From IMG/VR virus record IMGVR_UViG_3300028800_000012, positions 256 to 64,255 of that record: a DNA stretch of 64,000 bases. One strand, 5' to 3'. This DNA comes from a virus. This document shows, piece by piece, positions 1-64,000 of the stretch; positions within the stretch are counted from its first letter, which is position 1; the number at the start of each line of letters is the position of its first letter. The notes below the pieces were generated by a model. The model saw nothing but the letters and a program-made list of their open reading frames with translations. It did not search any database and had not been told where the DNA came from. Both the position numbers and the translations under genes were made by a program.

Positions 1-732
1 CTTGAACTCGCCTTCGGCGCGCTTGCTGAATTCGGCGATTTCGAGCTTGTCGGCCTGCGACTTCAACAGCTTGAAGGTCGGCTCGCCGACTTCCGACTTG
101 CGAATCACGACGCCTTCGGACTCGAAGGTCTCGTCCGACTTGGCGATCTCCGCCTGCGCCGCGAGACGCTTTTCGACTTCCGCCTTAACGCGGTCTTCGA
201 ACCGCTTCTTGGCCTTCTCGCTGGCCTCGTCGTCGCCGCCATCGGCCGCGTCTTCTGCGTCGGATGCCTGCGGCTTCTTCTTGTTGCCGGCGCCCATCTT
301 GGCGATCTTATCGTTCGCCTCGTCGAGTTTCTTCTGCAGGTCGGCCGTCGCGGCCTTGACCGCCTCGTCGATCTGCTTTTTCAGTTCGGCTTCGGTCATG
401 TCGTTTTCTCCTTCATGGCCGTGGTTGCTCTTGCTAACCCAGCCATCGGGAAGCAAGTCTGTTGCGCCGAGCGAGCGCGCCCGGCTGATGATGTGAGCCT
501 TCGCCTTGGCCGGGTCTTTTGCTCGGCCGATGGCGTGGATGGCATTCTTCAAATCGCTGGTGTTCTGGATCGGGAATGATCCGTCTTCCATGGCGGCACC
601 AGTGCCCGCCAAACGGTCGCGCTCGTCTTGCGAAAAATCGCGCTTGAACAGCGTGACGCGCGCGGACTTGTTCGCCGGGCGGTCGACCAGACTTAATTCA
701 GCCAGACGCAGGTTCTTTAGAGCGTGCGCCAT
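1..732 (-). CDS. head scaffolding-like protein; 3' end runs past the window start
   Basis: The minus frame is open from ATG 730-732 to position 1. It is absent from the ORF track because no stop lies in the window. The N-terminus reads MAHALKNLRLAELSLVDRPANKSARV...DGSFPIQNTSDLKNAIHAIGRA, followed by a charged coiled-coil (MTEAELKKQIDEAVKAATADLQKKLDEANDK). It lies immediately downstream of the prohead protease. Confidence 0.6.
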   Translation of the reverse strand, partial: MAHALKNLRLAELSLVDRPANKSARVTLFKRDFSQDERDRLAGTGAAMEDGSFPIQNTSDLKNAIHAIGRAKDPAKAKAHIISRARSLGATDLLPDGWVSKSNHGHEGENDMTEAELKKQIDEAVKAATADLQKKLDEANDKIAKMGAGNKKKPQASDAEDAADGGDDEASEKAKKRFEDRVKAEVEKRLAAQAEIAKSDETFESEGVVIRKSEVGEPTFKLLKSQADKLEIAEFSKRAEGEFK

Positions 733-737
733 TTCGT

Positions 738-1430
738 TTAAGCCTCGATTGGTTCGCGGACGGCTTGCCCGCCGATGGAGAACGCCCCGTAGGTGCCGTC
801 CTTCACCTTTTTCCAAATATCGTCGTCATGCACCTTGACGCCAACGATCCATCCCTCGCGATCGGCTTTGATGCCGAGCGACTTAGAGAGTTCGGATGTA
901 AGCGGGAATGAATGCAGCACTTCGCCGATTCCGCTGCCATCATGCATGGCCTTGGCGACTCTCGCATCGGCCATGAAATCTGTCGTGGCTTTTTCGAGTT
1001 CGGCAGGCGAAATCACATCGTCCTGCGTATCGACGACTGGCACGCCTTTTTCCGAAATCACGCTGGCCCAGCCATAGGCCATGCGGGACTCATCGTCGCC
1101 GACCTTGACGATCTGCGCCGATGCTTCCGCCTTGCTGGTATCGCACGGCGCGTTATACGGCTTGTCTTTCGGCTTCTTCTTGCCTGAACCCATCATGCCG
1201 TCGACATGCACATCGCCGCCGGTCGGGTTGTCTTTCAAAATCCATTTCTTGCCGGTCGGCGGCCGTTGCCAGGTCTTGCCGACTTCATCCCAAGCCTGCC
1301 GCACGCAATCGTTATGCTCGTAACCCATTTCGGCGGCTTGGTTGGCCGTATCGCACCAGACCTGCATCGCATCTGCCGGCAGCATCTTGGTCAGATGCGC
1401 CAGATTCCGATCATCGGCGGAATAGGTCAT
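738..1430 (-). CDS. prohead serine protease, XkdF-like, with an extra N-terminal domain
   Basis: 230 aa. The core KVGDDESRMAYGWASVISEKGVPVVDTQDDVISPAELEKATTDFM...GWIVGVKVHDDDIWKKVKDGTYGAFSIGG matches the XkdF-type phage protease pattern. It sits between the MuF-like and scaffold genes. Confidence 0.7.
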   Translation of the reverse strand: MTYSADDRNLAHLTKMLPADAMQVWCDTANQAAEMGYEHNDCVRQAWDEVGKTWQRPPTGKKWILKDNPTGGDVHVDGMMGSGKKKPKDKPYNAPCDTSKAEASAQIVKVGDDESRMAYGWASVISEKGVPVVDTQDDVISPAELEKATTDFMADARVAKAMHDGSGIGEVLHSFPLTSELSKSLGIKADREGWIVGVKVHDDDIWKKVKDGTYGAFSIGGQAVREPIEA

Positions 1431-1570
1431 TCAAAAGCCTCGAATATGGACGCCCAGAATGCGTCCCATCGTTCCAATTTGTACTGGCGAAACAAAAGCC
1501 GCGTGTAGAGGCGCATGCGGCGATACTCGGCGCAGTAGCCGTTCGGATCGCACCACCACAGCGCGCCCAT
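1427..1570 (-). CDS. small hypothetical protein (47 aa)
   Basis: ATG at 1568-1570. Its stop overlaps the protease start (ATGA). Sequence MGALWWCDPNGYCAEYRRMRLYTRLLFRQYKLERWDAFWASIFEAFE. It is below the size cut-off of the ORF track. Confidence 0.3.
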   Translation of the reverse strand: MGALWWCDPNGYCAEYRRMRLYTRLLFRQYKLERWDAFWASIFEAFE

Positions 1571-1719
1571 GCAATACCCGCCGCCTTTATTGCATTGCCT
1601 GCGGCATCGGTGCCGCCCTAGCCTCGCCGCATGTTCCGCGAAGCCGCCGCAATCTGTGCCCTGACCGCCGTATTCATGGCCGGCTGGTTCGCCGTAGGCA
1701 TTGCCTACCTGCTGTTCCT

Positions 1720-1944
1720 ATGAAGCGGCAAAGCAAGCCGTGGATGCGGCCACTCAACAAGGTAGCTGCGCCGACCTATGACGATCTTGTCCGCGCGCTC
1801 GGCGATCTCATTTCAGACTGCCACCGCTGGCGCATGTACGGGCATGCGCTCAACACCGCCGAGCACATCCACAACCGCGCCCGCGTCGCCAAGCTGCCTA
1901 GGCGAGCTACGCTCCCATCAGGCCAGCAAGGGCGGCTGATTTGA
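1720..1944 (+). CDS. hypothetical protein (74 aa) in an opposite-strand cassette
   Basis: ATG at 1720 overlaps the stop of a 30-aa transmembrane peptide ORF (1631-1723, MFREAAAICALTAVFMAGWFAVGIAYLLFL). It is in the same frame as track ORF 1459-1944. Confidence 0.3.
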   Translation: MKRQSKPWMRPLNKVAAPTYDDLVRALGDLISDCHRWRMYGHALNTAEHIHNRARVAKLPRRATLPSGQQGRLI

Positions 1945-2135
1945 AAGGACCGCTTAACGATGATCTGCCGCTATTGGAGCCGTTTGATACGGTTTTTGCT
2001 TTTCTCGCCGACATGCATGAACAGGTATCGGCACAGATCGCCGTCACAAAGAACCAGTCGGCCCTGGTTGTCCTAGAGCACGTCAAGCGGTCGCTAGAGG
2101 CGGCCGGCGTCGTGGTCCGGGAGATGGGCGGTTAG
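1941..2135 (+). CDS. hypothetical protein (64 aa)
   Basis: Track ORF. Its start overlaps the stop of the preceding plus-strand ORF. It converges on the MuF-like gene. Confidence 0.3.
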   Translation: MKGPLNDDLPLLEPFDTVFAFLADMHEQVSAQIAVTKNQSALVVLEHVKRSLEAAGVVVREMGG

Positions 2136-3250
2136 GCATCCTGCCTCTGTGCCGGTGCCCTGTAGCGGATCATCATGGCGCATCTGCAGCGGATCGTGTT
2201 CGCGGCGGTGCCGTTGGGGTCTCCGGGGAACATCAGCGGCCCTAATTCAGTCTTGAACGGTTCATTCAGACCAACTCCGCCTTCATTCAGCGACGGAATT
2301 GTCATGTGGGCGTGACGGACCCGGCTGTCGTGCGTGTAAATCCACTTCTTCCTCACGCCATCTGCGTCGACCTTGCCATCGGCGACGGCCTGCCGCCACA
2401 GTTGCACATTGCCCGCATTGACGGCGCGAATGGCTTCGGTTCTGGCGATCGTCTCCGAGCGGAATTTCAAGGTCCGCTGCCGATACCGTTCAACCAGCTT
2501 ATCGATGTAGTCCGGCGACAGTCGCTCGCCGCTGTCCACGGCATCGCTGATCGTGCCGTCAAAGCGCCGGTCGCGTAGCTGCCGCTGCAATGCGCCGGCA
2601 TCGAGGCTTTCCAATGCACGGCGATAGTTCAGGACCGCTTTCGTCTGCGACGGCGTAAGCCCGATGAATTGCCGCACGTCTCGCGCCACATCCAACGGAT
2701 TACGGCCAGCAGCAACGCCATCCGCAATAGCCAGACGAACAGAGGCCAGCGCACCCGCAGTAAGGCCGCGAATAAGCGCCATCTCATAGTTTTGCAGGTA
2801 TCGGACTGTCTCGGGATTGGTTATCCCGAAGTGGAATTGAACCTCGCCCGGCGCAAACGATGCCGATAGCGCCAGTGCCGCTTGCTGACCGGCCCAGACC
2901 GTCGCCGCTGTAGATGCGGCGCCGATCGGCTGCATGCCAGACGATACGAGCTGAGCATCCACAACGCCGATGGCTTCGGATACCCTACCCTGTTCAAGGA
3001 GGGTACGGATGCGCTCGATATCAACCTTGTCGGCCAGCCTATCCACGGCCTCGGTAAACGCGCGGCGGATACGGCTGGAAACCGTCGTCTGGTTGCTTAG
3101 GAGCCGTTCGATTTCCGCCTTGTCGGCAGAAGACGCCTTCGAAATGTCGGCGTTCGCATACGTCGCGGAATGTCTTCGAACGTTTACCCAACTTTGGTTT
3201 CTATGTACCCATCTTGGGTCGCGTTCAGACTTGGCGACGACGATCTGCAT
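2132..3250 (-). CDS. minor head protein, SPP1 gp7 / Mu F family
   Basis: 372 aa. The C-terminal signature WIYTHDSRVRHAHMTIPSLNEGGVGLNEPF...NTIRCRCAM is typical of the gp7/MuF head-morphogenesis domain. It lies downstream of the portal gene. Confidence 0.8.
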   Translation of the reverse strand: MQIVVAKSERDPRWVHRNQSWVNVRRHSATYANADISKASSADKAEIERLLSNQTTVSSRIRRAFTEAVDRLADKVDIERIRTLLEQGRVSEAIGVVDAQLVSSGMQPIGAASTAATVWAGQQAALALSASFAPGEVQFHFGITNPETVRYLQNYEMALIRGLTAGALASVRLAIADGVAAGRNPLDVARDVRQFIGLTPSQTKAVLNYRRALESLDAGALQRQLRDRRFDGTISDAVDSGERLSPDYIDKLVERYRQRTLKFRSETIARTEAIRAVNAGNVQLWRQAVADGKVDADGVRKKWIYTHDSRVRHAHMTIPSLNEGGVGLNEPFKTELGPLMFPGDPNGTAANTIRCRCAMMIRYRAPAQRQDA

Positions 3251-3339
3251 TTACGCAGTACTGCGCCACTATAACGATGATGCACGTTGCGCCGACCAGA
3301 GCGGCGATAAATTGAATCACTTCGGCCACGGCGATTGAC

Positions 3340-3543
3340 CTATTTCGTCCCGCTACTATTCGTTCCGCTCATGAAGTCGGCAGAGGCATCGCTACCGGCG
3401 TCTTCGCCTGACACGGGCCTGCTGCCAGAACGCGGCGGCGTATTCGCGTCGTCATCGCCGCCAACGCTCACGAACGTTAGGTTGCCACGCTGCCAAGTGA
3501 ACTTGTTTTCCGGCGAATAGCCGCCGACAGTGCCGGTCGTCAA
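3340..3543 (-). CDS. hypothetical protein (67 aa)
   Basis: Track ORF. Its start overlaps the portal stop. Confidence 0.35.
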   Translation of the reverse strand: MTTGTVGGYSPENKFTWQRGNLTFVSVGGDDDANTPPRSGSRPVSGEDAGSDASADFMSGTNSSGTK

Positions 3544-5669
3544 TGGATAACCTCCATAACGATCTTCCTCGGTGTCTTGCTGACGACACGGTATTTAGTT
3601 CCGCGGTTCAATAGTAGCTCCTTTTCCTCTGGGTGCTCAGACAGGCTAGGCATGTAGATAGCGCGGGTGCCCTTCGGCACGCGGATTTCAAGGGCCATCG
3701 CGCCGCCGCTGCGATGCATGGTCGAGGAAAAAGACTCCATCGCCTTCCGCGACAGAGACGTTGAGGTATAAGATTTGTCCATAAGAACGCCACCCGCGCC
3801 GATTGATCTCTGCATCGCCGCCCAACCCTCGGCGTCGATAGCGCGGTACACAACGATATCAGACGGCAACGCCGATCCCTTGAACGCTGAATCGATCTTG
3901 GAAATGATGCCAGACAGGCGCGGCCCTACCGCGTCGCCCTCACGAAAGTGAGCGTTGATATCCTCGAACTCTCCGCCAGAATATACCTGCAAGGCATCCT
4001 TTTCTGCGGCCCCAAGCTTGGACGTGAGAGCGGTTAGGACCGTATCCTGACCAATGAACTGGCCGCCCTGCTCTGTACCCTTCGGGCCGTGGAGTTGATT
4101 CGCCTTTGTCGTCGCCTCTGATTGTCCGCTGCCATCCTGCTGGAAGTAGGGGCCGGCATTCTGCGTCGCCTGTTGCGGATTGATCTCGGCAGGATTTTGG
4201 CTGACTCCCATGCCGTCGTCGTTGCCGGTTTGTTCAGCCACACCATTCGGCCCTAGCTGCGGCTGGAGTCCGGCATCTTCCGGGGGCGCCGGCATATCCG
4301 CGATCTCCGCCACGTATTCCGACAATTCCTGGTTCGGGAATAGCGGCGCACCAGCCGTAGCAAGCGCCTGCAGATACGCGCCGAACTCAGCCAGATCGAC
4401 CGGCGCGACACGGCCCGGCTTTAGTTCCGGCATCAGAGCGCGATCGATATTGTTGTACGACCAGATGCGCGGCAGCAGGAAGCGGTTGAGGACTTCCGCG
4501 ATCTGGTTGAGATAGGCTTCGCAGGCCCGCAGGAACAACTCGGACTTGTTCTTGGAGAGCGCGTAGCTGCCCTTCTGATCGCCGAGCATCATGAAATCTG
4601 CGAGTGCGCTACGGGCGATGTTTTTTTCGTGCCGCTCGACAACGGGGCCGGTATCAATGGCCCGTCGTCCGCCAGTCGAGAGCAATTTCACGTCGACAAT
4701 GCGCTGTGCCGACGGCGCTCCTGTTTGCGGATCGGGCCAGCAATCGGACGGAATGACAATGCCGCCCTGCTGGTTGAATTTTACGTCGCGGGCGACCTTC
4801 TTGTATTGCTCAAGAACGGCTTTATCGGTAGCCGATGCGTCCGACAGAAGATACTTGGCCGGGATTGAAACAACCGGCAACCCCGCCAGTTCGCGCTCGA
4901 TGCCGATCGCCTCGATTTCCTCGATCGTCTTGCGCAGATACCACGACTTATAGGCCGAGCGGAGAATTGACACGCCTTCCGGCGAGTTCTTCCGGCTTGT
5001 CGTGCGGAACAACAGAAGCCGCTCGATCGGGATGAATAGCAACTGCCCGCCAATCGGCGGTAATTGCCACATACCGGCGATGCCGCCGTCTTGCTGCATC
5101 TCCCATCGCAAGAGCGAGTCCTGCGATCGGATCGGCAGCTTGCGCACGCCAATGCGGCCGTCGTCGAACTTCGAGCGCAGCGCCGGGTCTTTCTGATCCG
5201 GACCCATGCGGCGCTTCAAGACGATTTCCAACACCGACCAGCCGAAGGTCAGCATGGACATGACTTCGCCAATCACATCCGGGAACGGATGCGACATATC
5301 GTCTAACAACGATTCGACGAACTCGGCTTCTTTTTCGGCTTCGCCGCTATCGTCCGCCGGCTCAACCCGCCAATCCACAGCCCGCAGAATGAGCGTGATT
5401 GCCGTGAGCGTGGCGCAGACAGTGGCGTCGCCTTCCGCCATCTGGCGATAAACGCGCCAGGCGTTCGGGCCGCGCAACTCCGGCAAGTATTCTTCCGACA
5501 GATAGCCGGAGAATACCTTGAGACCGGAAACGCCGATCTCGCCGAATGCCTTGGCGTTCGGGTCGCCGGTTAAACCGGCCATATTGCCGAATGCGCCTGT
5601 CGGCGGCTGCGGCGGTCCCGGAGGTGCCACTTTGGCCACGTCGCCGCTCTCAGTGGTCGACGCTGCCAA
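3540..5669 (-). CDS. portal protein fused to a C-terminal ADP-ribosyltransferase domain
   Basis: 709 aa, located directly after the large terminase. The N-terminal 460 aa or so is portal-like (WRVYRQMAEGDATVCATLTAITLILRAVDWRVEP). A Q/G/P-rich linker covers aa 460-545. The C-terminus carries an R-S-E triad: VVYR(609)AID, YTS(636)TS, EE(682)KE(684)LLLNRGTKYRV. Confidence 0.8.
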   Translation of the reverse strand: MAASTTESGDVAKVAPPGPPQPPTGAFGNMAGLTGDPNAKAFGEIGVSGLKVFSGYLSEEYLPELRGPNAWRVYRQMAEGDATVCATLTAITLILRAVDWRVEPADDSGEAEKEAEFVESLLDDMSHPFPDVIGEVMSMLTFGWSVLEIVLKRRMGPDQKDPALRSKFDDGRIGVRKLPIRSQDSLLRWEMQQDGGIAGMWQLPPIGGQLLFIPIERLLLFRTTSRKNSPEGVSILRSAYKSWYLRKTIEEIEAIGIERELAGLPVVSIPAKYLLSDASATDKAVLEQYKKVARDVKFNQQGGIVIPSDCWPDPQTGAPSAQRIVDVKLLSTGGRRAIDTGPVVERHEKNIARSALADFMMLGDQKGSYALSKNKSELFLRACEAYLNQIAEVLNRFLLPRIWSYNNIDRALMPELKPGRVAPVDLAEFGAYLQALATAGAPLFPNQELSEYVAEIADMPAPPEDAGLQPQLGPNGVAEQTGNDDGMGVSQNPAEINPQQATQNAGPYFQQDGSGQSEATTKANQLHGPKGTEQGGQFIGQDTVLTALTSKLGAAEKDALQVYSGGEFEDINAHFREGDAVGPRLSGIISKIDSAFKGSALPSDIVVYRAIDAEGWAAMQRSIGAGGVLMDKSYTSTSLSRKAMESFSSTMHRSGGAMALEIRVPKGTRAIYMPSLSEHPEEKELLLNRGTKYRVVSKTPRKIVMEVIH

Positions 5670-5678
5670 TCTTGTCTC

Positions 5679-7046
5679 CTACCAAATCCTCGGGGCGGCG
5701 CCGCCGACTTGCACGGGACCGCCGATATTCACTTCGGCAACAGCGCCGACCATCAATTCCGTCAGCGCCCACACCATCGCGTCCAATCGGTCGGGCGATG
5801 CCTTGCCAGTCAGCGGCTCCCACGTGCAAAGCTGGTCCTCCAGCTCCGGGAATGCGCCGGCATGACTGACTCGGCCCTGCTCATAGAGCGCCGATACCGG
5901 CTCCGCTCTGGCCTGCTTGCCTTTACTGGCATGGACGATGCGGACGGGAATGTTGGGCCGCACCGTTTCCAAGGTGTGCCGCACCATTTCGCCGCCTTGG
6001 TTGCCTTCGGCGACGATGCGGTCGGCCTTTAATTCGTCATAGAGGGCAATAGCGCGGCGAGCCCATGCGTCGGGGGTGTACCGGCCGGACACGTCTCGTA
6101 AAACGTATCCATGACCATTAGAATCGACTCCAGCGGCAACGATGCCGGTGAGTGCCGATGTATCCCCTGATGTAGCGGCCGGGTCGATTGCCACCACGAT
6201 CCGAACCAGATCGGGTGCTTTCGCCACCCTCGCCCGTTCGATCATGGCGCGTGTCCACAGCGCGCCTTCGACTTCCTCGATTAGCTCGCCGTCCAGCTCC
6301 TGCCGGCCAAGCCGCGTCCCTTCGTATTTGGACACGATCTGGGACAGGAAGGTCGGCGCAAGATTCGCCTTGTTGGCGTCGGTCTTGGCCCGTGTGACGA
6401 CGCAACGCGGCGAGCGCAGCAATTCCCGCAAGAGCGGGATCGGGCGCGGCGTTGTCGTTATGACGGCCTGCGGAGCGGCGCCGAGGCGAAGCCCAAACAT
6501 CGCCATGTCCCAGGCGTCGTTCGGGTCGCCATCGTTCCACGCGGCGACTTCATCGGCCCATATGCGGTCATGCTGCGGACCGCGAAGGCGGTTCGGCTCC
6601 TCTGCCGAGTAGCCGTGCGCTACAGCACCGTTTGCCCATGTCAGGCGATGGCGCTTTGACGGCTCGTAGATCGGCAGGCCGAGCGGCCGTCCGTAAATAT
6701 CCTTGTCGTTACGCCAACAGACCGAAAGGATGCCGGAAGGCCCCTCGATCATAACGTCTCGAATATCGCCCGCCGTGGGCGCTATAAGACCAATGTGCCG
6801 CGCGCCGCTTTTTACTTGGTCGCGGACCCATTCGGCCCCGGAGCGTGTCTTGCCGGCACCGCGCCCAGCCAGAAGAAGCCAGTAGTCCCAGCCCGTCTCC
6901 CCATCGTTTGGGGGCGGCGGTAACTGGTCTGTTCTGGCGAAGAATTCCCAATCGTATAGAAGCGCATCGGCTTCAGCGTCAGTCAGTTCCGCTAGAGCCG
7001 CCGACCTTTGATCCTGGCTCAGTCTGGCGAGAGATGAAATGTGCAA
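5679..7046 (-). CDS. terL: terminase large subunit
   Basis: 455 aa. Walker A motif LLLAGRGAGKTRSG, with a nuclease-half pattern downstream. It lies between the small terminase and the portal. Confidence 0.85.
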   Translation of the reverse strand: MHISSLARLSQDQRSAALAELTDAEADALLYDWEFFARTDQLPPPPNDGETGWDYWLLLAGRGAGKTRSGAEWVRDQVKSGARHIGLIAPTAGDIRDVMIEGPSGILSVCWRNDKDIYGRPLGLPIYEPSKRHRLTWANGAVAHGYSAEEPNRLRGPQHDRIWADEVAAWNDGDPNDAWDMAMFGLRLGAAPQAVITTTPRPIPLLRELLRSPRCVVTRAKTDANKANLAPTFLSQIVSKYEGTRLGRQELDGELIEEVEGALWTRAMIERARVAKAPDLVRIVVAIDPAATSGDTSALTGIVAAGVDSNGHGYVLRDVSGRYTPDAWARRAIALYDELKADRIVAEGNQGGEMVRHTLETVRPNIPVRIVHASKGKQARAEPVSALYEQGRVSHAGAFPELEDQLCTWEPLTGKASPDRLDAMVWALTELMVGAVAEVNIGGPVQVGGAAPRIW

Positions 7047-7617
7047 GGCGGTCCTTCGCGCCCGTCACCTCAACGGGGATTGCCCCGCCGTCGGGGCCAC
7101 TGTGCTCCAAGCGATCCTTAAACATGCCGAGGTGGCGGCCGAGATCGACCAATGCTGCGCGCTTGTCGTGCATTTTGAGGCTCAGGCCCCCCGTCGGGCT
7201 CTGCCGAACCTCTGAAATCGCCGCGGCAGTGTCTTCGTCTATGTCTTTGGCGCTAATGAGTTGGACATGGTTGTTGTGGAGATGCTTGACGACGAGAACG
7301 TCCCCGCCGTCCGGATTATCCGTCTCCTCGACCAACGAGCCTTGCCAATCCACTGCCTTGCGGATGTCGGCGAACCCTATCTTGGCAAGTTCTGAAACAA
7401 CCCGCTCGATGGTAACGCCGGCCTTAGCCGCCGATGCGGCCAAAATCTCATCGACCCTCGCCCGGACCTTAACATTCTTTAACAGACGAGAGGCTGCGGC
7501 CTCGGCCGAGTTTCCCGCTGCCTTATAGCCGGCGAGAACGTAGGATTCTGACGCCGGCCGACCTTTCGCCACCTCTTGAGCGAATATCTCATGCCGCGCA
7601 TTGGGGAGTACGGCCAC
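6979..7617 (-). CDS. terS: terminase small subunit
   Basis: 212 aa. The N-terminus ARHEIFAQEVAKGRPASESYVLAGYKA...AEAAASRLLKNVKVRARVDEI matches the P27/Terminase_2-type small subunit pattern. Confidence 0.7.
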   Translation of the reverse strand: MAVLPNARHEIFAQEVAKGRPASESYVLAGYKAAGNSAEAAASRLLKNVKVRARVDEILAASAAKAGVTIERVVSELAKIGFADIRKAVDWQGSLVEETDNPDGGDVLVVKHLHNNHVQLISAKDIDEDTAAAISEVRQSPTGGLSLKMHDKRAALVDLGRHLGMFKDRLEHSGPDGGAIPVEVTGAKDRLAHFISRQTEPGSKVGGSSGTD

Positions 7618-7759
7618 CGGCTTTCAGAACCCGTACAGCTCTTTGATCGCGTCCAAATGCCCCTGCATCTTCTTTGGGTCGCCGCCTTCAAACATGGTGT
7701 TCCAGATCGAATAGCGGATGACGGCCGCTTGGCGGGCGGCAAACCATAAAAGCATCATC

Positions 7760-7966
7760 CTACAGTGTCTCGACTTTCCTGCCGCTCTCGATCTTGAGCG
7801 GCCTGCATTCGGCGGCGCGATGGTTCGCCTTGGCAATAAAGCCAGCTATCGCGTCGCATTGGTCATTATCGGCATAAGCGATGGCTGGGTCTGTCAAGCC
7901 GGACATCTCGATCTGCTTGCCATCAGCGGTGCCGAGCACGAGCGGCAGCACAATGACCCAGAACAA
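7760..7966 (-). CDS. small secreted or membrane protein (68 aa)
   Basis: Hydrophobic N-terminus MFWVIVLPLVLGTADG. It abuts the upstream ORF. Confidence 0.35.
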   Translation of the reverse strand: MFWVIVLPLVLGTADGKQIEMSGLTDPAIAYADNDQCDAIAGFIAKANHRAAECRPLKIESGRKVETL

Positions 7967-7968
7967 GG

Positions 7969-8460
7969 CTAGATTCCCGGCTCAGGCGGCCAGAAACACG
8001 TCACCTGTCCATTCCAGATGAACAGGACACCCTCTCTCCGCATGGCATCAAATTCAGGCAGTCCGTCGTCCTTCGGATCAAAGGCGCGGATTGTGTCTTC
8101 GTGGATGGTGTCGGACGGGATCGGCAATAGTTGGCACCCGGCAGCGGTGCAATTCGGGTCCGGATAGAACGACCATTCCCCATCTGAGCGGGGAACGAAC
8201 TTGGTCCGGAGCCGGTCGGCATGCTCGCAGCACCCGGCAATGAACAGTCTTGCCCTCGCCTGCGGCGTCAATTGCGCCGACTTGAACCACTCCTGAACTG
8301 ATGGCGGGTTCTTGGCGTATTCGGGTTTGTATGTCGCGGCGGCCTTGCCGCCCCATGTCACACACACCCCGAACACGATAGCCATAAGAACGCCGAAGGC
8401 TAACGCGGCGCGGCAGGCGGCATCGCGGGTGAGGATCATGCGGCGGCTATGGCTCGACAT
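7969..8460 (-). CDS. membrane-anchored Cys-rich hypothetical protein
   Basis: 163 aa. One N-terminal transmembrane segment (ALAFGVLMAIVFGVCVTW). It overlaps the end of the hydrolase ORF. Confidence 0.45.
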   Translation of the reverse strand: MSSHSRRMILTRDAACRAALAFGVLMAIVFGVCVTWGGKAAATYKPEYAKNPPSVQEWFKSAQLTPQARARLFIAGCCEHADRLRTKFVPRSDGEWSFYPDPNCTAAGCQLLPIPSDTIHEDTIRAFDPKDDGLPEFDAMRREGVLFIWNGQVTCFWPPEPGI

Positions 8461-8794
8461 AGGCGAGGACGGTGCGGCGGGGATACACGCCTTCGCCGAC
8501 GCGATGGCGGTGATTGCCTGAGATCAGGATTGGATTGCCGGCGGCGTCGAAGCCGGAAACGACGCCGACATGATGCCCCCGGCGGACAATCGCAATTGCG
8601 CCAACGTGCGGGCCTGTGCGGGGGCGGCGCAGCCATGAGGCGGCGCGATCATCCACCCCGGATTGTCCGGTCAATGCCCGCAGGAATGCCGAGCACCATA
8701 GCGAGCGGCGCAGACCTAATTGTGCGGCAGTCTTGCCGAGTTCGGCACGGGCGCGCGTCTCTAAGGGTTCGCCGGACGGCGCTGGTTTAGGCCG
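8447..8794 (-). CDS. CHAP / NlpC-P60-like cell-wall hydrolase with no canonical start
   Basis: The stop-to-stop frame reads ...LGKTAAQLGLRRSLWCSAFLRALTGQSG...GAIAIVRRGHHVGVVSGFDAAGNPILISGNHRHRV, which contains the catalytic Cys and His context. The first ATG/GTG/TTG (TTG at 8674) lies after the WCSAF cysteine. Confidence 0.5.
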   Translation of the reverse strand, partial: RPKPAPSGEPLETRARAELGKTAAQLGLRRSLWCSAFLRALTGQSGVDDRAASWLRRPRTGPHVGAIAIVRRGHHVGVVSGFDAAGNPILISGNHRHRVGEGVYPRRTVLAYVEP

Positions 8795-9223
8795 CTACCC
8801 GACTGGCGCATTCCATTACTGGAAGCGTAGGCACCCGAACTCTTGAATAGGTGCGGCGATCCCGCCGGGAGTGAACAGGACCGCCGCAGGCAACTCCCCG
8901 GAGAACGCGAGGCACAAAGACGGGGGCCGCATTCGGACAGACGCATCCAGCCGGTCATTGCCAACACGCAATACAGGCGTCGGCTCTCAGGAGGATTATC
9001 GCTGTCCGATTAGGGGGCGGGCCAAAGGCTTAAGGTAAGGTCTATGCCTGATGTGGCGTGCCTTGCCCGCCGTTCGTGAAACTTGTCCTACGTGAATTGC
9101 GGCTGCGCTCATTCGCCAATTCGCAATTCATCACGTTAGGTACAGACTAAACTTGACCCCCGAAGAAATCAAGCATTAGTACATCGTTAGCGGCACTATT
9201 ATCAATTTACGCTACTGGTAGCG

Positions 9224-9478
9224 TTATTGCTCCGTCATTTTGATAATCTCGGCACAAGCAACTGACGCATTGCGCGCGTTTTCTCTGAGTTGCTGCATGG
9301 CCTCGTATGTCTCGGCTGAGATTTCATAGGTCGTCCAGCGGTGATTGCAGTCGAGACATGCGCGACGGCGGCGCAGGGGAGAATTGATGCCGCCACCGCT
9401 GGCGCGAGTTTCCAGTGGCTTGATTTTACTGCCGCGGCAATTCGGGCAGATGCGGGAGAAGGCGGGGAATGGGCGCAT
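9224..9478 (-). CDS. NrdR-type zinc-ribbon protein without an ATP-cone; candidate late regulator
   Basis: 84 aa. ICPNCRGSKIKPLETR...LRRRRACLDCNHRWTTYEI follows the NrdR N-terminal pattern CPxC...RRRRxCxxCxxRxTTxE. Confidence 0.6.
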   Translation of the reverse strand: MRPFPAFSRICPNCRGSKIKPLETRASGGGINSPLRRRRACLDCNHRWTTYEISAETYEAMQQLRENARNASVACAEIIKMTEQ

Positions 9479-9481
9479 GGT

Positions 9482-10219
9482 CTAGACAGCATCCTTCCAA
9501 AGCCAGATCGGCTCAGACGTGATGCTGGTTGTCGTGTTCGGCAGATACTTCCCGTCGATCTTGTCGGGGCGTACGTACTTCGCGAGGAAGTCCACGCGGC
9601 CCTCGCGCTCGACACGCCACACCGCGCCCTCCACGTCCTCTTTCGATCCGTGCTGCCCGTATTGCCCGAGCAGCGCCAGCGCGTTCTCAACGGACAGGGG
9701 CTCGGCGCTATCGCTAATCAGGTGCGCGGTCGGAATCTCGGCTACGGCGCACCGCTGCGCGAACTCGTCCCGAAGGATTCGCTTGCCCTCGCGGAAGATG
9801 TCGAAGGCGATGTAGGGCGCGAAGCGCGGATGCGCCGCGTCGTACAGCGTGCCGTGCGCCATCGCCATCCACTCACCGCAGATGCGCTCTCCAGGGTGCA
9901 GCAGATCGGCAAACACGATGCGGCGCTTCTTGACGTAGGGCGCGAAGGCTTTCAGGTGCTCATAAAGGGCGTCGGCCGCGCGATAGCCGGCGCGGGATAG
10001 GGCGACGATCTCCCCGTCGATGTTGGCAACCGACATGCACGCGCCGTCCAGCTTTTCCGTAACGACAATTCGGTCGCCCTTGCGTGGTTTCTCGCAGCAG
10101 ATGCGGGCCTGCCCTTCGTGTACGTGCCAGTCTCCGGGACCGAGACGCGAGTTCGGCAGATGGCCGATGGAGCCGTACGCTTTCGATTTCAGCGGTTTGG
10201 CTGGCTTCACATTCATCAC
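9482..10219 (-). CDS. RNA ligase-family nucleotidyltransferase
   Basis: 245 aa. Motif I is VTEKLDGACMSV (KxDG), motif IV-like is EGAVWRV, and motif V-like is FLAKYVRPDK. Confidence 0.65.
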   Translation of the reverse strand: MMNVKPAKPLKSKAYGSIGHLPNSRLGPGDWHVHEGQARICCEKPRKGDRIVVTEKLDGACMSVANIDGEIVALSRAGYRAADALYEHLKAFAPYVKKRRIVFADLLHPGERICGEWMAMAHGTLYDAAHPRFAPYIAFDIFREGKRILRDEFAQRCAVAEIPTAHLISDSAEPLSVENALALLGQYGQHGSKEDVEGAVWRVEREGRVDFLAKYVRPDKIDGKYLPNTTTSITSEPIWLWKDAV

Positions 10220-10884
10220 GCCGCCCTCCTGCTCGCCAGCCCGTACACTTCGGCCAATGTATCAAGGCATAGCCTGAGAAAGTCGGCGCACCTACTTAGG
10301 CCGTGCTTGGTCTCCCAGCCGATGTGCCGACCATATTCGACCACTGTCTTGCGCTCTCCAATGATGTACCGGGCGCAGATCAACCCACCATGCCCCGTGC
10401 TGGCCTTTAGAGCGGCGTCGGCGCGGGACAGCCGACCGAATGCTGCCATCACAGCATCGCTCAACGGATCGCCGAGCCTGCCGCCGTCTACGGCCGGACG
10501 GGAATAATCGATCGCTCTGCCGCCCCCGAGCATGGAGGTGTCGATATCGTCCCGGTATTTCAGTCCGGCCATGCACTGCAGATCGGTAATGCGGCCACGC
10601 ACGAACATAGTGCGGAGCGGGTCATCTCTGAGCGAGACGATAACAGATACTTTCGGCTGGCCGGGTGAGCGGAGTTCTGTCGCGGCGGCGCTCATGGGGC
10701 GGGAGTAGTCCCGCCGCTCTGCCGGCGCTTCCGCCGCAAACTCCCGAATCCCGAATGGATCGTCGACCGTGACAACTGCCACTTTGGCATTGAAGGGCAG
10801 GTCTTTGGCCCGGCGGTCATGCACCTGTGCCGATTTCTTTTTCGGCGATACCTTCGCCGCTTTCAGCTTCTTGCGCTTAGCCAT
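10216..10884 (-). CDS. hypothetical protein with a basic N-terminus
   Basis: The internal ATG at 10882-10884 (MAKRKKLKAAK...) was chosen because it overlaps the upstream stop by 8 nt. The longer track ORF has an Arg-rich, implausible leader. Confidence 0.5.
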   Translation of the reverse strand: MAKRKKLKAAKVSPKKKSAQVHDRRAKDLPFNAKVAVVTVDDPFGIREFAAEAPAERRDYSRPMSAAATELRSPGQPKVSVIVSLRDDPLRTMFVRGRITDLQCMAGLKYRDDIDTSMLGGGRAIDYSRPAVDGGRLGDPLSDAVMAAFGRLSRADAALKASTGHGGLICARYIIGERKTVVEYGRHIGWETKHGLSRCADFLRLCLDTLAEVYGLASRRAA

Positions 10885-11248
10885 TTTCCCGCTCCGCCAT
10901 ATTGAGCGGCGCACTCGCCGCCAACGCCGTCCTTGCCTTCGCCTGCTGCTGCCACCTCTGGATTTCTTCAAGTTCTGCCGGCGAGCATTTCACTTCAACA
11001 CCGCGCTCTCCGGTCGGTGGATTCACCATCTTGCGGAAATAGAGTTTTACGACCGGAAGTTCCAATGCCGTCTTTGGATACTCCCGATGCCGCATGAGTT
11101 CATGCATGGTCGGCGGCCCTGCGACTTCGGTGTGGTCCTCGCCGCGTCCTTCGAGAAAGGCTTGAATAGCGGATTTGACATCCGCCTCCGTGCCGATCAG
11201 CCAGCGCACAGGATCGGCGGCAAGAAGGCCCCAGGATTGCGCTGTCAT
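10877..11248 (-). CDS. hypothetical protein (123 aa)
   Basis: Track ORF, operon-coupled on both sides. Confidence 0.45.
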   Translation of the reverse strand: MTAQSWGLLAADPVRWLIGTEADVKSAIQAFLEGRGEDHTEVAGPPTMHELMRHREYPKTALELPVVKLYFRKMVNPPTGERGVEVKCSPAELEEIQRWQQQAKARTALAASAPLNMAERENG

Positions 11249-11556
11249 GCGGCTGCCTTTGTTTGATCCTTTGATGCGCGAATACGGTCTGCGACGATTT
11301 TCGCGTATCCTCCGATATCATCCCAATTATCGAGATATTCTCCGTCTCCGGTAACGATGCGGGAAATCTTCAATGCGATAAGGTCTAGCCCTTCCCGCAC
11401 ATCCACCGGCAAAGACTCCCACAACAATCCCTCATTATCCGGGTCTGGAATGTTTCGCATCGCTGCCTTAATATTCTGGGCGACGATGGCGTTATGCAGG
11501 AACGGTCCATAGACCGATCCGCGCTTCTTCGTGATTTCCGATACGATATCAGGCAC
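11245..11556 (-). CDS. hypothetical protein (103 aa)
   Basis: Track ORF, coupled to the dCMP deaminase gene. Confidence 0.45.
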   Translation of the reverse strand: MPDIVSEITKKRGSVYGPFLHNAIVAQNIKAAMRNIPDPDNEGLLWESLPVDVREGLDLIALKISRIVTGDGEYLDNWDDIGGYAKIVADRIRASKDQTKAAA

Positions 11557-11989
11557 CGATCAACTCCAATTCTACCCCAGCCTCCGCCAGAATTGCCGAT
11601 GCGGAGGCGAGGCTGTCTTTCCATCTCTCTTGAAGATGTGGCGGGCATGCTGGCGCGACACAGCGTTTAATGCCTGCCTGGATCATGTGCGCCGCGCACC
11701 TGTCGCATGACATGAACGGCCATGTGTAGAGCGTGAAGCCGTGCAACGGTTCTCGCGCCGCCAGGGCGGCGTTCATTTCGCAATGCACGGTGCGGATGTA
11801 TTTCATATTGCGGTCGGCGTAGAGTTCTTCCGCGTCAGAACAGCCGCGCGGGAAACCATTAAACCCGACACTCGCAATTGTGCGATCCAGACGCACAATA
11901 ACCGCGCCAGTCTGTGTGCTTGGGTCCTTCGACCATTGCGCTACGTGCTTCGCAAGATCAAGAAACCGAATATCCCATTTGTCGATCAT
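11549..11989 (-). CDS. dCMP deaminase
   Basis: 146 aa. HCEMNA zinc and catalytic motif, plus SCDRCA as a PCxxC variant. Confidence 0.8.
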   Translation of the reverse strand: MIDKWDIRFLDLAKHVAQWSKDPSTQTGAVIVRLDRTIASVGFNGFPRGCSDAEELYADRNMKYIRTVHCEMNAALAAREPLHGFTLYTWPFMSCDRCAAHMIQAGIKRCVAPACPPHLQERWKDSLASASAILAEAGVELELIGA

Positions 11990-11998
11990 ATGTGCGTC

Positions 11999-13390
11999 TC
12001 AGTAGAACCAGGTTTTGGACTCATCAAATCGTACCGTTCTGATGCCGCGCCCTTTCCTGTGCCTGTGCTTGGCGAGAAGGAATTCGGCCTTGCCTTCCCA
12101 GTACATGACATCGGCCTCATAATCCCCTTCGTGCTTCGCGCCTTGTGTCGGCTTGATATCGGCCAGAATAACGGATGGCCGATGCACAATCACAACCGCG
12201 TCCGCTTCGTTCTCCATCGCCGACGAGCCGTACAGGCTGCGCATGCTCGGGCGGCGAATGTCCTTGGCCGTCTTTACCTGCGACAAGTCCTGCCGCGCGA
12301 TGTGGCTCAATAAAATCCATGGCACGCCTAGCCGCTTCGCCATGTTCTTGTGATCGGAGACGATTTGTTCAAGCCTCACGCGCTCGTCGGCGCGGCCGTC
12401 ATTCGCCCGCACCTTGCGCATGTGATCCGTAATGAATAGGCGGACGCCGTATTTGGCCTGATCGCGCGATGCCCGAGTCAAGAGCGTTGAGGTCATCGGA
12501 GACGGCCGGTCGTCGACGTAGATCGGCAACTTGGAGAATCGCCGCTGCATCTCGATCAGGCGCTCCATCTCCGCATCGTTGAGATCGGCATCCTTGATCT
12601 TGTAAGCTGGAATTTCGGAAAAGCTCGCGAGCGCACGTTCGCCGAGTTCATCAGCTTGCATTTCGAGAGAAAAGATTTTGATCGGAATGGCTTTCTGCGC
12701 CAGCATAATGCAGAGCTGCAACGCGAGGCTCGTCTTGCCGCTGCCGGCTTCGCCGCCGATGACAATGAGATTCCCCGGACTGAGCGGCCCGACGAGTTCA
12801 TCGAACGCGTTCAGCCCCGTCTCTAGTCCGGCGGGCTTGTCAGACGTTCTGATTTCTCCGGCGCGGGTTACGACGCGGGACAGAACTCCGTTGAAGTCTA
12901 TTCCATCATCGCCGGGATCGGTGCCGACCAGTTGCAAGCGGCGCTGGGCGTCGGCAATGATTTCTGTGGAGCGGCCCAGCTCCGCATTGCGCATTTGATC
13001 CGAAAGCCATTCGGCTTCCTGGATGGCGTGCCGCCGTCGCGCCGCATCCAATACGGCATCAACAAAATCCTCTATTCCTCCTTCCGGCGCTTCGGCGATA
13101 AGAGCCGCGAGATAGGCAGGCAAGCTTATGTCATCGGCCTCACTGTCGCCGACAACGGACGGCACGAGTTGCTTCAATAGCGGAGAGCCGCGATCGGCGA
13201 GAACTCTTAGTGCCTTGAATACGGCCTTGTTGCGCGGCTCCACAAAATGCTCAACGGATAGCCTGTCAGCTACGTCATACCAAAGCCGACCGTCGCAGAG
13301 AATTTTTCCCAACACGCAGCGTTCCGCACTCGGGTTGGCGAGTGCCGGCGGCGGCGCATATTGTTCTTTCTTTTTTGCCGCGTAACTCAT
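11999..13390 (-). CDS. dnaB: replicative DNA helicase, DnaB-like
   Basis: 463 aa. Walker A IVIGGEAGSGKTSLALQL. DnaB-type N-terminus (ERCVLGKILCDG). Confidence 0.85.
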   Translation of the reverse strand: MSYAAKKKEQYAPPPALANPSAERCVLGKILCDGRLWYDVADRLSVEHFVEPRNKAVFKALRVLADRGSPLLKQLVPSVVGDSEADDISLPAYLAALIAEAPEGGIEDFVDAVLDAARRRHAIQEAEWLSDQMRNAELGRSTEIIADAQRRLQLVGTDPGDDGIDFNGVLSRVVTRAGEIRTSDKPAGLETGLNAFDELVGPLSPGNLIVIGGEAGSGKTSLALQLCIMLAQKAIPIKIFSLEMQADELGERALASFSEIPAYKIKDADLNDAEMERLIEMQRRFSKLPIYVDDRPSPMTSTLLTRASRDQAKYGVRLFITDHMRKVRANDGRADERVRLEQIVSDHKNMAKRLGVPWILLSHIARQDLSQVKTAKDIRRPSMRSLYGSSAMENEADAVVIVHRPSVILADIKPTQGAKHEGDYEADVMYWEGKAEFLLAKHRHRKGRGIRTVRFDESKTWFY

Positions 13391-14427
13391 GCTGCGTTTT
13401 CGACTTTCTTTGCCGCCATCAGCACGTCATTCCAATCACGCCCTAAGTCCGGCTGCTGTATCGTGACCTTGCGGCCTTCGCGCTCCAGCCTGACTTTCAA
13501 TTCTTGCGCCGCTGTCAGCCCCGGAGACGGCATCCATTGTGTCCGGCCATTCTTCGGGGATTTAGGCGGGTCAGCATCGGCGTACACATGCACGCATTCG
13601 ACTTCCGGCGGCAAGACAATCGATTTGAGTCCGGACGTACTGAGGCAGGCCCACACCGGCCATCCGCCGCCGACCAATTCGCGCACGGCAAGCGACGTTT
13701 CCAATCCCTCCGCCAGCCCGATCGTCGGCCATACTCCACCTATTCTGCATGCGCCACCCGCGACGTTGCCGAGCCCAAGCCGCGTTTTGCCGACCGGGGC
13801 CTTGCCGCTTCCATCAGGCTTGAGAAATATCCTCCAAATTCCCACGCCTTCGCCATCGGCATTGCTCACTCTGGCGACGACGGCAGGGAATGTGCCGCCG
13901 TCCGGATGCTTCAACCCAGGATGAAAACGCAATTGATCGTCGGCGACACTCGGATCGATGCCGCGCGAGCGCAAATACCGGAAGGCGATCTCGCCAAGCG
14001 GCCCTGACGATGCCCATATCCCCTTCGCAGTTTCCAGTCGGCGAGACTTGTCGTGCTCTAGTTCTTGCTCACGCTTACGGGCGGCTGCCTCGCTTTGCTT
14101 TCTGCACTTCTCCCGTTCCTGCGGCGACATTTTGGAAACTGTCTTGCCGATGATGAAGTGGCAGGCGTCCTTGAAGCCGATGCCCCTGACATGCATGACA
14201 AGGCCGATCTGGTGGCCGTTCTTCGGCTGGCAGCCGCGGCAGCCGTATTTATTTTTGGCGAAGTTGATCCAGAAGCGGTCTTTTCCACCACAGACAGGAC
14301 ACGGCCCCGCGACGGAATGCATGCCGTCTTTCTTCATATTCGGAATGCCGAGCATGGCGTAGACTTCGGCGATTGTTCTCGCCTTGGCTTCACGCATCCA
14401 GTCGGGTTCGGGGCCGGTGTATGTCAT
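13387..14427 (-). CDS. DNA primase (zinc-binding plus Toprim)
   Basis: The start is set at ATG 14425-14427 (MTYTGPEPDW), because the upstream part of the track ORF overlaps a better ORF in another frame. Zinc motif CPVCGGKDRFWINFAKNKYGCRGC. Toprim-like GLAEGLETSLAV. Confidence 0.7.
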   Translation of the reverse strand: MTYTGPEPDWMREAKARTIAEVYAMLGIPNMKKDGMHSVAGPCPVCGGKDRFWINFAKNKYGCRGCQPKNGHQIGLVMHVRGIGFKDACHFIIGKTVSKMSPQEREKCRKQSEAAARKREQELEHDKSRRLETAKGIWASSGPLGEIAFRYLRSRGIDPSVADDQLRFHPGLKHPDGGTFPAVVARVSNADGEGVGIWRIFLKPDGSGKAPVGKTRLGLGNVAGGACRIGGVWPTIGLAEGLETSLAVRELVGGGWPVWACLSTSGLKSIVLPPEVECVHVYADADPPKSPKNGRTQWMPSPGLTAAQELKVRLEREGRKVTIQQPDLGRDWNDVLMAAKKVENAA

Positions 14428-14459
14428 TTTGTTGTGCGATGACTCACCGCGTTGACATT

Positions 14460-14816
14460 TCAAAGATGGAACGCTCGCTTCGCGATCCAGAGGTCCGGGT
14501 GCGAGATAGTCGTCCACGTCCACGGGTCGATCCACGACCAAACGCCGATACAGAACGGGATCAGGCCAATCAGTCCGATAAGAACCGCGCCGGCATACGC
14601 CAGTTCGGAATCCGAGTATGGGCCTCGGTCGGCGTCTCCTGCCTTCCGCCAAATCCAACGGGCGAGGAGCATCAAAGCAATCCCGATGCAGACCGTCATA
14701 AACCCTGAGACGAGCTGAGAGATCGCCTCCATCCGGGCGGCGGACTTAGCGGCGTCCGCGACGGCGGGGCCGTACTTCTCCGCTAGATCGGCAAAGCGTT
14801 TTGCGAGTTCGTCCAC
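14460..14816 (-). CDS. membrane protein (118 aa)
   Basis: Two or three hydrophobic segments (FMTVCIGIALMLLARWIW, AVLIGLIGLIPFCIGVWSWI). Confidence 0.45.
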   Translation of the reverse strand: MDELAKRFADLAEKYGPAVADAAKSAARMEAISQLVSGFMTVCIGIALMLLARWIWRKAGDADRGPYSDSELAYAGAVLIGLIGLIPFCIGVWSWIDPWTWTTISHPDLWIAKRAFHL

Positions 14817-14857
14817 ATCGGCCCCCTATATGCTTTAGATCGCGTTCATTTCTCGTT

Positions 14858-15235
14858 TCAGGCGCTTTCCAATTCCAGCGTTACCGGATCGCACAGAACG
14901 ACCATCTTCTTTTGCGCTTTGAAGTCGGCAATCTCGCCGCACACGCCATCCGATTCTTGCCACCCTTCGAATTTAGCAACCACACAGCCGCCGCACGTTT
15001 CGATGAACGGAAGATTGAACTTGCGCCAGAACTTCGCGTTGGCGGTCGGAAGGTCGCCATGCGTCGTCATGCCGTGAAAGTGCGCGATCGGAGAAAAGAT
15101 GACGGTCTTGTACCGACGATGCAGTTGCGCCGATAACCGGCACGCATCCAGATACGCGCCGACGTGCCCGCGTACATAATGCGTATATGGCTGGGCGAGA
15201 TAGATCGGCGCCCGCATGGACGTGAGGCCGCTCAT
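14858..15235 (-). CDS. DUF1937-like (nucleoside 2-deoxyribosyltransferase-like) protein
   Basis: Start at ATG 15233-15235. The pattern IYLAQPYTHY...VIFSPIAHFHGM...GWQESDGVCGEIADFKAQKKMVV resembles DUF1937. Confidence 0.5.
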   Translation of the reverse strand: MSGLTSMRAPIYLAQPYTHYVRGHVGAYLDACRLSAQLHRRYKTVIFSPIAHFHGMTTHGDLPTANAKFWRKFNLPFIETCGGCVVAKFEGWQESDGVCGEIADFKAQKKMVVLCDPVTLELESA

Positions 15236-15447
15236 GCCGCCTCCGCCGACCACTTGCCGGGAGAAAAACATACTTCGCAATGCTCCCGGCAATAACTGTA
15301 GTTTTTGAACGTCTGAGCTCCGCAGAACCGCGACTCTCCATTCCACCGATCAATGATATAGCGGCAATCCCGCATGCCGAGATCGAATAGCCGCACGCCA
15401 GCCGGGCCTTCCATGAAATCGAAACCTGCGAAACTTAACTGTTGCAT
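15232..15447 (-). CDS. GcrA C-terminal-domain-like protein (71 aa)
   Basis: LFDLGMRDCRYIIDRWNGESRFCGAQTFKNYSYCREHCEVCF resembles the GcrA C-terminal pattern L..L...CRWPIG.....FCG......YC..H. Confidence 0.55.
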   Translation of the reverse strand: MQQLSFAGFDFMEGPAGVRLFDLGMRDCRYIIDRWNGESRFCGAQTFKNYSYCREHCEVCFSPGKWSAEAA

Positions 15448-15486
15448 GGATCGGCAACTGTAGCGCCGTGTGGATGAGATTTTAAC

Positions 15487-16047
15487 TTAGCGCGCTTCGT
15501 GTTCGGAACGAAGCGCATTCAGCTTTTGATAAAGCGCACTACGATGAAACGGCGGATCGCCAAGTAGTGACGCCGCCGAGAACCTATCCACCGACAAGGC
15601 CAGCTCGCGCTCTGCCCAGACATGCGCCGGCACATCGATCCGATCCGGATCGAGAAACCCATAGAGCTGCAACGGGATGGCTTTCTTGCGCTCGATCTCT
15701 TGCGGCCGGAATACGCGGTCCAACTGCACCCGCTGAATGCCCATCTGCTTGGCGACGGTGCCCCAATCCAGATTGCCGTTTTTATTGCCAGTGGCGCGGA
15801 GATACTTGGCCTGTTCGATCTGCTCCGGAGTCAAATCTGGCGCGCGGTTGAACCCATAACGCCGCTTCAATGCCGGCGGCGCCTGTTTAAAAAACCGATG
15901 CTGACATGCCGATCTACTCCGCCCTGGGAATATCGACGCCACCCGGCCCCACTCTGGCCCGAACTTGCGTACTGCTGCTAATAATCGCCATGTCTCTTTC
16001 TTTGACCATTTCGGCGACGCGGGTCTAGAACTGCCAATTGTCGTCAT
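15487..16047 (-). CDS. Myb/SANT-like or GcrA-N-terminal-like DNA-binding protein
   Basis: 186 aa. The segment WSKKETWRLLAAVRKFGPEWGRVASIFPGRSRSACQHRF has W-x2-E...G...IA...G-RSR spacing, as in Myb/SANT and GcrA N-terminal domains. Confidence 0.5.
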   Translation of the reverse strand: MTTIGSSRPASPKWSKKETWRLLAAVRKFGPEWGRVASIFPGRSRSACQHRFFKQAPPALKRRYGFNRAPDLTPEQIEQAKYLRATGNKNGNLDWGTVAKQMGIQRVQLDRVFRPQEIERKKAIPLQLYGFLDPDRIDVPAHVWAERELALSVDRFSAASLLGDPPFHRSALYQKLNALRSEHEAR

Positions 16048-16057
16048 TGCTCACCCT

Positions 16058-16591
16058 CTATGCAGCACGTAAAAGCGGCATTGACAGCACCGCGTAATCC
16101 GGATCGAGCCGACACCGAATCGTATCAAGAATTGCTAATGCGTCGGCAGCGTTGTCGTTTTTTGGCTCATAGCCGCGCGCCCGGCACTCATCCACACAGC
16201 GGCGCTTGAGCCAAACCCGGCGCTTGTTCTTGTCGGTGATTGTTTTCGGCGCGCGTGTGACTCCAAGGAAATGCGACCGCCATGTTACTTCCGCCACCGG
16301 CCAGAGATTCAGTCGCCGCCGCGCGACGATCTCATGCACCCTGAGATAGCAGCCCTGGAGCCAGACTGTTGTGTCGATATTGGTTGCTCCATGGATCGGC
16401 ACCGGCGGCTCTACGGCCAGATCGGTTATTTCATATTTTCCGATGATGCCGTTGAGCCAGTCTGAGAATGCGGCAGCCTTATCGCCCATTGTGCCGATGA
16501 ATTTGACAGAGCCGTACTCCCCGCCGGTTTCTCCGCCGATCCATGTTGCCCACCCAGTACAGGAAGCGATGTCGAGCGCGACGACTTTCAT
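16058..16591 (-). CDS. RuvC-like Holliday junction resolvase
   Basis: Start at ATG 16589-16591. Acidic residues are in RuvC order: MKVVALDIASCTGWA, DLAVEPP, NDNAADALAIL. Confidence 0.7.
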   Translation of the reverse strand: MKVVALDIASCTGWATWIGGETGGEYGSVKFIGTMGDKAAAFSDWLNGIIGKYEITDLAVEPPVPIHGATNIDTTVWLQGCYLRVHEIVARRRLNLWPVAEVTWRSHFLGVTRAPKTITDKNKRRVWLKRRCVDECRARGYEPKNDNAADALAILDTIRCRLDPDYAVLSMPLLRAA

Positions 16592-16845
16592 TGCGCTGTT
16601 GTACCCGCCTTCGGAGTTATCAACGGTTCGGCTAAACTGTCGGCAATTTTCTGAAAGCAGTCGTAGGCACCCTTCTCGCCGACCAACAGCCGCGCATAGA
16701 CGCTCATTCCAGCAAGCGCGGCGCCGAGCCACGCAGCCGACACTTCCTTGCCGAAATGCTTTTCGATTTCGGCCGGCGCATGCACGCCGAACCGCAAGCC
16801 GTTCTCGACGATTTGTTCTTTCGTCAGCGGCACCGTAATCCCCAA
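16588..16845 (-). CDS. hypothetical protein (85 aa)
   Basis: Track ORF. Its stop overlaps the RuvC-like start. Confidence 0.4.
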   Translation of the reverse strand: MGITVPLTKEQIVENGLRFGVHAPAEIEKHFGKEVSAAWLGAALAGMSVYARLLVGEKGAYDCFQKIADSLAEPLITPKAGTTAQ

Positions 16846-16896
16846 CTGATGCCGATGGCGCGCGTGAGGCCGCGCCGGTCCTAAGCGGCTGTACTG

Positions 16897-17082
16897 CTAC
16901 ACAAGCCCGACGATGCGGGCCGCGATGTAGGCGGCAAATGAACTTGCCGGCATCGCAATAAGGAAGAACATCGTCTCCGCTTCATGCTGGCTTTGCGGAG
17001 AATTGCGCGCGAGCCCGTATAGGCCGCCGCAGAAGATAATCGCCGCTAGAATCCAGATCGGCGCCGATATGAACCACCACAT
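16897..17082 (-). CDS. small membrane protein (61 aa)
   Basis: Two hydrophobic helices (WWFISAPIWILAAIIFCGGLYGL, MFFLIAMPASSFAAYIAARIVGL). Confidence 0.4.
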   Translation of the reverse strand: MWWFISAPIWILAAIIFCGGLYGLARNSPQSQHEAETMFFLIAMPASSFAAYIAARIVGLV

Positions 17083-17094
17083 TTGAACGTTCCC

Positions 17095-17586
17095 CTACTT
17101 CCCCGCCGCAATAACGCCGTGCATGTCGTGCTTGATCGCCGACGTGACCAATTCCAATTCGTCGGCCTCTTTGAGAACTTCCCTAGCCTCACGCGGCGTG
17201 ACCTGCCCGTCCGCCGCCGATTCCAAAATCTTGGCTACCATCTCGCCGCCTTCACGCGCCGCATAACCGGCTTTGACCGACAGACCGGAAACGATTGCCG
17301 CCGAATGCAGCGGCACAAGATCAAAGCCAAGCAGCCGCGCATAGGTGCGCAAAATCGTATGGTCGCCGGTCATGGTATCAAGATCGAGTGCCACATCGAG
17401 CGGCAGGAAATTGTTTTCGCGCGGATTGCCGGCACGTGAGATCGTCCCCGCGTCGAGCCGGGTCCGCTTCGCCACACAGCCGAGCGATTGCCCTGCCAGT
17501 TCGGCGGCGAGCTTGGTTGCCGTTTTCAGCGCCAGATAGTCGGCACTGGAATGAGGCCGCGTCGTCCGTTCCTTCACGTCAAGCAT
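17095..17586 (-). CDS. CII-like regulatory protein (phage 186/CP76 type)
   Basis: 163 aa. It occupies the position after the cro-like gene. It has an HTH-like segment and a C-terminal DGQVTPREAREVLKEADE pattern. Confidence 0.45.
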   Translation of the reverse strand: MLDVKERTTRPHSSADYLALKTATKLAAELAGQSLGCVAKRTRLDAGTISRAGNPRENNFLPLDVALDLDTMTGDHTILRTYARLLGFDLVPLHSAAIVSGLSVKAGYAAREGGEMVAKILESAADGQVTPREAREVLKEADELELVTSAIKHDMHGVIAAGK

Positions 17587-17616
17587 AACTTCCCCCCTAC
17601 CCCATTCTTGCTTTGT

Positions 17617-17931
17617 TCAAGTTCCGAATTGAATGGCGCGTTGCTGCGATGCCGTACACACTCGGCGCACTGCCGTAACGAGTGTCGCCGCCATGCGTAC
17701 CGAATTAAAAAAAGCCGGGGTCACTTCCGCCCGAATGCGGGAGCGCCCCGGCATAGTTGCCGCGCCGTACAGGGAGGAATCGCCGACTGAGCGAGACGCG
17801 GGGTTGCGGCACATCGGCGAGATCGCCGACGCAATCGTGCAAGGGTTGGTCCGGCGGCGGAACGCGATACCGTCAACGCCGCCGAGCCAATCCAGCGAAC
17901 CGGATGCGAGTTGAGGAGCCGGACTGGTCAT
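17617..17931 (-). CDS. hypothetical protein (104 aa)
   Basis: Its start overlaps the cro-like stop. Competing plus-strand ORF 17633-17914 was judged less likely from the operon context. Confidence 0.3.
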   Translation of the reverse strand: MTSPAPQLASGSLDWLGGVDGIAFRRRTNPCTIASAISPMCRNPASRSVGDSSLYGAATMPGRSRIRAEVTPAFFNSVRMAATLVTAVRRVCTASQQRAIQFGT

Positions 17932-18155
17932 GACACGGCATCCTCGAAAATATCCGGCCGCAGTTTTTCCTTGGGAATTTTTCCGCTCGTCGCAGCGTCA
18001 ATGGCCTTCGCCATCTTCGGGCTTACCGAGCCGCGCTGCTTGGCCTGCCAGATCGCATTCTGGGAGTAACCGGTGAGACGACCCAAAGCCGCCTCGGACC
18101 CGGCAATCTTAACGGCAGCGTCGAGCAATTCACGGACCATACCTCCGTCTAACAC
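17928..18155 (-). CDS. Cro / YdaS-family HTH regulator
   Basis: LGRLTGYSQNAIWQAKQRGSVSPKMAKAIDAATSGKIPKEKLRPDIF matches the YdaS/Cro pattern. It is divergent from the CI gene. The true start may be ATG 18138-18140, which could give a leaderless mRNA. Confidence 0.7.
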   Translation of the reverse strand: MLDGGMVRELLDAAVKIAGSEAALGRLTGYSQNAIWQAKQRGSVSPKMAKAIDAATSGKIPKEKLRPDIFEDAVS

Positions 18156-18174
18156 CGATCCGTGTATATGTCAA
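18146..18174 (-). promoter_or_regulatory. candidate early-left (cro-side) promoter
   Basis: On the minus strand the sequence reads TTGACA, then 17 nt, then TAGACG. The ATG at 18140 lies 5 nt after the -10 element. The 17-nt spacer is filled by the 19-bp operator. Confidence 0.45.
18151..18169. promoter_or_regulatory. 19-bp operator copy 1 (AACACCGATCCGTGTATAT)
   Basis: It matches 19831-19849 at 18 of 19 positions. It is a near-palindrome (ACACCGATCCGTGT). Confidence 0.5.
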
Positions 18175-18234
18175 CGCCCTATCGTGTTGGACGGCGTGTT
18201 GGATTGTGACCGGGCCGAATGCCAAGTTCCGGCC

Positions 18235-18912
18235 ATGCAGAATCAGCGAAATCCCGGGGAAATCGTTAGGGATCGGCGCAAGGAATTGGGCTGGTCACAG
18301 ACGCAACTCGCCAAAAAAGTCGGCTCGAACCAGCAGACGATCGGCAAAATTGAAAAAGGGCAGACGAAAAAATCTCCTCTTCTGCCGTTGATTGCCGTGG
18401 TTCTTGGAATCCCGATCGAGCGATTGGTTCCCGGAGTCAATGCGCTTGACCCAAATCAGGTGGCGCGAGAACTGCCGCGTTATGTTTTGGACAGCACACA
18501 GGTCCGCGAAACAGTTGCTGGTCGGCGTGACTTGCCGTTACACTCGATGGTGGAAGCTGGAAGTGGTGCGTTGGTAATGTCCTCCGATCCTGTTGATAGG
18601 ATCGATCGACCCGACGTTTTGACATTCGTCAAAGACGCTTATGCCGTTATTGTCGTCGGCGACAGCATGTTCCCCGTTCTCAAGGCCGGCTACCGGGTGA
18701 AGGTTCACCCGCACACGGTTCCCCGTCCCGAGGACATCTGCCTGTTTATCCGCGATGAGAACGGCGAGTTCCACGCCACCATAAAGGAATATATCGGCCA
18801 AACTAAGGACGCCTGGAAGGTTCGCCGGTATCACCCCAAGGAAGAAACCATCCTGCTCAAAAAGCGCGAGTGGCCGCGCTGCGATGTGGTGGTCGGCGTC
18901 GATTACCGATGA
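18235..18912 (+). CDS. cI: CI-type repressor (XRE HTH plus S24/LexA-like peptidase)
   Basis: Start at ATG 18235. HTH segment IVRDRRKELGWSQTQLAKKVGSNQQTIGKIEKG. S24 motif VVGDSMFPVLKAGYRVKV, with a downstream Lys. Confidence 0.85.
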   Translation: MQNQRNPGEIVRDRRKELGWSQTQLAKKVGSNQQTIGKIEKGQTKKSPLLPLIAVVLGIPIERLVPGVNALDPNQVARELPRYVLDSTQVRETVAGRRDLPLHSMVEAGSGALVMSSDPVDRIDRPDVLTFVKDAYAVIVVGDSMFPVLKAGYRVKVHPHTVPRPEDICLFIRDENGEFHATIKEYIGQTKDAWKVRRYHPKEETILLKKREWPRCDVVVGVDYR

Positions 18913-19322
18913 TCCCGTCCATTTCGCCATTAGAGCGGCATACGTTCGTTTTTTGTTCTAATCGGCTACCCCGCATAAGCTCAGCCGCTTTTATCGCATG
19001 GGCGGCGTTCTGTGGCGTTTCCAGCGCCCGCCCCGCCGAAGTCCAGACCGTCGACGGCGGCGTGGTCTGCCTGCGGCCGTTCGAATTGCGCGAAGGCATC
19101 GTCGCCGCCAACCGGAACGACCAAGCCTGGCTGCGTGAGCTGGGCTGTGTGAGGCTATCCGGCGGCATCCGCGCTGTCCTGATCGATCCGAACGCGGCCC
19201 CGGCGGCGCCGTGGCAGGTCCGCCTCTACCCGCCCGGCAAGCCGGACGGGATCACCGGCTGGGGCTATGCGCCGAGTTTCCAGACCAGGGACGGCAAGCC
19301 GTTCTGGCCAGTCGGCCGGTAG
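18909..19322 (+). CDS. secreted protein translationally coupled to cI
   Basis: ATG 18909 overlaps the cI stop (ATGA). Signal-like N-terminus ...RISSAAFIAWAAFCGVSSARPAEV. Confidence 0.5.
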   Translation: MIPSISPLERHTFVFCSNRLPRISSAAFIAWAAFCGVSSARPAEVQTVDGGVVCLRPFELREGIVAANRNDQAWLRELGCVRLSGGIRAVLIDPNAAPAAPWQVRLYPPGKPDGITGWGYAPSFQTRDGKPFWPVGR

Positions 19323-19378
19323 CGGCGGAACTTTTCCCGGCCGCGCGCGAATTTTTTCGCTGGACAGCCTACTGTAAT

Positions 19379-19517
19379 TACAACCTCTCCCCGTGGGGAG
19401 AGTCTAAGATATTGGAGAGACTATCCTATCTACAGTCTCTCAGTATGGATAGACCTTACCATATGGAGAGTCAGTAAGCTTTACCTTATGGAGAGTCAGA
19501 TATCTTATACAACCTCT
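19379..19517. repeat. GGAGAG(T/A)C repeat array bounded by a TACAACCTCT direct repeat
   Basis: Hairpin CTCTCCCCGTGGGGAGAG at 19385-19402. Inverted pair GGAGAGACT...AGTCTCTC at 19414-19441. Two direct copies of TATGGAGAGTCAG at 19462-19474 and 19487-19499. TACAACCTCT occurs at 19379-19388 and 19508-19517. Confidence 0.5.
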
Positions 19518-19821
19518 GTGCCGCGTTGCTGCGCACGCAAATACACGGCACTCTAACCAATTCCACGCACTTTTTAACGACACTCTGTTCACGTTTTGTT
19601 ACATAGCGTTTCAGTGCCGTATCACAGAGACATTAGATCACAAAATATTACAATCCATTACATTTAGGCCGTGTTCCTTGGTCTATTCAGCAGGCATTGC
19701 CATACGGCACGTCCTCTCCAAAACCGCTATTCAGAAAGGGTTTTTTGCCGGCGGCGCGGCTGGGCGGGATGCCGCCGTCAACAAAAATCAGGGTCAACCT
19801 TAACCGACACACTTTTTGGTG

Positions 19822-19850
19822 TTGACCAATAACACCGTTCCGTGTATATC
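19822..19850 (+). promoter_or_regulatory. candidate early-right promoter
   Basis: TTGACC, then 17 nt, then TATATC. It lies 27 nt upstream of ATG 19877. Its spacer and -10 element overlap the operator copy. Confidence 0.55.
19831..19849. promoter_or_regulatory. 19-bp operator copy 2 (AACACCGTTCCGTGTATAT)
   Basis: 18 of 19 positions match 18151-18169. It is flanked by the inverted repeat GGTGTT-N7-AACACC (19819-19837). Confidence 0.5.
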
Positions 19851-19876
19851 TGGCGTTGTCAATCGGAGACGACGCG

Positions 19877-20240
19877 AATGACGGGGGTCTTGACCTTTCG
19901 TTTCGAGGAACTGCCGTTGGTCGACGAGGGCGGCTTCGAGGCCGGCTTTGTCGATGGAGAAGCGGAGATATCCTTCTACCCCGAAGGGGAATGGTTCATC
20001 CGCTCTATCTCGGTTGAAGCATTGGACTTCAAGTCGGCGGTCATTCCGAAGCCGACCCGCATGGTCGAGATCGACCGCAACACCGAACTCTACCTGAACA
20101 TCTTCGACAACTTGGAGCGGGGCCGCTTCCGCGACGCCATCGAAAGCGATGTGCAGACGGCGCTCGCATCGGCAGCGGAAGACGAGGCCGCTGGTCGCGG
20201 CGATGCCGGCCACAAGCGGCACAAGGCGGAGGCGATGTGA
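19877..20240 (+). CDS. hypothetical protein (120 aa), first gene of the early-right operon
   Basis: ATG 19877 lies within track ORF 19842-20240 (MTGVLTFRFEELPLVDEGG...). Confidence 0.5.
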
Positions 20241-20473
20241 TGGCGTTGTCACCGAAAACCGAAGCCGCGCTGGACGACCTTGAGTCCAACAGCCGCGAAC
20301 TCGGCTTTGTGCGCGGCCTCGCGACGGCCGCCGAACTCGTCGCCGCTGCCGGCCAGATCGGACTGTCGATGCAGATCGCGATCCTGACCATGCGCCCGGA
20401 ACTGGCGCACCTCGACGCGGAGTCCAGAAAGATTGCGACGCGGCTCGCAAAACAGAGCGGAGCCGCCGCATGA
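20237..20473 (+). CDS. hypothetical protein (78 aa)
   Basis: Track ORF, with start and stop overlapping neighbours. Confidence 0.45.
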   Translation: MMALSPKTEAALDDLESNSRELGFVRGLATAAELVAAAGQIGLSMQIAILTMRPELAHLDAESRKIATRLAKQSGAAA

Positions 20474-20523
20474 AACGTCGCATGCTTATCCGGTTAACGC
20501 ACACAAACGCTGAGGCATACTAG

Positions 20524-21555
20524 ATGTTGATGCCAGAAACTCTTGATCTTTTCAGCGGAGCTGTCGGCGGATGGTCGCTCGGAATGCACCGCGCCGGATT
20601 TCGCACCGTCGCGGCCTGCGAAGCCGACCCATGGAGACGCGCCGTCTATGCCCACAACAATCCGGGAATCCCGATCTACGACGATGTCAGAACCGTCACG
20701 GCAGATCGACTTCGGATCGATCTTGGAGAGCTTCCGCCCGTCATCGTCGGAAGCCCTCCCTGTCAGGACGCCAGCAGCGCCAACACAAAGGGGCGCGGCG
20801 TCGATGGCGAGCGCACGGGCCTCTTCTTCGAAGCAATCCGCATCGTCCGAGAATGCCGACCTCGCTGGGCGGCTTTTGAGAACAGCCCTATGCTCCGAAC
20901 TCGGGGCTATGACCGGCTCTACGATGCGTTTCAGCAAGCGGGATACGCCTGCTGGCCGCTCGTGGTGGGTGCTGACGACCTCGAAGCCCCGCACAAACGA
21001 AAGCGCGTCTGGATCATCGCTTTCAACGCCGAAGGCGTCCGACCCTTATGCTGGCGGTCATGGCGACACCGGCTGGAAGGGATCGCTGGCGCATCAGCTT
21101 CGCGGCACGATCCTGACGCCGACATCGATCCAGGGCGAGTTTGGGCACCGCCTTCGAACGCTGACCGAGACGGCGTTGCCGGACAACGCGCGGCCGAAGC
21201 GCCCGAGGAATCTGGACATAGGCAAACTGCCAACGCCGACAGCACGGGATCATCGCTCGGGGAAAGCCTCGGAGGCCACGCGCGCGCGCAATTCGAGGCC
21301 CTTGAGCGAGCAGTTGGACCAGCGGTCCATGCTTGGAACGGCGGCGTTGCTCGGCATCTCGGAATGGCTCATGGGCTTGCCGCCCGGCTGGCTGACATCC
21401 GCGTGCCTGACCACAAATATCCCGGAGCCACCATCAACGCCGCGAAGGCGTGCATCTCCGCGCACGGCGACGCCATCCTCCCGCAAATCGCGGAAGCCAT
21501 CGGACGAAGCATCCTGAGAACCGAAGCGGCGCTGGCCGCCGTTTCAGGACATTGA
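20524..21555 (+). CDS. DNA (cytosine-5)-methyltransferase with an apparent frame-switched middle section
   Basis: Frame 1 carries motif I LDLFSGAVGG, motif IV GSPPCQDAS, motif VI ENSP, motif VIII PHKRKRVWIIA, and the C-terminal GDAILPQIAEAIG. Between about 21040 and 21400, the typical KLPTPTARDHRSG and SEWLMGLPPGW motifs and a higher third-position GC are in frame 2 (track ORF 20543-21517). Confidence 0.75.
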   Translation: MLMPETLDLFSGAVGGWSLGMHRAGFRTVAACEADPWRRAVYAHNNPGIPIYDDVRTVTADRLRIDLGELPPVIVGSPPCQDASSANTKGRGVDGERTGLFFEAIRIVRECRPRWAAFENSPMLRTRGYDRLYDAFQQAGYACWPLVVGADDLEAPHKRKRVWIIAFNAEGVRPLCWRSWRHRLEGIAGASASRHDPDADIDPGRVWAPPSNADRDGVAGQRAAEAPEESGHRQTANADSTGSSLGESLGGHARAQFEALERAVGPAVHAWNGGVARHLGMAHGLAARLADIRVPDHKYPGATINAAKACISAHGDAILPQIAEAIGRSILRTEAALAAVSGH

Positions 21556-21561
21556 ACTAAA

Positions 21562-21801
21562 ATGACGCATTCCATCGGGAAACCACATACGAACGTCGTC
21601 GATCGAGAGGATTTTACGATGACCACAACATCTAGGGCTGTGTGTGGCAACCGGATAAGCATGAAACGTCTCAACGACTGCGGCTTCCGCGCCTCATCGC
21701 CGCACAGTTTCGGCGCCTGTGCGCTGGTTGATTTGGCTTTGATTGCCGGCGGCATCGTCGCGATCTCAATCGTGCAATGGTTCGTGGGGGCGATGTCGTG
21801 A
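21562..21801 (+). CDS. hypothetical protein (79 aa)
   Basis: Track ORF with a C-terminal hydrophobic segment. Confidence 0.35.
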   Translation: MTHSIGKPHTNVVDREDFTMTTTSRAVCGNRISMKRLNDCGFRASSPHSFGACALVDLALIAGGIVAISIVQWFVGAMS

Positions 21802-22025
21802 GCGGCAATCTTCAAATCCTGCCCTGCCCGTTCTGCGGCGGGCCTGCCGAAGTCGAACAGGTCGGCGTAGGCGATGAATATGTGACGTTCACGGTCGGCT
21901 GCAATGAGAGCGGCGGAACTATCGAATGCATGGGGTATCAGTCGCTTTCGACGTATCCAACGCGTAAGGCGGCCATCGCCGCGTGGAATACGCGCGCTCC
22001 GATTCAAATCGGAGCCGCCGCATGA
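21798..22025 (+). CDS. Lar-family restriction alleviation protein
   Basis: GTG 21798 overlaps the upstream stop. LQILPCPFCGGPAEVEQ...VGCNE...KAAIAAWNTRAP matches the Lar pattern (CPFCGG...C...AI.AWNTRA). Confidence 0.65.
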   Translation: MSGNLQILPCPFCGGPAEVEQVGVGDEYVTFTVGCNESGGTIECMGYQSLSTYPTRKAAIAAWNTRAPIQIGAAA

Positions 22026-22246
22026 CCAAATCCATTACCATGCAGATGGCGGCGGACGACGTTGGCCGGATTGCGGAAGCGGTCGATGCTTTAGGAAAGA
22101 TGCTCGATAGGTTTCATTCCGAGCATGGGCCGATCTTATACGAGGAATTGGAGCGGGCGTGGCCTGATGCGATGAACTTTGGCGGTCCTGCAGCGCGACC
22201 GCTTTATGAACTCGAACGCAAGTGGACGCCGCCGCATGACCAATGA
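22022..22246 (+). CDS. hypothetical protein (74 aa)
   Basis: ATG 22022 overlaps the upstream stop (ATGA). Confidence 0.4.
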   Translation: MTKSITMQMAADDVGRIAEAVDALGKMLDRFHSEHGPILYEELERAWPDAMNFGGPAARPLYELERKWTPPHDQ

Positions 22247-22451
22247 CGAAATCGCCCTACGCGGCAAGATCGCCGGTCTGGAATCGTCGGCGCGCATTTA
22301 CGGCCGCGCCTATGACAGCGCACGCGCCGAATCCAAAGACCTCACAGCAACACGAATGCTGCGCTACTTGCGCGATGCAACTGATGCCGAATTGGTGGCG
22401 GCGGTGGAAGAACTCGGGCGCATGACGATGACGGAGGACGTGCTGCAGTGA
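22236..22451 (+). CDS. hypothetical protein (71 aa)
   Basis: ATG 22236 lies within track ORF 22179-22451. Confidence 0.4.
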   Translation: MTNDEIALRGKIAGLESSARIYGRAYDSARAESKDLTATRMLRYLRDATDAELVAAVEELGRMTMTEDVLQ

Positions 22452-22657
22452 CGCCGCGCCAATCCCGCATCGAATACTTACGCGGCAAACGCGCCATCTA
22501 CGAGCGCCTGGGCAAGCGGAAGAAGCTTATCAAGATCGATGCGGAACTGGAGCCGCTCGTAACGGCAGAACTTGCGGAAGAAAACTTAGCGGCGAGCATC
22601 GCCGCCGATTTGGAATGGATCGGCGGCGGATGTGATCGAATGGGAGAGGCGGCGTGA
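22448..22657 (+). CDS. hypothetical protein (69 aa)
   Basis: Track ORF with a coupled start. Confidence 0.4.
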   Translation: MTPRQSRIEYLRGKRAIYERLGKRKKLIKIDAELEPLVTAELAEENLAASIAADLEWIGGGCDRMGEAA

Positions 22658-23574
22658 GTGAAAGGCTTGGTATCTATTTCGGGCTATCAGAAGCGGACTA
22701 CTTTTCCGATCCGGCCATCAGTTCGACGGACATCCGACGACTTCTCAAATCGGCCCCGGACTACTGGTTTCTGTCACCATGGAATCCGTTGAAGCCGTCC
22801 GACGATCCGACGCCGAGCCAGTATTTCGGTCGAGCCGTGCATCGTTTTGTCCTCGAAGGCGAGGCGGCGTTTATGTCGGCATACGCGCCGACAGACTTTC
22901 CTGGGAACAGGAAGGAAGGGAAAGCGGAACGAGAGGCTATCGAAGCGGCTGGAAAGCTGCCGATCAAACGCGACGACTTCAACCGCATCGCGCAGTCGGC
23001 GCAGATGATCCGCGCGAATGAACATCTACGAGACGCCTTCCAGAACGGGCACCACGAAGTCAGCGTCTTTTGGAAACGGGACGACGGGCTCCGGCTTAAA
23101 TGCCGGATGGACTATCTCAAAATCCGCGCTGTTACGGATTTGAAGTCGACGCGCAACACGCGACAACTCGACTTTGCGCAAGCCTGCATCCGGTCCATGT
23201 GCGACTACCATTATGAAATCCAGGCGGAGCATTACCTTGAAGGCCGCCGGGCAGTGCGTGATCTGTGGCGCGACCGGCTCGTCTTTGGCGACCATGACGC
23301 CGGCTGGATGAAGAAGGTCGCCAATTCGCACGAAGCGGCCTTCGTTTTTGTCTTTTGGCAAGCCGAAGGGGCGCCGATTACGTGGTCGTGCTCGCTGTCT
23401 CCCGGCAATCCGATTTTGGAGACGGCGCGGCGCGAGATCGAGTTTGCATTTAGCCGCTATCGAGATTTTGAGAGCCGCTTCGGCCTCAATGCGCCGTGGG
23501 TACTGCTCGACCCGGTGAAGGAATTGTCGGCCGATGAATTGCCGGCGTGGGCGATGGTGAACAGGGCGGCATAG
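22654..23574 (+). CDS. PD-(D/E)XK recombination exonuclease
   Basis: 306 aa. GRAVHRFVLEG, CRMDYLK...VTDLKST (D...DxK) and YHYEIQAEHY (QxxxY) occur in the order typical of RecB/Cas4-like phage exonucleases. Confidence 0.65.
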   Translation: MSERLGIYFGLSEADYFSDPAISSTDIRRLLKSAPDYWFLSPWNPLKPSDDPTPSQYFGRAVHRFVLEGEAAFMSAYAPTDFPGNRKEGKAEREAIEAAGKLPIKRDDFNRIAQSAQMIRANEHLRDAFQNGHHEVSVFWKRDDGLRLKCRMDYLKIRAVTDLKSTRNTRQLDFAQACIRSMCDYHYEIQAEHYLEGRRAVRDLWRDRLVFGDHDAGWMKKVANSHEAAFVFVFWQAEGAPITWSCSLSPGNPILETARREIEFAFSRYRDFESRFGLNAPWVLLDPVKELSADELPAWAMVNRAA

Positions 23575-23583
23575 GGACGCAAC

Positions 23584-24639
23584 ATGTCAAACGCTGAAAT
23601 TCTCGATGAGGCAGAAGACGCCCCGTCTACCTCAATAGACGTGACCGATGCGTCGCTGGCGGTCGGGCTGACCCGCGCCGAAATTGACACGCAGATCGCA
23701 ACGGCGCGCAAGTTTCCGCGGCACCTCAGGGCCGTGCAAAACCGGCTGATGTCATACGTCACGCTCGACGAGGAGACGGCCGCAGAGTGTTTATACGCGC
23801 TACCCAGAGCAGGGAAGCCCATCAAGGGGCCGAGCATCCGGTTTGCCGAAGCTCTGAAAGCGTCGTTCGGCAATTGTCGCGCCGCAGCTCGTGTGGTGCA
23901 TGTCGACCGCACGGAGAAAGTCGTCATCGCCCAAGGCGTGTTTCATGACCTGGAGACGAACTCGGCGAGTTCGGCGGAAGTTCGCCGCCGCATCGTCGAC
24001 AAGCGGGGCCGCATCTACAACGACGATATGATCAACGTCACTGGCAACGCCGCATGTTCGATCGCGCTGCGTAATGCGATCCTAGGCGGCGTCCCGAAGG
24101 CGTTATGGCGCGGCGCTTATGCGTCGGTGGAGAGCATCGTCACTGGCGACTTGGCTACGCTCTCTGTCACGCGCGACAAGGCCGTAAAGGCTCTCGCTGC
24201 GTTCGGCGCAACACCGGAGCAAGTCTTCGCTGCGCTTGGCGTCGGGAGCGCGGAAGAAATCGCTGCCGAGCACATCCCTATCCTGCGTGGCATGTTTGCC
24301 GCTCTTAAGAACGGTGAGGCGACGGCGGAGGAAATGTTCGCCAAGGTTACGACGGAGCCGGCGCATGCCGTTGTTGCAAATCCACTCAGCGACGCGGCGC
24401 CGGTCGAACAACTTGCATCGGAACCATCGAAAGAGGATGCCCCGGCACAGAAGAAAGACGCGCCGCCCGCCGATCTTCTCGTCGAATACGACAAGGCATT
24501 TCTAGCCTGCAAGACAGCCGAAGCGCATACAGAAGTCGTCGAACGGTTTGCGGCGCGGATAGGAGAATTGAAAGCGCCGCAGAAGAAGACTGCGGAGGCT
24601 ATCGCGGCGCGTCATCTGGAGCGGGTGACGGAGGCGTAA
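23584..24639 (+). CDS. putative single-strand annealing protein (recombinase partner)
   Basis: 351 aa, immediately downstream of the exonuclease. Conserved-looking core ECLYALPRAGKPIKGPSIRFAEALKASFGN...NAACSIALRNAILGGVP. The family assignment is not certain. Confidence 0.45.
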   Translation: MSNAEILDEAEDAPSTSIDVTDASLAVGLTRAEIDTQIATARKFPRHLRAVQNRLMSYVTLDEETAAECLYALPRAGKPIKGPSIRFAEALKASFGNCRAAARVVHVDRTEKVVIAQGVFHDLETNSASSAEVRRRIVDKRGRIYNDDMINVTGNAACSIALRNAILGGVPKALWRGAYASVESIVTGDLATLSVTRDKAVKALAAFGATPEQVFAALGVGSAEEIAAEHIPILRGMFAALKNGEATAEEMFAKVTTEPAHAVVANPLSDAAPVEQLASEPSKEDAPAQKKDAPPADLLVEYDKAFLACKTAEAHTEVVERFAARIGELKAPQKKTAEAIAARHLERVTEA

Positions 24640-24891
24640 ATGAAGAAATGCCAGGATTGCAAATGGTGTTCCGAACCTGGACGGTTTGCCAAATGTAATG
24701 CGCCGCAAAATAGGACTACGCGCGGCTGGGATTCTGGGGTTTCACTCGTCGCTGACGGGCTGGTGCCGGAAGACGTGCGACGATGGGAGCATTGCGCAGT
24801 CCACCGCAATTGCGGGTGGATCGGCGCACGCATAACGAATTCGTGCGGACGTGAGGCCCGGTGGTTCGTCAATGCACAGACAGTGCCATGA
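24640..24891 (+). CDS. Cys-rich hypothetical protein (83 aa)
   Basis: Track ORF. Confidence 0.4.
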   Translation: MKKCQDCKWCSEPGRFAKCNAPQNRTTRGWDSGVSLVADGLVPEDVRRWEHCAVHRNCGWIGARITNSCGREARWFVNAQTVP

Positions 24892-25331
24892 TCCTCGCCG
24901 CGCATATCCTAACCATCAACGGACATCCATATTCGGTCCATTGCATCGGTGCCGAAGGATCGGAAGTCGTCTGTCAAATCGGGCCGGCACTGGTACGGCC
25001 GGATGGATGGAGAATCCCCGAAGGCTTGCCGCGCACGCATCGCCAATGCGTGAATTGGGGATTGCCGATGCGAGAGCTATTGGCGGCAGTGCTTCGCATG
25101 TCGGAACTTGCGAACGTGTTCGTGGCCCACGACTTCGCCGAACTCGACGCCAACATGCGGACATGGGCGGCTGGCGATAAGGCTTTGGCGGCGAGGCTTG
25201 ATCCGTGGACAAGGCCAGGCCCAGAGCGCGTCGATACGGCGCCGATGATTTTGGAGGCGCAGCCGAAAGACGCCGCCGATGTGCTTGCCGCCTATTTCAA
25301 AATGCGCGAGTCTGGAGGGATGGCCGCATGA
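24888..25331 (+). CDS. hypothetical protein (147 aa)
   Basis: ATG 24888 overlaps the upstream stop. Confidence 0.4.
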   Translation: MILAAHILTINGHPYSVHCIGAEGSEVVCQIGPALVRPDGWRIPEGLPRTHRQCVNWGLPMRELLAAVLRMSELANVFVAHDFAELDANMRTWAAGDKALAARLDPWTRPGPERVDTAPMILEAQPKDAADVLAAYFKMRESGGMAA

Positions 25332-25750
25332 AACGTAAAAGACCGTTCATGCCTCTTGCTGTGAAGTTGGAGGCGGCGATTCTCCAATTGGGTCTTAACC
25401 CGCGTGCCGTCGAGTATCACCACGACCCGGAACTAGAAGTTCGACCGTTCGACCCGATAACGAATCAATACTCCCCGGCAGCGAATGATGCGAAATATAT
25501 TCGCGTGGTGAGTGTCGCCGAGCACGCTAACATCACTAACAAAGACAACGGCACCGGACGATCTTCAAAAACTCTCGTGGCGCATGTGCGGCGCTCCGTT
25601 TCCGAGCATCAGCGGCATACAATTGCGATGGCGGCCAAGGTTCTTGGAACGCCAGCACCGCAAGATGATAAGCCGAGAAGAAAATGGGCGACCCGCAAGT
25701 TCAACTCGAAGGGACGAAATCCTATGCGCGGAAAGTCAGCCAAACAATAG
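25328..25750 (+). CDS. HNH-like endonuclease (tentative)
   Basis: ATG 25328 overlaps the upstream stop. VEYHHDPELEVRPFD...VSVAEHANITNKDNG resembles a short H-N-H core. Confidence 0.4.
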   Translation: MKRKRPFMPLAVKLEAAILQLGLNPRAVEYHHDPELEVRPFDPITNQYSPAANDAKYIRVVSVAEHANITNKDNGTGRSSKTLVAHVRRSVSEHQRHTIAMAAKVLGTPAPQDDKPRRKWATRKFNSKGRNPMRGKSAKQ

Positions 25751-25780
25751 TAACAGCCACAGCATGCGATTTATGAGAAA

Positions 25781-26377
25781 ATGACCGATCCGTTCCACAA
25801 TCTCCCCAAAGGCCACTTCGACGCGATCCTTGCGGACCCGCCGTGGTCGTTTGAGGTTTGGTCCGGCAAGGGAAAAGCCCGCTCAGCCGAAAACCATTAC
25901 GACACCATGACCATGCGCGAGATTGCACGGCTTCCTGTCGATGAAGTGGCCGCTCCAGATTGCGCGCTGTTCATGTGGTGCTGCTGGCCGTCGATTGGTG
26001 ACGCGCTACGCATCATTGACGCATGGGGTTTCACCTACAAGACGTGCGCCTTCTCTTGGATGAAGGCAGATCCATGCCGGCTCTTTGCCGACGATAAAAC
26101 GCCGTTCGCCGGCATGGGCTACTGGACACGCGCCAATACCGAGCCGTGTTTGCTGGCAACGCGAGGGAAGCCCAAGCGAATAAACGCTGACGTTCGCCAG
26201 GGCATCATTGCCCCGCGCCGCGAGCACAGCCGCAAGCCTGACGAGATTCATGAGCGCGTTGAGCGCCTAGTCAGCGGTCCTTATCTGGAGCTGTTCGCCC
26301 GCGCGCCGCGCGACAGTTGGACCGTCTGGGGAAACCAAACCGACAAGTTTTCTCCGGTGACGGAGGCGGCCGAATGA
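25781..26377 (+). CDS. MT-A70 family N6-adenine DNA methyltransferase
   Basis: 198 aa. DPPW catalytic motif (ILADPPWSF) and the EHSRKPDE segment. Confidence 0.8.
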   Translation: MTDPFHNLPKGHFDAILADPPWSFEVWSGKGKARSAENHYDTMTMREIARLPVDEVAAPDCALFMWCCWPSIGDALRIIDAWGFTYKTCAFSWMKADPCRLFADDKTPFAGMGYWTRANTEPCLLATRGKPKRINADVRQGIIAPRREHSRKPDEIHERVERLVSGPYLELFARAPRDSWTVWGNQTDKFSPVTEAAE

Positions 26378-26511
26378 GAACCTACGTCGTCAAATACATC
26401 ACCGCCGACGACTGCCCGCTTTACGACCTGCTTGGGTGGAAGATCACATTTTACGGAACGCGAAGCTGCATCGGGCCGTGCTTCATCGCATCGTTCTTAT
26501 GCAGAAAGTAA
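26374..26511 (+). CDS. small hypothetical protein (45 aa)
   Basis: ATG 26374 overlaps the methyltransferase stop. Confidence 0.3.
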   Translation: MRTYVVKYITADDCPLYDLLGWKITFYGTRSCIGPCFIASFLCRK

Positions 26512-26542
26512 GTCATCCAGCGAACAAGCCGCGTATCTAACG

Positions 26543-26550
26543 GAGAGAAC
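26543..26550. repeat. target-site duplication of IS copy 1 (GAGAGAAC), left
   Basis: Identical 8-mer at 28633-28640, immediately outside the inverted repeats. Confidence 0.8.
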
Positions 26551-26677
26551 CATGCCTATCCGGTTGCGTCCCACGCATACCTCCTGTTGTACCTATGCAA
26601 TCTATCCGGTTTACTCCCACAAAGCCCCGTGCCATAAATGAGGGGTAGGGCGAGGGACGCCCGATAGGGAGAGACAG

Positions 26678-26917
26678 ATGGCCACCGATTACAGCCCCGC
26701 CGAACTTAAGCAGATCGCCCAGATCGGCGAGGACCAGCACGTCGGACTGTTGACCGCCTGCGGCATCCACCAAGACAACGCCCGCAAGATCATCGCCATG
26801 TCGGATGACGTGCTGGCCCAGGGGATTGCGGCGGTCGAGGGGCGGCCCAACAAGACCCCGGCGCAAGAGGCCATGATTGCCGCTGGCCGCCGTGAATTGA
26901 CGATCCGTCAGGCATAG
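26678..26917 (+). CDS. IS passenger ORF 1 (79 aa)
   Basis: Track ORF inside the IS boundaries. Confidence 0.45.
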   Translation: MATDYSPAELKQIAQIGEDQHVGLLTACGIHQDNARKIIAMSDDVLAQGIAAVEGRPNKTPAQEAMIAAGRRELTIRQA

Positions 26918-26926
26918 GAGGATTGC

Positions 26927-27172
26927 ATGACCAACATCAGTAAGGCCGCCCGGATTGCCCGGATGTACGAGGCCATCCGGCATCTTGAGACCGCTATCCG
27001 GGCCTATGAGCAGGGCGACGATGACGGATCGGTCGCGATTGACCCGGCTATCACCGGATCGGAGGTTTTTGTCGCGATGTTTGAGGCCCCCAACGGGCCA
27101 GTCAGCCTCGCGGCTGCCGCTGCGGCAATCCAAGCCGCGACCATCGGCTACGAGCATGAGCGGGGCGAGTAA
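26927..27172 (+). CDS. IS passenger ORF 2 (81 aa)
   Basis: Track ORF inside the IS boundaries. Confidence 0.45.
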   Translation: MTNISKAARIARMYEAIRHLETAIRAYEQGDDDGSVAIDPAITGSEVFVAMFEAPNGPVSLAAAAAAIQAATIGYEHERGE

Positions 27173-27576
27173 TGCAGCGCCTCGATCCAGACGCCGCGTT
27201 TTTCGAGGACTGGTCCGCATGGGCCAGTCTCGACGATCTACCGGAGCGTCCGACCAACGGTAACGGCGAGGCGGTGATTTACGGCCATCGAGCGTGGGGC
27301 AATTGGTCGGAGTATTATTGCGATCTGCGGCACGGTCGCGGCTGGGCTGGCGGCCCGCATTTTGAGATTGCCGTGCCGTGCAACGGCCCGATTGTTGACA
27401 TGGTGCGTCGCCTGCCAGGGGCACGGCAGCACCCCAGCCTATGGGGCACACATCAAGTCTCGCTGAGCAGGCTGCGCTACACATGGCAAGTACCTGCGCA
27501 GCATTGGCGCGCGGTGCGCGCTGCCCTACCGGCCATCAAAGCAGCAACCGTCAAATGGGTGAGGACGCCACGATGA
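27172..27576 (+). CDS. IS passenger ORF 3 (134 aa)
   Basis: Track ORF. Its stop overlaps the transposase ATG (ATGA at 27573-27576). Confidence 0.5.
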   Translation: MQRLDPDAAFFEDWSAWASLDDLPERPTNGNGEAVIYGHRAWGNWSEYYCDLRHGRGWAGGPHFEIAVPCNGPIVDMVRRLPGARQHPSLWGTHQVSLSRLRYTWQVPAQHWRAVRAALPAIKAATVKWVRTPR

Positions 27577-28616
27577 TGGCCCCCGCTACTGCCGATGTGC
27601 ATGCCTGGGAGCATCTGCCGTTTCCCAAATCGCTCCCGCAGTTCCAAAAGTTTTTCCCGGATAACGAGCGGTGCGCCCGTTACCTTGAGGGCGCACGCTG
27701 GCCGCGCGGCTTTGAATGCCCTCACTGCGGCAAGAAAGGCGAGCCGTTTAGATTTGAGTCCCGGCCCGGTGTGCTCCGCTGTCGAGACTGCCGCCGCGAC
27801 ATATCGCTGACGGCAGGCACCGTCATGGAGCGCACGCATACGCCGCTGACAACGTGGTTTTGGGCCGCCTATCTCGTATCGTCGATGACGCCTGGGCTGT
27901 CGGCAGTCCAATTCCAGCGCCAACTCGGATTGAGCCGCTACGAAACCGCGTTTCAAATTTTGCACAAGCTGCGGGCCGGGATGGTCCGGCCCGACCGCGA
28001 CAAGATCGGCGGGAATCTCGCGCGCAAGGATCATGTTGAGGTTGATGAGACTTGGATCGGCGGGGCCACGCGCGGCGAAGGCCGGGGCGTCCACGATCAA
28101 ACGCTCGTTATCGGCGCGGTCGAGGTCCGGCAGCGCCCGCCGAAAAAGGGCGACAAACCGGAGCGCAAGGGCGGGCGCTACGCTGGACGCCTGCGCCTGG
28201 ACGTGGTGCCGGATCGCACTGCAAAATCGCTGTGCGGTTTTGTCGAGCAAGCGGTAGAGCCGGGCGCGATCATCATTACGGACGCGGCTCCGAGCTATGC
28301 TGGCCTCGACAAGCTCGGCTACGCGCACCTGCCGGTGGTCGAGGCCGCCAACCCAGAAGTGGCGGAAGAATATCTGCCGATCATCCACCTCGCGTTTAGC
28401 AATCTCAAAAGCTGGTTGCGCGGCACGCACCACGGCGTCTCGCCGCAGCATCTGCAAGCTTACCTCAACGAGTTTGCTTTCCGCTTTAACCGGCGGTTCT
28501 ACCCGTTCAACGCCTTCCGCTCGCTGCTCGGCATCGGCGCGAACGGCGAGTCCCCGACCTACGACGGCCTTTACAGCGGCGACTGGAAACACCCCAGCGT
28601 TAGCGGTCATGGGTGA
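27573..28616 (+). CDS. IS1595-family (ISXO2-like) transposase
   Basis: Start chosen at ATG 27573 (MMAPATADVHAWEHLPFPKSL). Zinc ribbon FECPHCGKKGEPFRF...LRCRDCRRD. DDE-type core VEVDETWIGG...IITDAAPSY...NEFAFRFNRR. It is clearly paralogous to 30902-31942, but I did not compute an identity. Confidence 0.85.
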   Translation: MMAPATADVHAWEHLPFPKSLPQFQKFFPDNERCARYLEGARWPRGFECPHCGKKGEPFRFESRPGVLRCRDCRRDISLTAGTVMERTHTPLTTWFWAAYLVSSMTPGLSAVQFQRQLGLSRYETAFQILHKLRAGMVRPDRDKIGGNLARKDHVEVDETWIGGATRGEGRGVHDQTLVIGAVEVRQRPPKKGDKPERKGGRYAGRLRLDVVPDRTAKSLCGFVEQAVEPGAIIITDAAPSYAGLDKLGYAHLPVVEAANPEVAEEYLPIIHLAFSNLKSWLRGTHHGVSPQHLQAYLNEFAFRFNRRFYPFNAFRSLLGIGANGESPTYDGLYSGDWKHPSVSGHG

Positions 28617-28632
28617 CAACCGGATAGGCATG

Positions 28633-28640
28633 GAGAGAAC
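28633..28640. repeat. target-site duplication of IS copy 1 (GAGAGAAC), right
   Basis: See 26543-26550. This copy also serves as the ribosome-binding site (GGAGAGAACAG-ATG) of gene 28643. Confidence 0.8.
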
Positions 28641-28642
28641 AG

Positions 28643-29179
28643 ATGCGATTTGAGGTCGGACAGAAGATTTGGATTGCCGAGTTTTCCCCGCTCGCGCCGG
28701 AGCATGTGACCTGCCCCGACTGCGGCGGCACTGGACGGCTCCGTGTCTCGTTCCACGACGAGACGCAGGTTTCGATCGATTGCCGAAACTGCGCGCCGGG
28801 ATATGAGGCGCCGACCGGCTGGATAATCGTTCACCGCCAGAAGGCATCCGCGCGACAGGCAACAATCACCGGCCTCGAAATGAACGGCACCAAAGTGCGG
28901 TGGCACGCTGACGGGACGGAGAACTGCTGGCGCCAAGTCGATGACGACGAGGTTTTCGACACGGAGGCCGACGCCATCGCGTTCGCTCAGCGCAAAGCGA
29001 AGGAGTGGGAGGACCGCGAGCGGGCCAAGATTTTCGAGAAGGAGAAGGACTCGAAAACCTGGGCTTGGAACGCGAGCTATCACCGCCGCTGCCTGAAAGA
29101 GGCACAAAGGCAGGTCGAATACCACACTTCAAAATTGAACGTGGCCTCTCTCAAGGCCAAGGAAAAGGTTGAGGCGTGA
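28643..29179 (+). CDS. hypothetical protein with a CxxCxGxG zinc-finger-like N-terminus
   Basis: 178 aa. CPDCGGTGRL...CRNC, with a charged coiled-coil C-terminus. Confidence 0.5.
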   Translation: MRFEVGQKIWIAEFSPLAPEHVTCPDCGGTGRLRVSFHDETQVSIDCRNCAPGYEAPTGWIIVHRQKASARQATITGLEMNGTKVRWHADGTENCWRQVDDDEVFDTEADAIAFAQRKAKEWEDRERAKIFEKEKDSKTWAWNASYHRRCLKEAQRQVEYHTSKLNVASLKAKEKVEA

Positions 29180-29208
29180 ATATCGCCCCACTGGCACGGA
29201 GAACTCAC

Positions 29209-29316
29209 ATGTCATTTCTAGGAGTAGTCGGAACCGTCGTTCTTGTGCTGATTGTTCTCGCCGTGCTTGGCTGGCTCATCTCTTGGTTCATTTCAGGAAT
29301 TGATCTGAGCCACTGA
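29209..29316 (+). CDS. small transmembrane peptide (35 aa)
   Basis: GGAGAA lies 7 nt before ATG 29209. Sequence MSFLGVVGTVVLVLIVLAVLGWLISWFISGIDLSH. It is below the size cut-off of the ORF track. Confidence 0.4.
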   Translation: MSFLGVVGTVVLVLIVLAVLGWLISWFISGIDLSH

Positions 29317-29325
29317 TATCGGGTG

Positions 29326-29538
29326 ATGACTGCCATGAGCGACAAACCGGACCCATACAATGACGGCTACACCCACGAGGCGCTGCACACGGCGCATGTC
29401 GTGTGCGACGTGTGGGATCAGCACGTCACTGACACCCGCTGCGCCGAACAATTCCCGGACGTGAAGGCCGCTTGCGAGAAGGCCGCGCAGGCAATGTACG
29501 ACGCCTACCAGCTCATCGGCCAGAAATTCAGCGAATAG
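29326..29538 (+). CDS. hypothetical protein (70 aa)
   Basis: Track ORF 29323-29538, using the first ATG. Confidence 0.4.
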   Translation: MTAMSDKPDPYNDGYTHEALHTAHVVCDVWDQHVTDTRCAEQFPDVKAACEKAAQAMYDAYQLIGQKFSE

Positions 29539-29621
29539 CGTTCATCGCACAACAATGTAAGCAACTGAAATTGTGAGGTTGGTGCGCCTCGACCATTCTC
29601 AGGGGCATTGGAGAAGCGAAA

Positions 29622-29930
29622 GTGATAAACCATCCGAACCGCAAGAAGCAGAACGGGGAACGCGCCGTTGTCGTGACGACGCAGCACAAGGGGGTGTTCT
29701 TCGGTTATGCGAAGGATACCGATGGAGCGATCATCAACCTGCGCGCCGGCCGCAACTGCCTATACTGGTCGCAAGGCGTGAAGGGCTTCATCGGACTCGC
29801 CGCCGATGGCCCGGATAAGCAGTGCCGCATTGGCCCGGCCGCAGACATCGCATTGCGCGACATTACGAGCGTCGTGGAATGCACGCCCGCCGCCGTCCAG
29901 GCTTGGGAGAATGCCCCGTGGTCGCGGTAG
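29622..29930 (+). CDS. hypothetical protein (102 aa)
   Basis: Track ORF with a good coding appearance. Confidence 0.5.
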   Translation: MINHPNRKKQNGERAVVVTTQHKGVFFGYAKDTDGAIINLRAGRNCLYWSQGVKGFIGLAADGPDKQCRIGPAADIALRDITSVVECTPAAVQAWENAPWSR

Positions 29931-30697
29931 CAACCCAAATTGTCCTTAGAGGCGAGCCAGCGAAGCTGGCGAGCCTTTACGGCTACGGCTACGGCTCCGG
30001 CTACGGCTCCGGCTACGGCTCCGGCTACGGCTCCGGCTACGGCTCCGGCTACGGCTCCGGCTACGGCTACGGCTACGGCTACGGCTCCGGCTACGGCTCC
30101 GGCTACGGCTCCGGCTACGGCTACGGCTCCGGCTACGGCTCCGGCTACGGCGACGGCTCCGGCGACGGCTACGGCTACGGCTACGGCTCCGGCTACGGCT
30201 CCGGCGACGGCTCCGGCGACGGCTACGGCGACGGCTCCGGCGACGGCTCCGGCTACGGCTACGGCTCCGGCGACGGCTCCGGCTACGGCTCCGGCTCCGG
30301 CGACGGCTCCGGCTCCGGCTACGGCTCCGGCTCCGGCTACGGCTCGAAAGAATATTGGGCCGCTACCATACCACACTTCGCGGCGAAGTGGTCGATGGAG
30401 CAGCAAGAACGAGTGCGTGCTGCACAGGAAGCAGGCGCAACACTCGCGTTCTGGCGATCGGACAAGTCGGGCCAGCCGGCAAACAACGGCGGCCGCATGG
30501 AAGCCGCTGCGCCTGGCGTCGTTCACACCGCGCCCGGTCCACTCAGCCTGTGCAGTCGCGGAACGCTTCACGCAACGCTTATTCCGCCGAAGTGGAAAGG
30601 CGAGCGTTGGTGGATCGTCGCGATGTACGGAGAAGTCGAGTGGCAGGACGACAAATGCGGATCACTCAAGCGCGAAATCTTGGGGGAGGCTCTTTAG
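29918..30697 (+). CDS. Gly-Tyr/Ser/Asp dipeptide-repeat protein with a globular C-terminal domain
   Basis: GTG 29918 lies 7 nt after GGGAGA. After about 20 aa comes roughly 123 aa of (G-Y/S/D)n. The C-terminal domain reads KEYWAATIPHFAAKW...GTLHATLIPPKWKGERWWIVAMYGEVEWQDDKCGSLKREILGEAL. Confidence 0.65.
   Translation: MVAVATQIVLRGEPAKLASLYGYGYGSGYGSGYGSGYGSGYGSGYGSGYGYGYGYGSGYGSGYGSGYGYGSGYGSGYGDGSGDGYGYGYGSGYGSGDGSGDGYGDGSGDGSGYGYGSGDGSGYGSGSGDGSGSGYGSGSGYGSKEYWAATIPHFAAKWSMEQQERVRAAQEAGATLAFWRSDKSGQPANNGGRMEAAAPGVVHTAPGPLSLCSRGTLHATLIPPKWKGERWWIVAMYGEVEWQDDKCGSLKREILGEAL
29978..30346. repeat. tandem hexanucleotide array GGC-(TAC/TCC/GAC), about 61 units
   Basis: Read directly from the sequence. 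It is entirely in frame within CDS 29918-30697. Confidence 0.9.
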
Positions 30698-30743
30698 CCT
30701 CTCTCAATTTCAACGCCGCGAGTCTCACATACACAGACACGCC

Positions 30744-30858
30744 ATGCACAGAAGATACGACGACATCTTAGACCGCATTGATGAGCCGCCGATTTGGTTC
30801 GATGAATGCGCTGTTCCGCGCTATTGTAAGTTCAGCCCGGACATGGCGTCGAACATAT
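30744..30858 (+). pseudogene. 5' part of a phage gene split by IS copy 2
   Basis: MHRRYDDILDRIDEPPIWFDECAVPRYCKFSPDMASNI, then the IS end. Removing the IS plus one duplication copy restores ...SNIYADECALVHIACQNCG... in frame. Confidence 0.75.
30851..30858. repeat. target-site duplication of IS copy 2 (GAACATAT), left
   Basis: Identical 8-mer at 32394-32401. Confidence 0.8.
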
Positions 30859-30901
30859 CATGCTTTTCGGGTTTCCACATACAAGCCCCATAGGTTGATG
30901 G

Positions 30902-31942
30902 TCAGCCATGATGACTAGCCATCGTCGGATGTTTCCACTCGCCGCTGTAGAGCCCGTCATAGGTCGGGCTTTCACCGTTCGCGCCGATGCCGAGCAAACT
31001 GCGGAAGGCGTTGAACGGGTAGAAGCGGCGGTTGAACCGGAAAACGAACTCGTTGAGGTAGGCTTGCAGATGCTTGGGGCTCACGCGCCCGTGGTGTGTC
31101 CCTTGCAGCCACGCCTTGAGGTTCGAAAAGACAAGGTGAACGATGGGCAGATATTCTTCGGCCACGTTCGGGTCGTTCCCCTCGACAACCGGCAAGTGCT
31201 GATAGCCGAGCGCGGGCAGGCCGTTGTAGCCGCCCCAGGCGTCGGTAATGATCATCGCGCCCGGTTCAACCGCCTGTTCTACAAATCCGGTCAGCGACTT
31301 AGCACCGCGCGTCGGCACGATTCCCAGCCGCAGGCGGCCAGCATAGCGCCCGCCGCGCCGCATGGGCTTGTCGCCTTTCTTGGCCGGTCGGGTGCGGACC
31401 TCGACGGCGGCCATGACCAGCGTTTGCCCTTGCGGGCCGCGCCCTTGGCCGCGCACCGCGCCGCCAACGTAGGTTTCGTCAACCTCGACGTGGTCGCCGC
31501 GCCCAAGGTTGCCGCCGATCCGGTCCCGGTTCTGCCGGACCATTCCGGCCCGCAGCTTGTGCAGGATTTGGAAGGCTGTTTCGCGGGTCAAGCCAAGCTG
31601 GCGCTCGAATTGAACCGTCGAAATGCCGGGCGTCACGGTCGAAACGAGGTATGCACCCCAAAACCACACCGTCAGTGGCGTATGGGTGCGCTGCATCACG
31701 GTCCCGACCGTCAGCGACGTTTGCTTGCGGCAGGCGCGGCACGTCAGGACCGTCTTGCGGGTTGCCATGCGGAAGGGCTCGCCCTTCTCGCCGCAATGCG
31801 GGCAGACAAAGCCTTTCGGCCACTTTGCGCCCTCAAGCCATCGGGCGCACGCGTCATCATCGGGAAAGAGCCGCTGGAAGTCCCGGAGCGACTTCGGGAA
31901 CGGCAGGTTCTCCCATTGGAGAACGTCGGCGTGGGGAGGCAT
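30902..31942 (-). CDS. IS1595-family (ISXO2-like) transposase
   Basis: 346 aa, with the same architecture and long identical stretches as 27573-28616 (for example NRRFYPFNAFRSLLGIGANGESPTYDGLYSG). Confidence 0.85.
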   Translation of the reverse strand: MPPHADVLQWENLPFPKSLRDFQRLFPDDDACARWLEGAKWPKGFVCPHCGEKGEPFRMATRKTVLTCRACRKQTSLTVGTVMQRTHTPLTVWFWGAYLVSTVTPGISTVQFERQLGLTRETAFQILHKLRAGMVRQNRDRIGGNLGRGDHVEVDETYVGGAVRGQGRGPQGQTLVMAAVEVRTRPAKKGDKPMRRGGRYAGRLRLGIVPTRGAKSLTGFVEQAVEPGAMIITDAWGGYNGLPALGYQHLPVVEGNDPNVAEEYLPIVHLVFSNLKAWLQGTHHGRVSPKHLQAYLNEFVFRFNRRFYPFNAFRSLLGIGANGESPTYDGLYSGEWKHPTMASHHG

Positions 31943-32050
31943 TTACGCGACCTCCCCGGATTTGCAGCCGCGCTGTTCCCGTTCGACCGGATCGGTCGGG
32001 CAGCTAAAGTCAATGTGTTCGGGATAGCCGGGATATCCGTGGGCGGGCAT
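31943..32050 (-). CDS. IS passenger mini-ORF (35 aa)
   Basis: ATG 32048-32050 directly follows the upstream TAA. Its own TAA directly precedes the transposase ATG. Sequence MPAHGYPGYPEHIDFSCPTDPVEREQRGCKSGEVA. Confidence 0.3.
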   Translation of the reverse strand: MPAHGYPGYPEHIDFSCPTDPVEREQRGCKSGEVA

Positions 32051-32305
32051 TTATTCGCCCTCCCATATGACGGTCCGAAGACGGCATGCCATCTGCAAGT
32101 CATCCTCAGACGGATAAATGTCGTGGGTCGTCCACTCAAAGAAACGCCCATCATATTGCGACCATGTGCTTTTCACAGCGTACCAGCCGCCATCGTCCGG
32201 CGAATAGACGTTTCGAATTGTCGTATGGCCATCCGGAATGGCTGTCCGCTTCGGAGGCGTGGCCCGCTTACCGCGCCCCTTCATCTGCTCAGTCGTCCCC
32301 TTCAT
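32051..32305 (-). CDS. IS passenger ORF (84 aa)
   Basis: Track ORF inside the IS boundaries. Confidence 0.45.
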   Translation of the reverse strand: MKGTTEQMKGRGKRATPPKRTAIPDGHTTIRNVYSPDDGGWYAVKSTWSQYDGRFFEWTTHDIYPSEDDLQMACRLRTVIWEGE

Positions 32306-32393
32306 CTAACCCTCCATAGGGAGCGGGGCGGAATGCCCCGGAACGCCCATGGTACTAGCATATGGGGCTGTATGTGTCAACCAGAAAAGCATG

Positions 32394-32401
32394 GAACATA
32401 T
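32394..32401. repeat. target-site duplication of IS copy 2 (GAACATAT), right
   Basis: See 30851-30858. Confidence 0.8.
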
Positions 32402-32733
32402 ATGCCGACGAATGCGCACTGGTCCACATCGCGTGTCAGAACTGCGGCCACCAGTTTCACGTCTGCTTTAGCGATTCCAAGTCTCAGAGGATGTTGGAGC
32501 GCGCCAGCGGGATGCGGGAGCGGCGCACGCTGGCCGACGCGATCAGGGCCAAGACGATCCACTACGGCGACCCGCCGAACGTTGATTGTTGCGCTGCTGG
32601 CCCGACCATGAACTGCGATGACATCCAAGTTCTCGAATACTGGCACCGCCCAGATTTTGAATGGACGCGCGTGCCCGAGTTGGAAATCTCGGTCGAGGAC
32701 GAGAAAGACAGCGAAACCGCGATAACCACATAA
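32402..32733 (+). pseudogene. 3' part of the phage gene split by IS copy 2
   Basis: The frame continues YADECALVHIACQNCGHQFHVCFSD... The track ORF start at 32362 lies inside the IS inverted repeat and is an artefact of the insertion. Confidence 0.75.
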
Positions 32734-32743
32734 GAGCAACGCC

Positions 32744-32935
32744 ATGAACATTCCCGGATACGACGCATGGAAAACGATGTCGCCCGACGAGGACGATCCT
32801 CGCTGCGAGTTCTGCGGCGCGAGCGAACGCGAGTCTAGTAAGGGCTGGGCGCCGAGGGCCTGTACGGGCGAGTGCGGCACGTCCTGGCGTGACCCTGACT
32901 ATGAATACGAACAGATGCGCGACGATGGACGATAG
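32744..32935 (+). CDS. hypothetical protein (63 aa)
   Basis: Track ORF. Confidence 0.4.
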   Translation: MNIPGYDAWKTMSPDEDDPRCEFCGASERESSKGWAPRACTGECGTSWRDPDYEYEQMRDDGR

Positions 32936-33137
32936 GTGCATCATCTGCGGAGGCGTGCTGACGTTCCAGCACGATCATTGGCCAGATCAATCAGGGCTTG
33001 ATGACGGGCCGCCGCTCCCCGGCCACAGAACTTACACCCGACGCGCACCGCCAAAGCCAGCGGCGGAATTGAGTGACATCCGCCGCCGAGCTTGGCAGAC
33101 CCGCCGAGAGAAGTACGGGCAATACGGCCACAGTTGA
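32925..33137 (+). CDS. hypothetical Cys-containing protein (70 aa)
   Basis: ATG 32925 lies within track ORF 32889-33137. Confidence 0.35.
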   Translation: MDDRCIICGGVLTFQHDHWPDQSGLDDGPPLPGHRTYTRRAPPKPAAELSDIRRRAWQTRREKYGQYGHS

Positions 33138-33176
33138 AAAGTTCAAGACCGCAGTAACCATAAACGAACAGCGCCG

Positions 33177-33545
33177 ATGAACGAACCGCGCATAGACGAT
33201 ACCGACCCTATCACGCTGCAAGAGGCGTGCGAGATAGTATTCCGGGGAACGTGCACGGTTTACACCTTGCGGGCGGAAGCGGCGCGCGGCAGGCTTGAGA
33301 TAGCCAAGATCGGGAAGCGCTACTATACGACCCTCCGCGCTGCCCGTGGCCTGTACGTCAAATGCCTCGAAGGAAATCCCCGCCCCGGCTCTATCTTGAC
33401 CCAAAGCGAAAGCAGTGGGTCATCCGCGACGGCGCAGACTTCATCCGCACGGGCCGCTCTGAGGCAGAGCGTGACAGCGCTGAAAGGGTCCTCGCAAAGT
33501 ACCTCGGGCAGAAGCATCAGCCGGAGCGTGGCCCGTCGCCACTGA
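33177..33545 (+). CDS. excisionase / HTH DNA-binding protein (tentative)
   Basis: ITLQEACEIVFRGTCTVYTLRAEAARGRLEIAKIGKRYYTTLRA follows the excisionase-type HTH pattern. It lies immediately upstream of the integrase, and its 3' part overlaps it. Confidence 0.5.
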   Translation: MNEPRIDDTDPITLQEACEIVFRGTCTVYTLRAEAARGRLEIAKIGKRYYTTLRAARGLYVKCLEGNPRPGSILTQSESSGSSATAQTSSARAALRQSVTALKGSSQSTSGRSISRSVARRH

Positions 33546-34357
33546 TAGCCGATATGCTGCTGGCCTATACCAGAGAGCACGTCCCGCACACGCGATCGGC
33601 AGCAAGTGCGGCCTATCACATCGGTAGCCTGGAGGCGTGGTGGGGCGACAAGCGATTGGCCGACGTGACCCCGGAAAACTGCCGCGCGTATGCGACCGGC
33701 CGCAAGGCTTACGGCGCCCGGCGCGACCTTGAGGTCCTGCGAGCTGCAATCAACCACTGGCACAGGCACCACGGCCCGCTGCCGGCGGTCCCGACCGTAA
33801 TCCTCCCGGAGAAAGCCGCCCCGCGCGAGCGATGGTTGACCCGTTCGGAGGCGGCGAAGCTGCTATGGGCGGCCCGGCGCACTCCGCACCTTGCCCGGTT
33901 TATCCTGCTCGGGCTCTACACAGGCTCCCGCTCGGGCGTGATTCTGGGGGCCAAGTGGGACCAGATTGACCTTGAAAAAGGGCTGATGCGCCGCATTGCC
34001 CTTGGGAAGGCCCAGGATAAGCGCAAGCGCGCTCCGACAGTTCGGCTCGGAAAACGGATTTTAACGCATCTCCGCCGCTGGAAACGGCACGATGATCCCC
34101 GAGTCGGGTATCTGTGCCATTACAACGGTGCGCGGGTGCAGAAGATGCGCCGGTCGTGGGCTGCGGCACGGAAGCGGGCCAAGCTAGACGCCACGGTGAC
34201 GCCGCACGTTCTGCGGCATACCAGGGCGACATGGCTGATGCAGGCCGGGATCGATGTATGGGAGGCCGCTGGGCACTTGGGGATGACGCCGGAGACGCTG
34301 CAAAACGTCTATGGAAAACATCACCCCGACTACCAAAAGCGGGCCGCGGAGGTGTAG
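33362..34357 (+). CDS. int: tyrosine integrase
   Basis: 331 aa. Catalytic context: GLYTGSRSGVILG (Arg), HVLRHTRATWLMQ (H-x-x-R), HLGMTPETLQNVYGKH (His...Tyr). Confidence 0.85.
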   Translation: MPRRKSPPRLYLDPKRKQWVIRDGADFIRTGRSEAERDSAERVLAKYLGQKHQPERGPSPLIADMLLAYTREHVPHTRSAASAAYHIGSLEAWWGDKRLADVTPENCRAYATGRKAYGARRDLEVLRAAINHWHRHHGPLPAVPTVILPEKAAPRERWLTRSEAAKLLWAARRTPHLARFILLGLYTGSRSGVILGAKWDQIDLEKGLMRRIALGKAQDKRKRAPTVRLGKRILTHLRRWKRHDDPRVGYLCHYNGARVQKMRRSWAAARKRAKLDATVTPHVLRHTRATWLMQAGIDVWEAAGHLGMTPETLQNVYGKHHPDYQKRAAEV

Positions 34358-34382
34358 TTCTAGTGCCGTTTCTGTGCCAAGA

Positions 34383-34429
34383 TGGTCGGAGTGGCAGGAT
34401 TTGAACCTGCGACCCCCACGTCCCGAACG
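34383..34429 (-). other. tRNA-Pro 3' fragment, the att core adjacent to int
   Basis: The minus strand reads TTCGGGACGTGGGGGTCGCAGGTTCAAATCCTGCCACTCCGACCA, covering the anticodon loop CGG onward, the T-arm, the acceptor 3' strand and CCA. No D-arm or 5' acceptor strand follows. Confidence 0.7.
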
Positions 34430-34450
34430 GGAATGCCGGTAGCTAAGTAA

Positions 34451-35281
34451 TTGATTTTGCGCGAGAGACGAATGGGAAAAGACGAGAACGGGCTAGCAAC
34501 ATTCGGGGCAATCAGTGCCAATTCTGTGCCACCTTGGCAGCCGCCTCCGGGGCCGAATGTCCCGACGCTTGGCGCATACATCCGTGAGTTCAAAACCCTC
34601 CGCTGGTATCGCCTGCAAGGTCGGCGTGATCGGCATAAGGGATGGGTGTACTTCATCAGCGATGGCACAGCGGTCAAGGTCGGCTTTGCCCGGTCTGTGC
34701 CGCATCGCCTCAAGGCCCTACAGACCTCGCATCACGTCCCGCTCAAGGTGATCGCCCGATTCAGGGGATCGTTCGACGACGAGAATTCAGTACACCACCA
34801 CTTGCGATCGGACCGCATTCGCCGCGAATGGTTCAAGCGAACGCCCGCAATGGACGCGCTTATCGCCAGCCTGCGCATCCTCGAAAGCCCGGTTGCGTAT
34901 GGCGTGCTCTCAATCAGCGACGTGCTCGACAGACGGCGTATGGAGGAACTCATGGACGTATTGCGTAGCGACACGCGACGGAAAATCCAGCCGGTGATCA
35001 AAGCGAAGCCGGTGCCAAAGCCAAAGGCCATCAGCCGCAGGAAGGAATGCAAGGCGCTTGCCGACCAGATCGCCGCGCAGGCGAAGCCATATCTTGACGA
35101 GATGCCGGCGGAGCTGCGGCGCGTCGTAAGGCACGCCGAACTATCGGCGCGGTTCAGCATGGCGTCCAAAGCCTTCACATATCCCGGCTGCGTCCAGAAC
35201 TACGTCAAGGCCGATCTAGCGGCCTACGCGGCACAATTCCCGGCCTGGCTGGCCGGGCGCAACGCCCTACCCGCCGCTTGA
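34451..35281 (+). CDS. T5orf172 (GIY-YIG-like) domain protein
   Basis: GWVYFISDGTAVKVGFARSVPHRLKALQTSHHVPLKV...ENSVHHHLRSDRIRREWF matches the T5orf172/MUG113 pattern. The true start may be ATG 34472. Confidence 0.6.
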   Translation: MILRERRMGKDENGLATFGAISANSVPPWQPPPGPNVPTLGAYIREFKTLRWYRLQGRRDRHKGWVYFISDGTAVKVGFARSVPHRLKALQTSHHVPLKVIARFRGSFDDENSVHHHLRSDRIRREWFKRTPAMDALIASLRILESPVAYGVLSISDVLDRRRMEELMDVLRSDTRRKIQPVIKAKPVPKPKAISRRKECKALADQIAAQAKPYLDEMPAELRRVVRHAELSARFSMASKAFTYPGCVQNYVKADLAAYAAQFPAWLAGRNALPAA

Positions 35282-35491
35282 ATGACTGAACGGAGAGACG
35301 CGATGGTGCGGGTAATCGAGAGGACATATACGCTGACGCCCCGTGACGTGAACGAGGCGATCGTCGCTTGGCTCAAGGCCAAGAACCTGCCGGAACCGGA
35401 GTATGTTGGAAGTGCTGGGACAACCAAGTGGACGCGTCTCGACGACGGCAGTGTGAAGGTCGAGTGGATCGAAAAAGACGAACTTCCATAA
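35282..35491 (+). CDS. hypothetical protein (69 aa)
   Basis: Track ORF. Confidence 0.4.
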   Translation: MTERRDAMVRVIERTYTLTPRDVNEAIVAWLKAKNLPEPEYVGSAGTTKWTRLDDGSVKVEWIEKDELP

Positions 35492-35532
35492 ACAAGAGCC
35501 AGCAGCGATAAGCTTGGAGTGACTATGGGCTC

Positions 35533-35766
35533 CTATCTTGACTCGGCCACCTTGCGGCCGGCCTCGGTTAAAGACACGCGATCCGCGTCAACATCGACCA
35601 GCGGCGGTTCGAGCATCGCGAGGTCTATCAGGCGTTGGCGCATGGGTTCGCTGACGTGCCGAAGGTCATACGAACCGAGCACAGAAAGTTGACGCAGAAC
35701 GGCCCGGTGCATCCCGCGGTTTACCGACAGGCTCATTTGGTCAATGTCACTGAGCGTTTCGGCCAT
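35533..35766 (-). CDS. small winged-helix-like protein (77 aa)
   Basis: Track ORF. It is the only minus-strand gene in this plus-strand block. Confidence 0.35.
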   Translation of the reverse strand: MAETLSDIDQMSLSVNRGMHRAVLRQLSVLGSYDLRHVSEPMRQRLIDLAMLEPPLVDVDADRVSLTEAGRKVAESR

Positions 35767-35993
35767 TTCGTAAGCCGCTCATCACTTAGGTTTTGTCTTG
35801 CGGACCCATTTCGGCCCGCGATTGGATTTGGGCCGATCCTTAACGATTTGAACAAGATCGCCGCCGCGCTGAATGCGCGCGGCGTCGTGGTGCGGTGATG
35901 AACGCCAGCGTCGCCGCAATGATTGTCGCGATCCCGATCTTGATCGTCCTCGCCATGCTCGGAAATCCATTCATTCACTAGGGAGATCATCTG

Positions 35994-36203
35994 ATGAAAT
36001 TGACAGCAAAATCCGTGCCGTATTCGAGCGTCGTGGGTGGCTCTGTCGCCATTCACGACGAAAAGGGGGCGGTCGTCGCGCTGATAATGGTGTCCATTCC
36101 CGACCCGAGCCGAGACTACAAGGCGACGGCCACGCCGATCATCGAGCATATCGTGAAGGCGATGAATGCTGATCCGCTCGAACTGCCTGATCTGGAGGGC
36201 TGA
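35994..36203 (+). CDS. hypothetical protein (69 aa)
   Basis: Track ORF, with GGAG-like sequence upstream. Confidence 0.4.
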   Translation: MKLTAKSVPYSSVVGGSVAIHDEKGAVVALIMVSIPDPSRDYKATATPIIEHIVKAMNADPLELPDLEG

Positions 36204-36204
36204 C

Positions 36205-36591
36205 ATGCTCTGCAAAAAAGCCAGCAATCAATTGACACTTGGCGAACTGATCGACGCGCTGAAGCGATGCAATCAGGACGCCTCGATCAACTTCGATTTT
36301 TGCATGTTCGTCCCGGCCGGGCTTCGCAGCTATCGCGGCTACTATGAAGACCTCGCGCTTGGCTTCGAGACAGGAGATCGCGGATACGACATGCGCAAGG
36401 TCGGTTCGCTTGTCGGCCACCTTGAGGATTGCATGTATGCGCTCTTTGAAGGCTACAAGGGCGGGCACTACCGCGCCCGGCGCGATACCCCGATGTGGGT
36501 CGATAACAGCGGCGACGCCAGCGGGACCGCCATCGTCGGCGTGAAGGACTTCGGCCATTGGGTGGCGATCCAGACGGAGGCAATCGAATGA
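36205..36591 (+). CDS. hypothetical protein (128 aa)
   Basis: ATG 36205 lies just after the upstream stop, within track ORF 36166-36591. Confidence 0.45.
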   Translation: MLCKKASNQLTLGELIDALKRCNQDASINFDFCMFVPAGLRSYRGYYEDLALGFETGDRGYDMRKVGSLVGHLEDCMYALFEGYKGGHYRARRDTPMWVDNSGDASGTAIVGVKDFGHWVAIQTEAIE

Positions 36592-36863
36592 TCACGAACA
36601 AATTCAAGCAAGGCGACCGTGTGAAGCTCGTCCGCCGTCATCCGTTCCAGGGAATGTGCGGGCTGAAGGACAACATGCTTGGTGCGAAGGGCGTCGTAGA
36701 AGGACCCGATCTTCGCGAGGCTGGTGCGCAAGAGGCGTGGCTGATCGTGCGCTTCCGGCACCCGATCAGCCTTCGGCTTTTCTCGCCGACCGTTGCCGAG
36801 TGCATGCTGGATCGCGACGAAGGCGATGGACGGGTGGTTATCATCCCGGCGGGGGTGAAGTGA
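36588..36863 (+). CDS. hypothetical protein (91 aa)
   Basis: ATG 36588 overlaps the upstream stop. Confidence 0.45.
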   Translation: MITNKFKQGDRVKLVRRHPFQGMCGLKDNMLGAKGVVEGPDLREAGAQEAWLIVRFRHPISLRLFSPTVAECMLDRDEGDGRVVIIPAGVK

Positions 36864-37210
36864 TGCTCGGCTGTCCACATTGCGGCGCGCTCGGCACTTA
36901 CGATTGCGCGCCGGATTGCCCGCGACGCATCGAGCCGCCGCCCGAATGCTTCATCGTCTGGTCGTCGGCCGAAGCCAAGGAGGCCTTCGATATGATGGTG
37001 GAGGAAATGACGCTGGCTTTCTCAATCCCGCGTCCGCTTCTGAATGCGGGCGAGGCCGCCATCCGAGCGCGCCTTGAGCGCGCTGCTCAAGAGACTGAGA
37101 AGCTTCGCAAGATGCTGATCGACCACTACGGCGAGCACATCACCATCATGTTGAAGGCGGAGGCCGAAGCGGCGCATGCGGCGCTCGGTCTGCCGATTGA
37201 GAAACTGTGA
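36863..37210 (+). CDS. hypothetical protein (115 aa)
   Basis: ATG 36863 (MLGCPHCGALGTYDCAPDCP...) lies within track ORF 36656-37210. Confidence 0.45.
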   Translation: MLGCPHCGALGTYDCAPDCPRRIEPPPECFIVWSSAEAKEAFDMMVEEMTLAFSIPRPLLNAGEAAIRARLERAAQETEKLRKMLIDHYGEHITIMLKAEAEAAHAALGLPIEKL

Positions 37211-37533
37211 TGTCGTGGATCGACGAGCACTGGTGTAAGGCGCGCGAGAAAATCAGGGCACGACATGCCGCCCTGGCCGCGCGCGGACTGAATGCGTTCG
37301 GCGATCTGCTCGGTACGGACTATGGATACAAGCGCGTGACGCTGAACACCCTACAGCGCGTGCTCGCGGCCTACGGCAGCCAGCGTGACGACATTGGCGA
37401 CTCGGATTTGGACAACGAGCAGCCGATCAGCCTGAACGTCTATCTGACCTTGGGCGACATTCGGAAGGCGCGGCGAGCGGTCATGCAAGCGGGCCACCGC
37501 CCTGCCGATTTCACCACACGCCCGCGCGAGTAG
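37207..37533 (+). CDS. hypothetical protein (108 aa)
   Basis: Track ORF with a coupled start. Confidence 0.45.
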   Translation: MMSWIDEHWCKAREKIRARHAALAARGLNAFGDLLGTDYGYKRVTLNTLQRVLAAYGSQRDDIGDSDLDNEQPISLNVYLTLGDIRKARRAVMQAGHRPADFTTRPRE

Positions 37534-37545
37534 AGATACCCCGCC

Positions 37546-37767
37546 ATGTCGATCCACACTTATGTCGCCGCTCCAAGCTTGATCTACGCCCTAGTCGATG
37601 ATCGGGCAGAGTTCGACAAGATCAATCGGCCGGCAACAGATGCGGGCGAGAACGCGGAAACCGGTGGTCACGTCGTCTTCAAGAGCGTTGTTCAGGAGGG
37701 TTGTCACGTCGTGTTCCAGCACTGGATCAAGCAACCGAAACGAGAGGCTGCGCCTCGCGCAGAATAG
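37546..37767 (+). CDS. hypothetical protein (73 aa)
   Basis: Track ORF. Confidence 0.4.
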   Translation: MSIHTYVAAPSLIYALVDDRAEFDKINRPATDAGENAETGGHVVFKSVVQEGCHVVFQHWIKQPKREAAPRAE

Positions 37768-37774
37768 GCCGCTT

Positions 37775-38272
37775 ATGCGAAAGCCCACAAAACCGCCGCC
37801 GCGCTCGTCTAGCGGGCGTGCATTCTCCTACAAGGCAATGACGCAGATCAACGTCAATGTCCCGCATGACCTGCATCCCGCGTCGAAAGAGTTGGTACAG
37901 CACTTTGCGGCGGCTATTGCCGACAAGTTGCGCCAAGCGGAGGTGAAATACGGCTACCGCGACGGTTGGAAAACTGAGCCATGGGAAATTGAGTGCCGGT
38001 CGCAACTTTACCGGCACGCCGACAAGGGCGATCCTTGCGACGTGGCTATCTACGCCGCCTTTTGTTGGGCGCGTGGTTGGACAACGCGAGCGGGTGGCAT
38101 TCTCAAGCTGGTCTGGAATTTCGAGACCGAACGCTTGCGCCGCAAGATCGAAACAATCGCGACGTACCCTGACGAGGACAACGAATGGGACGGCCGCGAC
38201 AGGTTTCACGAGTGCCGAGAGATCGCACGCGAGGCACTCAAGGAGGAGGTTGGCTCTACGGAGTCAAAATAG
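37775..38272 (+). CDS. hypothetical protein (about 165 aa)
   Basis: ATG 37775 lies within track ORF 37598-38272. An alternative start is at 37838. Confidence 0.45.
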   Translation: MRKPTKPPPRSSSGRAFSYKAMTQINVNVPHDLHPASKELVQHFAAAIADKLRQAEVKYGYRDGWKTEPWEIECRSQLYRHADKGDPCDVAIYAAFCWARGWTTRAGGILKLVWNFETERLRRKIETIATYPDEDNEWDGRDRFHECREIAREALKEEVGSTESK

Positions 38273-38278
38273 GCCGCG

Positions 38279-38425
38279 ATGAAATCGCGGCATGACTTGA
38301 TGGACCGGCTGAAGGAACTGGACGACAGGATCACCGCTGTCGAACAGTGGGGCGCAGCCCTGACCGCGATGGAGGAGGAGCGCCGCAGCATCCTTCGCGC
38401 GCTCAACGAGCCAGAGGAGAATTAG
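38279..38425 (+). CDS. small coiled-coil protein (48 aa)
   Basis: MKSRHDLMDRLKELDDRITAVEQW... It is below the size cut-off of the ORF track. Confidence 0.3.
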   Translation: MKSRHDLMDRLKELDDRITAVEQWGAALTAMEEERRSILRALNEPEEN

Positions 38426-38430
38426 TCCCG

Positions 38431-38676
38431 ATGCTCGAAACTCACGACTTACACCTCGAAATCGCGGCGGCGAAGGATCGAATGGCCGAACAGCGCGGCA
38501 CAATCCGCGACCTGACAACCGCCCTCGAAAACCGGAACGGTGCTCTCGCGCAGATCGCCGATATGCCGTTCACGATGGTCAACGACGCTGACAGTCTGCG
38601 GCACATGATCAAGACCATGCAGAACATTGCAATGGTCGCACTCGATAGCGTCTGCGGCGTTGGGGGCAGCCCTTAG
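38431..38676 (+). CDS. hypothetical protein (81 aa)
   Basis: ATG 38431 lies within track ORF 38347-38676. It is the last plus-strand gene and converges with the late operon. Confidence 0.4.
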   Translation: MLETHDLHLEIAAAKDRMAEQRGTIRDLTTALENRNGALAQIADMPFTMVNDADSLRHMIKTMQNIAMVALDSVCGVGGSP

Positions 38677-38679
38677 GTA

Positions 38680-39039
38680 CTATCTCCTTCCCGACCCCCG
38701 CTGGTTTCTTTTCCGTTTTTTCTTCGTGGGGAGTGATTTTATAAGCCAATCTATGAATTCGGGATTGTCGCGTATAAAGCTCGCGAGCTGTATGGAGAGA
38801 AGCGTGACAAGACGCTCCTCCTCCTTTTCGTCAGTGCTATAGCCGCTGACGTATAGCAGGCCATGTAGGCATTCGTGCAGGGCGCATTCTGCTGCCTGAT
38901 TTCTATTGGCCCACCTGTCTCTAAAACGAATTGCGTGATTATCGTAATCGCACTCGCCCCAGTCTTCTGAGTCGGGCGCGATTTCTTCTATTTTGAAATC
39001 ATACGGGCCGATGCGGAGAGAGCGGACGGGGAGCGTCAT
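38680..39039 (-). CDS. HExxH zinc-metalloprotease-like protein
   Basis: 119 aa. ALHECLHGL contains HExxH. It has a Lys/Arg-rich tail. Confidence 0.5.
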   Translation of the reverse strand: MTLPVRSLRIGPYDFKIEEIAPDSEDWGECDYDNHAIRFRDRWANRNQAAECALHECLHGLLYVSGYSTDEKEEERLVTLLSIQLASFIRDNPEFIDWLIKSLPTKKKRKRNQRGSGRR

Positions 39040-39054
39040 TTACAAATCACCCAG

Positions 39055-40386
39055 TCACGCAGATCGAGCCCGGTATATAGCACCTTCTTTCGGTTCGCCG
39101 CATTTCAACTCTTGGAAGTCAACGATTCCCTTTTCATTGTGAACGACGATCATATTCTGCTTCGACTCTTCCGGGTCGGCCTTCAAGTCTCTGGAATATT
39201 CAGATGGGCCGACGAGAGAGCCATTGCTGAATGCGCGCGGTAATTTGGATGTCGTGTGGAAGTGGCCGACGAGAACATAATCGATGATAATGCCTTGCGC
39301 GGCATAATATGATCGCGTCTTGGCAACGCCGCGGAGGATCGTCGCAATCGGGCCGACAAACCCCTGCCCGCCCCTTGAACCGATCCTGTCTCCGTGCGCT
39401 GCGCAGAAGGTCAGACCATACACCCGAAAGATGGCATCGCCGGACTTGGGGTAGAAGAATCGAACGCCCTTTGTGCCGTCGAGCGTGACGACCATTTCGA
39501 CGACCTGCGTAATCAGGGTATCGAAGGAGTTGGATGCCATCCCCTTTGACTGCGGCTTTAACGTTAGGCGGCCATGGTTGCCTGGCAAGCTATAGATATC
39601 GATCGGCGCGATTTCGCGCAGGAGTTTGACAAGCCCGGCCAGAATCTGCGCACATTCCCGTACAGCCGGCGCAGACAGCGCATCGTTTGTCTGTGCGAGT
39701 TCCGCGTGAATCTCTCCGGTCAACATGTCGCCGCCGAATATTAAAATAATGCGCTCCGGAGGCTTCCCCTTCCAATGGGTTGTCAGGAGTTCTTTTGCGG
39801 CATTCCCGAGCCGGCCGACACGAGATCGGAATATCCCGAGGTTGTACGAGTTAAGCCCCTCCATCTCGTCAATGTCGACAACCTCTCCGCAATGCCAGTC
39901 AGACAGATGGACGATGACGGTGCGATTGCCGGGAGTGCTCTTAACGGCGGGAATATCGAGATGCGGGCGCAGTGGCGGCGATATGAGTTTAAGAACGCCA
40001 GCGCGGATATCCTGCGCTTCTATGAGGGCGTCTCGTAGGCGCTTTATTTCTGCTGCGTTGTCTCTATCGCTGCGTTTCCGCCGCTCGGCGTCGACCTGGG
40101 CGGCAATGTCGCCAATTCCTCCTACGGACGGCACCTTATAGAGCGACCAGTCCGGTTTTAATTTGAAGCGGCGCCAGAGGCTTCCTTCTTCGGCCGGCGT
40201 TCCGACGCGGGACCGGAAAGCCATTCTGTTTGCCTTACGGTCTAACGCTGCGGCAGATATCGCGGACCTTTCCGTCGTTCTTCCAGCCACGCCGGTCGGG
40301 TGTTTCCCAGACTTAAGGTGTTTTTCTACGGCCGAAATATCGCGTTCCGCCTCTCGTCGTTCAGCACTTCCATGCCGATTTGACAA
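39055..40386 (-). CDS. calcineurin-like metallophosphoesterase
   Basis: 443 aa. The motifs occur in the correct order: HLSDWH, IFGGDMLTGE, LPGNHG, LVGHFH. Confidence 0.7.
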   Translation of the reverse strand: MSNRHGSAERREAERDISAVEKHLKSGKHPTGVAGRTTERSAISAAALDRKANRMAFRSRVGTPAEEGSLWRRFKLKPDWSLYKVPSVGGIGDIAAQVDAERRKRSDRDNAAEIKRLRDALIEAQDIRAGVLKLISPPLRPHLDIPAVKSTPGNRTVIVHLSDWHCGEVVDIDEMEGLNSYNLGIFRSRVGRLGNAAKELLTTHWKGKPPERIILIFGGDMLTGEIHAELAQTNDALSAPAVRECAQILAGLVKLLREIAPIDIYSLPGNHGRLTLKPQSKGMASNSFDTLITQVVEMVVTLDGTKGVRFFYPKSGDAIFRVYGLTFCAAHGDRIGSRGGQGFVGPIATILRGVAKTRSYYAAQGIIIDYVLVGHFHTTSKLPRAFSNGSLVGPSEYSRDLKADPEESKQNMIVVHNEKGIVDFQELKCGEPKEGAIYRARSA

Positions 40387-40424
40387 GCAGTTACCTATTG
40401 CGTTGTCGCGGGAATAGATCAGTT

Positions 40425-40742
40425 CTACTGACGGACGTCAGAGCTGCGCCGGACAAGGGCCTTCACGTCGCCCTTGATCTCGGAAATGTCGCTCCGGATC
40501 GTGTCAATGAAGGCTTCGACACGGCTCATGCGGTCGGTCATCGTCGGCGGGACTAATGCTACGGCCTTGTCCTGCTCTAGCCGCTCAACTCTTGTGTTGA
40601 TCGCCGAGGCCCACCAAATCCCCGCCGCCGTCTGCGCCGCGACGGCCAAGATGATCGAAATGTTCACCCGCTTATCGAGGTGCCACTGTTTATCCTCACT
40701 CACCTCACGCGCCCCTTGCGGCAGAAGTGATTCGCGTAACAA
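40425..40742 (-). CDS. membrane / coiled-coil protein (105 aa)
   Basis: One transmembrane segment (ISIILAVAAQTAAGIWWASAI). Confidence 0.4.
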   Translation of the reverse strand: MLRESLLPQGAREVSEDKQWHLDKRVNISIILAVAAQTAAGIWWASAINTRVERLEQDKAVALVPPTMTDRMSRVEAFIDTIRSDISEIKGDVKALVRRSSDVRQ

Positions 40743-40824
40743 ACTTCATCAGCCATTTGCGGCCTCCTGTGCCGTAGACGGTCAGGGTCGGCGCGACGGC
40801 TGCAATCCGACGCGCTGGCCCGCC

Positions 40825-41112
40825 TCATTGTTTCTTGGAATAGATTCCACGAATGCGAGAATTGCATTTGTTGCCGGCGACGATGCGGGTATTAGCCTGA
40901 CCTAATGCGGCAGCATACTTGCCAGACCGCACGCCTAAATCCTCGCCGCGCACGACCGGAGGATACGGAACAGGCTCCTGGTCGCAATCAGTTGGCAGCA
41001 CGACAGCCTGCGGCAGAGTCCCCAATGATGTTGCACAGCCGCCGGTCATCATCAGGAGAGGCGCGACGACAAGCGGCAACAGTCGCCGATAGGGCCTGTA
41101 CCGAACTCTCAT
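40825..41112 (-). CDS. o-spanin-like lipoprotein (Rz1 analogue)
   Basis: Start at M31 of track ORF 40825-41202. Lipobox LLMMTGGC. It overlaps the 3' end of the i-spanin-like gene out of frame. Confidence 0.55.
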   Translation of the reverse strand: MRVRYRPYRRLLPLVVAPLLMMTGGCATSLGTLPQAVVLPTDCDQEPVPYPPVVRGEDLGVRSGKYAAALGQANTRIVAGNKCNSRIRGIYSKKQ

Positions 41113-41500
41113 AGTCGGCAATCCTTTCATCAGATTCTTTCTTCTGTTTGGCGAGCGCGGTTGCTTCGTCTGCTTTTTCTTTTGCCGCCGCTTTTTGTGC
41201 ATTCAGATCGCGGGTAAGATTCGCAATCTGCAGTTCATAATTCTTCTGCTTCCATGCGGCTTCACAGCGGGAAGCGCCGATGCTCTCGCGATACGTGCCA
41301 TAGCCGAAAGCGACCCCTCCGATCACAAGCGCGTATCCGCCGTAGCGCAGGGGGCGAAGCAGCCACGCGACCGGGTTCGCCGGTGGCAAATCGAAGAACG
41401 CCGACAGATACACACCAGCCGCTATTGCAAGCCCGGCGAATATGTAATCCGCGCCGATGCCGAGCCATTCCGCAACGGCATACGAGAGAACCCAGGACAT
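40988..41500 (-). CDS. i-spanin-like protein (Rz analogue)
   Basis: 170 aa. N-terminal transmembrane segments, then a coiled-coil (ELQIANLTRDLNAQKAAAKEKADEATALAKQKKE). Confidence 0.55.
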   Translation of the reverse strand: MSWVLSYAVAEWLGIGADYIFAGLAIAAGVYLSAFFDLPPANPVAWLLRPLRYGGYALVIGGVAFGYGTYRESIGASRCEAAWKQKNYELQIANLTRDLNAQKAAAKEKADEATALAKQKKESDERIADYESSVQALSATVAACRRASPDDDRRLCNIIGDSAAGCRAAN

Positions 41501-41509
41501 GGTGCTTGT

Positions 41510-42451
41510 CTACGATTGCCAGAGGATTTGATATTTTGCCCGAAACAATTTCAGAACGTGGCGGACGTGGTCGCGGTTGATCTTGTAGAAACTCTGCCCG
41601 CCATAGGCTTTCTGTGGTGTTTTCGATTTGAGCGAATGCGTTTCGACGTGGCCGAACCAGCGGGTCTGATCGCAGCCTGGCGAATTCGCGCACAGGCGCC
41701 GATCCTGTAACAGTCCGCCAAGCCCGCCGTTGTAGGAGGCGTCTGTGAACGCCCATCGGTCCTCTTGCGTCGCGGCCGGCGGCACCCTGCCCCACAAGGC
41801 TTTGACCATTTCGACGATGGCGGCGAGCTGGTAGCCGGGATCGTACCGGTCCTCCCACCGCCATTCGGACAGGGCGGCGTATTTACGCCGGAGGTTGTTG
41901 AACTCGTTGAACCGTTCGGAGCCGTCCGGGTTATAGGCGACGGTAATCTGCCCTAGACCGAACCCGTATTCGCGGGAGGTCTTTAATTCGGCTCTGGCAT
42001 TCCAGCATTGTCGACCCTTTGGGCAAGGACCGGTTTCCTGCTCGATCATGCCGGCGAGCGTCCACGGCTCCGGCGCATCTGCCCAGAGACTGCGCTGGCG
42101 GTCGGCGAGGATCGGGCCGTATTCTGTCGCCCGTGGCGGGAGGCGGCTTAGATCGCGTTTAGAAGGCTGTATGTTCGCTTTTTGTTCTGACCGGGGCACG
42201 GGTAGCGGGGATGCCGCCGGAGGCGGTTCCGCGGGCTTCTCTGGGGCAATTGGCGGCTGAATGGGTTCCGGCGGCGGGGTCGGGACCGGAGGCGGCTTGG
42301 TTTCCGGCGGCTCGGGCGCGACCGGTACAGGCGGGGGCTGGACGGGCGGTGCGACTGACGGTTCCGGTCGTAGGACTTGATAGGCCCACAGGGCGGCCAT
42401 CAGTAATGCAACGGCGGCAATGCCGCCGACCGCCCACCAGCGGGAGTCCAT
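41510..42451 (-). CDS. membrane-anchored lytic transglycosylase (endolysin)
   Basis: 313 aa. N-terminal anchor WWAVGGIAAVALLMAALWAY, then a Pro-rich linker of about 70 aa. SLT-like motifs MIEQETG, GFGLGQIT and SYNGG. Confidence 0.6.
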   Translation of the reverse strand: MDSRWWAVGGIAAVALLMAALWAYQVLRPEPSVAPPVQPPPVPVAPEPPETKPPPVPTPPPEPIQPPIAPEKPAEPPPAASPLPVPRSEQKANIQPSKRDLSRLPPRATEYGPILADRQRSLWADAPEPWTLAGMIEQETGPCPKGRQCWNARAELKTSREYGFGLGQITVAYNPDGSERFNEFNNLRRKYAALSEWRWEDRYDPGYQLAAIVEMVKALWGRVPPAATQEDRWAFTDASYNGGLGGLLQDRRLCANSPGCDQTRWFGHVETHSLKSKTPQKAYGGQSFYKINRDHVRHVLKLFRAKYQILWQS

Positions 42452-42774
42452 CAGGGCTTGCCAAACAGTGCAAACGACAGCGCAATCGCCGACACGACAA
42501 GCCCGATAGTCAGCACAACCAGACCGGCGCCGACGTTACCCTTTTTTGCCTCGTCGACATGCTCGGTAAGACTGATTTGCGGCAGGATGTGCCGGGAGCC
42601 GATGACGGCGAGGCCGACGAAAATCCCCGCCTGCAGCGACCAGAGGAACACTGTCTTGATCATCGGCGGGTCGATGAGAAAAACGGTGCCGGCACATAAC
42701 CCGATCAGAACCCACGCGCGCGGGTCATGGAACGGGGCGATGAATGCGCGAATGCGCGAGACGATATCTGCCAT
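42451..42774 (-). CDS. putative holin (three transmembrane segments)
   Basis: 107 aa with three hydrophobic helices. Its stop abuts the endolysin start. Confidence 0.5.
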   Translation of the reverse strand: MADIVSRIRAFIAPFHDPRAWVLIGLCAGTVFLIDPPMIKTVFLWSLQAGIFVGLAVIGSRHILPQISLTEHVDEAKKGNVGAGLVVLTIGLVVSAIALSFALFGKP

Positions 42775-42786
42775 GAGAATCCCATT

Positions 42787-42972
42787 CTACTCTTGTGAGG
42801 GCGGATCGTTTTCGACAGGCACCGGGGCGGCCCGGTAATCCCAGCCATCGCGCGCTTTGATCTCAGCAATGTGCGCCGAGATTTCCACCTCGGTACCGTC
42901 GAAATGCATGCCGGTGGGCTCATAGTCGCCAGCACTCTCCGGCGATCTCCGCTCGATCAGCACTTTAGCCAT
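42787..42972 (-). CDS. hypothetical protein (61 aa)
   Basis: Track ORF. Confidence 0.4.
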   Translation of the reverse strand: MAKVLIERRSPESAGDYEPTGMHFDGTEVEISAHIAEIKARDGWDYRAAPVPVENDPPSQE

Positions 42973-42973
42973 T

Positions 42974-43831
42974 CTACTGTTTCCAGATTTTCACGTCGGA
43001 ATAGACTTCAATATTTCCGAAACTTGATGCGGCGCCGAACCCATCGGTCACCTCGCCGACAGATGCTGCGTGCTGTATTTCAAATGCCTTGCTTGACGTT
43101 ATGGTAAACCTGGCCTCCCCGAAAGACCGCGTTTGAACGCCCGTTTGTGCGTATTCTGATGTCCCGAACGCTATATCGGTACCATCTGTGACATTTTTCA
43201 ATTTTGTTTGATGCTTGAATACAGCATTGCCTGGCGCGCTCCACTCCACATAGTACGTGCCGGCCGGCAGAGTAATCTGGTTCGACGCAAGAGACGCGCC
43301 GGAGACGGCATTGCGGACAGCGGTATTCAGCGTGCGCGTCAGCCACACGCCTGAATTAAACGTTCCTCCGTTGGTGCCGTTCGCTTTCTGGTCCTGAATG
43401 ATGATGTCGGGCGAAGTCGCTATCGCCGCAGCCGCGCCGGCCGTAACGGTTATCGCCCTGAAATTCGTCCCGTCGAACACAATCGGGTAAAGCGTTCCGA
43501 CTGCAAATTCTCCGCCTTGCAATGCAGCCCCGGCCTTGTCCTTAATGGAAACAGCGCCTACCGTATCGATATTGATGGTGACGGCCGAGGTGTTCGCATT
43601 CGTCGGCACGTAATAAAAGCCCATCGGTCGCGCATAAGCCGTGATCGCAACGACGAGTGACGTGTCGCTCGTCGCCGTGATCGCATTCCCGGAGCCAGCG
43701 ACGTTGATGAGATATCCGAACGACACCCTCCATAGCGCCTCAGCCTCGATGTCTACAGCATTGAGATAGGAATCTCCGTCCCTGGCGGCACCGTTGGCTA
43801 CGGTGGGCGTTTTGCGCTTTGCTGCTGTCAC
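42974..43831 (-). CDS. tail fibre-like protein
   Basis: 285 aa, downstream of the J-like gene. Gly/Thr/Ala/Asn-rich beta-type composition. Confidence 0.55.
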   Translation of the reverse strand: MTAAKRKTPTVANGAARDGDSYLNAVDIEAEALWRVSFGYLINVAGSGNAITATSDTSLVVAITAYARPMGFYYVPTNANTSAVTINIDTVGAVSIKDKAGAALQGGEFAVGTLYPIVFDGTNFRAITVTAGAAAAIATSPDIIIQDQKANGTNGGTFNSGVWLTRTLNTAVRNAVSGASLASNQITLPAGTYYVEWSAPGNAVFKHQTKLKNVTDGTDIAFGTSEYAQTGVQTRSFGEARFTITSSKAFEIQHAASVGEVTDGFGAASSFGNIEVYSDVKIWKQ

Positions 43832-46800
43832 GAGAATAGCTCCGGCGCCTCATCAACAAAAATCATGTCGGCTGTCATGTCCACGTTAGGCGTGATGCTG
43901 TAAACGATGAGGCGTTTGTATTCGCTGCCGATCCGGCCGAGCGTGCAGAGGCACCCAACGTCGATTTGCGACGCGCCCGGATCGGCAAATGGCGTCGCAA
44001 ATGTGATTGCAGTCGTTTCGCCGTCCGATGTGGACGTGATCTGTTTTGTGATGATGCCGTTGCCGCCCTTCATCCGAATCGCAATGCCGGTGACGGCTCC
44101 GAAATCTGCAATATCTCCCGCGACGGAAAGATCGGCCGAATCCTTGATGTCCGTCCCTGTGGTAACAGGGACTGTCCCGTCGAGCGTCAAACCTGTAATG
44201 TTTCCGCCGCTGCGGCTGATCGATTGGATACGCGAGAACCCGGCATACCGGTCGATAATATCGTATTGGACGCCGACTAAATCCCCGCGTTGACAGACAA
44301 TCGACTCCAGATCGGCCTTACCCTTGTAGAACGTCATCCTCACTTTCGACTGCAGAAGATCGAAAGCCGCGCGCGCGCGGACATCGGCCTCATCAACAAG
44401 GCCGTCATATTGTATTTGATCGAGACGGGACGAGTCTGGGTTCGCGGGATCGGCGTAGACAATTGTCTCGTCAGATTGATAGTTGTTAGCCGAATTGATA
44501 AACCCAGCGCGGATGCCGGTCGATGGGCGTGCGAATGCACGGGTAAACGAAAACCCGTTCATATTGCGCGGCGTAAATATTTGGACGGGGGAGTCGCCGG
44601 AGCGATCCCTGTCGAGAATCACGCCCCATTTCTCATTGTGCGACAGCCGCGCGTACCCCGATGCCGCGACCATCGTGGCGACATCGATATAGGTCTTTCC
44701 TTCGACGACCGCGTCGCAGGTATATCCTTGCGCGGCGCAATGCGACCGGAAGGCAACGAGAGAGGCGCTATCGACAATGTCAACTGGCAGTGGCAAGCCG
44801 CCCTGCGTGCCGGTCAGAACGTCCCATAAATGAGGCGCCGGGTTCGACGTTGTCGTCAGTGTATTCCACCCGGTGCCGTCCCAGTCGTTTACGTACCCGG
44901 ATGCTAGAATCGATACTTGGTCGATTGCCCGGTTAGTAACCTTGAGCGCGACTGTTGCAAATTTGTCGGGATAGGGGACAGGATGTTCGTTCCAGATCGA
45001 CGAAAACCTGACGATCTGCGCCGTATCCTGAATATTGTTCTGATTGTAGAGCGTTTGTGCCGGGCTAGTGATATAGCCGAACAGATCGTAGATGACATTC
45101 GCCGTCGTATAGTCTCTCAGCGAAAAGTCCCCGGCCCGGACAGACTGCCCGCGCATAACCTGTATTTCCCAACTTCCCTTGGGAAATTTAACATTGTCGT
45201 TTAGATAGAATACGGCCTTGTCTGCGAAGAGATCGACATTCTGAATCCCAGTCGTTGACGACACGTTGCCGGAATATAGATAGGCGTCGTTTGCCGAAGA
45301 AAATACGACTTGTGAGATGCAGACTGTGTGAGACGAAACGTCTCCTGCAGATTCTACCAAAACAACCCGATGATAGGCGTAACTCTCACCTACAGTTTGC
45401 GGGATTGAGATCGTGCGATGCTGCGAATTCGACGATGTGAATGGACCATCTGTTGCCAGTGTCGTCCATGACGATCCGTCATTCGACCCTTGCACACTCA
45501 AAGTTATGTTTTTATTAGCTGAATTTGTAAACGCTGCATCGCTCGATGCATAAACATCAACTTTCAAAAGGCTCGTAAGATCGTTCCACTGCTTCCCGAC
45601 GGTTGCTGTAATAGACCCGGTACCGGCCAAACTTGCGCAATTCGCCAGCAGCTGTGTATTTGTGCCGTTGAACGCGGCGGCGAGATTGCCGCCCCCAGTC
45701 AATGTGCCAATGGCCGTACCGGTCGCGCCAGATACAGTCGATCCTGCCCCGGAAGAATAGAAATAAGCGTCGGATTCCCATCCGCCGATGCCGGCCGGGG
45801 CATGCACTTGCGGCGGAACATAGCTGTAGGCATAAACAGGGCCGCCTTGATCCGGCATGACATTGCGTGTGGCGGGCGGCGCCTGCCACAGCATCTTGAT
45901 CATGAAATTGATCTGCTTTAGCGAATAGTTGACGGCCTGCAATTCCGGCAGATTGATCCAGTTGGCCGCCCCGACCTGCCGCATTCTCACGCGAAACGGG
46001 ATCAGCATGGCGTGCCCGGACGAATCCACGCATCCGGTCGGCAGTGAAATCGTGAGCCACGCTTCGTCCGGCGATGCTCGCGTGGTCATCCCGTGCCACT
46101 GCGGGCAAGATAGCGGCGGGTTCGATTGATTGAGCAAATTGATCCCGCCGCCGCCGGTCGAATTGTCGACGGCATGCTTCGTTAGTTCAAAATTAATGCC
46201 TGGGTCAGTATAACTCTGCCGTGTGACGAGCGCCGCCTGCGGAGAATTTGGCAATCCTTCCTGCAATTCTATCTGCAGATCGGGGATTGACGCGGCCGTC
46301 GTATTCCCGACCATCAGGTCGGAGAGCAAATGCGGCCCCGACAGGCCGTAAATGGCTTCTGCTTGCCAATCGTCGCCGACGAGCTCGGTTAGCGGCGGCG
46401 AAATGATCGGGGGGAAGACGCGCATCGTCCCGACTACGCGCGGGATCGGGTTGCCCTTGCTGAGAATGTTTCCGGAAAGAGATGCGGCGGGCTTATTGAC
46501 GCCCTGATCGGGCGGCGCGCCCTGATTCGTCGAAAGAGATGGCGGCGGGACAAGCGCGGATATTGCAAGTGCGCCGCCAATGCCGATGGCCGCGCCAAGC
46601 ACAGAAGCGCCGACCGTACCGGCGGCGAAGGACGATCCTAAAAGCGGAGCTGCGGCGCCCCCCGTCACCGCCGCCGCGACGAGCATTACAGCGATCATCG
46701 CGATGGTGGCGAATGTGTTCTTGTGGCCGCCACCACCGCCACCGCCACTCCTGACCGGTAGCGCGAAGGTCACCACCACATCGCGGCCGGGATCGGCCTT

Positions 46801-47010
46801 AAGCCGTACGCGCGACCACATCTCGCGCGGAATCACTTGGTCATTGATGCGCGCGACACACCGTTCGGCGAACTTTGGCGGCAGATCGGTCTGTGCCGCG
46901 AAAATCTGTTCGATGGTCTGCCCAGCTCTGCCCACCGGCAGAATCCGGACACGCCCGTCGAATGGCCGTTCCTTTAGAACGACCAACGGATGCCGTAGCG
47001 GTGCTGTCAT
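43828..47010 (-). CDS. host-specificity (J-like) tail tip protein with an I-like N-terminal domain
   Basis: 1060 aa, positioned after the K-like gene. The N-terminal 165 aa or so resembles lambda gpI (a beta-grasp-like start, a Gly run RSGGGGGGGHKN, then a hydrophobic Ala/Gly/Ile stretch). Confidence 0.75.
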   Translation of the reverse strand: MTAPLRHPLVVLKERPFDGRVRILPVGRAGQTIEQIFAAQTDLPPKFAERCVARINDQVIPREMWSRVRLKADPGRDVVVTFALPVRSGGGGGGGHKNTFATIAMIAVMLVAAAVTGGAAAPLLGSSFAAGTVGASVLGAAIGIGGALAISALVPPPSLSTNQGAPPDQGVNKPAASLSGNILSKGNPIPRVVGTMRVFPPIISPPLTELVGDDWQAEAIYGLSGPHLLSDLMVGNTTAASIPDLQIELQEGLPNSPQAALVTRQSYTDPGINFELTKHAVDNSTGGGGINLLNQSNPPLSCPQWHGMTTRASPDEAWLTISLPTGCVDSSGHAMLIPFRVRMRQVGAANWINLPELQAVNYSLKQINFMIKMLWQAPPATRNVMPDQGGPVYAYSYVPPQVHAPAGIGGWESDAYFYSSGAGSTVSGATGTAIGTLTGGGNLAAAFNGTNTQLLANCASLAGTGSITATVGKQWNDLTSLLKVDVYASSDAAFTNSANKNITLSVQGSNDGSSWTTLATDGPFTSSNSQHRTISIPQTVGESYAYHRVVLVESAGDVSSHTVCISQVVFSSANDAYLYSGNVSSTTGIQNVDLFADKAVFYLNDNVKFPKGSWEIQVMRGQSVRAGDFSLRDYTTANVIYDLFGYITSPAQTLYNQNNIQDTAQIVRFSSIWNEHPVPYPDKFATVALKVTNRAIDQVSILASGYVNDWDGTGWNTLTTTSNPAPHLWDVLTGTQGGLPLPVDIVDSASLVAFRSHCAAQGYTCDAVVEGKTYIDVATMVAASGYARLSHNEKWGVILDRDRSGDSPVQIFTPRNMNGFSFTRAFARPSTGIRAGFINSANNYQSDETIVYADPANPDSSRLDQIQYDGLVDEADVRARAAFDLLQSKVRMTFYKGKADLESIVCQRGDLVGVQYDIIDRYAGFSRIQSISRSGGNITGLTLDGTVPVTTGTDIKDSADLSVAGDIADFGAVTGIAIRMKGGNGIITKQITSTSDGETTAITFATPFADPGASQIDVGCLCTLGRIGSEYKRLIVYSITPNVDMTADMIFVDEAPELFS

Positions 47011-47011
47011 G

Positions 47012-47416
47012 TCAGACTAAGGAGACGTGCCGATAAAAACCGAGAAGATTAAACCGCAGCCGGGAATGATCGATCGGCATCACAACTGCGCTGGTCGCTT
47101 TCCAAATGTGCAAAAGCGCATCCGATGAAACCATGATGCCAGCGTGCAGCGGGTTCCCCCGCAAAAGAGCCACATCGAAGCGGCGTTTTTCACCGATCAC
47201 GCGCGACCACGGATATGACGCCCGCTCCTGTGCAAAGCGTGCGTTGGCCAGATCGATGTCTTTGGCGGAGATTTCAGCGTATGTCGGAACATCGACTTGC
47301 GCCTGTTCTTTCAGAACAAGGTACACCAAGCCCCAACAATTGCAGGCGTCGAGCGAATGTCCATCATCGGCGTAAGGGACGCCGACGTAACGCGAGGCCC
47401 ACTCAGGGATGATCAT
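47012..47416 (-). CDS. NlpC/P60-family tail protein (K-like)
   Basis: 134 aa. YVGVPYADDGHSLDACNCWGLV contains the catalytic Cys context. Confidence 0.7.
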   Translation of the reverse strand: MIIPEWASRYVGVPYADDGHSLDACNCWGLVYLVLKEQAQVDVPTYAEISAKDIDLANARFAQERASYPWSRVIGEKRRFDVALLRGNPLHAGIMVSSDALLHIWKATSAVVMPIDHSRLRFNLLGFYRHVSLV

Positions 47417-47916
47417 CGGAACAGCGCCGGCAGATAATCCGGGGTGGCCCTGATCTTAGGCCACGGCTCCGTCGTCACGTCGTAGCTCACGATGTCCGCC
47501 GTCAATTGCCAGGCATCGCAGGAGACGTTGCGGAGATAGAGATAGTCGGCTTCATATTCGATTGTCGGCGTACCTACCGGCTGGCGCGGGTTGGAATCGT
47601 CGAAATCCGACCGCGCCATCACCTGAATGGAAAACCTCGGCGCGTCCGAGATTGCCAACACGGTTTCGCCGATGATCCGGTCAACGTTGGGAACGGTGAA
47701 CTTGGCTTGTGGCGGGTTTTCATCGTCAGTCAGCAGCGGCATGCCGCAACCAGTGCCCTTGAATGTATTGCCGCCGTAGACATAATCGACAATGTCGGAG
47801 TTGAAGTAGAGCGGCGTCTCTAGGTCCGGATGCGTGATCGTGAAGAACCAGACGGCAACATCGCCGCCATTGGTCGATTCAACATCGTCGCGGAAATCCG
47901 CGCTGATCGTTCGCAT
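47413..47916 (-). CDS. minor tail protein L-like (DUF1833-like)
   Basis: 167 aa, positioned before the K-like gene. The call rests on size and position. Confidence 0.5.
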   Translation of the reverse strand: MRTISADFRDDVESTNGGDVAVWFFTITHPDLETPLYFNSDIVDYVYGGNTFKGTGCGMPLLTDDENPPQAKFTVPNVDRIIGETVLAISDAPRFSIQVMARSDFDDSNPRQPVGTPTIEYEADYLYLRNVSCDAWQLTADIVSYDVTTEPWPKIRATPDYLPALFR

Positions 47917-47983
47917 GGATGAGGGGGTCGCGGTTTTCCGGTATCGGCGCTATAAGCGGGGATAACTGGGGGCGGCGGTTTCG

Positions 47984-49012
47984 ATGCGCAAAGGCTATCG
48001 TCCAGAACTCGAAGGGCTCAGAGGTGTGCTTGCCGCATGGGTGATGCTGTACCATGCGGCCATCTTTGGCGGCTTCTGGAAGAATGTACCAAGTGGCGTT
48101 GCCGCTCTGATGGATGGGGCGCGCGCCGTCGAGGTGTTTATGGTCCTTAGCGGATTCGTGATTGCGGGACTTATTTGGCGTGAACGGGAAGGATATAGCG
48201 TTTTTCTATTTCGCCGCTTTTTGAGGCTGTACCCTATTTATCTGATCTGCATTGTAGTAGCGGCATTGGAAATCAAATTTGGCATCGTCGCGCCGCACTT
48301 TGATCTCTCCAAATGGCCGGAGCATTTATTAGCGCACATTCTCATGCTGCACGGCGCTATCTCCACTTCCGTTCTCCCTGGAAGCGCCGGAGCAATTCTA
48401 AATCCGGCATGGTCGATATCTCTTGAATGGCAGTTCTACATTATCGCGCCAATTCTATTGTACCTGAGAGGACCTGCCGGGCTAGTACTTGCTTCAACCG
48501 TCGCTGTCGTTCTACTGCGCCTTGTCGCGCCGCACCTAAACGGTTTCACCGGCGCATTTCTCCCGTTAAATATACAGTTCTTCTGGATCGGCATAATCAC
48601 CTATGCGGCGCTGGAACGTAGCAAGATCGAGCCAATGACTGTCATTTTCCTGACTGCGCTCTGTCTTTTGTTCCTGCCCGTGATCGTCGCCGTGCCGATT
48701 GTTCTCTGGGTGGCTGCGATCTCCCCGGGGCCGGCGTCCCGCATGCTTACGAGCCATATCCTGCTTTCGCTCGGTCGCTGGTCACTTCCCATCTATCTCG
48801 CGCACGAGCCCATCATTGTCGCTGTACGATCGATGCTGCCAACGCTCGGTCCTCTAAAGGACACCTTGCTGATAGTAGGCATCGCCGGCACTCTGACGGT
48901 ACTGGTGGCGGCGGTGCTGCACAGATATGTCGAGGCGCCGTTCATCGTCCTCGGTAAGCGCCTCAAGAGCAGAACATCTAGTGAATCCACACCAAACCAA
49001 GTTCTGTCATAA
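47984..49012 (+). CDS. acyltransferase family 3 membrane protein (O-acetyltransferase-like moron)
   Basis: 342 aa, polytopic. N-terminal LEGLRGVLAAWVMLYH motif. It is the only plus-strand gene inside the tail module. Confidence 0.75.
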   Translation: MRKGYRPELEGLRGVLAAWVMLYHAAIFGGFWKNVPSGVAALMDGARAVEVFMVLSGFVIAGLIWREREGYSVFLFRRFLRLYPIYLICIVVAALEIKFGIVAPHFDLSKWPEHLLAHILMLHGAISTSVLPGSAGAILNPAWSISLEWQFYIIAPILLYLRGPAGLVLASTVAVVLLRLVAPHLNGFTGAFLPLNIQFFWIGIITYAALERSKIEPMTVIFLTALCLLFLPVIVAVPIVLWVAAISPGPASRMLTSHILLSLGRWSLPIYLAHEPIIVAVRSMLPTLGPLKDTLLIVGIAGTLTVLVAAVLHRYVEAPFIVLGKRLKSRTSSESTPNQVLS

Positions 49013-49367
49013 TGTCATTGACGTGGCTGGACGGGTTCACTGCGCCAGTCTTCACCGAAACACGGGATAGCGCCGCCGCAGCCGTCTGCGCCGCCGCTTG
49101 TGTAATGTTGTAGCCGGTCAAATCTAGCCCGCTTGGGAGTGTTCCGACTCCGAGCGGCGTCGGCATAGCCGCAAGTTCCGCCGCCGAGGCGTTGTTGCGA
49201 TAGATGTGACAGAACCAATGCGTCGGCGGAGCTTGGCCGCTCGCGGAGGCCGGCTGCGCCAGATTTTCACTTCCGGGATCATCGCCGAAATATGCGGCCA
49301 GCATTGCGTTGGCGTCCGCCTTGGATGCACCCGGAACAACAATTACGACGGAATGATCATTCGCCAT
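48978..49367 (-). CDS. hypothetical protein (129 aa)
   Basis: Track ORF. Its 3' end overlaps the acyltransferase 3' end. Confidence 0.4.
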   Translation of the reverse strand: MANDHSVVIVVPGASKADANAMLAAYFGDDPGSENLAQPASASGQAPPTHWFCHIYRNNASAAELAAMPTPLGVGTLPSGLDLTGYNITQAAAQTAAAALSRVSVKTGAVNPSSHVNDIMTELGLVWIH

Positions 49368-49379
49368 TTGTGACCTTTC

Positions 49380-50141
49380 TTAGAGTGACAGGCCGGCAAG
49401 AGCGCCGAAATATGTGCGACAATTCGCGATTTCCTGCGAGGTCAGGATGCGGCTGATCATAACCCCGCCAAACCACCAGATATTCGCCGCGCTAGTCCCG
49501 CCCGTATCTGATGCACCCACGGTAAGGCCGTCTGCAGTTGCCGTGCCGGTGTTACCCGTAGTGTAGGAGTTGTTGTCAATGGCGGCCTGCGACGAAACGC
49601 CGTTCCATAGTTCCGTAAGAACATGATTGGCACCAATTGTCATATCTGGATTAGTGAGGAGCCCAGAGCCGGAATAGAACGTAAGTCTCGGAGTTGTTCC
49701 GTTCTGATAAACACGCGCTTTATTGGTGCTAACGCCATCCCATATTGAATGACCTATTGTCCAACTCACTTGCTGGCCGATCATGATACGTGTGAACGTT
49801 GCACCCATCGTAAACGCAGCACCGATGCCGTCATCCGCACCGTCAAATATGATATATTTTAACCCACCAGAGACAGTGTAAATCCCCTTGCGCGCACTGG
49901 TACCTTGAACAAGGGCGTTTGAATTTGTCTTCCCGACAATGCGCCCGACCGGATCGCCGCTCGCCGCAACCGGCGTCGCGCCTGCGCTGTCCTGGAACAA
50001 CGTGGAAATATCGGCAACGCTCCACCAATCTCCCGTCTCGCCGCCACCGAACAATTGGCCTGGATTGAACGGCTGCGGAGCGTTCGTGGCCGGATTGCCG
50101 AATACGGCCGGCGCGTAAATTGTGCCAGGAATTATAATCAT
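49380..50141 (-). CDS. LamG/concanavalin-like tail-associated protein (tentative)
   Basis: Start at ATG 50139-50141, overlapping the upstream TAA. The C-terminal ...WFGGVMISRILTSQEIANCRTYF resembles LamG-type domain ends. Confidence 0.45.
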   Translation of the reverse strand: MIIIPGTIYAPAVFGNPATNAPQPFNPGQLFGGGETGDWWSVADISTLFQDSAGATPVAASGDPVGRIVGKTNSNALVQGTSARKGIYTVSGGLKYIIFDGADDGIGAAFTMGATFTRIMIGQQVSWTIGHSIWDGVSTNKARVYQNGTTPRLTFYSGSGLLTNPDMTIGANHVLTELWNGVSSQAAIDNNSYTTGNTGTATADGLTVGASDTGGTSAANIWWFGGVMISRILTSQEIANCRTYFGALAGLSL

Positions 50142-50560
50142 TAAGTGAACGTCCCGACCGCGACCACAGACACATTCGCGCCGGTCGTGACCTTCCACGC
50201 GCCGGACACGCTTTTCATGCCGAGCGGAATGAAGAACGGGACAAGATTTGAAACGGAAGACGCGCCGCCGGTAAAAATAGTAATCGACGTTGCGTTATCG
50301 AGGATGATCACGTTGCCGGGCGATGTCGTCGCCGGGACAACAAGTACGCCGGCAATATAATCTCCAGCCGCGCCGGTTGACCCGAGTACTTGCGCCGTCT
50401 GCGATGCCGCGACGGTTTCATATTTGGCCTGCGGGTCTGGATCGAATGCGTGGATGAACTCATAGCCGGACCCTCCGGCACCGTCCTTATCCCAGAGACG
50501 TGTATTAAAAGACGTTCCGGTGCCGTCCAAGACGGCTTTGGTCGTGGCAGAGCCAGCCAT
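50141..50560 (-). CDS. hypothetical tail-module protein (139 aa)
   Basis: Track ORF, adjacent to and probably coupled with the upstream gene. Confidence 0.45.
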   Translation of the reverse strand: MAGSATTKAVLDGTGTSFNTRLWDKDGAGGSGYEFIHAFDPDPQAKYETVAASQTAQVLGSTGAAGDYIAGVLVVPATTSPGNVIILDNATSITIFTGGASSVSNLVPFFIPLGMKSVSGAWKVTTGANVSVVAVGTFT

Positions 50561-50980
50561 TTACAGTGCTCCGAGATATTGGGAATTTGTCGATTTGTTG
50601 AATTTGAGTGCCGGCGGCGCGGTGCCGCCGGAGATCAGCCGCAACGCAATCTGTGCGCCGTAAATGATGCCGTCTACGCTGTTGAGCTTCGGCGGCGCGG
50701 TGAACATCCAAGTGCCGTTGCCGCCGGTTCGCTGATGCGTCACGGTGAACTGCTGTGTTCCATCAAGCAGTGTTGTCGAATAGAACGTCAGCAGCGCGTC
50801 CCATTCGTCGGACGTGTAAAGTCCGTTATAAGAGATGAGCTTTGTCGGCAGGGACGTGCGGCGGCGCAGTTTTTCCGGACCAACATCAGGCTGGAACTTG
50901 GCGACGTTATTTTCCGGTTCTTCGCTGTATCCTTGCTGCAGCCAATTGGTATTGACCGCCGCCGGCCACGCCGCCGTCAT
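50561..50980 (-). CDS. minor tail protein in the M position
   Basis: 139 aa, first gene after the tape measure. It ends in SQYLGAL. Confidence 0.45.
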   Translation of the reverse strand: MTAAWPAAVNTNWLQQGYSEEPENNVAKFQPDVGPEKLRRRTSLPTKLISYNGLYTSDEWDALLTFYSTTLLDGTQQFTVTHQRTGGNGTWMFTAPPKLNSVDGIIYGAQIALRLISGGTAPPALKFNKSTNSQYLGAL

Positions 50981-51008
50981 CGTCTTTCAGTCCTTGCGAT
51001 GGGAGAGA

Positions 51009-53294
51009 TCAGCGCGGTCGGGGCCGCAGTGGAACGCCGTAACGGCCGCGCATGATGGAATCGGCACCGCCGCTGGCTAGATGCTCATTGGTAGCGTCTT
51101 TGGCCTCGGATCGGATGAGGGCGCGGAAATCTATGCCGCCCTGTGCATTCGGCTGCTGCGATTTTTCGACGCTCGACCCCGGCGGGGCTTCGACGATGAA
51201 GTTATTCGTCACGCCGCCACCGGCATTGCCGCCGCCTTTCCAGTAGGACGACGGGGGACGTATGACATTGCCGGAGCGGTCAAACCCGCCGCCATCGGCA
51301 AAGCCGGGAATGCCCATGCGGCGTGACTGCGAATTGGAATAGACCGTCACGCCACCGCCGGGATGCGTTTGCAGCAGTTCAGGACCATTCTCGCCGACAA
51401 CTGCAATTCTTCCCGGCCCGAACGATCCGCCCGTAGCGGCATGGCCGACGAACAGGCTTGCAAAGATACTCGTGATGCCGCCAGTTCCGCCGCCGGGGAA
51501 CGCTGCCGCCCACAGGTTGTTCAGGATCATGTCCAGCAGTTTGGACTCGATCTTGTTCAGGGCATTCTGCGCGGCATTGCCGAAAGATTCCCACGCCGAT
51601 TTGCCCTGCTGCAGGCCGGAGAGCGTGTCTTGGAAAAGGCCGCGCGTTGTGTCGAAGGCGAACTTGGTGTCTTCAGCTTTCTGCGCGGCCTTACCAAGTG
51701 CATCGGCTTCCGCCGTAATGAGTGCGATACTCTGCGGGGTAAGCGTATTCCCGAGCCGGCGCTGTTCGTTTATCTTGTTCTGGATCGCAGCGTACTTGAC
51801 CGCCTCGCCGGTTGACATGCCGACCGTGTCCGCCTCGACCTTGTACGCATCGGCGGACGCGCGGATTTGATTAATGCCGAGGGCTTCGTTCCGCGTATAT
51901 TCAAGGATGCGGTCGGCGGCTGATTTTGTAATTCCCACGCCGGCAAGACGCGCCTGCTGGATAGCAATTTCCTTGGCGCGGACCTGGTCTTCCACCGTGG
52001 CTAGCTGCCCCATGATGGAGATGCGCTGCAATTCCATTTGCTGATCATGGACTGCGTCTTGCGGGTTGACTGTGGTTTTGCCGCTGGTTGAAATTCCGGC
52101 CTTTCTATTCAGCGCGCCAGACAGCGACTTTTCCGAATAGTCAGAAATTAACTGAGTGGCAGAATTGAAGCGAGCGTCGAATGTCTTGCTCTGCTCGTCC
52201 ATGGCGGCGATGGCCGCAGTCCCGGCCGCCAGTCCGGCGGCGATAACCGGATGACCCGTAGCAAGCGCGATAGCCGCCGCACCACCCGCCAATATGGCAA
52301 AGTCGTTTTTGTGCGCCATCAGGAAGTCGACAACCTCGATAATTGCCGCCTTCCCCTCATTCTTCCAATCCTGCCAGACGCGCGCCCAAGCCGTGTCAAA
52401 GTCGCGCGCTTTGGCGATCATTTCCTGTTCGGCGATGCTGCCAAAGTTATTAGCTTGCTGCGCCGCCTGCATAATTGAGGCGCCGCCTTGGCTAAGAAAT
52501 TGCACCCATTTCTGCGTCGCCGGCAGACCAGCCAGAGCAATGATGCGGTACTTTTCCTGCTGATTTGCCGCGTTGGCGACGAGATCGGCAGTACGAGCAA
52601 GATTTACGTTAAGGTCGCGAGAGACGGCAACGCCGTTAGCCCGGAACAGTTCGGCGAGAGAGCCGACGTGATGTTCTGCCTCGATAGCCAGCGAGCCGAA
52701 TTTTTCCATTGCGGAGAGGAAATCGTCTTGTCCGATCCCGCCGCCTTTCAGGAGCGCCGCAGACTGCAGACCATGCAAAGATTGCAGCGTCCCGCCGATC
52801 TTGTCCTGTAGGTCGGCGAATTTTACTTCAGTCGTCTTGATCGACTCGTAAATGAGGTAGAACGCGCCAGCGACAGCCGCCGCACCGCCGACCAACATCC
52901 GCATCGGCGTCAGCATCGACGTGAACATGCCGAGCGCGCCTTGGAATGCGCCAACGAGTCCGCCCGGCCCGCTTGCCGCATAGGACAAGTGGTTGAGCTG
53001 CATCGCCAGCATCTGTGCCGGCGGAATGCCCATTGCGATGCCTTCCGCCATCGACCGCGCCGCATGGAAGGCCGCCATGGCCTGCGTATTGAAGCCGCCG
53101 TGGGCATTGGCGGCATCGTTCACGGCTTTTGCATATATGCCGGTCGCCGTGGCGTTGGACTTCGCTTGCTCCGTTCCTTGCGCAACGGATGCGCCGGCCG
53201 CCTTAGCCTTCGCGCCGAACTGGTCGAGTGCCGCCGAACCTGCCGCAAGGCCGGACGTGTCGACCTTGAAGCCGAGCGTTGCGAGATCGGTCAT
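51009..53294 (-). CDS. tail tape measure protein
   Basis: 761 aa, Ala/Gly/Gln-rich and helical. It lies after the G/GT chaperone pair. Confidence 0.85.
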   Translation of the reverse strand: MTDLATLGFKVDTSGLAAGSAALDQFGAKAKAAGASVAQGTEQAKSNATATGIYAKAVNDAANAHGGFNTQAMAAFHAARSMAEGIAMGIPPAQMLAMQLNHLSYAASGPGGLVGAFQGALGMFTSMLTPMRMLVGGAAAVAGAFYLIYESIKTTEVKFADLQDKIGGTLQSLHGLQSAALLKGGGIGQDDFLSAMEKFGSLAIEAEHHVGSLAELFRANGVAVSRDLNVNLARTADLVANAANQQEKYRIIALAGLPATQKWVQFLSQGGASIMQAAQQANNFGSIAEQEMIAKARDFDTAWARVWQDWKNEGKAAIIEVVDFLMAHKNDFAILAGGAAAIALATGHPVIAAGLAAGTAAIAAMDEQSKTFDARFNSATQLISDYSEKSLSGALNRKAGISTSGKTTVNPQDAVHDQQMELQRISIMGQLATVEDQVRAKEIAIQQARLAGVGITKSAADRILEYTRNEALGINQIRASADAYKVEADTVGMSTGEAVKYAAIQNKINEQRRLGNTLTPQSIALITAEADALGKAAQKAEDTKFAFDTTRGLFQDTLSGLQQGKSAWESFGNAAQNALNKIESKLLDMILNNLWAAAFPGGGTGGITSIFASLFVGHAATGGSFGPGRIAVVGENGPELLQTHPGGGVTVYSNSQSRRMGIPGFADGGGFDRSGNVIRPPSSYWKGGGNAGGGVTNNFIVEAPPGSSVEKSQQPNAQGGIDFRALIRSEAKDATNEHLASGGADSIMRGRYGVPLRPRPR

Positions 53295-53694
53295 TGCTGA
53301 GGATTATCTTGCGGCGTGGTTTCTGCTGACAATTTAGCGGCGTGAGACAGGAATGCGGCGTCGACGGCCTTGATCGCGTGCACTTGCCACGGAGAGACAG
53401 GCAAGCCAGTGAGCCGCGACCATGCCTCTATTTCTGTGTAGGAGATCGGCGCAGGTCCAAACCCGGTCCCGCCTCTTGCCTCGGACAGTTCGCAGAAGAT
53501 TCCCCAGATGTGCCGCATATCGCGCGGCGGAGGTTCGGGGTGGAGATCGGGAATTTCAATTCCCGTTTGTTCTTCTGCCGACAGAAGGTGTTCTCTGAGA
53601 GTCCCGCCAGTCGGCTGCGGGTCGGATAGCCTGAATTCCGCCTCGGCAAAGGCGACCAGTTCGGAAATCAGGCTTTCAAGAAATTTGCCCGGTT
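53291..53694 (-). CDS. tail assembly chaperone T-frame (expressed as a G-T fusion by -1 frameshift)
   Basis: The -1 frame is open from just after TAA 53693-53695 to 53291. It encodes ...ISYTEIEAWSRLTGLPVSPWQVHAIKAVDAAFL (DUF1799-like). Confidence 0.65.
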
Positions 53695-54069
53695 AGCGAT
53701 CCACGCATCGGCCTGTTCGCGCATCCACGGGAACCGGATATAGGCAGCCTTCGCAGAGGCCGAAGTGAACTCCGGTTTGTCTCCGTCGATGGTCACGTTC
53801 CATCCAGTCGTGGCGTCGACGACGAGATCGACACCATCGGAATCGATGGCTTCCGCCGTGATCTTTGTCCCTGGCGCCGCCGTCTGAATGCGGCGATTGA
53901 CGCGCGCGTTCTGCGCCGCCTTGAAGCGCGGCGAATCCCGACCCAAGAGTGTGAGTGTCATTGGCGATTTATCGTCGTTCTCCAGCGGCTCGCCCGTGCC
54001 GGGATGCCGTAGCTGCATGACAGAGCCTTCGTCGCATGCTTTCGACGTATCGAGACTGGACAGGTCCAT
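53668..54069 (-). CDS. tail assembly chaperone G
   Basis: 133 aa, acidic, between the tail tube and tape measure genes. Confidence 0.7.
   Translation of the reverse strand: MDLSSLDTSKACDEGSVMQLRHPGTGEPLENDDKSPMTLTLLGRDSPRFKAAQNARVNRRIQTAAPGTKITAEAIDSDGVDLVVDATTGWNVTIDGDKPEFTSASAKAAYIRFPWMREQADAWIANRANFLKA
53680..53686 (-). promoter_or_regulatory. -1 programmed frameshift slippery heptamer A AAT TTC
   Basis: In the G zero frame the sequence reads GCA AAT TTC TTG AAA GCC TGA. The heptamer has X XXY YYZ form and lies four codons before the stop. The -1 frame continues open. Confidence 0.65.
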
Positions 54070-54102
54070 GATCGGCCTTTGTTGCTATTGCTTGGGTAAA
54101 GT

Positions 54103-54124
54103 GCGGCGGCAGTATTTCCGCCGC
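54103..54124 (-). terminator. hairpin after the tail tube gene (attenuator or terminator candidate)
   Basis: The minus strand reads GCGGCGG-AAATACTG-CCGCCGC (7-bp GC stem) followed by ACTTTA. The T-tract is weak. Confidence 0.35.
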
Positions 54125-54129
54125 TAGAA

Positions 54130-55059
54130 CTAGAACCGCGTGACCTGCAGCGCAGACGACGGAGAACCGCTGGTCGGCTTGATCGCCTGAAACGGCAGCG
54201 TCACGATGCGAGACTGTGGGTTTTGCACAGGGGCGGAATTGCCCGACAACTTCACCCGCGCCATCTGGAATTCAAGGCCGTGTCCCGCTGGGTCGGTGAG
54301 CGAGAATGACAGGCCGAATTCCGTCTCGTTCACATACCGGCTCAGCCACGTCGCGGAAATGCTCTGATCCAAGAACATCGTCACTTGGCCCGACACATCT
54401 CCCATGCCGTATTCGATGACTTGAGCCGATCTGTTGCCGAGCGTGTAGTTGGCCTTGGCGCCGTTATCGAGTGTGAAATCGACTCCGGTAATCATGGCCA
54501 ACGCGGTGCCGGATTGCGCCGCGTCGTCATAGATCGACCCCGTGAGCGTATCGAACGGCTGGTTCGTGCCAGGGCCTGTCGGCGTGCCGCCCGACGTTGT
54601 ACCCGATCCAGTCATGGTCGTGCCGAGTAATGAGAATGTCGATTGGACGATCTGCCCCGGCGCCATCTTGAAATTCCACTTGGACACCAGCATGTCGCGG
54701 TAGAGCCGATAGCGGCTCACGTCCAAGGCGCCATCTTCCAATGACAGATAGGTCGGCGTCGTACCTATGGTGATAACGTTTGTCGCCCAAGCGCCGAACA
54801 GCGCCGATTGGATGAAGTCATCGAAATCCGTATAGGCGAGTTCGACGACGACATCGCCTTCCGCATGCCGCGTGGTGTGACGGAAATCCGATACTTCGCG
54901 ATCCGAGCGGATTGTCGCGCTCTTGATCGTGTCGGTTTTGTAATCGAGGCTATGCGAGACGAATTTCGTCTTGACATAATTGCCGGTCGCGGCGGTGCCG
55001 AAGGCAGTCTGTGCTTTCTCCAGCAGTTGCGAACGAATGCCTTGGGCATACGTGGCCAT
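54130..55059 (-). CDS. major tail tube protein
   Basis: 309 aa. The call rests on position (before G/GT), size and beta-rich composition. Confidence 0.7.
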   Translation of the reverse strand: MATYAQGIRSQLLEKAQTAFGTAATGNYVKTKFVSHSLDYKTDTIKSATIRSDREVSDFRHTTRHAEGDVVVELAYTDFDDFIQSALFGAWATNVITIGTTPTYLSLEDGALDVSRYRLYRDMLVSKWNFKMAPGQIVQSTFSLLGTTMTGSGTTSGGTPTGPGTNQPFDTLTGSIYDDAAQSGTALAMITGVDFTLDNGAKANYTLGNRSAQVIEYGMGDVSGQVTMFLDQSISATWLSRYVNETEFGLSFSLTDPAGHGLEFQMARVKLSGNSAPVQNPQSRIVTLPFQAIKPTSGSPSSALQVTRF

Positions 55060-55153
55060 GTTTAAATCGCTCCGTCTAAGTCGGGGAATGCGTCGCCGTC
55101 ACGGCGATGCGGGGCGCGCTTGCGAGGCTGCGCTTTTGGGTGATCGGCCGCGG

Positions 55154-55627
55154 TTAAAGAGCGCCGAGGTATTGAGAGCCGCGCGGATGGTTGAACGCGA
55201 TGCGCAGTAATGGCGTGGTGCTTGTTCGTGTCGTCCACGCCACAGTCACGGGCACCATGACCCAATCTGGGTGTGCTTGGGCGGGCGCGCGTTCCGCATA
55301 GCGCACGCGGACGACAGTTTCATTTTGCGTCACAACCTGCCCCGGCGGGAATTTTGCTCGAACTGCGTCGGCGGCGGATTCGGCTAGTCCTGTTCCCGAC
55401 CCGGATGGGAAGAACAGACTGGCTTGGAATAAACCTTGCCGGATCGTATCGCCGTATTGACCGAGAGTGCGCGGACGTTCCGCTGTCGGCACCAGCGCAT
55501 AAGCAACATAGGCGGTGCCGACGACAGGCGTGTAGGGAACGCCCTCATAGGCCTTGTCGCCCGGCAGTCCTGCCGCTGTATTCGCCTGCACGGTCAGAGC
55601 GCCACGGATATCCTGAAAGACGCTCAC
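55154..55627 (-). CDS. tail terminator-like protein, paralogue B with a C-terminal extension
   Basis: 157 aa, clearly paralogous to 55646-56059 (MSVFQDIRGALTVQANTAAGLP compared with MTTLFQDIRGALTTRANAASGMP). It ends in SQYLGAL. Confidence 0.55.
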   Translation of the reverse strand: MSVFQDIRGALTVQANTAAGLPGDKAYEGVPYTPVVGTAYVAYALVPTAERPRTLGQYGDTIRQGLFQASLFFPSGSGTGLAESAADAVRAKFPPGQVVTQNETVVRVRYAERAPAQAHPDWVMVPVTVAWTTRTSTTPLLRIAFNHPRGSQYLGAL

Positions 55628-55645
55628 CCGTACCGCCCGATTACA

Positions 55646-56059
55646 TTACAATGCGTTGTGCAAATTCCATCCAACCGAGACTGGAACGGTGATCCAGTCT
55701 GGGGTTATCTGTGCCGGCCTGCGCTCGGCATACTCGATGCGCACCGATGTTTGCCCCTGTGTCACAACATCCCCGGGAACAAACTGGTCTTTGACAGAAT
55801 CGGCGGCCTGCTCGGCTTGCCCTGTTCCTGAATCGGATGGGAACCACAAAGTGATATGAAATTCACCTTGCAGGAGCGTCACAGTCCCGCCGAACGTAAC
55901 CGGCCGCTCTTGTTCCGGCAGAAGCGAGTAGACGGCATAAGCTATTCCGACATTCGGCGTGATCGGCACGCCTTCATAGGCGTGTACCGCCGGCATTCCG
56001 GACGCTGCATTAGCTCGCGTCGTTAAGGCCCCGCGAATATCTTGGAATAGAGTCGTCAC
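55646..56059 (-). CDS. tail terminator-like protein, paralogue A
   Basis: 137 aa. See 55154-55627. Confidence 0.55.
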   Translation of the reverse strand: MTTLFQDIRGALTTRANAASGMPAVHAYEGVPITPNVGIAYAVYSLLPEQERPVTFGGTVTLLQGEFHITLWFPSDSGTGQAEQAADSVKDQFVPGDVVTQGQTSVRIEYAERRPAQITPDWITVPVSVGWNLHNAL

Positions 56060-56505
56060 AATGCGGCGACTCTTTGCGCGGTTTCTTCGGCAATGCTTGC
56101 GGCACGATCAAGCGTCGATCTAACGAATGAACGCGGGGCCTGATTGTATTTGCGGCCGAGCGCATCGGTGCCGACAAAACCGAATTCAACCCGCATGGCA
56201 TAAGTGGCGCCGTTATTCATGTAGAACATGTCGCCGAGTTTGAATTCTGCCCCACCAACGAAGCCAAGCGACGCCGCTAAAGCTCCACCGCTTTTCGGAC
56301 TAGACGGACCTGACACTACATCCTGCGCATTGATCGATGCGTACCATGACGCCCGCAGAAACCCCGTCTTGACCGGCGTCGCTTCAATCACCTGTTCGCC
56401 GATATCCTGCACGAATTCGGACGCGAACAGTTGCGCCCGGCCCTTGGCCTTCTGCACAAAGGCGTCGATGTTGACGGTGAATTCCTTGGTGTCGGCGGTA
56501 AACAT
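56056..56505 (-). CDS. HK97 gp10-family tail completion protein
   Basis: 149 aa. ATPVKTGFLRASWY is typical of the gp10 family. Confidence 0.65.
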   Translation of the reverse strand: MFTADTKEFTVNIDAFVQKAKGRAQLFASEFVQDIGEQVIEATPVKTGFLRASWYASINAQDVVSGPSSPKSGGALAASLGFVGGAEFKLGDMFYMNNGATYAMRVEFGFVGTDALGRKYNQAPRSFVRSTLDRAASIAEETAQRVAAL

Positions 56506-56867
56506 TACTTGCGCACCTGCAGCGTGTAACTGCCGATGATGCCGCCGATCTCGCGCGTCTTGAAATTGACAACCGTGTAGACATCCGACCCGACGACAAG
56601 ACGGTCACCCACCTGCGGGGTGACGCTAGTATCGGTCGGGAGAAACGTTGCCTTGCGGTCGGATTCCTTGATGACGGTGCCGTCCTGCGCAACATCGGAA
56701 TAATCGCCGAGCCGTCCAGTGCCGGGGTAGTCGGTCGTCGTGTCGCCGGTTGTCGTGCCTGTGGTTGGGTCATACGTGCCGGCAACAATGCGCCGCAGCG
56801 TCATTGCCCGGCCCATGTCGCCGAGAAACCCGACGACACTCGCCTGGAATTGATTGCCGACCGTCAT
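56505..56867 (-). CDS. head closure / head-tail joining protein
   Basis: 120 aa. The call rests on position and size. Confidence 0.5.
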   Translation of the reverse strand: MTVGNQFQASVVGFLGDMGRAMTLRRIVAGTYDPTTGTTTGDTTTDYPGTGRLGDYSDVAQDGTVIKESDRKATFLPTDTSVTPQVGDRLVVGSDVYTVVNFKTREIGGIIGSYTLQVRK

Positions 56868-57325
56868 CAGCTCGTCGCGTCGTCGATGAAGTCGCGGCTA
56901 TACGGCAGCGCAGTACCGGGGAAATCCATCTGGCCGACCTCGAAGCGATTCGGCTCGCGATCCGTATCCTGCCGCTCCGTATCCATATCGGCTTTGCTGG
57001 TGCCGCCGACGAACGGCGACCCAAGCCCGCCGCTGTCCGCCGTGACCGCCTGTGTTCGCAGCCGAGTCGCCAGTGCGCGGAACATATCGGCGCGCTGGTT
57101 GTATTGCACGCTGGCGCCGTCGATCGACATCGCCGCAAAGCGGGAATACTTCGCCGCCTGTGCATCGGCGAGTGCTGCCGCTGTCTGCAACGGCGATCCA
57201 TAGATGCCGAGCGCGCCGGAAATTTCTTCGTCTGAGAACAGCGGGTCTGACGTGGTTGTATCGCCGAGTGCCAAGCGGACTTTCGCAAGATCGTTCGCCA
57301 AAGATGTGTCGTAAGTAAACGTCAC
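56867..57325 (-). CDS. head-tail adaptor-like protein
   Basis: 152 aa. N-terminal pattern LAKVRLALGDTTTSDPLFSDEEI. It is the first connector gene. Confidence 0.5.
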   Translation of the reverse strand: MTFTYDTSLANDLAKVRLALGDTTTSDPLFSDEEISGALGIYGSPLQTAAALADAQAAKYSRFAAMSIDGASVQYNQRADMFRALATRLRTQAVTADSGGLGSPFVGGTSKADMDTERQDTDREPNRFEVGQMDFPGTALPYSRDFIDDATS

Positions 57326-58122
57326 TTTCCGTCCACCATTTCACGCACAACACGAAGATATTTGAACGCCAACCCCATATTCATTTCGGCGAGCGTGAAC
57401 TGCTGTTGGACTAATGAAGCCCACCATTGACGCCTGTTGCCGGGCATCTCCGGTTTTTCCAGATCGGCGAGATCGAGATTCCCGACCGGCGCCGCCGCAG
57501 ACGTTGGCTCGACAAACACAGGGACGCCCTCTTTTGCGGCTTCTACCGCCGCATTGCTCGAATGCGTCACCAAGGCCCAACAACCCCGCAATTGCTCGCG
57601 TAACGGCCGGGTTTCTTCCTTGGTCCGGATAATGATCGGCCGGTCTGTGTGCTGCCGCACAAGCCCTTGGATTTTACAGGCCCAAGGGATGACCTTGATC
57701 CCCATTGCACGGCCGTAATGCACGCTCGGCAACGCTATGAGAACGTGCTTTCCCGTCGTTCTCCACGGCTTGATCTCGCGGATGCACATCGCCTCCGCGC
57801 GCTCGTAATCCGGCTTATCGAACATGACGGGAGTCATGCCGCGATAAGTGAACCTGTAGTAACCGAACGGGCCGCCCTTAGCCGGCCGCCAATAACCGTT
57901 GTCAATATGCCAGAACGGACGATCTGCTCTTATTGCCTGCGGGATAGCATCAAGCGCCGTCCAAAGCTGGCCCCATATTGCAAATGGAGCGCCGTCATTC
58001 GGCGGCATTCCTGCGACCAGCGCCGCCTTCTCTCCCCACCCCGGCGCTAGTGACGCCATGATGCGGGTTGTCTTTATTCTCCGCTCAGGCTCGACTACGC
58101 ACCATAGGCGAACGTCGCTCAT
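57322..58122 (-). CDS. putative glycosyltransferase-like protein (family unclear)
   Basis: 266 aa. C-terminal ALVTHSSNAAVEAAKEGVPVFVEP resembles GT-B or capsule-synthesis enzyme ends. Its stop overlaps the adaptor start. Confidence 0.35.
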   Translation of the reverse strand: MSDVRLWCVVEPERRIKTTRIMASLAPGWGEKAALVAGMPPNDGAPFAIWGQLWTALDAIPQAIRADRPFWHIDNGYWRPAKGGPFGYYRFTYRGMTPVMFDKPDYERAEAMCIREIKPWRTTGKHVLIALPSVHYGRAMGIKVIPWACKIQGLVRQHTDRPIIIRTKEETRPLREQLRGCWALVTHSSNAAVEAAKEGVPVFVEPTSAAAPVGNLDLADLEKPEMPGNRRQWWASLVQQQFTLAEMNMGLAFKYLRVVREMVDGK

Positions 58123-58134
58123 GGCGCGGCACTC

Positions 58135-58776
58135 CTACCAACTCAGGATATAATCACCGGCGATGACCTTCCGGACTTGCGCGCCCCATGAGCACAGCAA
58201 TTCAACGGCATCGGTATCTCCGATGCCGAACTGCTTACCCTTGCCGATCTTCTGCTCGACAATCATGGCCGGACGATACTTGCGGATGGTCTGCGCGCCG
58301 CCTTTGCAAACAAACAGTTCGAACCCTTCGCAATCGATTTTTACGAGGTCAACATTGGCGAGTTCGAACGAATCCAGAGTCTTCATCTTCGCCAGATGCT
58401 CACCGTGCGCGGCAATCCATGTATCGCCCGATGAACTCTCGCCAGTATGCAGCGAAACGGATGCCCCGTGATCGCCGAGCGCAAACGGCCAAATATCGCA
58501 ATTGTCTGTTTTGATATTCGCGTACCAGCATTCGCGGTGCCGCTCGACCGGCTCGAATGCCGTGACGTGCCGGAACATGACGGACAGAGGCCGCGTCCAC
58601 AGTCCCGTATGCGCCCCGATATCGACTGCATGGCGGAAGTTCTTCACATACGGTAGCGCCGCCATCAGTTTGTGCAATTGATAACTGGGACCGCCGGCAA
58701 ATTCAGGCCCGTTCTCCAGAAATGCATCCAAGTGCGATTCACCGTCAGGGAGAAAGAAGCCATTAACTTGCTTCAA
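58135..58776 (-). CDS. FkbM-family methyltransferase
   Basis: 213 aa. AVDIGAHTGLWT (SAM motif I), VTAFEP and VDLVKIDCEGFE follow the FkbM pattern. Confidence 0.7.
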   Translation of the reverse strand: MKQVNGFFLPDGESHLDAFLENGPEFAGGPSYQLHKLMAALPYVKNFRHAVDIGAHTGLWTRPLSVMFRHVTAFEPVERHRECWYANIKTDNCDIWPFALGDHGASVSLHTGESSSGDTWIAAHGEHLAKMKTLDSFELANVDLVKIDCEGFELFVCKGGAQTIRKYRPAMIVEQKIGKGKQFGIGDTDAVELLCSWGAQVRKVIAGDYILSW

Positions 58777-59599
58777 GCAAGCCTCACTTTCGCCGCGTCA
58801 TAGACCTCATCGGCCCCGATCCGCGCCATGCAGTCTCGACAATGGTCGCAAGGAGCAAGATTCCCGCAACCCAGATCATCGCCGGTAAACATGTTCGTAT
58901 GCACGTCGTAGCCTGTTACGCGCGGCGAAATAAACCCGCCGAAGATCACCACCGCAGCGATACCAAGCGCCGCCGCTGCATGATGCAGCCCGCCTTCTGG
59001 TCCGACATACAATTGCGCCCGCTCAAGCGACGCGCATGCGAGCCGGAATGTAGCGGCCTTGATTGTTCTGACACCGGCTAGCCGATGCGGCCCCGTGTCG
59101 AACTGCGCCACGTCGTGCCCGTCCATCGCCAACTGATCGGCGACTTCCTGATACCTGTTGACCGGCCACTGCTTATTCGGCGCCGAATGCTTGGTGTTCG
59201 GCTCGATGATGACGTCGGCATCGCCGAACGACTTCGCCCATTCCCGCTCGGCGTCGGTCAGATAGAGTTCGCCGGGGATAGCCTTGAAGCCTGGATTAAA
59301 TATCCATCGATCGCCATCGATCCGGCAGTAAGCCCGCGCGCCGGGCGCATGGATGATCCAGTCTATCGATTCGCCGGTATCCTCCGCGCCGGGAGGCGCG
59401 ACGTTCGGATTGCCGCGGTAGATGTCATGGGCATTGCGGTGCCAGATGATGCGGCGGCAATTAACGTCACTGAAGGCGACGCGCTTGCCGTGCTTGGCTG
59501 CGCCTTTGGCAAGGCCGGAGCCAAGGATCTCGTCGCCGAAGCCCGTGACACGACCTCAATTATAGGCGACGCATTGTTCGCATGGCGTTCCGCGCACAT
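58773..59599 (-). CDS. GT9 (heptosyltransferase-like) glycosyltransferase; the start is only reachable through a frame change
   Basis: The GT9-like frame is open from immediately after the rSAM TGA (59556-59558) to 58773: ...VTGFGDEILGSGLAKGAAKHGKRVAF...NKQWPVNRYQEVADQL...LYVGPEGGLHHAAAALGIAAVVIFGG. It has no ATG/GTG/TTG for 141 codons. ATG 59597-59599 opens the other frame as MCAERHANNASPIIEVV. Confidence 0.6.
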
Positions 59600-60506
59600 C
59601 CTTTTTCAGATGCGCCGCACGCAATGCCGTGAATGCCGCCGAATTCCACGCATCCATAAACGGCTGCTTAGTCAGATCGCCCATCGCCCATGATTTATTC
59701 GCGTCGAAGCAGCAGGCGGATAGCTTCCCGTCGGCCGTGACATGGCCTTCCGTGAAAGCTGACCAGCAAGGCAATGGCTCTCTTAACGCCCCGAGCCTGC
59801 CTTGATTGCCGGCGGTCGGCCGGTATCCGAGTTCTTCTTCCCGCGCCGTCGCAAATGCACCCATCGAGTACAAGGGCAGCCAGTAATGCTCGTCCACATA
59901 CGGCACGACATGCTCGGCCAGGAGATTTTCCATCTTGGCCTGTTGCTCGCCGTCATACCGGATCGAAGACGCATAGAGTCCGGTCGGATACCCCCTCGCC
60001 TCGCGCAATTCCCATGCGGCTTTGATATTGCTCAGTGCGATCGGATACAGCCGGCGGTCAACCGCCATGACGTGTTCGAACTGGTCTTCATCCGCCGCAT
60101 TTACCGACCATTTGATCGAGTCGATGCCGGCGCGCATGAGTTCGTCGACCCAGCGCGGCTTTGCCAGTGACGCATTCGACGTGAGGAATACATACGGCAT
60201 CCCCACGTCCTGCTTGAGGTATTCGACGCAGGCGACAAGCAGTTTGGGATTCATCATGCTTTCGCCGAGGAAGAAGCACCCGACCTCCTCGACGCCGGCA
60301 TCGCGCATTTCGCGTGTGATTCGCTTGAAAAACTCGAAATCCATGTCGGACTTCGGCTGTTCCTCGCGCGTCCGTAGAGCGCAGAAGCCGCAGCGATAGT
60401 TACATCGCGGCGATATTTCGATCTTGACCGAGCGCGGCGCGGGACATTCGGCCTTGAGATATGCCGGGGGAATTTTTGTGACGGCATCGATGCGTTCGGT
60501 AATCAT
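59556..60506 (-). CDS. radical SAM / SPASM-domain enzyme
   Basis: CNYRCGFC is the CxxxCxxC cluster. The C-terminal Cys-rich SPASM-like region reads CWSAF...LSACCFD...GTPCEQC. The start is taken at ATG 60504-60506, which overlaps the upstream stop. The track ORF starts at 60539. Confidence 0.75.
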   Translation of the reverse strand: MITERIDAVTKIPPAYLKAECPAPRSVKIEISPRCNYRCGFCALRTREEQPKSDMDFEFFKRITREMRDAGVEEVGCFFLGESMMNPKLLVACVEYLKQDVGMPYVFLTSNASLAKPRWVDELMRAGIDSIKWSVNAADEDQFEHVMAVDRRLYPIALSNIKAAWELREARGYPTGLYASSIRYDGEQQAKMENLLAEHVVPYVDEHYWLPLYSMGAFATAREEELGYRPTAGNQGRLGALREPLPCWSAFTEGHVTADGKLSACCFDANKSWAMGDLTKQPFMDAWNSAAFTALRAAHLKKDVRGTPCEQCVAYN

Positions 60507-61243
60507 CGCGCCGCCCACTCCGCCAATGTTGAACGCCATTCATCGGCGAATGGAACGTCCTCGTATCCCGCCATGCAGGGAGAACCCAACGTATGGTGCA
60601 CGACCTTCGGGCTTTCGATCGGCTCGCTTTCGCCGGCCAGCCAATTCCATTCCGGAGCGAGTTCGCCGATTTGGTCGTCTTTCAGCCAGCAGAGCCGATG
60701 CAGATCGCGGCCGGGAAGCGTATTGACGAGTTCGGGCGTGAGCGCCTTGTTTGCCGTTCGGTCGCAATCAAAAACGACCAAGCTGCTCCAGTTTTTGCGG
60801 GCGTATTTGGTCTGCGCCTGCCCGTCCATTTTGACGGTTGAATGCGGCTCATGCTGATGCTTGACGCACCATGCGGCCTTTGGGCTTTCCTGCCGCTCGA
60901 TCCATTGGAACAGGCGGCACAGGTTTTCCCTGACCAGCATGTCGCAGTCCATGAACAGCGCCAGCCCATGACCGGCGAGATGCGGAACAAGAAAGCGAGA
61001 TATCGAGAACTGCGTCGAGCAAGGAGCGCCGCTGATCTCGTCCCACAACTGCCACTGACCTTCGCTGTTCAAGCGCCGGTCGGTGGGTCGGCGGTAGAGC
61101 CCCCGCTTTTTCAAATCATCCAGCACCAGGCCATACACCGGCACCGGAAGCGTCAGTCTCTTGTTGATCGAGTGGCGGGCTACAGCGAACGCGGCGGCTT
61201 CACGCGGATCGAAGCCGATCCAGATACTCCAAGCCCTGCTCAA
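60503..61243 (-). CDS. GT8-like glycosyltransferase (DxD)
   Basis: 246 aa, TTG start. IWIGFDPREAAAFAVARHSI and FSISRFLVPHLAGHGLALFMDCDMLV follow the GT8 pattern. Confidence 0.55.
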   Translation of the reverse strand: MSRAWSIWIGFDPREAAAFAVARHSINKRLTLPVPVYGLVLDDLKKRGLYRRPTDRRLNSEGQWQLWDEISGAPCSTQFSISRFLVPHLAGHGLALFMDCDMLVRENLCRLFQWIERQESPKAAWCVKHQHEPHSTVKMDGQAQTKYARKNWSSLVVFDCDRTANKALTPELVNTLPGRDLHRLCWLKDDQIGELAPEWNWLAGESEPIESPKVVHHTLGSPCMAGYEDVPFADEWRSTLAEWAAR

Positions 61244-61874
61244 TCGTCACCTTTGGAAAAGCGTCAACGGTCGATATCGGCGAGGCATTCAAAACCTCGA
61301 CGCCGCTGCGTTTGAGTTGGGGGAGACAGGCGTTGAAATTGTCGCCCCAGTTTTTCCAGTACCGGGCGTTTTGTCCCGCCGAGTACCAGTAGTAGTTTTC
61401 TAATTTGTAGTGATGCCCGCCCTGCTCGGTGTAATCGAAGCCGAACAGAACGATACGCTTTGCGCCTTTGAGATAGGCGAGATTGACAGCGCCGAACCCG
61501 GAATTGCCGCCGCTTTGAATGACGGCGGGGTCATCGCTTAAGCCCTCGAAACGGGAGAGCCGAAGATACTTCGCCCGCTCGATCAGCGGACATTCAAGCG
61601 GAAACTCGTATTCCTGCCCGGTCGGAGCGAGGAAGATTTCCGCCCGGCACTCATGCCGCAATTTGTCGGCCTGCCGGCATATCCACCGCCGGTCCAATGC
61701 GAACACCGCATCGGCAAACGGCATTTCCCACACCGCTTCCTTGACGGCGAGAACGCGAATGCCGGGAATGTGGAAGCGGCGGAAGTCGATATCTTTGAGG
61801 CTCGGACCCGTGCCGACGATTGCCAGCGGTTTGTCCGACCAATCCGGGTCGCCGATGCTCGTAAACGGCAGCAT
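61200..61874 (-). CDS. DUF115 / Maf-MptE-like putative glycosyltransferase
   Basis: Start at ATG 61872-61874. LAIVGTGPSLKDID...VLAVKEAV...ALDRRW and GGNSGFGAVNLAYLKGAKRIVLFGFD follow the DUF115 pattern. Confidence 0.5.
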   Translation of the reverse strand: MLPFTSIGDPDWSDKPLAIVGTGPSLKDIDFRRFHIPGIRVLAVKEAVWEMPFADAVFALDRRWICRQADKLRHECRAEIFLAPTGQEYEFPLECPLIERAKYLRLSRFEGLSDDPAVIQSGGNSGFGAVNLAYLKGAKRIVLFGFDYTEQGGHHYKLENYYWYSAGQNARYWKNWGDNFNACLPQLKRSGVEVLNASPISTVDAFPKVTIEQGLEYLDRLRSA

Positions 61875-62263
61875 CAGGACTTCGGCTTGTTCTTCGAACC
61901 TTTCGGTCGGCCGCCCTTGCGCCTGACGGGTACATCCGCCGCCATGCACACGGTCTGCGCAGCCTCTTGCGGCGCCGCTTCAACAGCCAGAGGCGGCGCA
62001 AATGGCCGGTCGTTCTGCGTGATGTAATTCCAGTCGGCTTCTTCGGCCCGCCTGATCCAGCGCCGCTCGTAATGCTCTTTCAGCATCCGAGTGGAGAATT
62101 GAGACTTGTCGACAAGATCGCCGACACGCGGATGATATCCATTGACGGTGAAGCCTTTCGGCCACGCGCCATAGACGTAATCCGCGTCTCGATCGAATGG
62201 TAAGAGCCAGTACGGGGCGTTCGGTGATGGCACCCTAGGCGTCCCGCACTGTGTTTGTGCCAC
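61874..62263 (-). CDS. hypothetical protein with a C-terminal AT-hook
   Basis: 129 aa, ending in VRRKGGRPKGSKNKPKS. The GRP core with basic flanks is the canonical AT-hook form. Confidence 0.5.
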   Translation of the reverse strand: MAQTQCGTPRVPSPNAPYWLLPFDRDADYVYGAWPKGFTVNGYHPRVGDLVDKSQFSTRMLKEHYERRWIRRAEEADWNYITQNDRPFAPPLAVEAAPQEAAQTVCMAADVPVRRKGGRPKGSKNKPKS

Positions 62264-62276
62264 GTATCAAGGCCGA

Positions 62277-63293
62277 TTAGGCGATGATCGTGTTGAAAAA
62301 CACGCCGCACTCAGCCGCGACGAGTTTTTGCGCATACGCCTGTTGGATTTCCAGCCGGTCGGACTCAAGATGCTCTATCCGGAACTTCTTGATGCGCTGA
62401 CCGGCGGGTCCGGCGCCAGTGAAGCCGACCCAGTTGAACGTGTAGCCTCCAGACGGAGACTGCAGGCTCGCGGCAGGAGCCGCATACACAAGCAGCGCCG
62501 ACTTGCCGCCGATGAACGCATTCGACTCGTTCGTGTTCAGCGTGGTCGAATTGCTTTCCGCGCCCGTATTCTTGACGGCATCCATGACGAGGATTTCGTC
62601 AATTTCCATCAGCGCGGCGACGGCCTGCTTGGTGATGATGGCCGGCGCACCCGGAGACGCGCCGTACTTGATGCGGTCCGTGATCGAGCCGTGCTCGGAC
62701 AGCTTCGACCAGACCTGACGGCCCATGACCAACTTGTTCGCCCGGAAGGTGGACGACAGGTGGATGCGGTCGTTGTAGGTCTTCACATCAGCGACGGGGG
62801 TGGCGTTGGAATCGTTCCACTGAAGGACGGTATTTCCAGCCGGGGAAGCCGAGACGCCGGTCACGTCGACCGACGCGCCGGTCCAGATGCCGGTGGTGAA
62901 GTAATTCGACGCCCAGTTGACCTCACGGTTGATGAGCGCCTTGTTCGCAAGGAAGTTCGTTGTATCGCGGTCCATATCGAGCGGCGAATCCGCATTCGAA
63001 CGAACCTGATCTTCCACATCCTTGTGCAAGGCCCACACGTCGGCGTAATACGTCGGCGTGTTGTCGATCCTCCAGCCATCGCCGGCCGATTCCGAACCGG
63101 GCGCACGCTTCTTCATCGAGTCGCGGTTGAGGTCGCCGCGCGAATAGACGAAATAGCGGTCGGACTGTTTCTGTACGGGAACGGCCGGGAACACTTTGTC
63201 GGCGACAAAGGCGTCCGGCTTCTGCATGAACGCGACGGAGATGTTCGTCAAAATCGCATTGACGTGGACATCGCCAGCGACAGGGTTAGCCAT
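62277..63293 (-). CDS. major capsid protein
   Basis: 338 aa, immediately downstream of the decoration-like gene, with a strong ribosome-binding site (GGGAGCAGTACAA-ATG). The call rests on composition and position. Confidence 0.75.
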   Translation of the reverse strand: MANPVAGDVHVNAILTNISVAFMQKPDAFVADKVFPAVPVQKQSDRYFVYSRGDLNRDSMKKRAPGSESAGDGWRIDNTPTYYADVWALHKDVEDQVRSNADSPLDMDRDTTNFLANKALINREVNWASNYFTTGIWTGASVDVTGVSASPAGNTVLQWNDSNATPVADVKTYNDRIHLSSTFRANKLVMGRQVWSKLSEHGSITDRIKYGASPGAPAIITKQAVAALMEIDEILVMDAVKNTGAESNSTTLNTNESNAFIGGKSALLVYAAPAASLQSPSGGYTFNWVGFTGAGPAGQRIKKFRIEHLESDRLEIQQAYAQKLVAAECGVFFNTIIA

Positions 63294-63363
63294 TTGTACT
63301 GCTCCCTCTAAGGGAAAGCCGGCGCTGTCACAGCGCGGGCGTAGCGAAAGGGGTGCGCCTCAA

Positions 63364-63389
63364 CGAAAAAGCCGCCCTTAAGGCGGCCA
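63364..63389 (-). terminator. intrinsic terminator-like hairpin between the decoration and capsid genes
   Basis: The minus strand reads GCCGCC-TTAAG-GGCGGC followed by TTTTT. Confidence 0.5.
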
Positions 63390-63416
63390 CCATCAATGCG
63401 CTAGGTTGTCTGTTTG

Positions 63417-63788
63417 TTATGGAAGGCCGGTCGGGCGGAACAGCATCGGGATAACGTCTCCCGATACGCCGGTCGCCAGCGCAACGCCGAGATTGTACGC
63501 ATCGGCAGAGCCAGCCGCGACGCCCTTGGCGTTATTGTCCGTGACGATGCGATTGCCGGCAGTCACGTTGCCGCCGAGAGTGATCTTGGTCACACCGAAC
63601 GGCCGCACCTTGGCCGCACGCGACGCAGCGCCAGGCGCATTCTGCAATACGCCAACAACGTCGGCGCCGAGCGTTGCCGCCGCCGCGTTGCCGGACGAAT
63701 CGACAGTCATGAAAAGGTACTGCTTGGCCGACAAGTCGGCAGCCGCCGGCAGGTCGAAGTCAAGATACCCAGTGTAGTCGTAAGCCAT
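63417..63788 (-). CDS. head decoration protein (DUF2190-like)
   Basis: 123 aa. GVLQNAPGAASRAAKVRPFGVTKITLGGNVTAGNRIVTD follows the DUF2190 pattern. It lies upstream of the capsid gene. Confidence 0.65.
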   Translation of the reverse strand: MAYDYTGYLDFDLPAAADLSAKQYLFMTVDSSGNAAAATLGADVVGVLQNAPGAASRAAKVRPFGVTKITLGGNVTAGNRIVTDNNAKGVAAGSADAYNLGVALATGVSGDVIPMLFRPTGLP

Positions 63789-63822
63789 GTGATCGGCTCC
63801 TTAATGGGTTGATGCGAGCCGA

Positions 63823-64000
63823 TTAGGCCGCACGCTTTTCCTGTTCGGCTTTCGCGTACAGGTCTTTGCCCTCACTGGTATCGAGGACTTCCACCATCGC
63901 GGCGGCCTTGGTGATCTTCTTCTCTGTAGCGCGGGTTTCGGCGAGCTTTTCAATCTGCGCCTGCGCCGAACCTTCCGTCGAACCGTCCTTGCCGATCGGC
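63823..64000 (-). CDS. C-terminal 59 codons of a scaffold or protease-like head gene; 5' end beyond the window
   Basis: Open frame ...PIGKDGSTEGSAQAQIEKLAETRATEKKITKAAAMVEVLDTSEGKDLYAKAEQEKRAA-stop. Confidence 0.5.
   Translation of the reverse strand, partial: PIGKDGSTEGSAQAQIEKLAETRATEKKITKAAAMVEVLDTSEGKDLYAKAEQEKRAA

Follow-up and report, generated by a model that had tools for sequence, protein, structure and literature searches.

A Mu-family portal protein joined to a C3/VIP2-type ADP-ribosyltransferase in a temperate phage genome

The loading of proteins into phage heads and their delivery together with the DNA are understood for a few model phages only. T4 packages its Alt protein and injects it along with the DNA (PMC5512222), and effectors fused to portal or MuF proteins are predicted to be injected as well (PMC5512222, PMC9503650). 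Jamet et al. found MuF proteins with cargo to be confined to temperate phages, and 1-2 copies per virion have been reported for SPP1 gp7 (PMC5576092). Effectors fused to portals were described by Iyer et al. 2017 (PMC5512222) and include PBECR, 2H and InPase, such as BcepF1.124. Fusions of effectors and of ADP-ribosyltransferases (ARTs) to portals had already been pointed out in passages of Iyer et al. 2017 and 2022; a portal-ART fusion is not unprecedented, having been predicted before, and it is rare. The virion structure of Mu lacks the C-terminal 124 residues of gp29, a loss attributed to cleavage by protease I (PMC11915804). Here we describe an open reading frame in which a Mu-family portal is joined to a C3/VIP2-type ART. 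This had been observed in an earlier note made from the DNA letters, and we confirm it.

The portal-ART gene in its genomic setting

The window, meaning the whole stretch of 64,000 nucleotides that was analysed, is a temperate tailed-phage genome of ~64 kb, and its host is probably alphaproteobacterial. The element is recognized as a temperate phage because it encodes a tyrosine integrase (33362..34357, plus strand; PF00589, E 1e-15); CI-like HTH_3 plus Peptidase_S24 and CII (Phage_CP76) are found elsewhere in the window. The temperate lifestyle agrees with the finding of Jamet et al. on cargo-bearing MuF proteins. On the minus strand, the head genes follow one another as small terminase (6979..7617; PF03592, E 4e-23), large terminase directly upstream of the portal gene (5679..7046; PF03237 and PF17289), portal-ART, a small ORF, a MuF (gp7-like) head morphogenesis gene (2132..3250; 372 aa; phrog_3517, E 2.7e-79) and an XkdF-like (Peptidase_S78_2) prohead protease (738..1430; PF14550, E 7.8e-17), the candidate cargo-releasing enzyme. 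This placement of the portal between the large terminase and the MuF/protease genes recurs in the same order at three other loci (L003, L004 and L005). The MuF gene is cargo-free, as the earlier note had read it: its MuF domain (PF04233, aa 235-360 of 372) lies at the C-terminus and no extra domain is present.

The portal-ART fusion gene (3540..5669, minus strand) starts with TTG, ends with a stop codon at 3540-3542 and encodes 709 aa with matches to PF06074 and PF03496; an identical protein (P0001) was found on a 64,255-bp JGI contig. Within this single polypeptide, the portal core is followed by a disordered tether of ~70 aa, a conserved junction motif and the ART. The portal core (4236..5552, minus strand; ~aa 40-478) comprises clip, stem, wing and crown. 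Pfam Portal_Mu (PF06074) matches aa 71-443 with an E-value of 1.1e-32 and 114.2 bits against a cut-off of 23.9, the fusion protein matches the portal family phrog_113 (E 2e-76), and the full-length predicted model has a pLDDT >90 across most of aa 70-460. The best Foldseek matches of the portal part are solved portals, namely those of Pakpunavirus P7-1, Bas63 and Sf14, followed by G20c, P23-45 and Mu, and the TM scores of 0.6-0.75 (normalised to target) confirm the portal fold. As in the rest of the family, this portal presumably forms a dodecameric ring at the unique capsid vertex.

The C-terminal domain (3543..4028, minus strand; aa 548-709) is assigned as a C3/VIP2-type mono-ADP-ribosyltransferase from its profile, PDB matches, model and dN/dS. 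Pfam PF03496 (ADPrib_exo_Tox) matches aa 548-698 (E 3.7e-25, 88.8 bits against a cut-off of 23.4), two PHROGs ART families are matched (phrog_3895 and the 'Alt-like' phrog_802, the latter with E 2e-12), and phmmer matches in the PDB are Certhrax, VIP2, C3larvin and Lmo0066. The three motifs quoted in the earlier note (VVYR, YT-STS-LS and E-E-K-E) were found, and each can be aligned to its catalytic counterpart in VIP2 (1qs2) and Certhrax (4fk7), IVVYR pairing with ITVYR, YTSTSLS with YMSTSLS and EEKELLL with SEKEILL. The catalytic Arg609 in VVYR (3843..3845, minus strand) aligns with the arginine of VIP2 ITVYR and is invariant in alignment A4; together with Y608 it makes up the aromatic-Arg motif of strand 1, corresponding to YR of VIP2. 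The NAD-binding motif S636-T637-S638 (3756..3764, minus strand) aligns with the STS of VIP2 and Certhrax and is also invariant. The ExE motif of the ARTT loop, E682-K-E684 (3618..3626, minus strand), aligns with the EKE of VIP2; E684 is invariant, and the first position is E or Q in relatives (Q in place of E682 in P0076 and P0122).

The predicted structure leads to the same assignment. The AF2 model of the ART domain has a pLDDT of 80-95, C3/VIP2-type ARTs make up all of its top 50 Foldseek matches in the PDB (E down to 2.8e-12), and the predicted fold agrees with Lmo0066, Certhrax and VIP2. Lmo0066 is the best Foldseek match (TM 0.72, normalised to target), the best structural match being a toxin from an ART-ARH toxin-immunity pair (8za7), and BFVD matches are to T4-like RNA polymerase ADP-ribosyltransferases. 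Compared with a 76%-identical homologue from another metagenome (L002), the ART has a dN/dS of ~0.03 with heavily diverged synonymous sites, a value that is only approximate because dS is saturated in this segment; for the portal core dN/dS is 0.106. Profile, motif, fold and selection thus support a portal with a C-terminal R-S-E ART of C3/VIP2 type. With its catalytic residues intact and under strong purifying selection, the enzyme looks active at the sequence level, and the selection offers indirect support for NAD-dependent ADP-ribosyl transfer to a protein target. The residue modified would be arginine, going by the ExE motif and the family in general.

Exchangeable cargo and a displaced portal tail

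The portal-ART architecture is present in two further independent contigs, with 76% (L002) and 42% (L001) identity, and the fusion is therefore not an assembly artefact. It is infrequent, being found in 3/120 of the best portal homologues and in none of 50,697 phage records or of the 80 best genome loci. Such rarity, together with a recombination scar that adjoins the fusion, is what one would see if the gene had arisen by an accident of recombination, had no function or were in decay, or if it were an artefact of assembly or gene calling. We regard this as hardly tenable, given that the ORF is uninterrupted in three independent contigs and again in another assembly of this phage, that all catalytic residues are intact, and that the same portal family has independently gained another ART subtype (P0076; QxE, 24% identity). 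The low dN/dS at heavily diverged synonymous sites effectively refutes it.

Close relatives of the portal are mostly ~500 aa long, and a minority carries other C-terminal cargo. The modules on portals of 50-70% identity are ART, the anti-CBASS protein Acb1, a Zeta-like kinase (Zeta/AAA_33), GNAT, a TopIB-N fragment and unknown ones, and on sister portals of the same clade the cargo occupies the position that the ART has here. Since a minority of relatives carries Acb1, a Zeta-like kinase or GNAT, the portal is a polymorphic effector carrier. At least two effector domains are found in some relatives, for example P0050 (Zeta and Acb1) and P0023. The window protein joins one effector to a structural domain, where polyvalent proteins have two or more disparate effectors, and it is encoded, as they are, among the virion/late genes of a terminase-portal phage.

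Relatives of the ART domain itself were collected by an exhaustive HMMER search instead of a word-indexed one; an ART-only search of the word-indexed protein collection gave two weak matches only. Scanning IMG/VR with the ART cassette returned one weak locus and no close relative, and a scan of genome contigs with the single portal-ART protein returned nothing; a profile scan gave 80 portal loci. Related ARTs sit on fusions to MuF or other head proteins in 15/47 mid-length carriers and in annotated phages, and L007, L039 and L001 have a canonical MuF-ART beside related portals; among relatives, MuF-ART is indeed the usual arrangement. Three of the 80 portal loci that were considered as portal-ART fusions (L007, L039 and L040) proved to have separate portal and MuF-ART genes, and none of ten ART carriers of 600-850 aa was a portal fusion (0/10). 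Two ART carriers were positive for PF04860.

The scar lies directly downstream of the fusion. A 67-aa ORF (3340..3543, minus strand) has a TTG start that overlaps the portal-ART stop codon and a GGAGG 7 nt upstream, and is translationally coupled. Its C-terminal half is a displaced ancestral portal tail (...SDASADFMSGTNSSGTK; pattern ...FMSG..SGTK): the portal-only homologue P0003 ends ...DADASFMSGNASGTK, which matches the C-terminus of the small ORF at both the protein and the DNA level. The 67-aa ORF is homologous to an 85-aa ORF of L002 (E 8e-10), and its N-terminal part (GGYSxxxKFTWQRGxLT) is common only to L002. In a DNA alignment, the 3' end of the small ORF is nearly identical between L002 and L003, where it is the 3' end of the portal gene. 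As the ancestral tail survives in the downstream ORF, the cassette was inserted into the 3' tail of the portal gene. Beyond L002, searches found no relatives of the 67-aa ORF and no matches to known families, and its pN/pS of ~0.4, from few sites, indicates weak constraint.

Polymorphic C-terminal domains on a conserved carrier, a displaced 3' remnant resembling the orphan modules of toxin loci, and a closest structural match that is the toxin of an ART-ARH pair (8za7) would all suit a strict polymorphic toxin, following the MuF-toxin model of Jamet et al. In that case, particles released by a lysogen would deliver a growth-inhibiting ART to competitors, while the lysogens themselves would be shielded by an immunity partner; a candidate for it is the downstream 67-aa ORF, whose coupling, ribosome-binding site and start codon are conserved in both lineages. 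However, the conserved half of this ORF is merely the old portal tail, and the remaining ~25 aa are weakly constrained and have no homologues. A scan of 81 ORFs gave no ARH, macrodomain or NADAR gene, L001 has no small ORF between its portal-ART and MuF-ART genes, and the sister cargoes Acb1 and GNAT are counter-defence enzymes rather than killers. We therefore judge the strict toxin explanation quite improbable. As an ART immunity protein, the 67-aa ORF is an unlikely candidate on the same grounds. 'Toxin' may indeed be the wrong word for this domain; with Acb1, GNAT and a kinase on sister portals, and with no gene for immunity or ADP-ribose hydrolysis, the ART rather resembles an effector of early host takeover or of counter-defence.

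Tether, junction motif and delivery with the DNA

A variable Q/G-rich disordered tether (4092..4235, minus strand; aa 479-526) leads from the portal core toward the ART, and disorder is predicted for aa 479-549 (pLDDT <50 in the full-length model). The earlier note had described a Q/G/P-rich linker; with 12 Q, 11 G and 4 P among 69 residues, the enrichment in Q and G stands, and that in P does not. In the protein, the stretch 3543-4292 singled out there runs from residue 460 to residue 709 and takes in the last part of the portal core, the linker and the ART. Compared with L002, the tether has an amino-acid identity of 32% and a pN of 0.55 and is thus essentially unconstrained.

The opposite holds for the residues that follow. 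The junction motif TTKANQLHGPKGTEQGGQFIG (4050..4112, minus strand; aa 520-540) stands immediately N-terminal of the ART, and aa 527-547 are 95% identical to L002 despite a pS of 0.58 (dN/dS ~0.02). It is a long variant of a module-boundary motif, NHDxxGRF or [QH]PRDxxG[RKQ][FW] (compare QPRDPKGSPTGGQW), with the general form [KR][FY][ND]x[NSD]-(NHD or [QH]PRD)-xx-G[RKQ][FW] followed by a Gly/Ser-rich stretch. Motifs of this class occur 28 times in 19/120 portal homologues and 59 times in 33/149 ART carriers, with 0 occurrences in shuffles, and they stand before cargo modules here and in giant multi-ART proteins. The phage has no further copy, not even among other proteins expected to be protease substrates, nor is the motif shared with the neighbouring MuF-ART of L001, which has a proline-rich linker. 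Literature searches with the motif strings, and a keyword search of the polyvalent-protein paper (PMC5512222), returned nothing relevant.

Tentatively, the junction motif could be a general signal for cargo release or processing, cut in the capsid by the prohead protease or autocatalytically, and the clade could serve to launch counter-defence enzymes made in advance (ART, Acb1, kinase, GNAT) from 12 slots with exchangeable contents. Under this reading, the motif may be present at every module boundary of portal-borne cargo and of the giant multi-ART 'beads-on-a-string' proteins, and at the N-terminus of stand-alone head cargo proteins. Injected phage effectors could then be searched for across whole genomes with the motif as a sequence tag.

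Taken together, the explanation that we favour, and consider rather probable, is that the portal has acquired by cassette an active-looking ART of the arginine type (ExE) and the C3/VIP2/Alt class, which is loaded in the prohead, released, passed on with the DNA and active on host proteins early in infection. By analogy, the fusion probably serves to carry the enzyme in the virus head and into the next host with the DNA. Portal C-termini would lie in the crown and face the capsid interior, so that the fusion would load up to 12 ART copies per prohead and no targeting signal of its own would be needed. As the head matures, the tether or the junction motif would be cut by the XkdF-like protease, comparable to protease I and the Mu portal. 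The freed domain of ~19-21 kDa would then leave together with the DNA by way of the portal and tail, as T4 Alt does. Right at the onset of infection of the new host, the ART would modify arginine residues of at least one host protein, and takeover would be favoured or defence blunted. Protease release and co-injection are proposed by analogy with the loss of the Mu gp29 C-terminus and with T4 Alt. For the 12 copies, the co-injection and the XkdF-like release put forward in the earlier note, the disordered tether and the loss of the gp29 C-terminus (PMC11915804) provide indirect support. A precedent for such loading is that T4 proheads tolerate gp20-GFP in 4-6/12 subunits (PMC10893049). Counting against delivery, the phage has no second copy of the motif, an ART left uncleaved on the portal could not exit the capsid, and twelve globular domains by the crown might hinder packaging; in T4, only partially substituted GFP portals are described as packaging-competent.

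The cleavage site in the fusion is putative, and the ART might never be released. It would then act late in the producing cell, before or during head assembly or tethered at the portal, on proteins of the host or the phage such as terminase, portal-defence sensors or RNA polymerase, and the fusion would serve co-expression and localisation only. The T4 ARTs ModA and ModB work without packaging, passages of Iyer et al. 2022 suggest that packaging-adjacent ARTs could counter immunity aimed at portal or terminase, and the T7 portal gp8 works in the infected cytoplasm against RelA and SpoT, although in that case through a moonlighting surface and not a fused domain (PMC13483052). However, a late-acting enzyme needs no fusion to a structural protein, and a flexible tether of ~70 aa with a strongly constrained boundary motif is more easily explained by a need for release. 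In addition, the precedent in the Mu family is removal of the C-terminus, and sister cargo of the Acb1 type is most useful when present ahead of the build-up of the host signal. We thus consider a permanently retained ART unlikely.

In a portal-fused enzyme, the copy number is fixed, the position is known and the question of release arises by itself, so that loading, maturation cleavage and ejection become testable in one protein. If the ART is delivered, the phage would arrive pre-armed with a host-modifying enzyme, as sister phages would with Acb1 against CBASS. This bears on how temperate phages of soil alphaproteobacteria beat defence in the first minute of infection. Engineered phages with protein payloads are a possible use, and the boundary motif, if validated, would help to recognise injected effectors in metagenomes.

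Comparison with described systems

In T4, Alt carries a capsid-targeting peptide and is directed to the scaffolding core, the gp21 protease trims it, and a head holds ~40 copies. Like the domain described here it is an R-S-E ART, a late product carried in the head that modifies host proteins on arginine. In contrast to the stand-alone Alt, the ART here is covalently part of the portal polypeptide and would be incorporated at fixed stoichiometry; thus the portal-ART may work alike but is built differently. Mu gp29 belongs to the same Pfam portal family and sets a precedent for removing a portal C-terminal extension in maturation. However, its C-terminal segment has no reported enzymatic function, it shares 16% identity with the present portal (Foldseek), and the protease families differ.

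The portal-effector fusions of Iyer et al. share the idea of the architecture and its logic, in which an effector is packaged via a structural domain and injected early, and Acb1 (2H) on the sister portals belongs to their '2H fused to portal' class. The passages concerned analyse neither the present Mu-family clade nor the boundary motif or the scar left by cassette replacement, and report no experiment. Here, R-S-E ARTs sit on the portal, and related ones are found in giant multi-ART proteins. Polymorphic toxin systems (Zhang et al. 2012; Jamet et al. 2017) combine a conserved N-terminal carrier with varying C-termini, and replacement of the C-terminus by recombination leaves fragments downstream; both features are found here, the latter in the ORF at 3340-3543 and in that of L002.

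Actinobacteriophage fusions annotated as 'capsid maturation protease and VIP2-like ADP-ribosyltransferase toxin' (Arthrobacter phages, gene 4 or 5) carry a related ART of ~30% identity on a head-assembly protein encoded right after the portal. In contrast to the present case, their carrier is a MuF/protease polypeptide and not the portal, and their hosts are Actinobacteria. The MuF (gp7-like) ART toxins, such as EFV of the Enterococcus faecalis V583 prophage (PMC5576092, PMC3482391), have in common with our protein the ART class (PF03496), the C-terminal position of the ART on a structural protein of the head interior whose gene neighbours those of terminase and portal, the temperate phage, cargo that varies among close homologues, and the predicted delivery with the DNA. 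The junction motif carried by the portal-ART tether is absent from the MuF-ART of L001. In those systems the carrier is MuF, whereas here it is the portal, with MuF separate and cargo-free, and the expected number of copies per virion would be 12 for the portal-ART as against 1-2 for SPP1 gp7.

The portal-ART protein and its head module

The head module of the window is canonical in layout. On the minus strand it contains genes for the small terminase (6979-7617) and large terminase (5679-7046), a 709-aa portal ORF with a TTG start (3540-5669), a 67-aa ORF (3340-3543), the gp7-like head morphogenesis gene MuF (2132-3250) and an XkdF-like S78_2 protease (738-1430). The portal had been proposed in an earlier note to carry a C-terminal ADP-ribosyltransferase (ART) within nt 3543-4292, which encode aa 460-709, and this is confirmed by Pfam and PHROGs, which agree on both domains. 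Portal_Mu covers aa 71-443 (E 1.1e-32) and ADPrib_exo_Tox covers aa 548-698 (E 3.7e-25), both far over the curated cut-offs, and the portal part belongs to phrog_113 (E 2e-76), with the ART part matching phrog_3895 and phrog_802 'Alt-like'. In the full-length model the portal core is confident and resembles the solved portals of Pakpunavirus P7-1, Bas63, Sf14, G20c, P23-45 and Mu, and aa 479-549 are disordered. The structural reading of the fusion as portal plus ART is supported.

Predicted structure also bears out the fold claimed for the region of aa 545-709. An AlphaFold model of aa 510-709 has pLDDT 80-95 across the ART domain, with the first 32 residues disordered, and its top 50 PDB matches in Foldseek are all C3/VIP2-type ARTs, led by Lmo0066, a member of an ART-ARH toxin-immunity pair, and followed by Certhrax, VIP2, C3larvin, CDTa, iota Ia and C3bot. 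In a viral structure library the same fold occurs on MuF, minor-capsid and head-morphogenesis fusion proteins, in T4-like Alt enzymes and giant-virus ARTs, and in a 1201-aa protein named 'Phage portal protein, HK97'. The three motifs quoted earlier for the R-S-E triad all occur and match the catalytic motifs of VIP2 and Certhrax position by position: R609 (3843-3845), S636-T-S638 (3756-3764) and E682-K-E684 (3618-3626), all on the minus strand with coordinates verified. When the window protein is aligned with the other two portal-ART proteins and with two relatives that stand alone, Arg, STS and the second Glu do not vary, and the first Glu is either E or Q. In this family the first-Glu position tracks specificity for an Arg versus an Asn target, and the window ART, having ExE, is presumably of the arginine-type kind.

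The phage is temperate, encoding an integrase, a CI-like HTH plus S24 peptidase and CII. A 64,759-bp ENA contig holds an identical copy of the 67-aa ORF (P0272), and the JGI contig bearing the portal is 64,255 bp; the same phage was accordingly assembled twice at almost equal length, which suggests that the window represents a nearly complete genome. Alongside the portal-borne ART the phage carries a sizeable set of genes against restriction and for nucleic-acid repair, including those for an RNA ligase, a C5 cytosine methylase, an MT-A70 methylase, a dCMP/cytidine deaminase and a Lar restriction-alleviation protein; ORFs 9482-10219 (minus) and 20524-21555 (plus) belong to this set. The structural module holds unusual passengers for a head-tail module: between its major capsid gene (62277-63293) and its tail genes come a radical SAM/SPASM protein and a weak match of MptE-like type (59556-60539 and 61200-61949, both minus). 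An FkbM-type methyltransferase and an acyltransferase_3 are also encoded.

Constraint on the fusion and cargo on related portals

The architecture is also found on two further contigs from different samples. P0002, on contig L002, is 76% identical to the window protein, and P0076, on contig L001, is 42% identical overall. Given that the ART of P0076 is of the QxE type and only 24% identical to the window ART, it appears to have been acquired independently there. A comparison with L002 at codon level gave, for the separate segments of the window gene, a dN/dS of 0.106 for the portal core (aa 40-478, 80% amino acid identity), about 0.02 for a junction motif (aa 527-547, 95%, pS 0.58) and about 0.03 for the ART domain (aa 548-709, 85%), the last being approximate since dS is saturated. 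In the variable linker between core and motif (aa 479-526, 32%), dN/dS is not computable owing to saturated dS, and pN is 0.55. The low dN/dS of the ART indicates that it is functional and under selection within the portal-ART protein. This constraint, with the same architecture recurring on three contigs, effectively excludes a decaying accident or an assembly artefact as the source of the fusion. The window protein is a single polypeptide in which the portal core is joined, through a flexible tether and then a constrained motif, to an intact ART.

Most of the 120 best portal homologues are 440-510 aa long, and a minority are extended at the C-terminus. PF03496 is found on three of the 120, the query counted; other extensions carry PF23474, PF06414/PF13671 (Zeta-like kinase), GNAT or a TopIB N-terminal fragment, and some have no Pfam match. 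PF23474 is the anti-CBASS phosphodiesterase Acb1 (P0011 of Bradyrhizobium sp. Arg62, E 2e-37), and its presence on portals would mean a pre-made, virion-borne anti-CBASS activity. Acb1 or a Zeta-toxin-like/AAA_33 kinase occupies the same C-terminal position in homologues P0011, P0012, P0023, P0044, P0050, P0053 and P0065, with both together in P0050, and further such cargo-bearing close homologues are P0029-P0031, P0033, P0045 and P0060. Domain predictions show the cargo position on this portal clade to be polymorphic among relatives, and the cargo set looks more like early counter-defence or takeover enzymes than killing toxins. On L001, ARTs lie on two adjacent head genes (868-3000 and 3004-5025, plus strand), of QxE type on the portal and of ExE type on MuF (PF04233 plus PF01129/PF03496), which suggests that two ARTs differing in specificity are co-packaged.

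Fusions of this kind are rare in the collections searched. None of 50,697 deposited phage genomes covers both the portal and the ART parts; 111 phage records have a similar ART on MuF, on 'capsid maturation protease and VIP2-like toxin' proteins or in a gene of its own within the head module. P0002 alone carries this portal among the best 150 representatives with this ART type. Mid-length ART carriers have MuF domains in 15/47 cases and the PF04860 portal domain in 2/47, and ten carriers of similar size, considered as possible portal fusions, proved to be tandem ARTs, MuF-ART or C39-ART. Direct fusions numbered 0 among the best 80 portal loci in species-representative genomes, where apparent cases were a portal gene followed by a separate MuF-ART gene. 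Among the closest relatives of the window ART are proteins of 2000-4000 aa in which as many as nine ART modules follow one another in tandem (P0123-P0141 and others, e.g. P0140, 3371 aa, and P0125, 3254 aa).

The boundary motif and a proposed route of delivery

In the extended portals each cargo module is preceded by a short motif and then a Gly/Ser-rich stretch. The motif takes forms such as [FY]N[EPQ]NHDxxGRF, [FY]D[EP]S[KQ][HQ]PRDxxGRW and long variants, e.g. QPRDPKGSPTGGQW, with the consensus [KR][FY][ND]x[NSD]-(NHD or [QH]PRD)-xx-G[RKQ][FW]. With the strict pattern, 19 of the best 120 portal homologues contain 28 matches between them, and 33 of the 149 carriers of related ARTs contain 59, a total of 87 versus 0 in shuffles. 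It recurs every 200 aa or so in the giant multi-ART proteins (nine times in P0140, seven in P0262), has four copies in P0029, and falls inside the first 10-30 residues of some stand-alone proteins (P0147, P0205, P0228, P0238, P0248, P0260). The window copy, TTKANQLHGPKGTEQGGQFIG (aa 520-540, nt 4050-4112, minus), lies directly before the ART and, compared with L002, forms a constrained island amid an otherwise free linker. No description of the motif was found in the literature searched. Given that a covalently fused cargo needs no targeting signal, its conservation fits better with a putative processing or release site than with a packaging tag.

A delivery mechanism is plausible by analogy. 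Portal C-termini would lie in the crown within the capsid, so that up to 12 ARTs could be enclosed per prohead. The prohead protease may then cut off the extension, the nearest precedent being the Mu portal, which in the virion lacks its last 124 residues, a loss attributed to protease I (PMC11915804). The freed ART would exit with the DNA, as T4 Alt does, and ADP-ribosylate host proteins on arginine as infection starts. T4 proheads tolerate GFP on 4-6 of 12 portal subunits (PMC10893049), which shows for that system that globular C-terminal additions may be accommodated and also hints at possible steric limits. In the main rival reading the ART stays unreleased and works inside the producer cell, much as the T7 portal acts against RelA and SpoT (PMC13483052).

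The downstream small ORF and the origin of the fusion

P0003, a portal-only relative with 79% identity, ends in ...DADASFMSGNASGTK. This type of tail is absent from the window portal and is instead the C-terminal half of the 67-aa ORF (...SDASADFMSGTNSSGTK), which overlaps the portal-ART stop codon. The L002 homologue of this ORF has 85 aa (2324-2581, plus strand), and at the 3' end its DNA is near-identical to the corresponding end of the L003 portal gene. A portal tail within a downstream small ORF indicates that a cassette was inserted into, or took the place of, the 3' end of an ordinary portal gene, so the inserted cassette would comprise the tether, the motif, the ART and the start of the small ORF.

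GGAGG and a start codon (TTG or ATG) of the small ORF are kept in the window and L002 lineages, with translation of the ORF coupled to the stop codon of the portal-ART gene. Its N-terminal GGYSxxxKFTWQRGxLT is common to these two loci only, and the L002 version has an inserted zinc-ribbon-like CxxC...CxxC segment. Constraint on the ORF is only moderate (pN/pS about 0.4, few sites), and a search for relatives beyond the L002 homologue found none. A strict toxin-immunity pairing, as in the ART-ARH pair of Lmo0066, is less likely for the portal-ART than the main rival: macrodomain, ARH and NADAR genes numbered 0 among the 81 ORFs scanned in the window phage, and the sister cargo resembles enzymes of counter-defence or takeover more than toxins that kill. 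We do not accept the small ORF as a demonstrated immunity gene; on L001 the portal-ART is followed directly by the MuF protein with its own ART and no small ORF lies between.

MuF-borne toxins, including ARTs, are well described (PMC5576092, PMC3482391). Iyer et al. list PBECR, 2H and InPase fused to portals and predict their injection (Iyer et al. 2017, PMC5512222), and the portal-ART architecture is already noted in their comparative genomics. The novelty is therefore modest, the class having been computationally predicted before; what is added here is the boundary motif, the scar of cassette replacement and, for this portal clade, a polymorphic set of cargo to which Acb1 belongs. Like toxin loci, which carry displaced C-terminal remnants, the portal-ART cassette has left such a remnant behind.

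Follow-up and report, generated by a model that had tools for sequence, protein, structure and literature searches.

Introduction

Phage-encoded glycosylation of the virion is described for mycobacteriophages of the Che8, Corndog and Myrna type, whose capsid and tail-tube subunits bear glycans (Freeman et al. 2023, as summarised in PMC12619734). Comparable transferases serve two bacterial processes. In the assembly of lipopolysaccharide (LPS) cores and capsule linkers they include WaaC/WaaF, GT8 core hexosyltransferases, KpsC/KpsS, WbbB and Cst-II/Lst; the gonococcal sialyltransferase Lst is able to transfer Kdo, according to the title of the report (PMC8092323). In cytoplasmic protein O-glycosylation, Maf and FlmG (on flagellins), the autotransporter heptosyltransferases TibC/AAH and GlyE (on serine-rich adhesins) modify folded or nascent proteins with host sugar nucleotides, and the C-lobe of TibC recognises its protein substrate through a Cys-coordinated metal finger (PMC4358343). 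Finally, the 280-kb Caulobacter phage CcrColossus carries a cluster of transferase genes (gp126, gp128, gp129 and gp131) for which its genome paper discusses no function, the terms 'glycosyl', 'sialyl' and 'sugar' being absent from the text.

Here we analyze a related set of genes in a 64,000-nucleotide stretch of viral DNA (the window; positions 256 to 64,255 of IMG/VR record IMGVR_UViG_3300028800_000012). The source phage is temperate and has an alphaproteobacterial host. A preliminary description of the window had proposed that the genes build a methylated glycan on a virion protein. In our view the locus is best explained as one copy of a phage glycan-assembly cassette that is modular and horizontally mobile.

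Results

Organization of the gene block

As the preliminary description had stated, the capsid-to-adaptor order is interrupted by a block of seven tightly packed minus-strand genes, which the ORF listing places between the major capsid gene and a putative head-tail adaptor gene. From upstream to downstream, the features are:

62277..63293, minus strand: major capsid protein (phrog_1005, 5.5e-80, and PF03864); upstream boundary and candidate acceptor
62303..62322, minus strand: terminator-like hairpin with T-run, within the final capsid codons
61874..62263, minus strand: small protein, 119-129 aa; conserved domain at the N terminus, basic AT-hook-like tail KGGRPKGSKNKPK; lineage-specific
61200..61874, minus strand: Cst-II/Maf-like transferase (GT42/DUF115 superfamily), 224 aa (phrog_4603, family profile)
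60503..61243, minus strand: GT8-fold DxD glycosyltransferase (GT-A, retaining-type), 246 aa (phrog_28018, 4e-52; AF2 model)
59556..60506, minus strand: radical-SAM enzyme (rSAM), 316 aa; CX3CX2C motif, SPASM/twitch-like domain with 5 Cys at the C terminus (PF04055, PF13186)
59544..60533, minus strand: rSAM-bearing segment, 990 bp (blastn of the window against relative L081, and gene maps)
58773..59546, minus strand: GT9-like (GT-B, heptosyltransferase-like) transferase, 257 aa (family profile; start ACG at 59546-59544)
58135..58776, minus strand: FkbM-family SAM-dependent methyltransferase, 213 aa (PF05050, 1.1e-13; TIGR01444, 9e-18; phrog_8156, 1e-24)
57322..58122, minus strand: GTx, 266 aa, resembling retaining beta-Kdo transferases of the GT99/GT107 fold (AF2 and Foldseek)
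56867..57325, minus strand: putative head-tail adaptor (phrog_1732, 3.6e-21); downstream boundary

The adaptor assignment rests on the position of the gene before the tail-terminator and tube genes, phrog_1732 itself carrying no function name. Inspection of the junctions confirmed that the genes are joined mostly through overlapping start and stop codons: the small-protein stop and the Maf-like ATG at 61874 share TGATG, the Maf-like and GT8-like genes overlap by 44 nt, the GT8-like and rSAM genes by ATGA (provided that the latter starts at Met12, position 60506), the GT9-like and FkbM genes by TTGA, and GTx and the adaptor by GTGA, the adaptor start lying over the GTx stop; a 12-nt gap separates FkbM from GTx. 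These overlaps support co-transcription and hence the earlier suggestion that the enzymes are made together with the structural proteins; the cassette would share the transcript of the late head operon. None of the seven ORFs is disrupted, none of their products has a membrane segment, and a search of the block's minus strand revealed no sigma-70-like promoter. The hairpin at the end of the capsid gene could act as an attenuator for the enzyme genes behind it; it is weak evidence, since such sites are not above shuffle expectation in this region.

The small protein had been described as an AT-hook protein. Its basic C-terminal tail containing GRP is indeed conserved in the lineage, with no demonstrated tie to the enzymes. 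Profile searches gave no family match, orthologues in L088, L089, L091, L092 and L218 retain the N-terminal domain and the basic tail (GRP being kept in L088, L089 and L218), and L081 gives a tblastn match at the same position.

Transferases and methyltransferase

The enzyme inventory of the preliminary description holds, its calls being either confirmed or refined by profile and structure searches. The DUF115/Maf-like protein matches PF01973 below the cut-off (2.2e-5) and phrog_4603, 'alpha-2,3-sialyltransferase', at 7e-26; its family profile matches Cst-II (2.8e-4) and, weakly, Maf 5mu5, which refines the call to a Cst-II/Maf-like CMP-sugar transferase with a CMP-(non)ulosonic acid as the predicted donor. 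In contrast to Maf, it consists of the catalytic core only, without flagellin-binding domains. The GT8-like protein has no Pfam match, but it has 2640 homologues, its D99-x-D101 motif is invariant and its AF2 model (pLDDT 93.2) matches GT8/GT24 enzymes, the best Foldseek matches being WbbM, GlyE, UGGT, LgtC, LARGE1 and glycogenin, in agreement with the original DxD transferase call. The FkbM call is likewise secure, with PF05050 and TIGR01444 both above cut-off. The last enzyme, previously just a further GT-like protein, can be refined to beta-Kdo-transferase-like by predicted-structure matches: GTx matches DUF6716 weakly, and 23 of the 24 best Foldseek matches to its model (pLDDT 95.8) are KpsC, WbbB or KrkA (E 3e-6 to 9e-4, TM 0.31-0.55), the sole exception being SenB at rank 19. 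Residues D74, N75, H187, S188 and S189 of GTx are invariant.

The enzymes of LPS core and capsule-linker assembly are thus the source of the best fold or profile matches for all four transferases, and the donors predicted for the cassette are those of the host LPS pathway. The similarity is remote, however, with 10-17% identity in the structure matches; the GT8, GT9 and DUF115 proteins miss the Pfam/NCBIfam cut-offs, and the phage genes lie in a head operon rather than in a locus for LPS or capsule. The soluble Maf/Cst-like, GT9-related and GT8 enzymes also recall cytoplasmic protein O-glycosylation, and GlyE is among the best structural matches of the GT8-like protein.

Optional presence of the radical-SAM gene

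Both domains of the rSAM enzyme exceed the profile cut-offs (PF04055, 5e-14; SPASM PF13186, 1.7e-12), and sequence matches in the PDB are viperin, MoaA and BtrN. Eight Cys residues are conserved, six in 152/152 sequences and two in 151/152, with a C-terminal spacing of C-x17-CC-x42-C-x2-C. The SPASM-type Cys cluster noted earlier is therefore upheld as a SPASM domain, but with five invariant Cys instead of seven, a spacing compatible with one auxiliary cluster. The N-terminal core aligns best with viperin, MoaA and the unnamed 9dfu/9dfn chains, and the C-terminal domain with the BtrN twitch domain; the protein reaches no NCBIfam equivalog cut-off (best 58.7 bits vs 380).

The rSAM gene is missing from the nearest relatives, L081 and L088, which lack the 990-bp segment; L081 carries 43 bp there instead. 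The best 120 of its 4177 homologues are 74-84% identical, and its identity to chromosomal genes that stand alone in Betaproteobacteria is 78-80%; the bacterial orthologues adjoin FNR, ccoN, hemN and NnrS genes and are unrelated to glycan loci. In L089, a different rSAM lineage (only 53% identical) fills the same slot between the GT8 and GT9 genes, and an rSAM gene lies within 100 nt of a GT8-like gene in 39/80 viral loci. The enzyme may carry out an extra tailoring step, and its gene would have been taken up from a chromosomal lineage of bacteria. As the bacterial orthologue stands alone in FNR/ccoN/hemN neighbourhoods, the step on the sugar or the peptide that had been suggested for the enzyme is not established.

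The GT9-like gene has a noncanonical start

The heptosyltransferase-like assignment of the next gene stands as a distant GT9-like one, its family profile matching WaaF at 6e-6, but the gene has no canonical start codon. The frame is open from the rSAM stop codon, yet contains no ATG, GTG or TTG over 138 codons, and gene callers miss or shorten the gene. An ACG occupies the position of the homologues' ATG, 9 nt past the rSAM TGA stop, with a GAGG Shine-Dalgarno core overlapping that stop. Several independent homologues are noncanonical at the same position: the codon before G-x-G-D in 45 homologues is ATG (31), GTG (4), TTG (3), ATC (3), ACG (2), GTC (1) or ATA (1), and Shine-Dalgarno-like sequences precede the ATC of L081, the GTC of L089 (AGGAGG) and the ATA of L102 (GGGAGG). 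The gene is under purifying selection, with a dN/dS of 0.10 in the 138 start-less codons and ~0.10 in both halves when compared with L081 and L088. Translation from the near-cognate ACG, coupled to termination of the upstream gene, probably yields small amounts of the enzyme.

Residues C226, C232, H234 and C235 are invariant and form a C-x5-C-x-H-C knuckle that WaaF does not have. This candidate finger also differs from that of TibC (3 Cys and 1 His within 10 residues vs 4 Cys over 32), and the GT9-like profile gave no TibC match.

Distribution of the cassette

The set of four or five enzymes is not confined to this phage: >50 viral contigs carry it, mostly with head genes on one side and the adaptor on the other, and the head modules concerned belong to at least three unrelated types. 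Eight related phages retain the order capsid, cassette, adaptor, with major capsid proteins 63-78% identical; capsid homologues directly precede the cassette in L081, L088, L089, L091, L092, L094 and L218. It also lies among head or connector genes in a lambda-like Mesorhizobium prophage, an HK97-like contig and a Terminase_3-type contig. Clustering of 137 flanking ORFs from 53 loci gave as largest clusters the head-tail adaptor Ad1 (9 members, 7 of them downstream) and portal-related proteins (8 and 5), followed by capsid proteins (6 and 4) and prohead protease (4). The proposed survey of the same insertion point in relatives thus shows recurrence at the head/adaptor junction.

Cultured carriers are CcrColossus and Pelagibacter phage Mosig, which has related genes among its replication genes. 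The CcrColossus cluster shares all four families (sialyltransferase-like, GTx, GT-A/GT8-like and family 9) at 31-36% identity and an alphaproteobacterial host; it differs in lacking FkbM and rSAM and in its location after the tail genes, adjoining the lysis cassette. The view that an rSAM-containing glycosylation block in a head module was undescribed calls for revision, as the cassette is widespread and was already annotated, without function, in CcrColossus, and the rSAM gene is optional.

Discussion

The cassette encodes four soluble glycosyltransferases (Cst-II/Maf-, KpsC/WbbB-, GT9- and GT8-like), an FkbM methyltransferase and an optional rSAM. Of the functions considered, we rank glycosylation of virion proteins during late expression first, and judge the chances that it is the true one to be even; it would use host CMP-Kdo-type, ADP- and UDP-sugars. 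The host LPS supply could provide CMP-Kdo or another CMP-ulosonic acid, an ADP- or NDP-sugar and a UDP-hexose, CMP-Kdo being a possible donor in light of the Kdo transfer ascribed to Lst in the title of PMC8092323. Use of these donors would account for a phage without sugar-nucleotide genes: as described before, neither these nor genes for a base-hydroxymethylase turned up in a search of nearly the whole genome. The product might be a short O-methyl-capped glycan resembling an LPS inner core or capsule linker. Gene position makes a virion protein the most likely acceptor, and this co-produced protein would be the capsid, decoration protein or tail tube. In favor of this reading are the soluble products, the overlapping stops and starts, and the return of the cassette to the head/adaptor junction in at least three unrelated types of head module. 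The parallel with the mycobacteriophages, as summarised in PMC12619734, lies in glycosyltransferases encoded by a tailed phage (here with a methyltransferase), in the acceptors, which we propose from the genes, and in a virion glycan shield as the possible role. The differences are the proteobacterial host, the enzyme set, the optional rSAM and the capsid protein. The Ser/Thr-rich C-terminal extension reported there is lacking in the capsid protein here, which counts against a virion acceptor; S/T/N-rich stretches in the capsid and tube proteins are confined to variable internal loops.

The main rival is remodelling of the host envelope, in which the acceptors would be intermediates of the lipid A-core, O-antigen or capsule linker. 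Working on the cytoplasmic side of the inner membrane, the enzymes would add Kdo-type, heptose-type and hexose residues and a methyl cap; the altered surface could serve superinfection exclusion, keep progeny off debris or effect lysogenic conversion. We consider it on balance unlikely, though well worth entertaining. The nearest characterised homologues of all four transferases (KpsC/WbbB/KrkA, Cst-II/Lst, WaaF/WaaC and LgtC/WbbM) act on LPS, O-antigen or capsule glycolipid and not on protein, the JGI product name of homologues is 'lipopolysaccharide biosynthesis glycosyltransferase', the phage is temperate (integrase and S24 repressor genes), and Mosig and CcrColossus carry the cassette away from their head modules, all of which speaks for remodelling, the first and last points also against a virion acceptor. 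On the other hand, the cassette is translationally coupled within a late head operon that would normally be silent in lysogens, neither an own promoter nor a flippase or Gtr-type membrane partner was found, and the head/adaptor junction is used in unrelated head modules. The genome moreover already has a gene of the conversion type: within the tail module, an Acyl_transf_3 protein is encoded on the opposite strand, the usual layout of envelope-modifying morons and unlike that of the cassette.

Modification of phage DNA against restriction, by the transferases and methyltransferase acting on a reactive base that the rSAM would provide, is highly improbable. DNA-glycosylating phage transferase clusters are common in IMG/VR (bioRxiv 10.1101/2023.12.21.572611), the small AT-hook-like protein could bind DNA, and C5 and MT-A70 DNA methylases are encoded in the genome, as is a dCMP deaminase; the methylases, however, lie in the early region ~35-40 kb away, and 5mYOX/TET, ThyA-like hydroxymethylase and DpdA genes were not found across nearly the whole genome. 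The GT8/GT9/GT42/GT99/107-like folds also differ from the T4 beta-GT-like or TarP/JGT-like folds of DNA glycosyltransferases (same preprint), and four distinct transferases with an FkbM enzyme point to an oligosaccharide. Nor do we favor, as very unlikely, a decaying, hitch-hiking moron in which mutation of the start codon to ACG has killed the GT9-like gene and the rSAM is an accidental insert of an unrelated bacterial gene. The missing canonical start, which could reflect recent inactivation, the gene-caller failures and the stand-alone bacterial orthologues of an rSAM absent from the nearest relatives agree with decay, the first and third also weighing against virion glycosylation, as do two IS1595 transposase genes in the genome with decay itself. 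Against it stand the seven intact ORFs, the low dN/dS in both halves of the GT9-like gene, the noncanonical starts shared by independent homologues behind Shine-Dalgarno-like sequences, the second rSAM lineage in the same slot of L089 and the frequent pairing of rSAM with GT8-like genes.

Organization of the gene block

Between the capsid gene (62277-63293) and the putative head-tail adaptor gene (56867-57325), the ORF listing contains seven minus-strand genes, as stated in the preliminary description of this DNA:

61874-62263, minus strand: small protein, between the capsid gene and the enzymes; no family match
61200-61874, minus strand: Maf-like protein; matches phrog_4603, 'alpha-2,3-sialyltransferase' (7e-26)
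60503-61243, minus strand: GT8-like protein; assigned from an AF2 model with Foldseek and an invariant D99-x-D101 motif
59556-60506, minus strand: radical-SAM enzyme (rSAM); Radical_SAM and SPASM domains above cut-off
58773-59546, minus strand: GT9-like protein; family profile matches WaaF (6.2e-6) and WaaC (4e-3)
58135-58776, minus strand: FkbM methyltransferase; PF05050 at 52.1 bits (cut-off 22.7), TIGR01444 at 65.1 bits (cut-off 37.7)
57322-58122, minus strand: GTx; AF2 model matches retaining β-Kdo transferases, DUF6716 weak by sequence

The genes are indeed mostly joined by overlaps of stop and start codons. Five junctions overlap (TGATG, 44 nt, ATGA, TTGA, and GTGA), four of them inside the block and one between GTx and the adaptor gene, and one further junction is a 12-nt gap. 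No sigma-70-like promoter was found on the minus strand inside the block. A terminator-like hairpin lies in the final codons of the capsid gene, a kind of site that is not enriched relative to shuffled sequences. A 19-residue hydrophobicity scan revealed no membrane-helix-like segment in any of the seven proteins, the highest Kyte-Doolittle mean (2.03) being located in a conserved Rossmann strand of the GT9-like protein. The reported absence of sugar-nucleotide synthesis genes and of a base-hydroxymethylase holds for the Pfam annotations of the genome. Gene maps of the window and of other loci place the transferase genes among virion structural genes. The block thus consists of soluble enzymes for glycan building, placed in the late head operon.

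The phage genome is circularly permuted and 64.1 kb long, so that the window covers almost all of it; the ENA contig k141_959026 (ERZ27245399) measures 64,759 bp and has overlapping ends. With a tyrosine integrase and an S24 repressor in its genome, the phage is temperate. Also encoded are DnaB, a primase, C5 and MT-A70 DNA methylases, a dCMP deaminase, and a GcrA-like protein. The head module is of the Mu type, with TerL, portal, MuF, protease, cement protein, and a cap_E-type capsid protein (partly read from the related viral contig L081). From GcrA and the nearest homologues, which belong to Mesorhizobium, Bradyrhizobium, and Xanthobacteraceae, we infer that the host is probably an alphaproteobacterium. 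A DNA search with a 6.3-kb region found no close relatives among GenBank phages, giving just two short, low-identity matches, and an IMG/VR scan with the major capsid protein yielded only two close relatives.

Transferases, methyltransferase, and small protein

The assignment of the preliminary description stands in full for the FkbM methyltransferase, both models scoring above cut-off. The 'further GT-like protein', here termed GTx, can be specified as β-Kdo-transferase-like. The AF2 model of GTx (pLDDT 95.8) resembles the GT99 and GT107 folds: 23 of its 24 top Foldseek matches in the PDB are KpsC, WbbB, or KrkA (E 3e-6 to 9e-4, TM 0.31-0.55), the exception being SenB at rank 19. By sequence, the GTx profile reaches no better than an E value of 0.43 for KpsC. 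Five residues are invariant in GTx, namely D74, N75, H187, S188, and S189. In retaining β-Kdo transferases, the catalytic nucleophile is an aspartate, D232 in WbbB and D160 in KpsC.

For the other transferases, the proposed relationships hold at the level of fold or profile. The GT8-like protein has a GT-A fold and the expected DxD motif, but lacks any Pfam match at E ≤ 0.1 and thus does not belong to PF01501 by sequence. Its AF2 model (pLDDT 93) matches WbbM, GlyE, UGGT, LgtC, LARGE1, XXYLT1, and glycogenin, with a Foldseek probability of 1.0 for WbbM, GlyE, LgtC, and glycogenin. It has 2640 homologues, and PF01501 is precomputed in just 2 of the 120 listed. The GT9-like protein was described as heptosyltransferase-like, and its family profile does match WaaF and WaaC, whereas the tested GT9 family models remain under cut-off: PF01075 reaches 15 bits against 22 for the 119-aa ORF read from the first canonical start, and TIGR02193 25 bits against 185 for the full-length 260-aa ORF. 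It is therefore GT9-like yet distant. It also contains an invariant C-x5-C-x-H-C knuckle that WaaF lacks. Because heptose is missing from many Rhizobiales LPS cores, ADP-heptose is uncertain as its donor. The Maf-like protein scores 24.8 bits against PF01973, under the cut-off of 34.6, while its family profile matches Campylobacter Cst-II (2.8e-4) and, weakly, the Magnetospirillum Maf structure 5mu5 (0.086). It is a putative member of the CMP-ulosonic acid transferase superfamily.

The small protein had been described as an AT-hook protein of the block. It does have a basic AT-hook-like tail, but it is specific to this lineage and is not counted in the enzyme module. Its N-terminal domain and basic tail are kept in five relatives, and a GRP core is present in the related contigs L088, L089, and L218. 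It may be a DNA-binding head protein.

Start of the GT9-like gene

The GT9-like reading frame is open from the TGA stop of the rSAM gene, and ATG, GTG, and TTG are all absent for 138 codons. Homologues start with M-G-x-G-D, and the codon preceding G-x-G-D in 45 of them is ATG (31), GTG (4), TTG (3), ATC (3), ACG (2), GTC (1), or ATA (1). In the window (59544-59558), it is an ACG located 9 nt past the rSAM stop, with a GAGG overlapping that stop. The corresponding codon is ATC in L081 (10177-10191), following TAG and a G-run, GTC in L089 (about 5986-6000), five bases past AGGAGG, and ATA in a further relative, L102 (about 5970-6000). The non-canonical starts, in the window as in the independent homologues, lie a few codons past a stop of the upstream gene in the same frame and close to a Shine-Dalgarno-like sequence. 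The start-less half of the gene has a dN/dS of 0.10, equal to that of the remainder.

The most economical explanation of this sequence pattern would be a weak start of translation at a near-cognate codon, coupled to termination of the gene before it, which would keep the GT9-like enzyme scarce within a highly expressed operon. Read-through of the stop codon, producing rSAM-GT9 or GT8-GT9 fusions, is conceivable, since the upstream gene is in frame with the GT9-like gene in the window, L081, and L089, but it is the less economical of the two explanations. Translation beginning at the ATG at 59599 and entering the GT9 frame by a programmed frameshift was rejected, since L081 would need the opposite shift and homologues start exactly at M-G-x-G-D. 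Because the start codon is ACG, ATC, ATA, or GTC, gene callers skip or shorten the gene; in the source record, a spurious 202-aa ORF has been called in its place on the opposite strand (59085-59693). That a conserved gene is routinely overlooked in this way matters in its own right.

The radical-SAM enzyme

The rSAM protein had been described as a radical-SAM enzyme with a SPASM-type cysteine cluster. Both domains are recognized, PF04055 at 53.2 bits (cut-off 29.5) and PF13186 at 47.8 (cut-off 21.5), and the CX3CX2C motif (C35, C39, and C42) is invariant in 152 sequences. However, a full SPASM domain with 7-8 cysteines and two auxiliary [4Fe-4S] clusters is not present, as only five C-terminal cysteines are conserved (C247, C265, C266, C309, and C312). 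PDB matches are to BtrN for the C-terminal part and to viperin and MoaA for the N-terminal part, and the five-cysteine pattern would fit a single-cluster twitch-like domain as in BtrN. No NCBIfam equivalog fits the protein.

Compared with L081, the rSAM segment is a clean 990-bp insert (60533-59544) in place of 43 bp, and the two sequences align again from the first Gly codon of the GT9-like gene onward. The enzyme has 4177 homologues, the best 120 being 74-84% identical. The nearest relatives are chromosomal genes of Betaproteobacteria (78-80% identity; Azoarcus sp. L1K30, 74%), and the median identity among the bacterial loci examined (L136-L217) is 84%. The bacterial genes are stand-alone, beside FNR/Crp regulators, an NMO-like gene, universal stress proteins, ccoN, hemN, NnrS, and nap, neighbors that suggest a function connected with anaerobic growth or nitric oxide; just 3 of 82 loci have a GT8-like gene in the vicinity. 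Viral rSAM genes lie less than 100 nt from a GT8-like gene in 39 of 80 IMG/VR loci, and their other neighbors include methyltransferases, a TPR protein, GDP-mannose dehydratase, DegT aminotransferase, terminase, portal, and three capsid families. A GT9-like C-domain was sought in the TPR protein, found beside rSAM in 27 loci, with negligible support (hhalign probability 7%); its PDB and Pfam matches are all TPR. In L089, the GT8/GT9 slot is likewise occupied by an rSAM, one of a different lineage that shares no more than 59% identity with any other. As we read these loci, rSAM genes have probably been recruited repeatedly into the cassette, and such repeated recruitment would imply a functional link to the glycan. 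The occurrence of one rSAM family both in phage glycan cassettes and in FNR-neighborhood loci of Betaproteobacteria matters in its own right. A tblastn search of GenBank phages with rSAM gave no match, and exact look-ups of the 327-aa rSAM ORF and of one other ORF retrieved no record, owing to the choice of start codon.

A variant cassette occurs immediately upstream of the terminase gene in six IMG/VR loci (L059-L062, L056, and L048), in the order sialyltransferase-like, GT-A, methyltransferase, GDP-mannose 4,6-dehydratase, DegT aminotransferase, GT8-like, and rSAM. The dehydratase and the aminotransferase constitute a perosamine-type pathway.

Spread of the cassette

The same insertion point is used in related phages, a comparison proposed in the preliminary description: the capsid/cassette/adaptor slot is shared by seven contigs (L081, L088, L089, L091, L092, L094, and L218), the capsid proteins of which are 63-78% identical. 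Among them, L091 lacks GT8 and only L089 has an rSAM. An IMG/VR scan seeded with GT9 gave 48 loci, most with Maf-like, GTx, and FkbM genes, with or without GT8, and in variable order. In a lambda-like Mesorhizobium prophage, the cassette immediately follows the capsid gene; an HK97-like contig has it between the connector and head-closure genes, and in a Terminase_3-type contig it comes after the portal gene. The largest clusters of flanking ORFs are the head-tail adaptor Ad1 (mostly downstream), portal-related proteins, two capsid families, and a prohead protease. Altogether, more than 50 viral contigs carry the cassette, among them contigs from soil and freshwater as well as Rhizobiales prophages. 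The head-module position is frequent but not universal, because copies sit elsewhere in two cultured phages: the four transferases of Caulobacter phage CcrColossus (gp126, gp128, gp129, and gp131) follow the tail genes and precede the lysis cassette, and the FkbM, GT8-like, and GTx genes of Pelagibacter phage Mosig are found among replication genes. Judged by its gene maps, the cassette is a recurrent mobile module.

Donors and acceptor of the predicted glycan

The Cst-like and KpsC-like enzymes would take CMP-Kdo or another CMP-ulosonic acid from the LPS pathway of the host, which would also supply an NDP-sugar to the GT9-like enzyme and a UDP-hexose to the GT8-like enzyme, and the FkbM enzyme would methylate the glycan product. 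The gonococcal sialyltransferase Lst can transfer Kdo, according to the title of PMC8092323.

The identity of the acceptor is less clear-cut. Gene position and coupling favor virion proteins, to which we give an even chance. When the capsid and tube proteins were inspected for a Ser/Thr-rich acceptor tail, only variable internal loops were seen. The ancestry of the enzymes favors an envelope glycolipid of the host, an acceptor that we consider possible, if doubtful; the block is not a Gtr-type conversion module, as it contains neither Gtr Pfam families nor proteins with membrane-helix-like segments. That the cassette is merely decaying cargo is very improbable, being contradicted by the conservation data. 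Modification of the phage DNA appears the most improbable reading, since the prerequisite enzymes (5mYOX/TET and a ThyA-like hydroxymethylase) are absent from the Pfam annotations of the contig.

Returning to virion proteins as the acceptor, we offer a broader speculation, against which the odds clearly stand: tailed phages infecting Alphaproteobacteria and other Gram-negative hosts would coat their capsid or tail with an O-methyl-capped, Kdo-containing glycan in imitation of the LPS inner core. A portable cassette of Cst/Maf-, KpsC-, GT9-, and GT8-like enzymes would build this glycan in the cytoplasm out of host pools of CMP-Kdo, NDP-sugar, and UDP-sugar, and, in some phages, an oxygen-independent rSAM from a bacterial FNR-linked gene pool would tailor it.

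Phage-encoded glycosylation is already known as a kind, including virion glycosylation in actinophages. A literature search found no description of the cassette, of a phage rSAM-GT pair, of a head-module Kdo-transferase-like enzyme, or of a function for the rSAM family, and the CcrColossus transferases go unmentioned in the phiCbK genome paper. If the cassette glycosylates virions, glycosylation of phage particles reaches far past actinophages, and it would affect phage stability, adsorption, recognition by immune systems and predators, and receptor mimicry. The attachment of Kdo-type sugars to protein, as predicted here, would be new chemistry; if the Kdo coat exists, it would represent a previously unseen protein-linked Kdo glycan, and tailoring of it by rSAM would offer a first way into the function of a very conserved bacterial rSAM family. 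Cultured Caulobacter phages with the same four transferases, for example, CcrColossus, allow the question to be tested directly.

Other features of the phage genome

The portal gene (3540-5669, minus strand) encodes a 709-aa protein with an ADP-ribosyltransferase exotoxin domain (PF03496) at its C-terminus; the portal of L081 has 506 aa and lacks this domain. An Acyl_transf_3 gene (47984-49012, plus strand), O-antigen acetyltransferase-like, lies on the opposite strand within the tail-fibre region and is a typical lysogenic-conversion moron. Two mutually inverted IS1595-family transposase genes (27441-28616, plus strand, and 30902-31942, minus strand) are close to the integrase gene (33362-34357). 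The tail-terminator genes form a tandem paralogous pair (55154-55627 and 55646-56059, minus strand), each with PF13554. Finally, a strong terminator-like hairpin on the minus strand (63370-63388; 8 bp with 6 GC pairs, then TTTTCGTT) separates the cement/decoration gene from the capsid gene.
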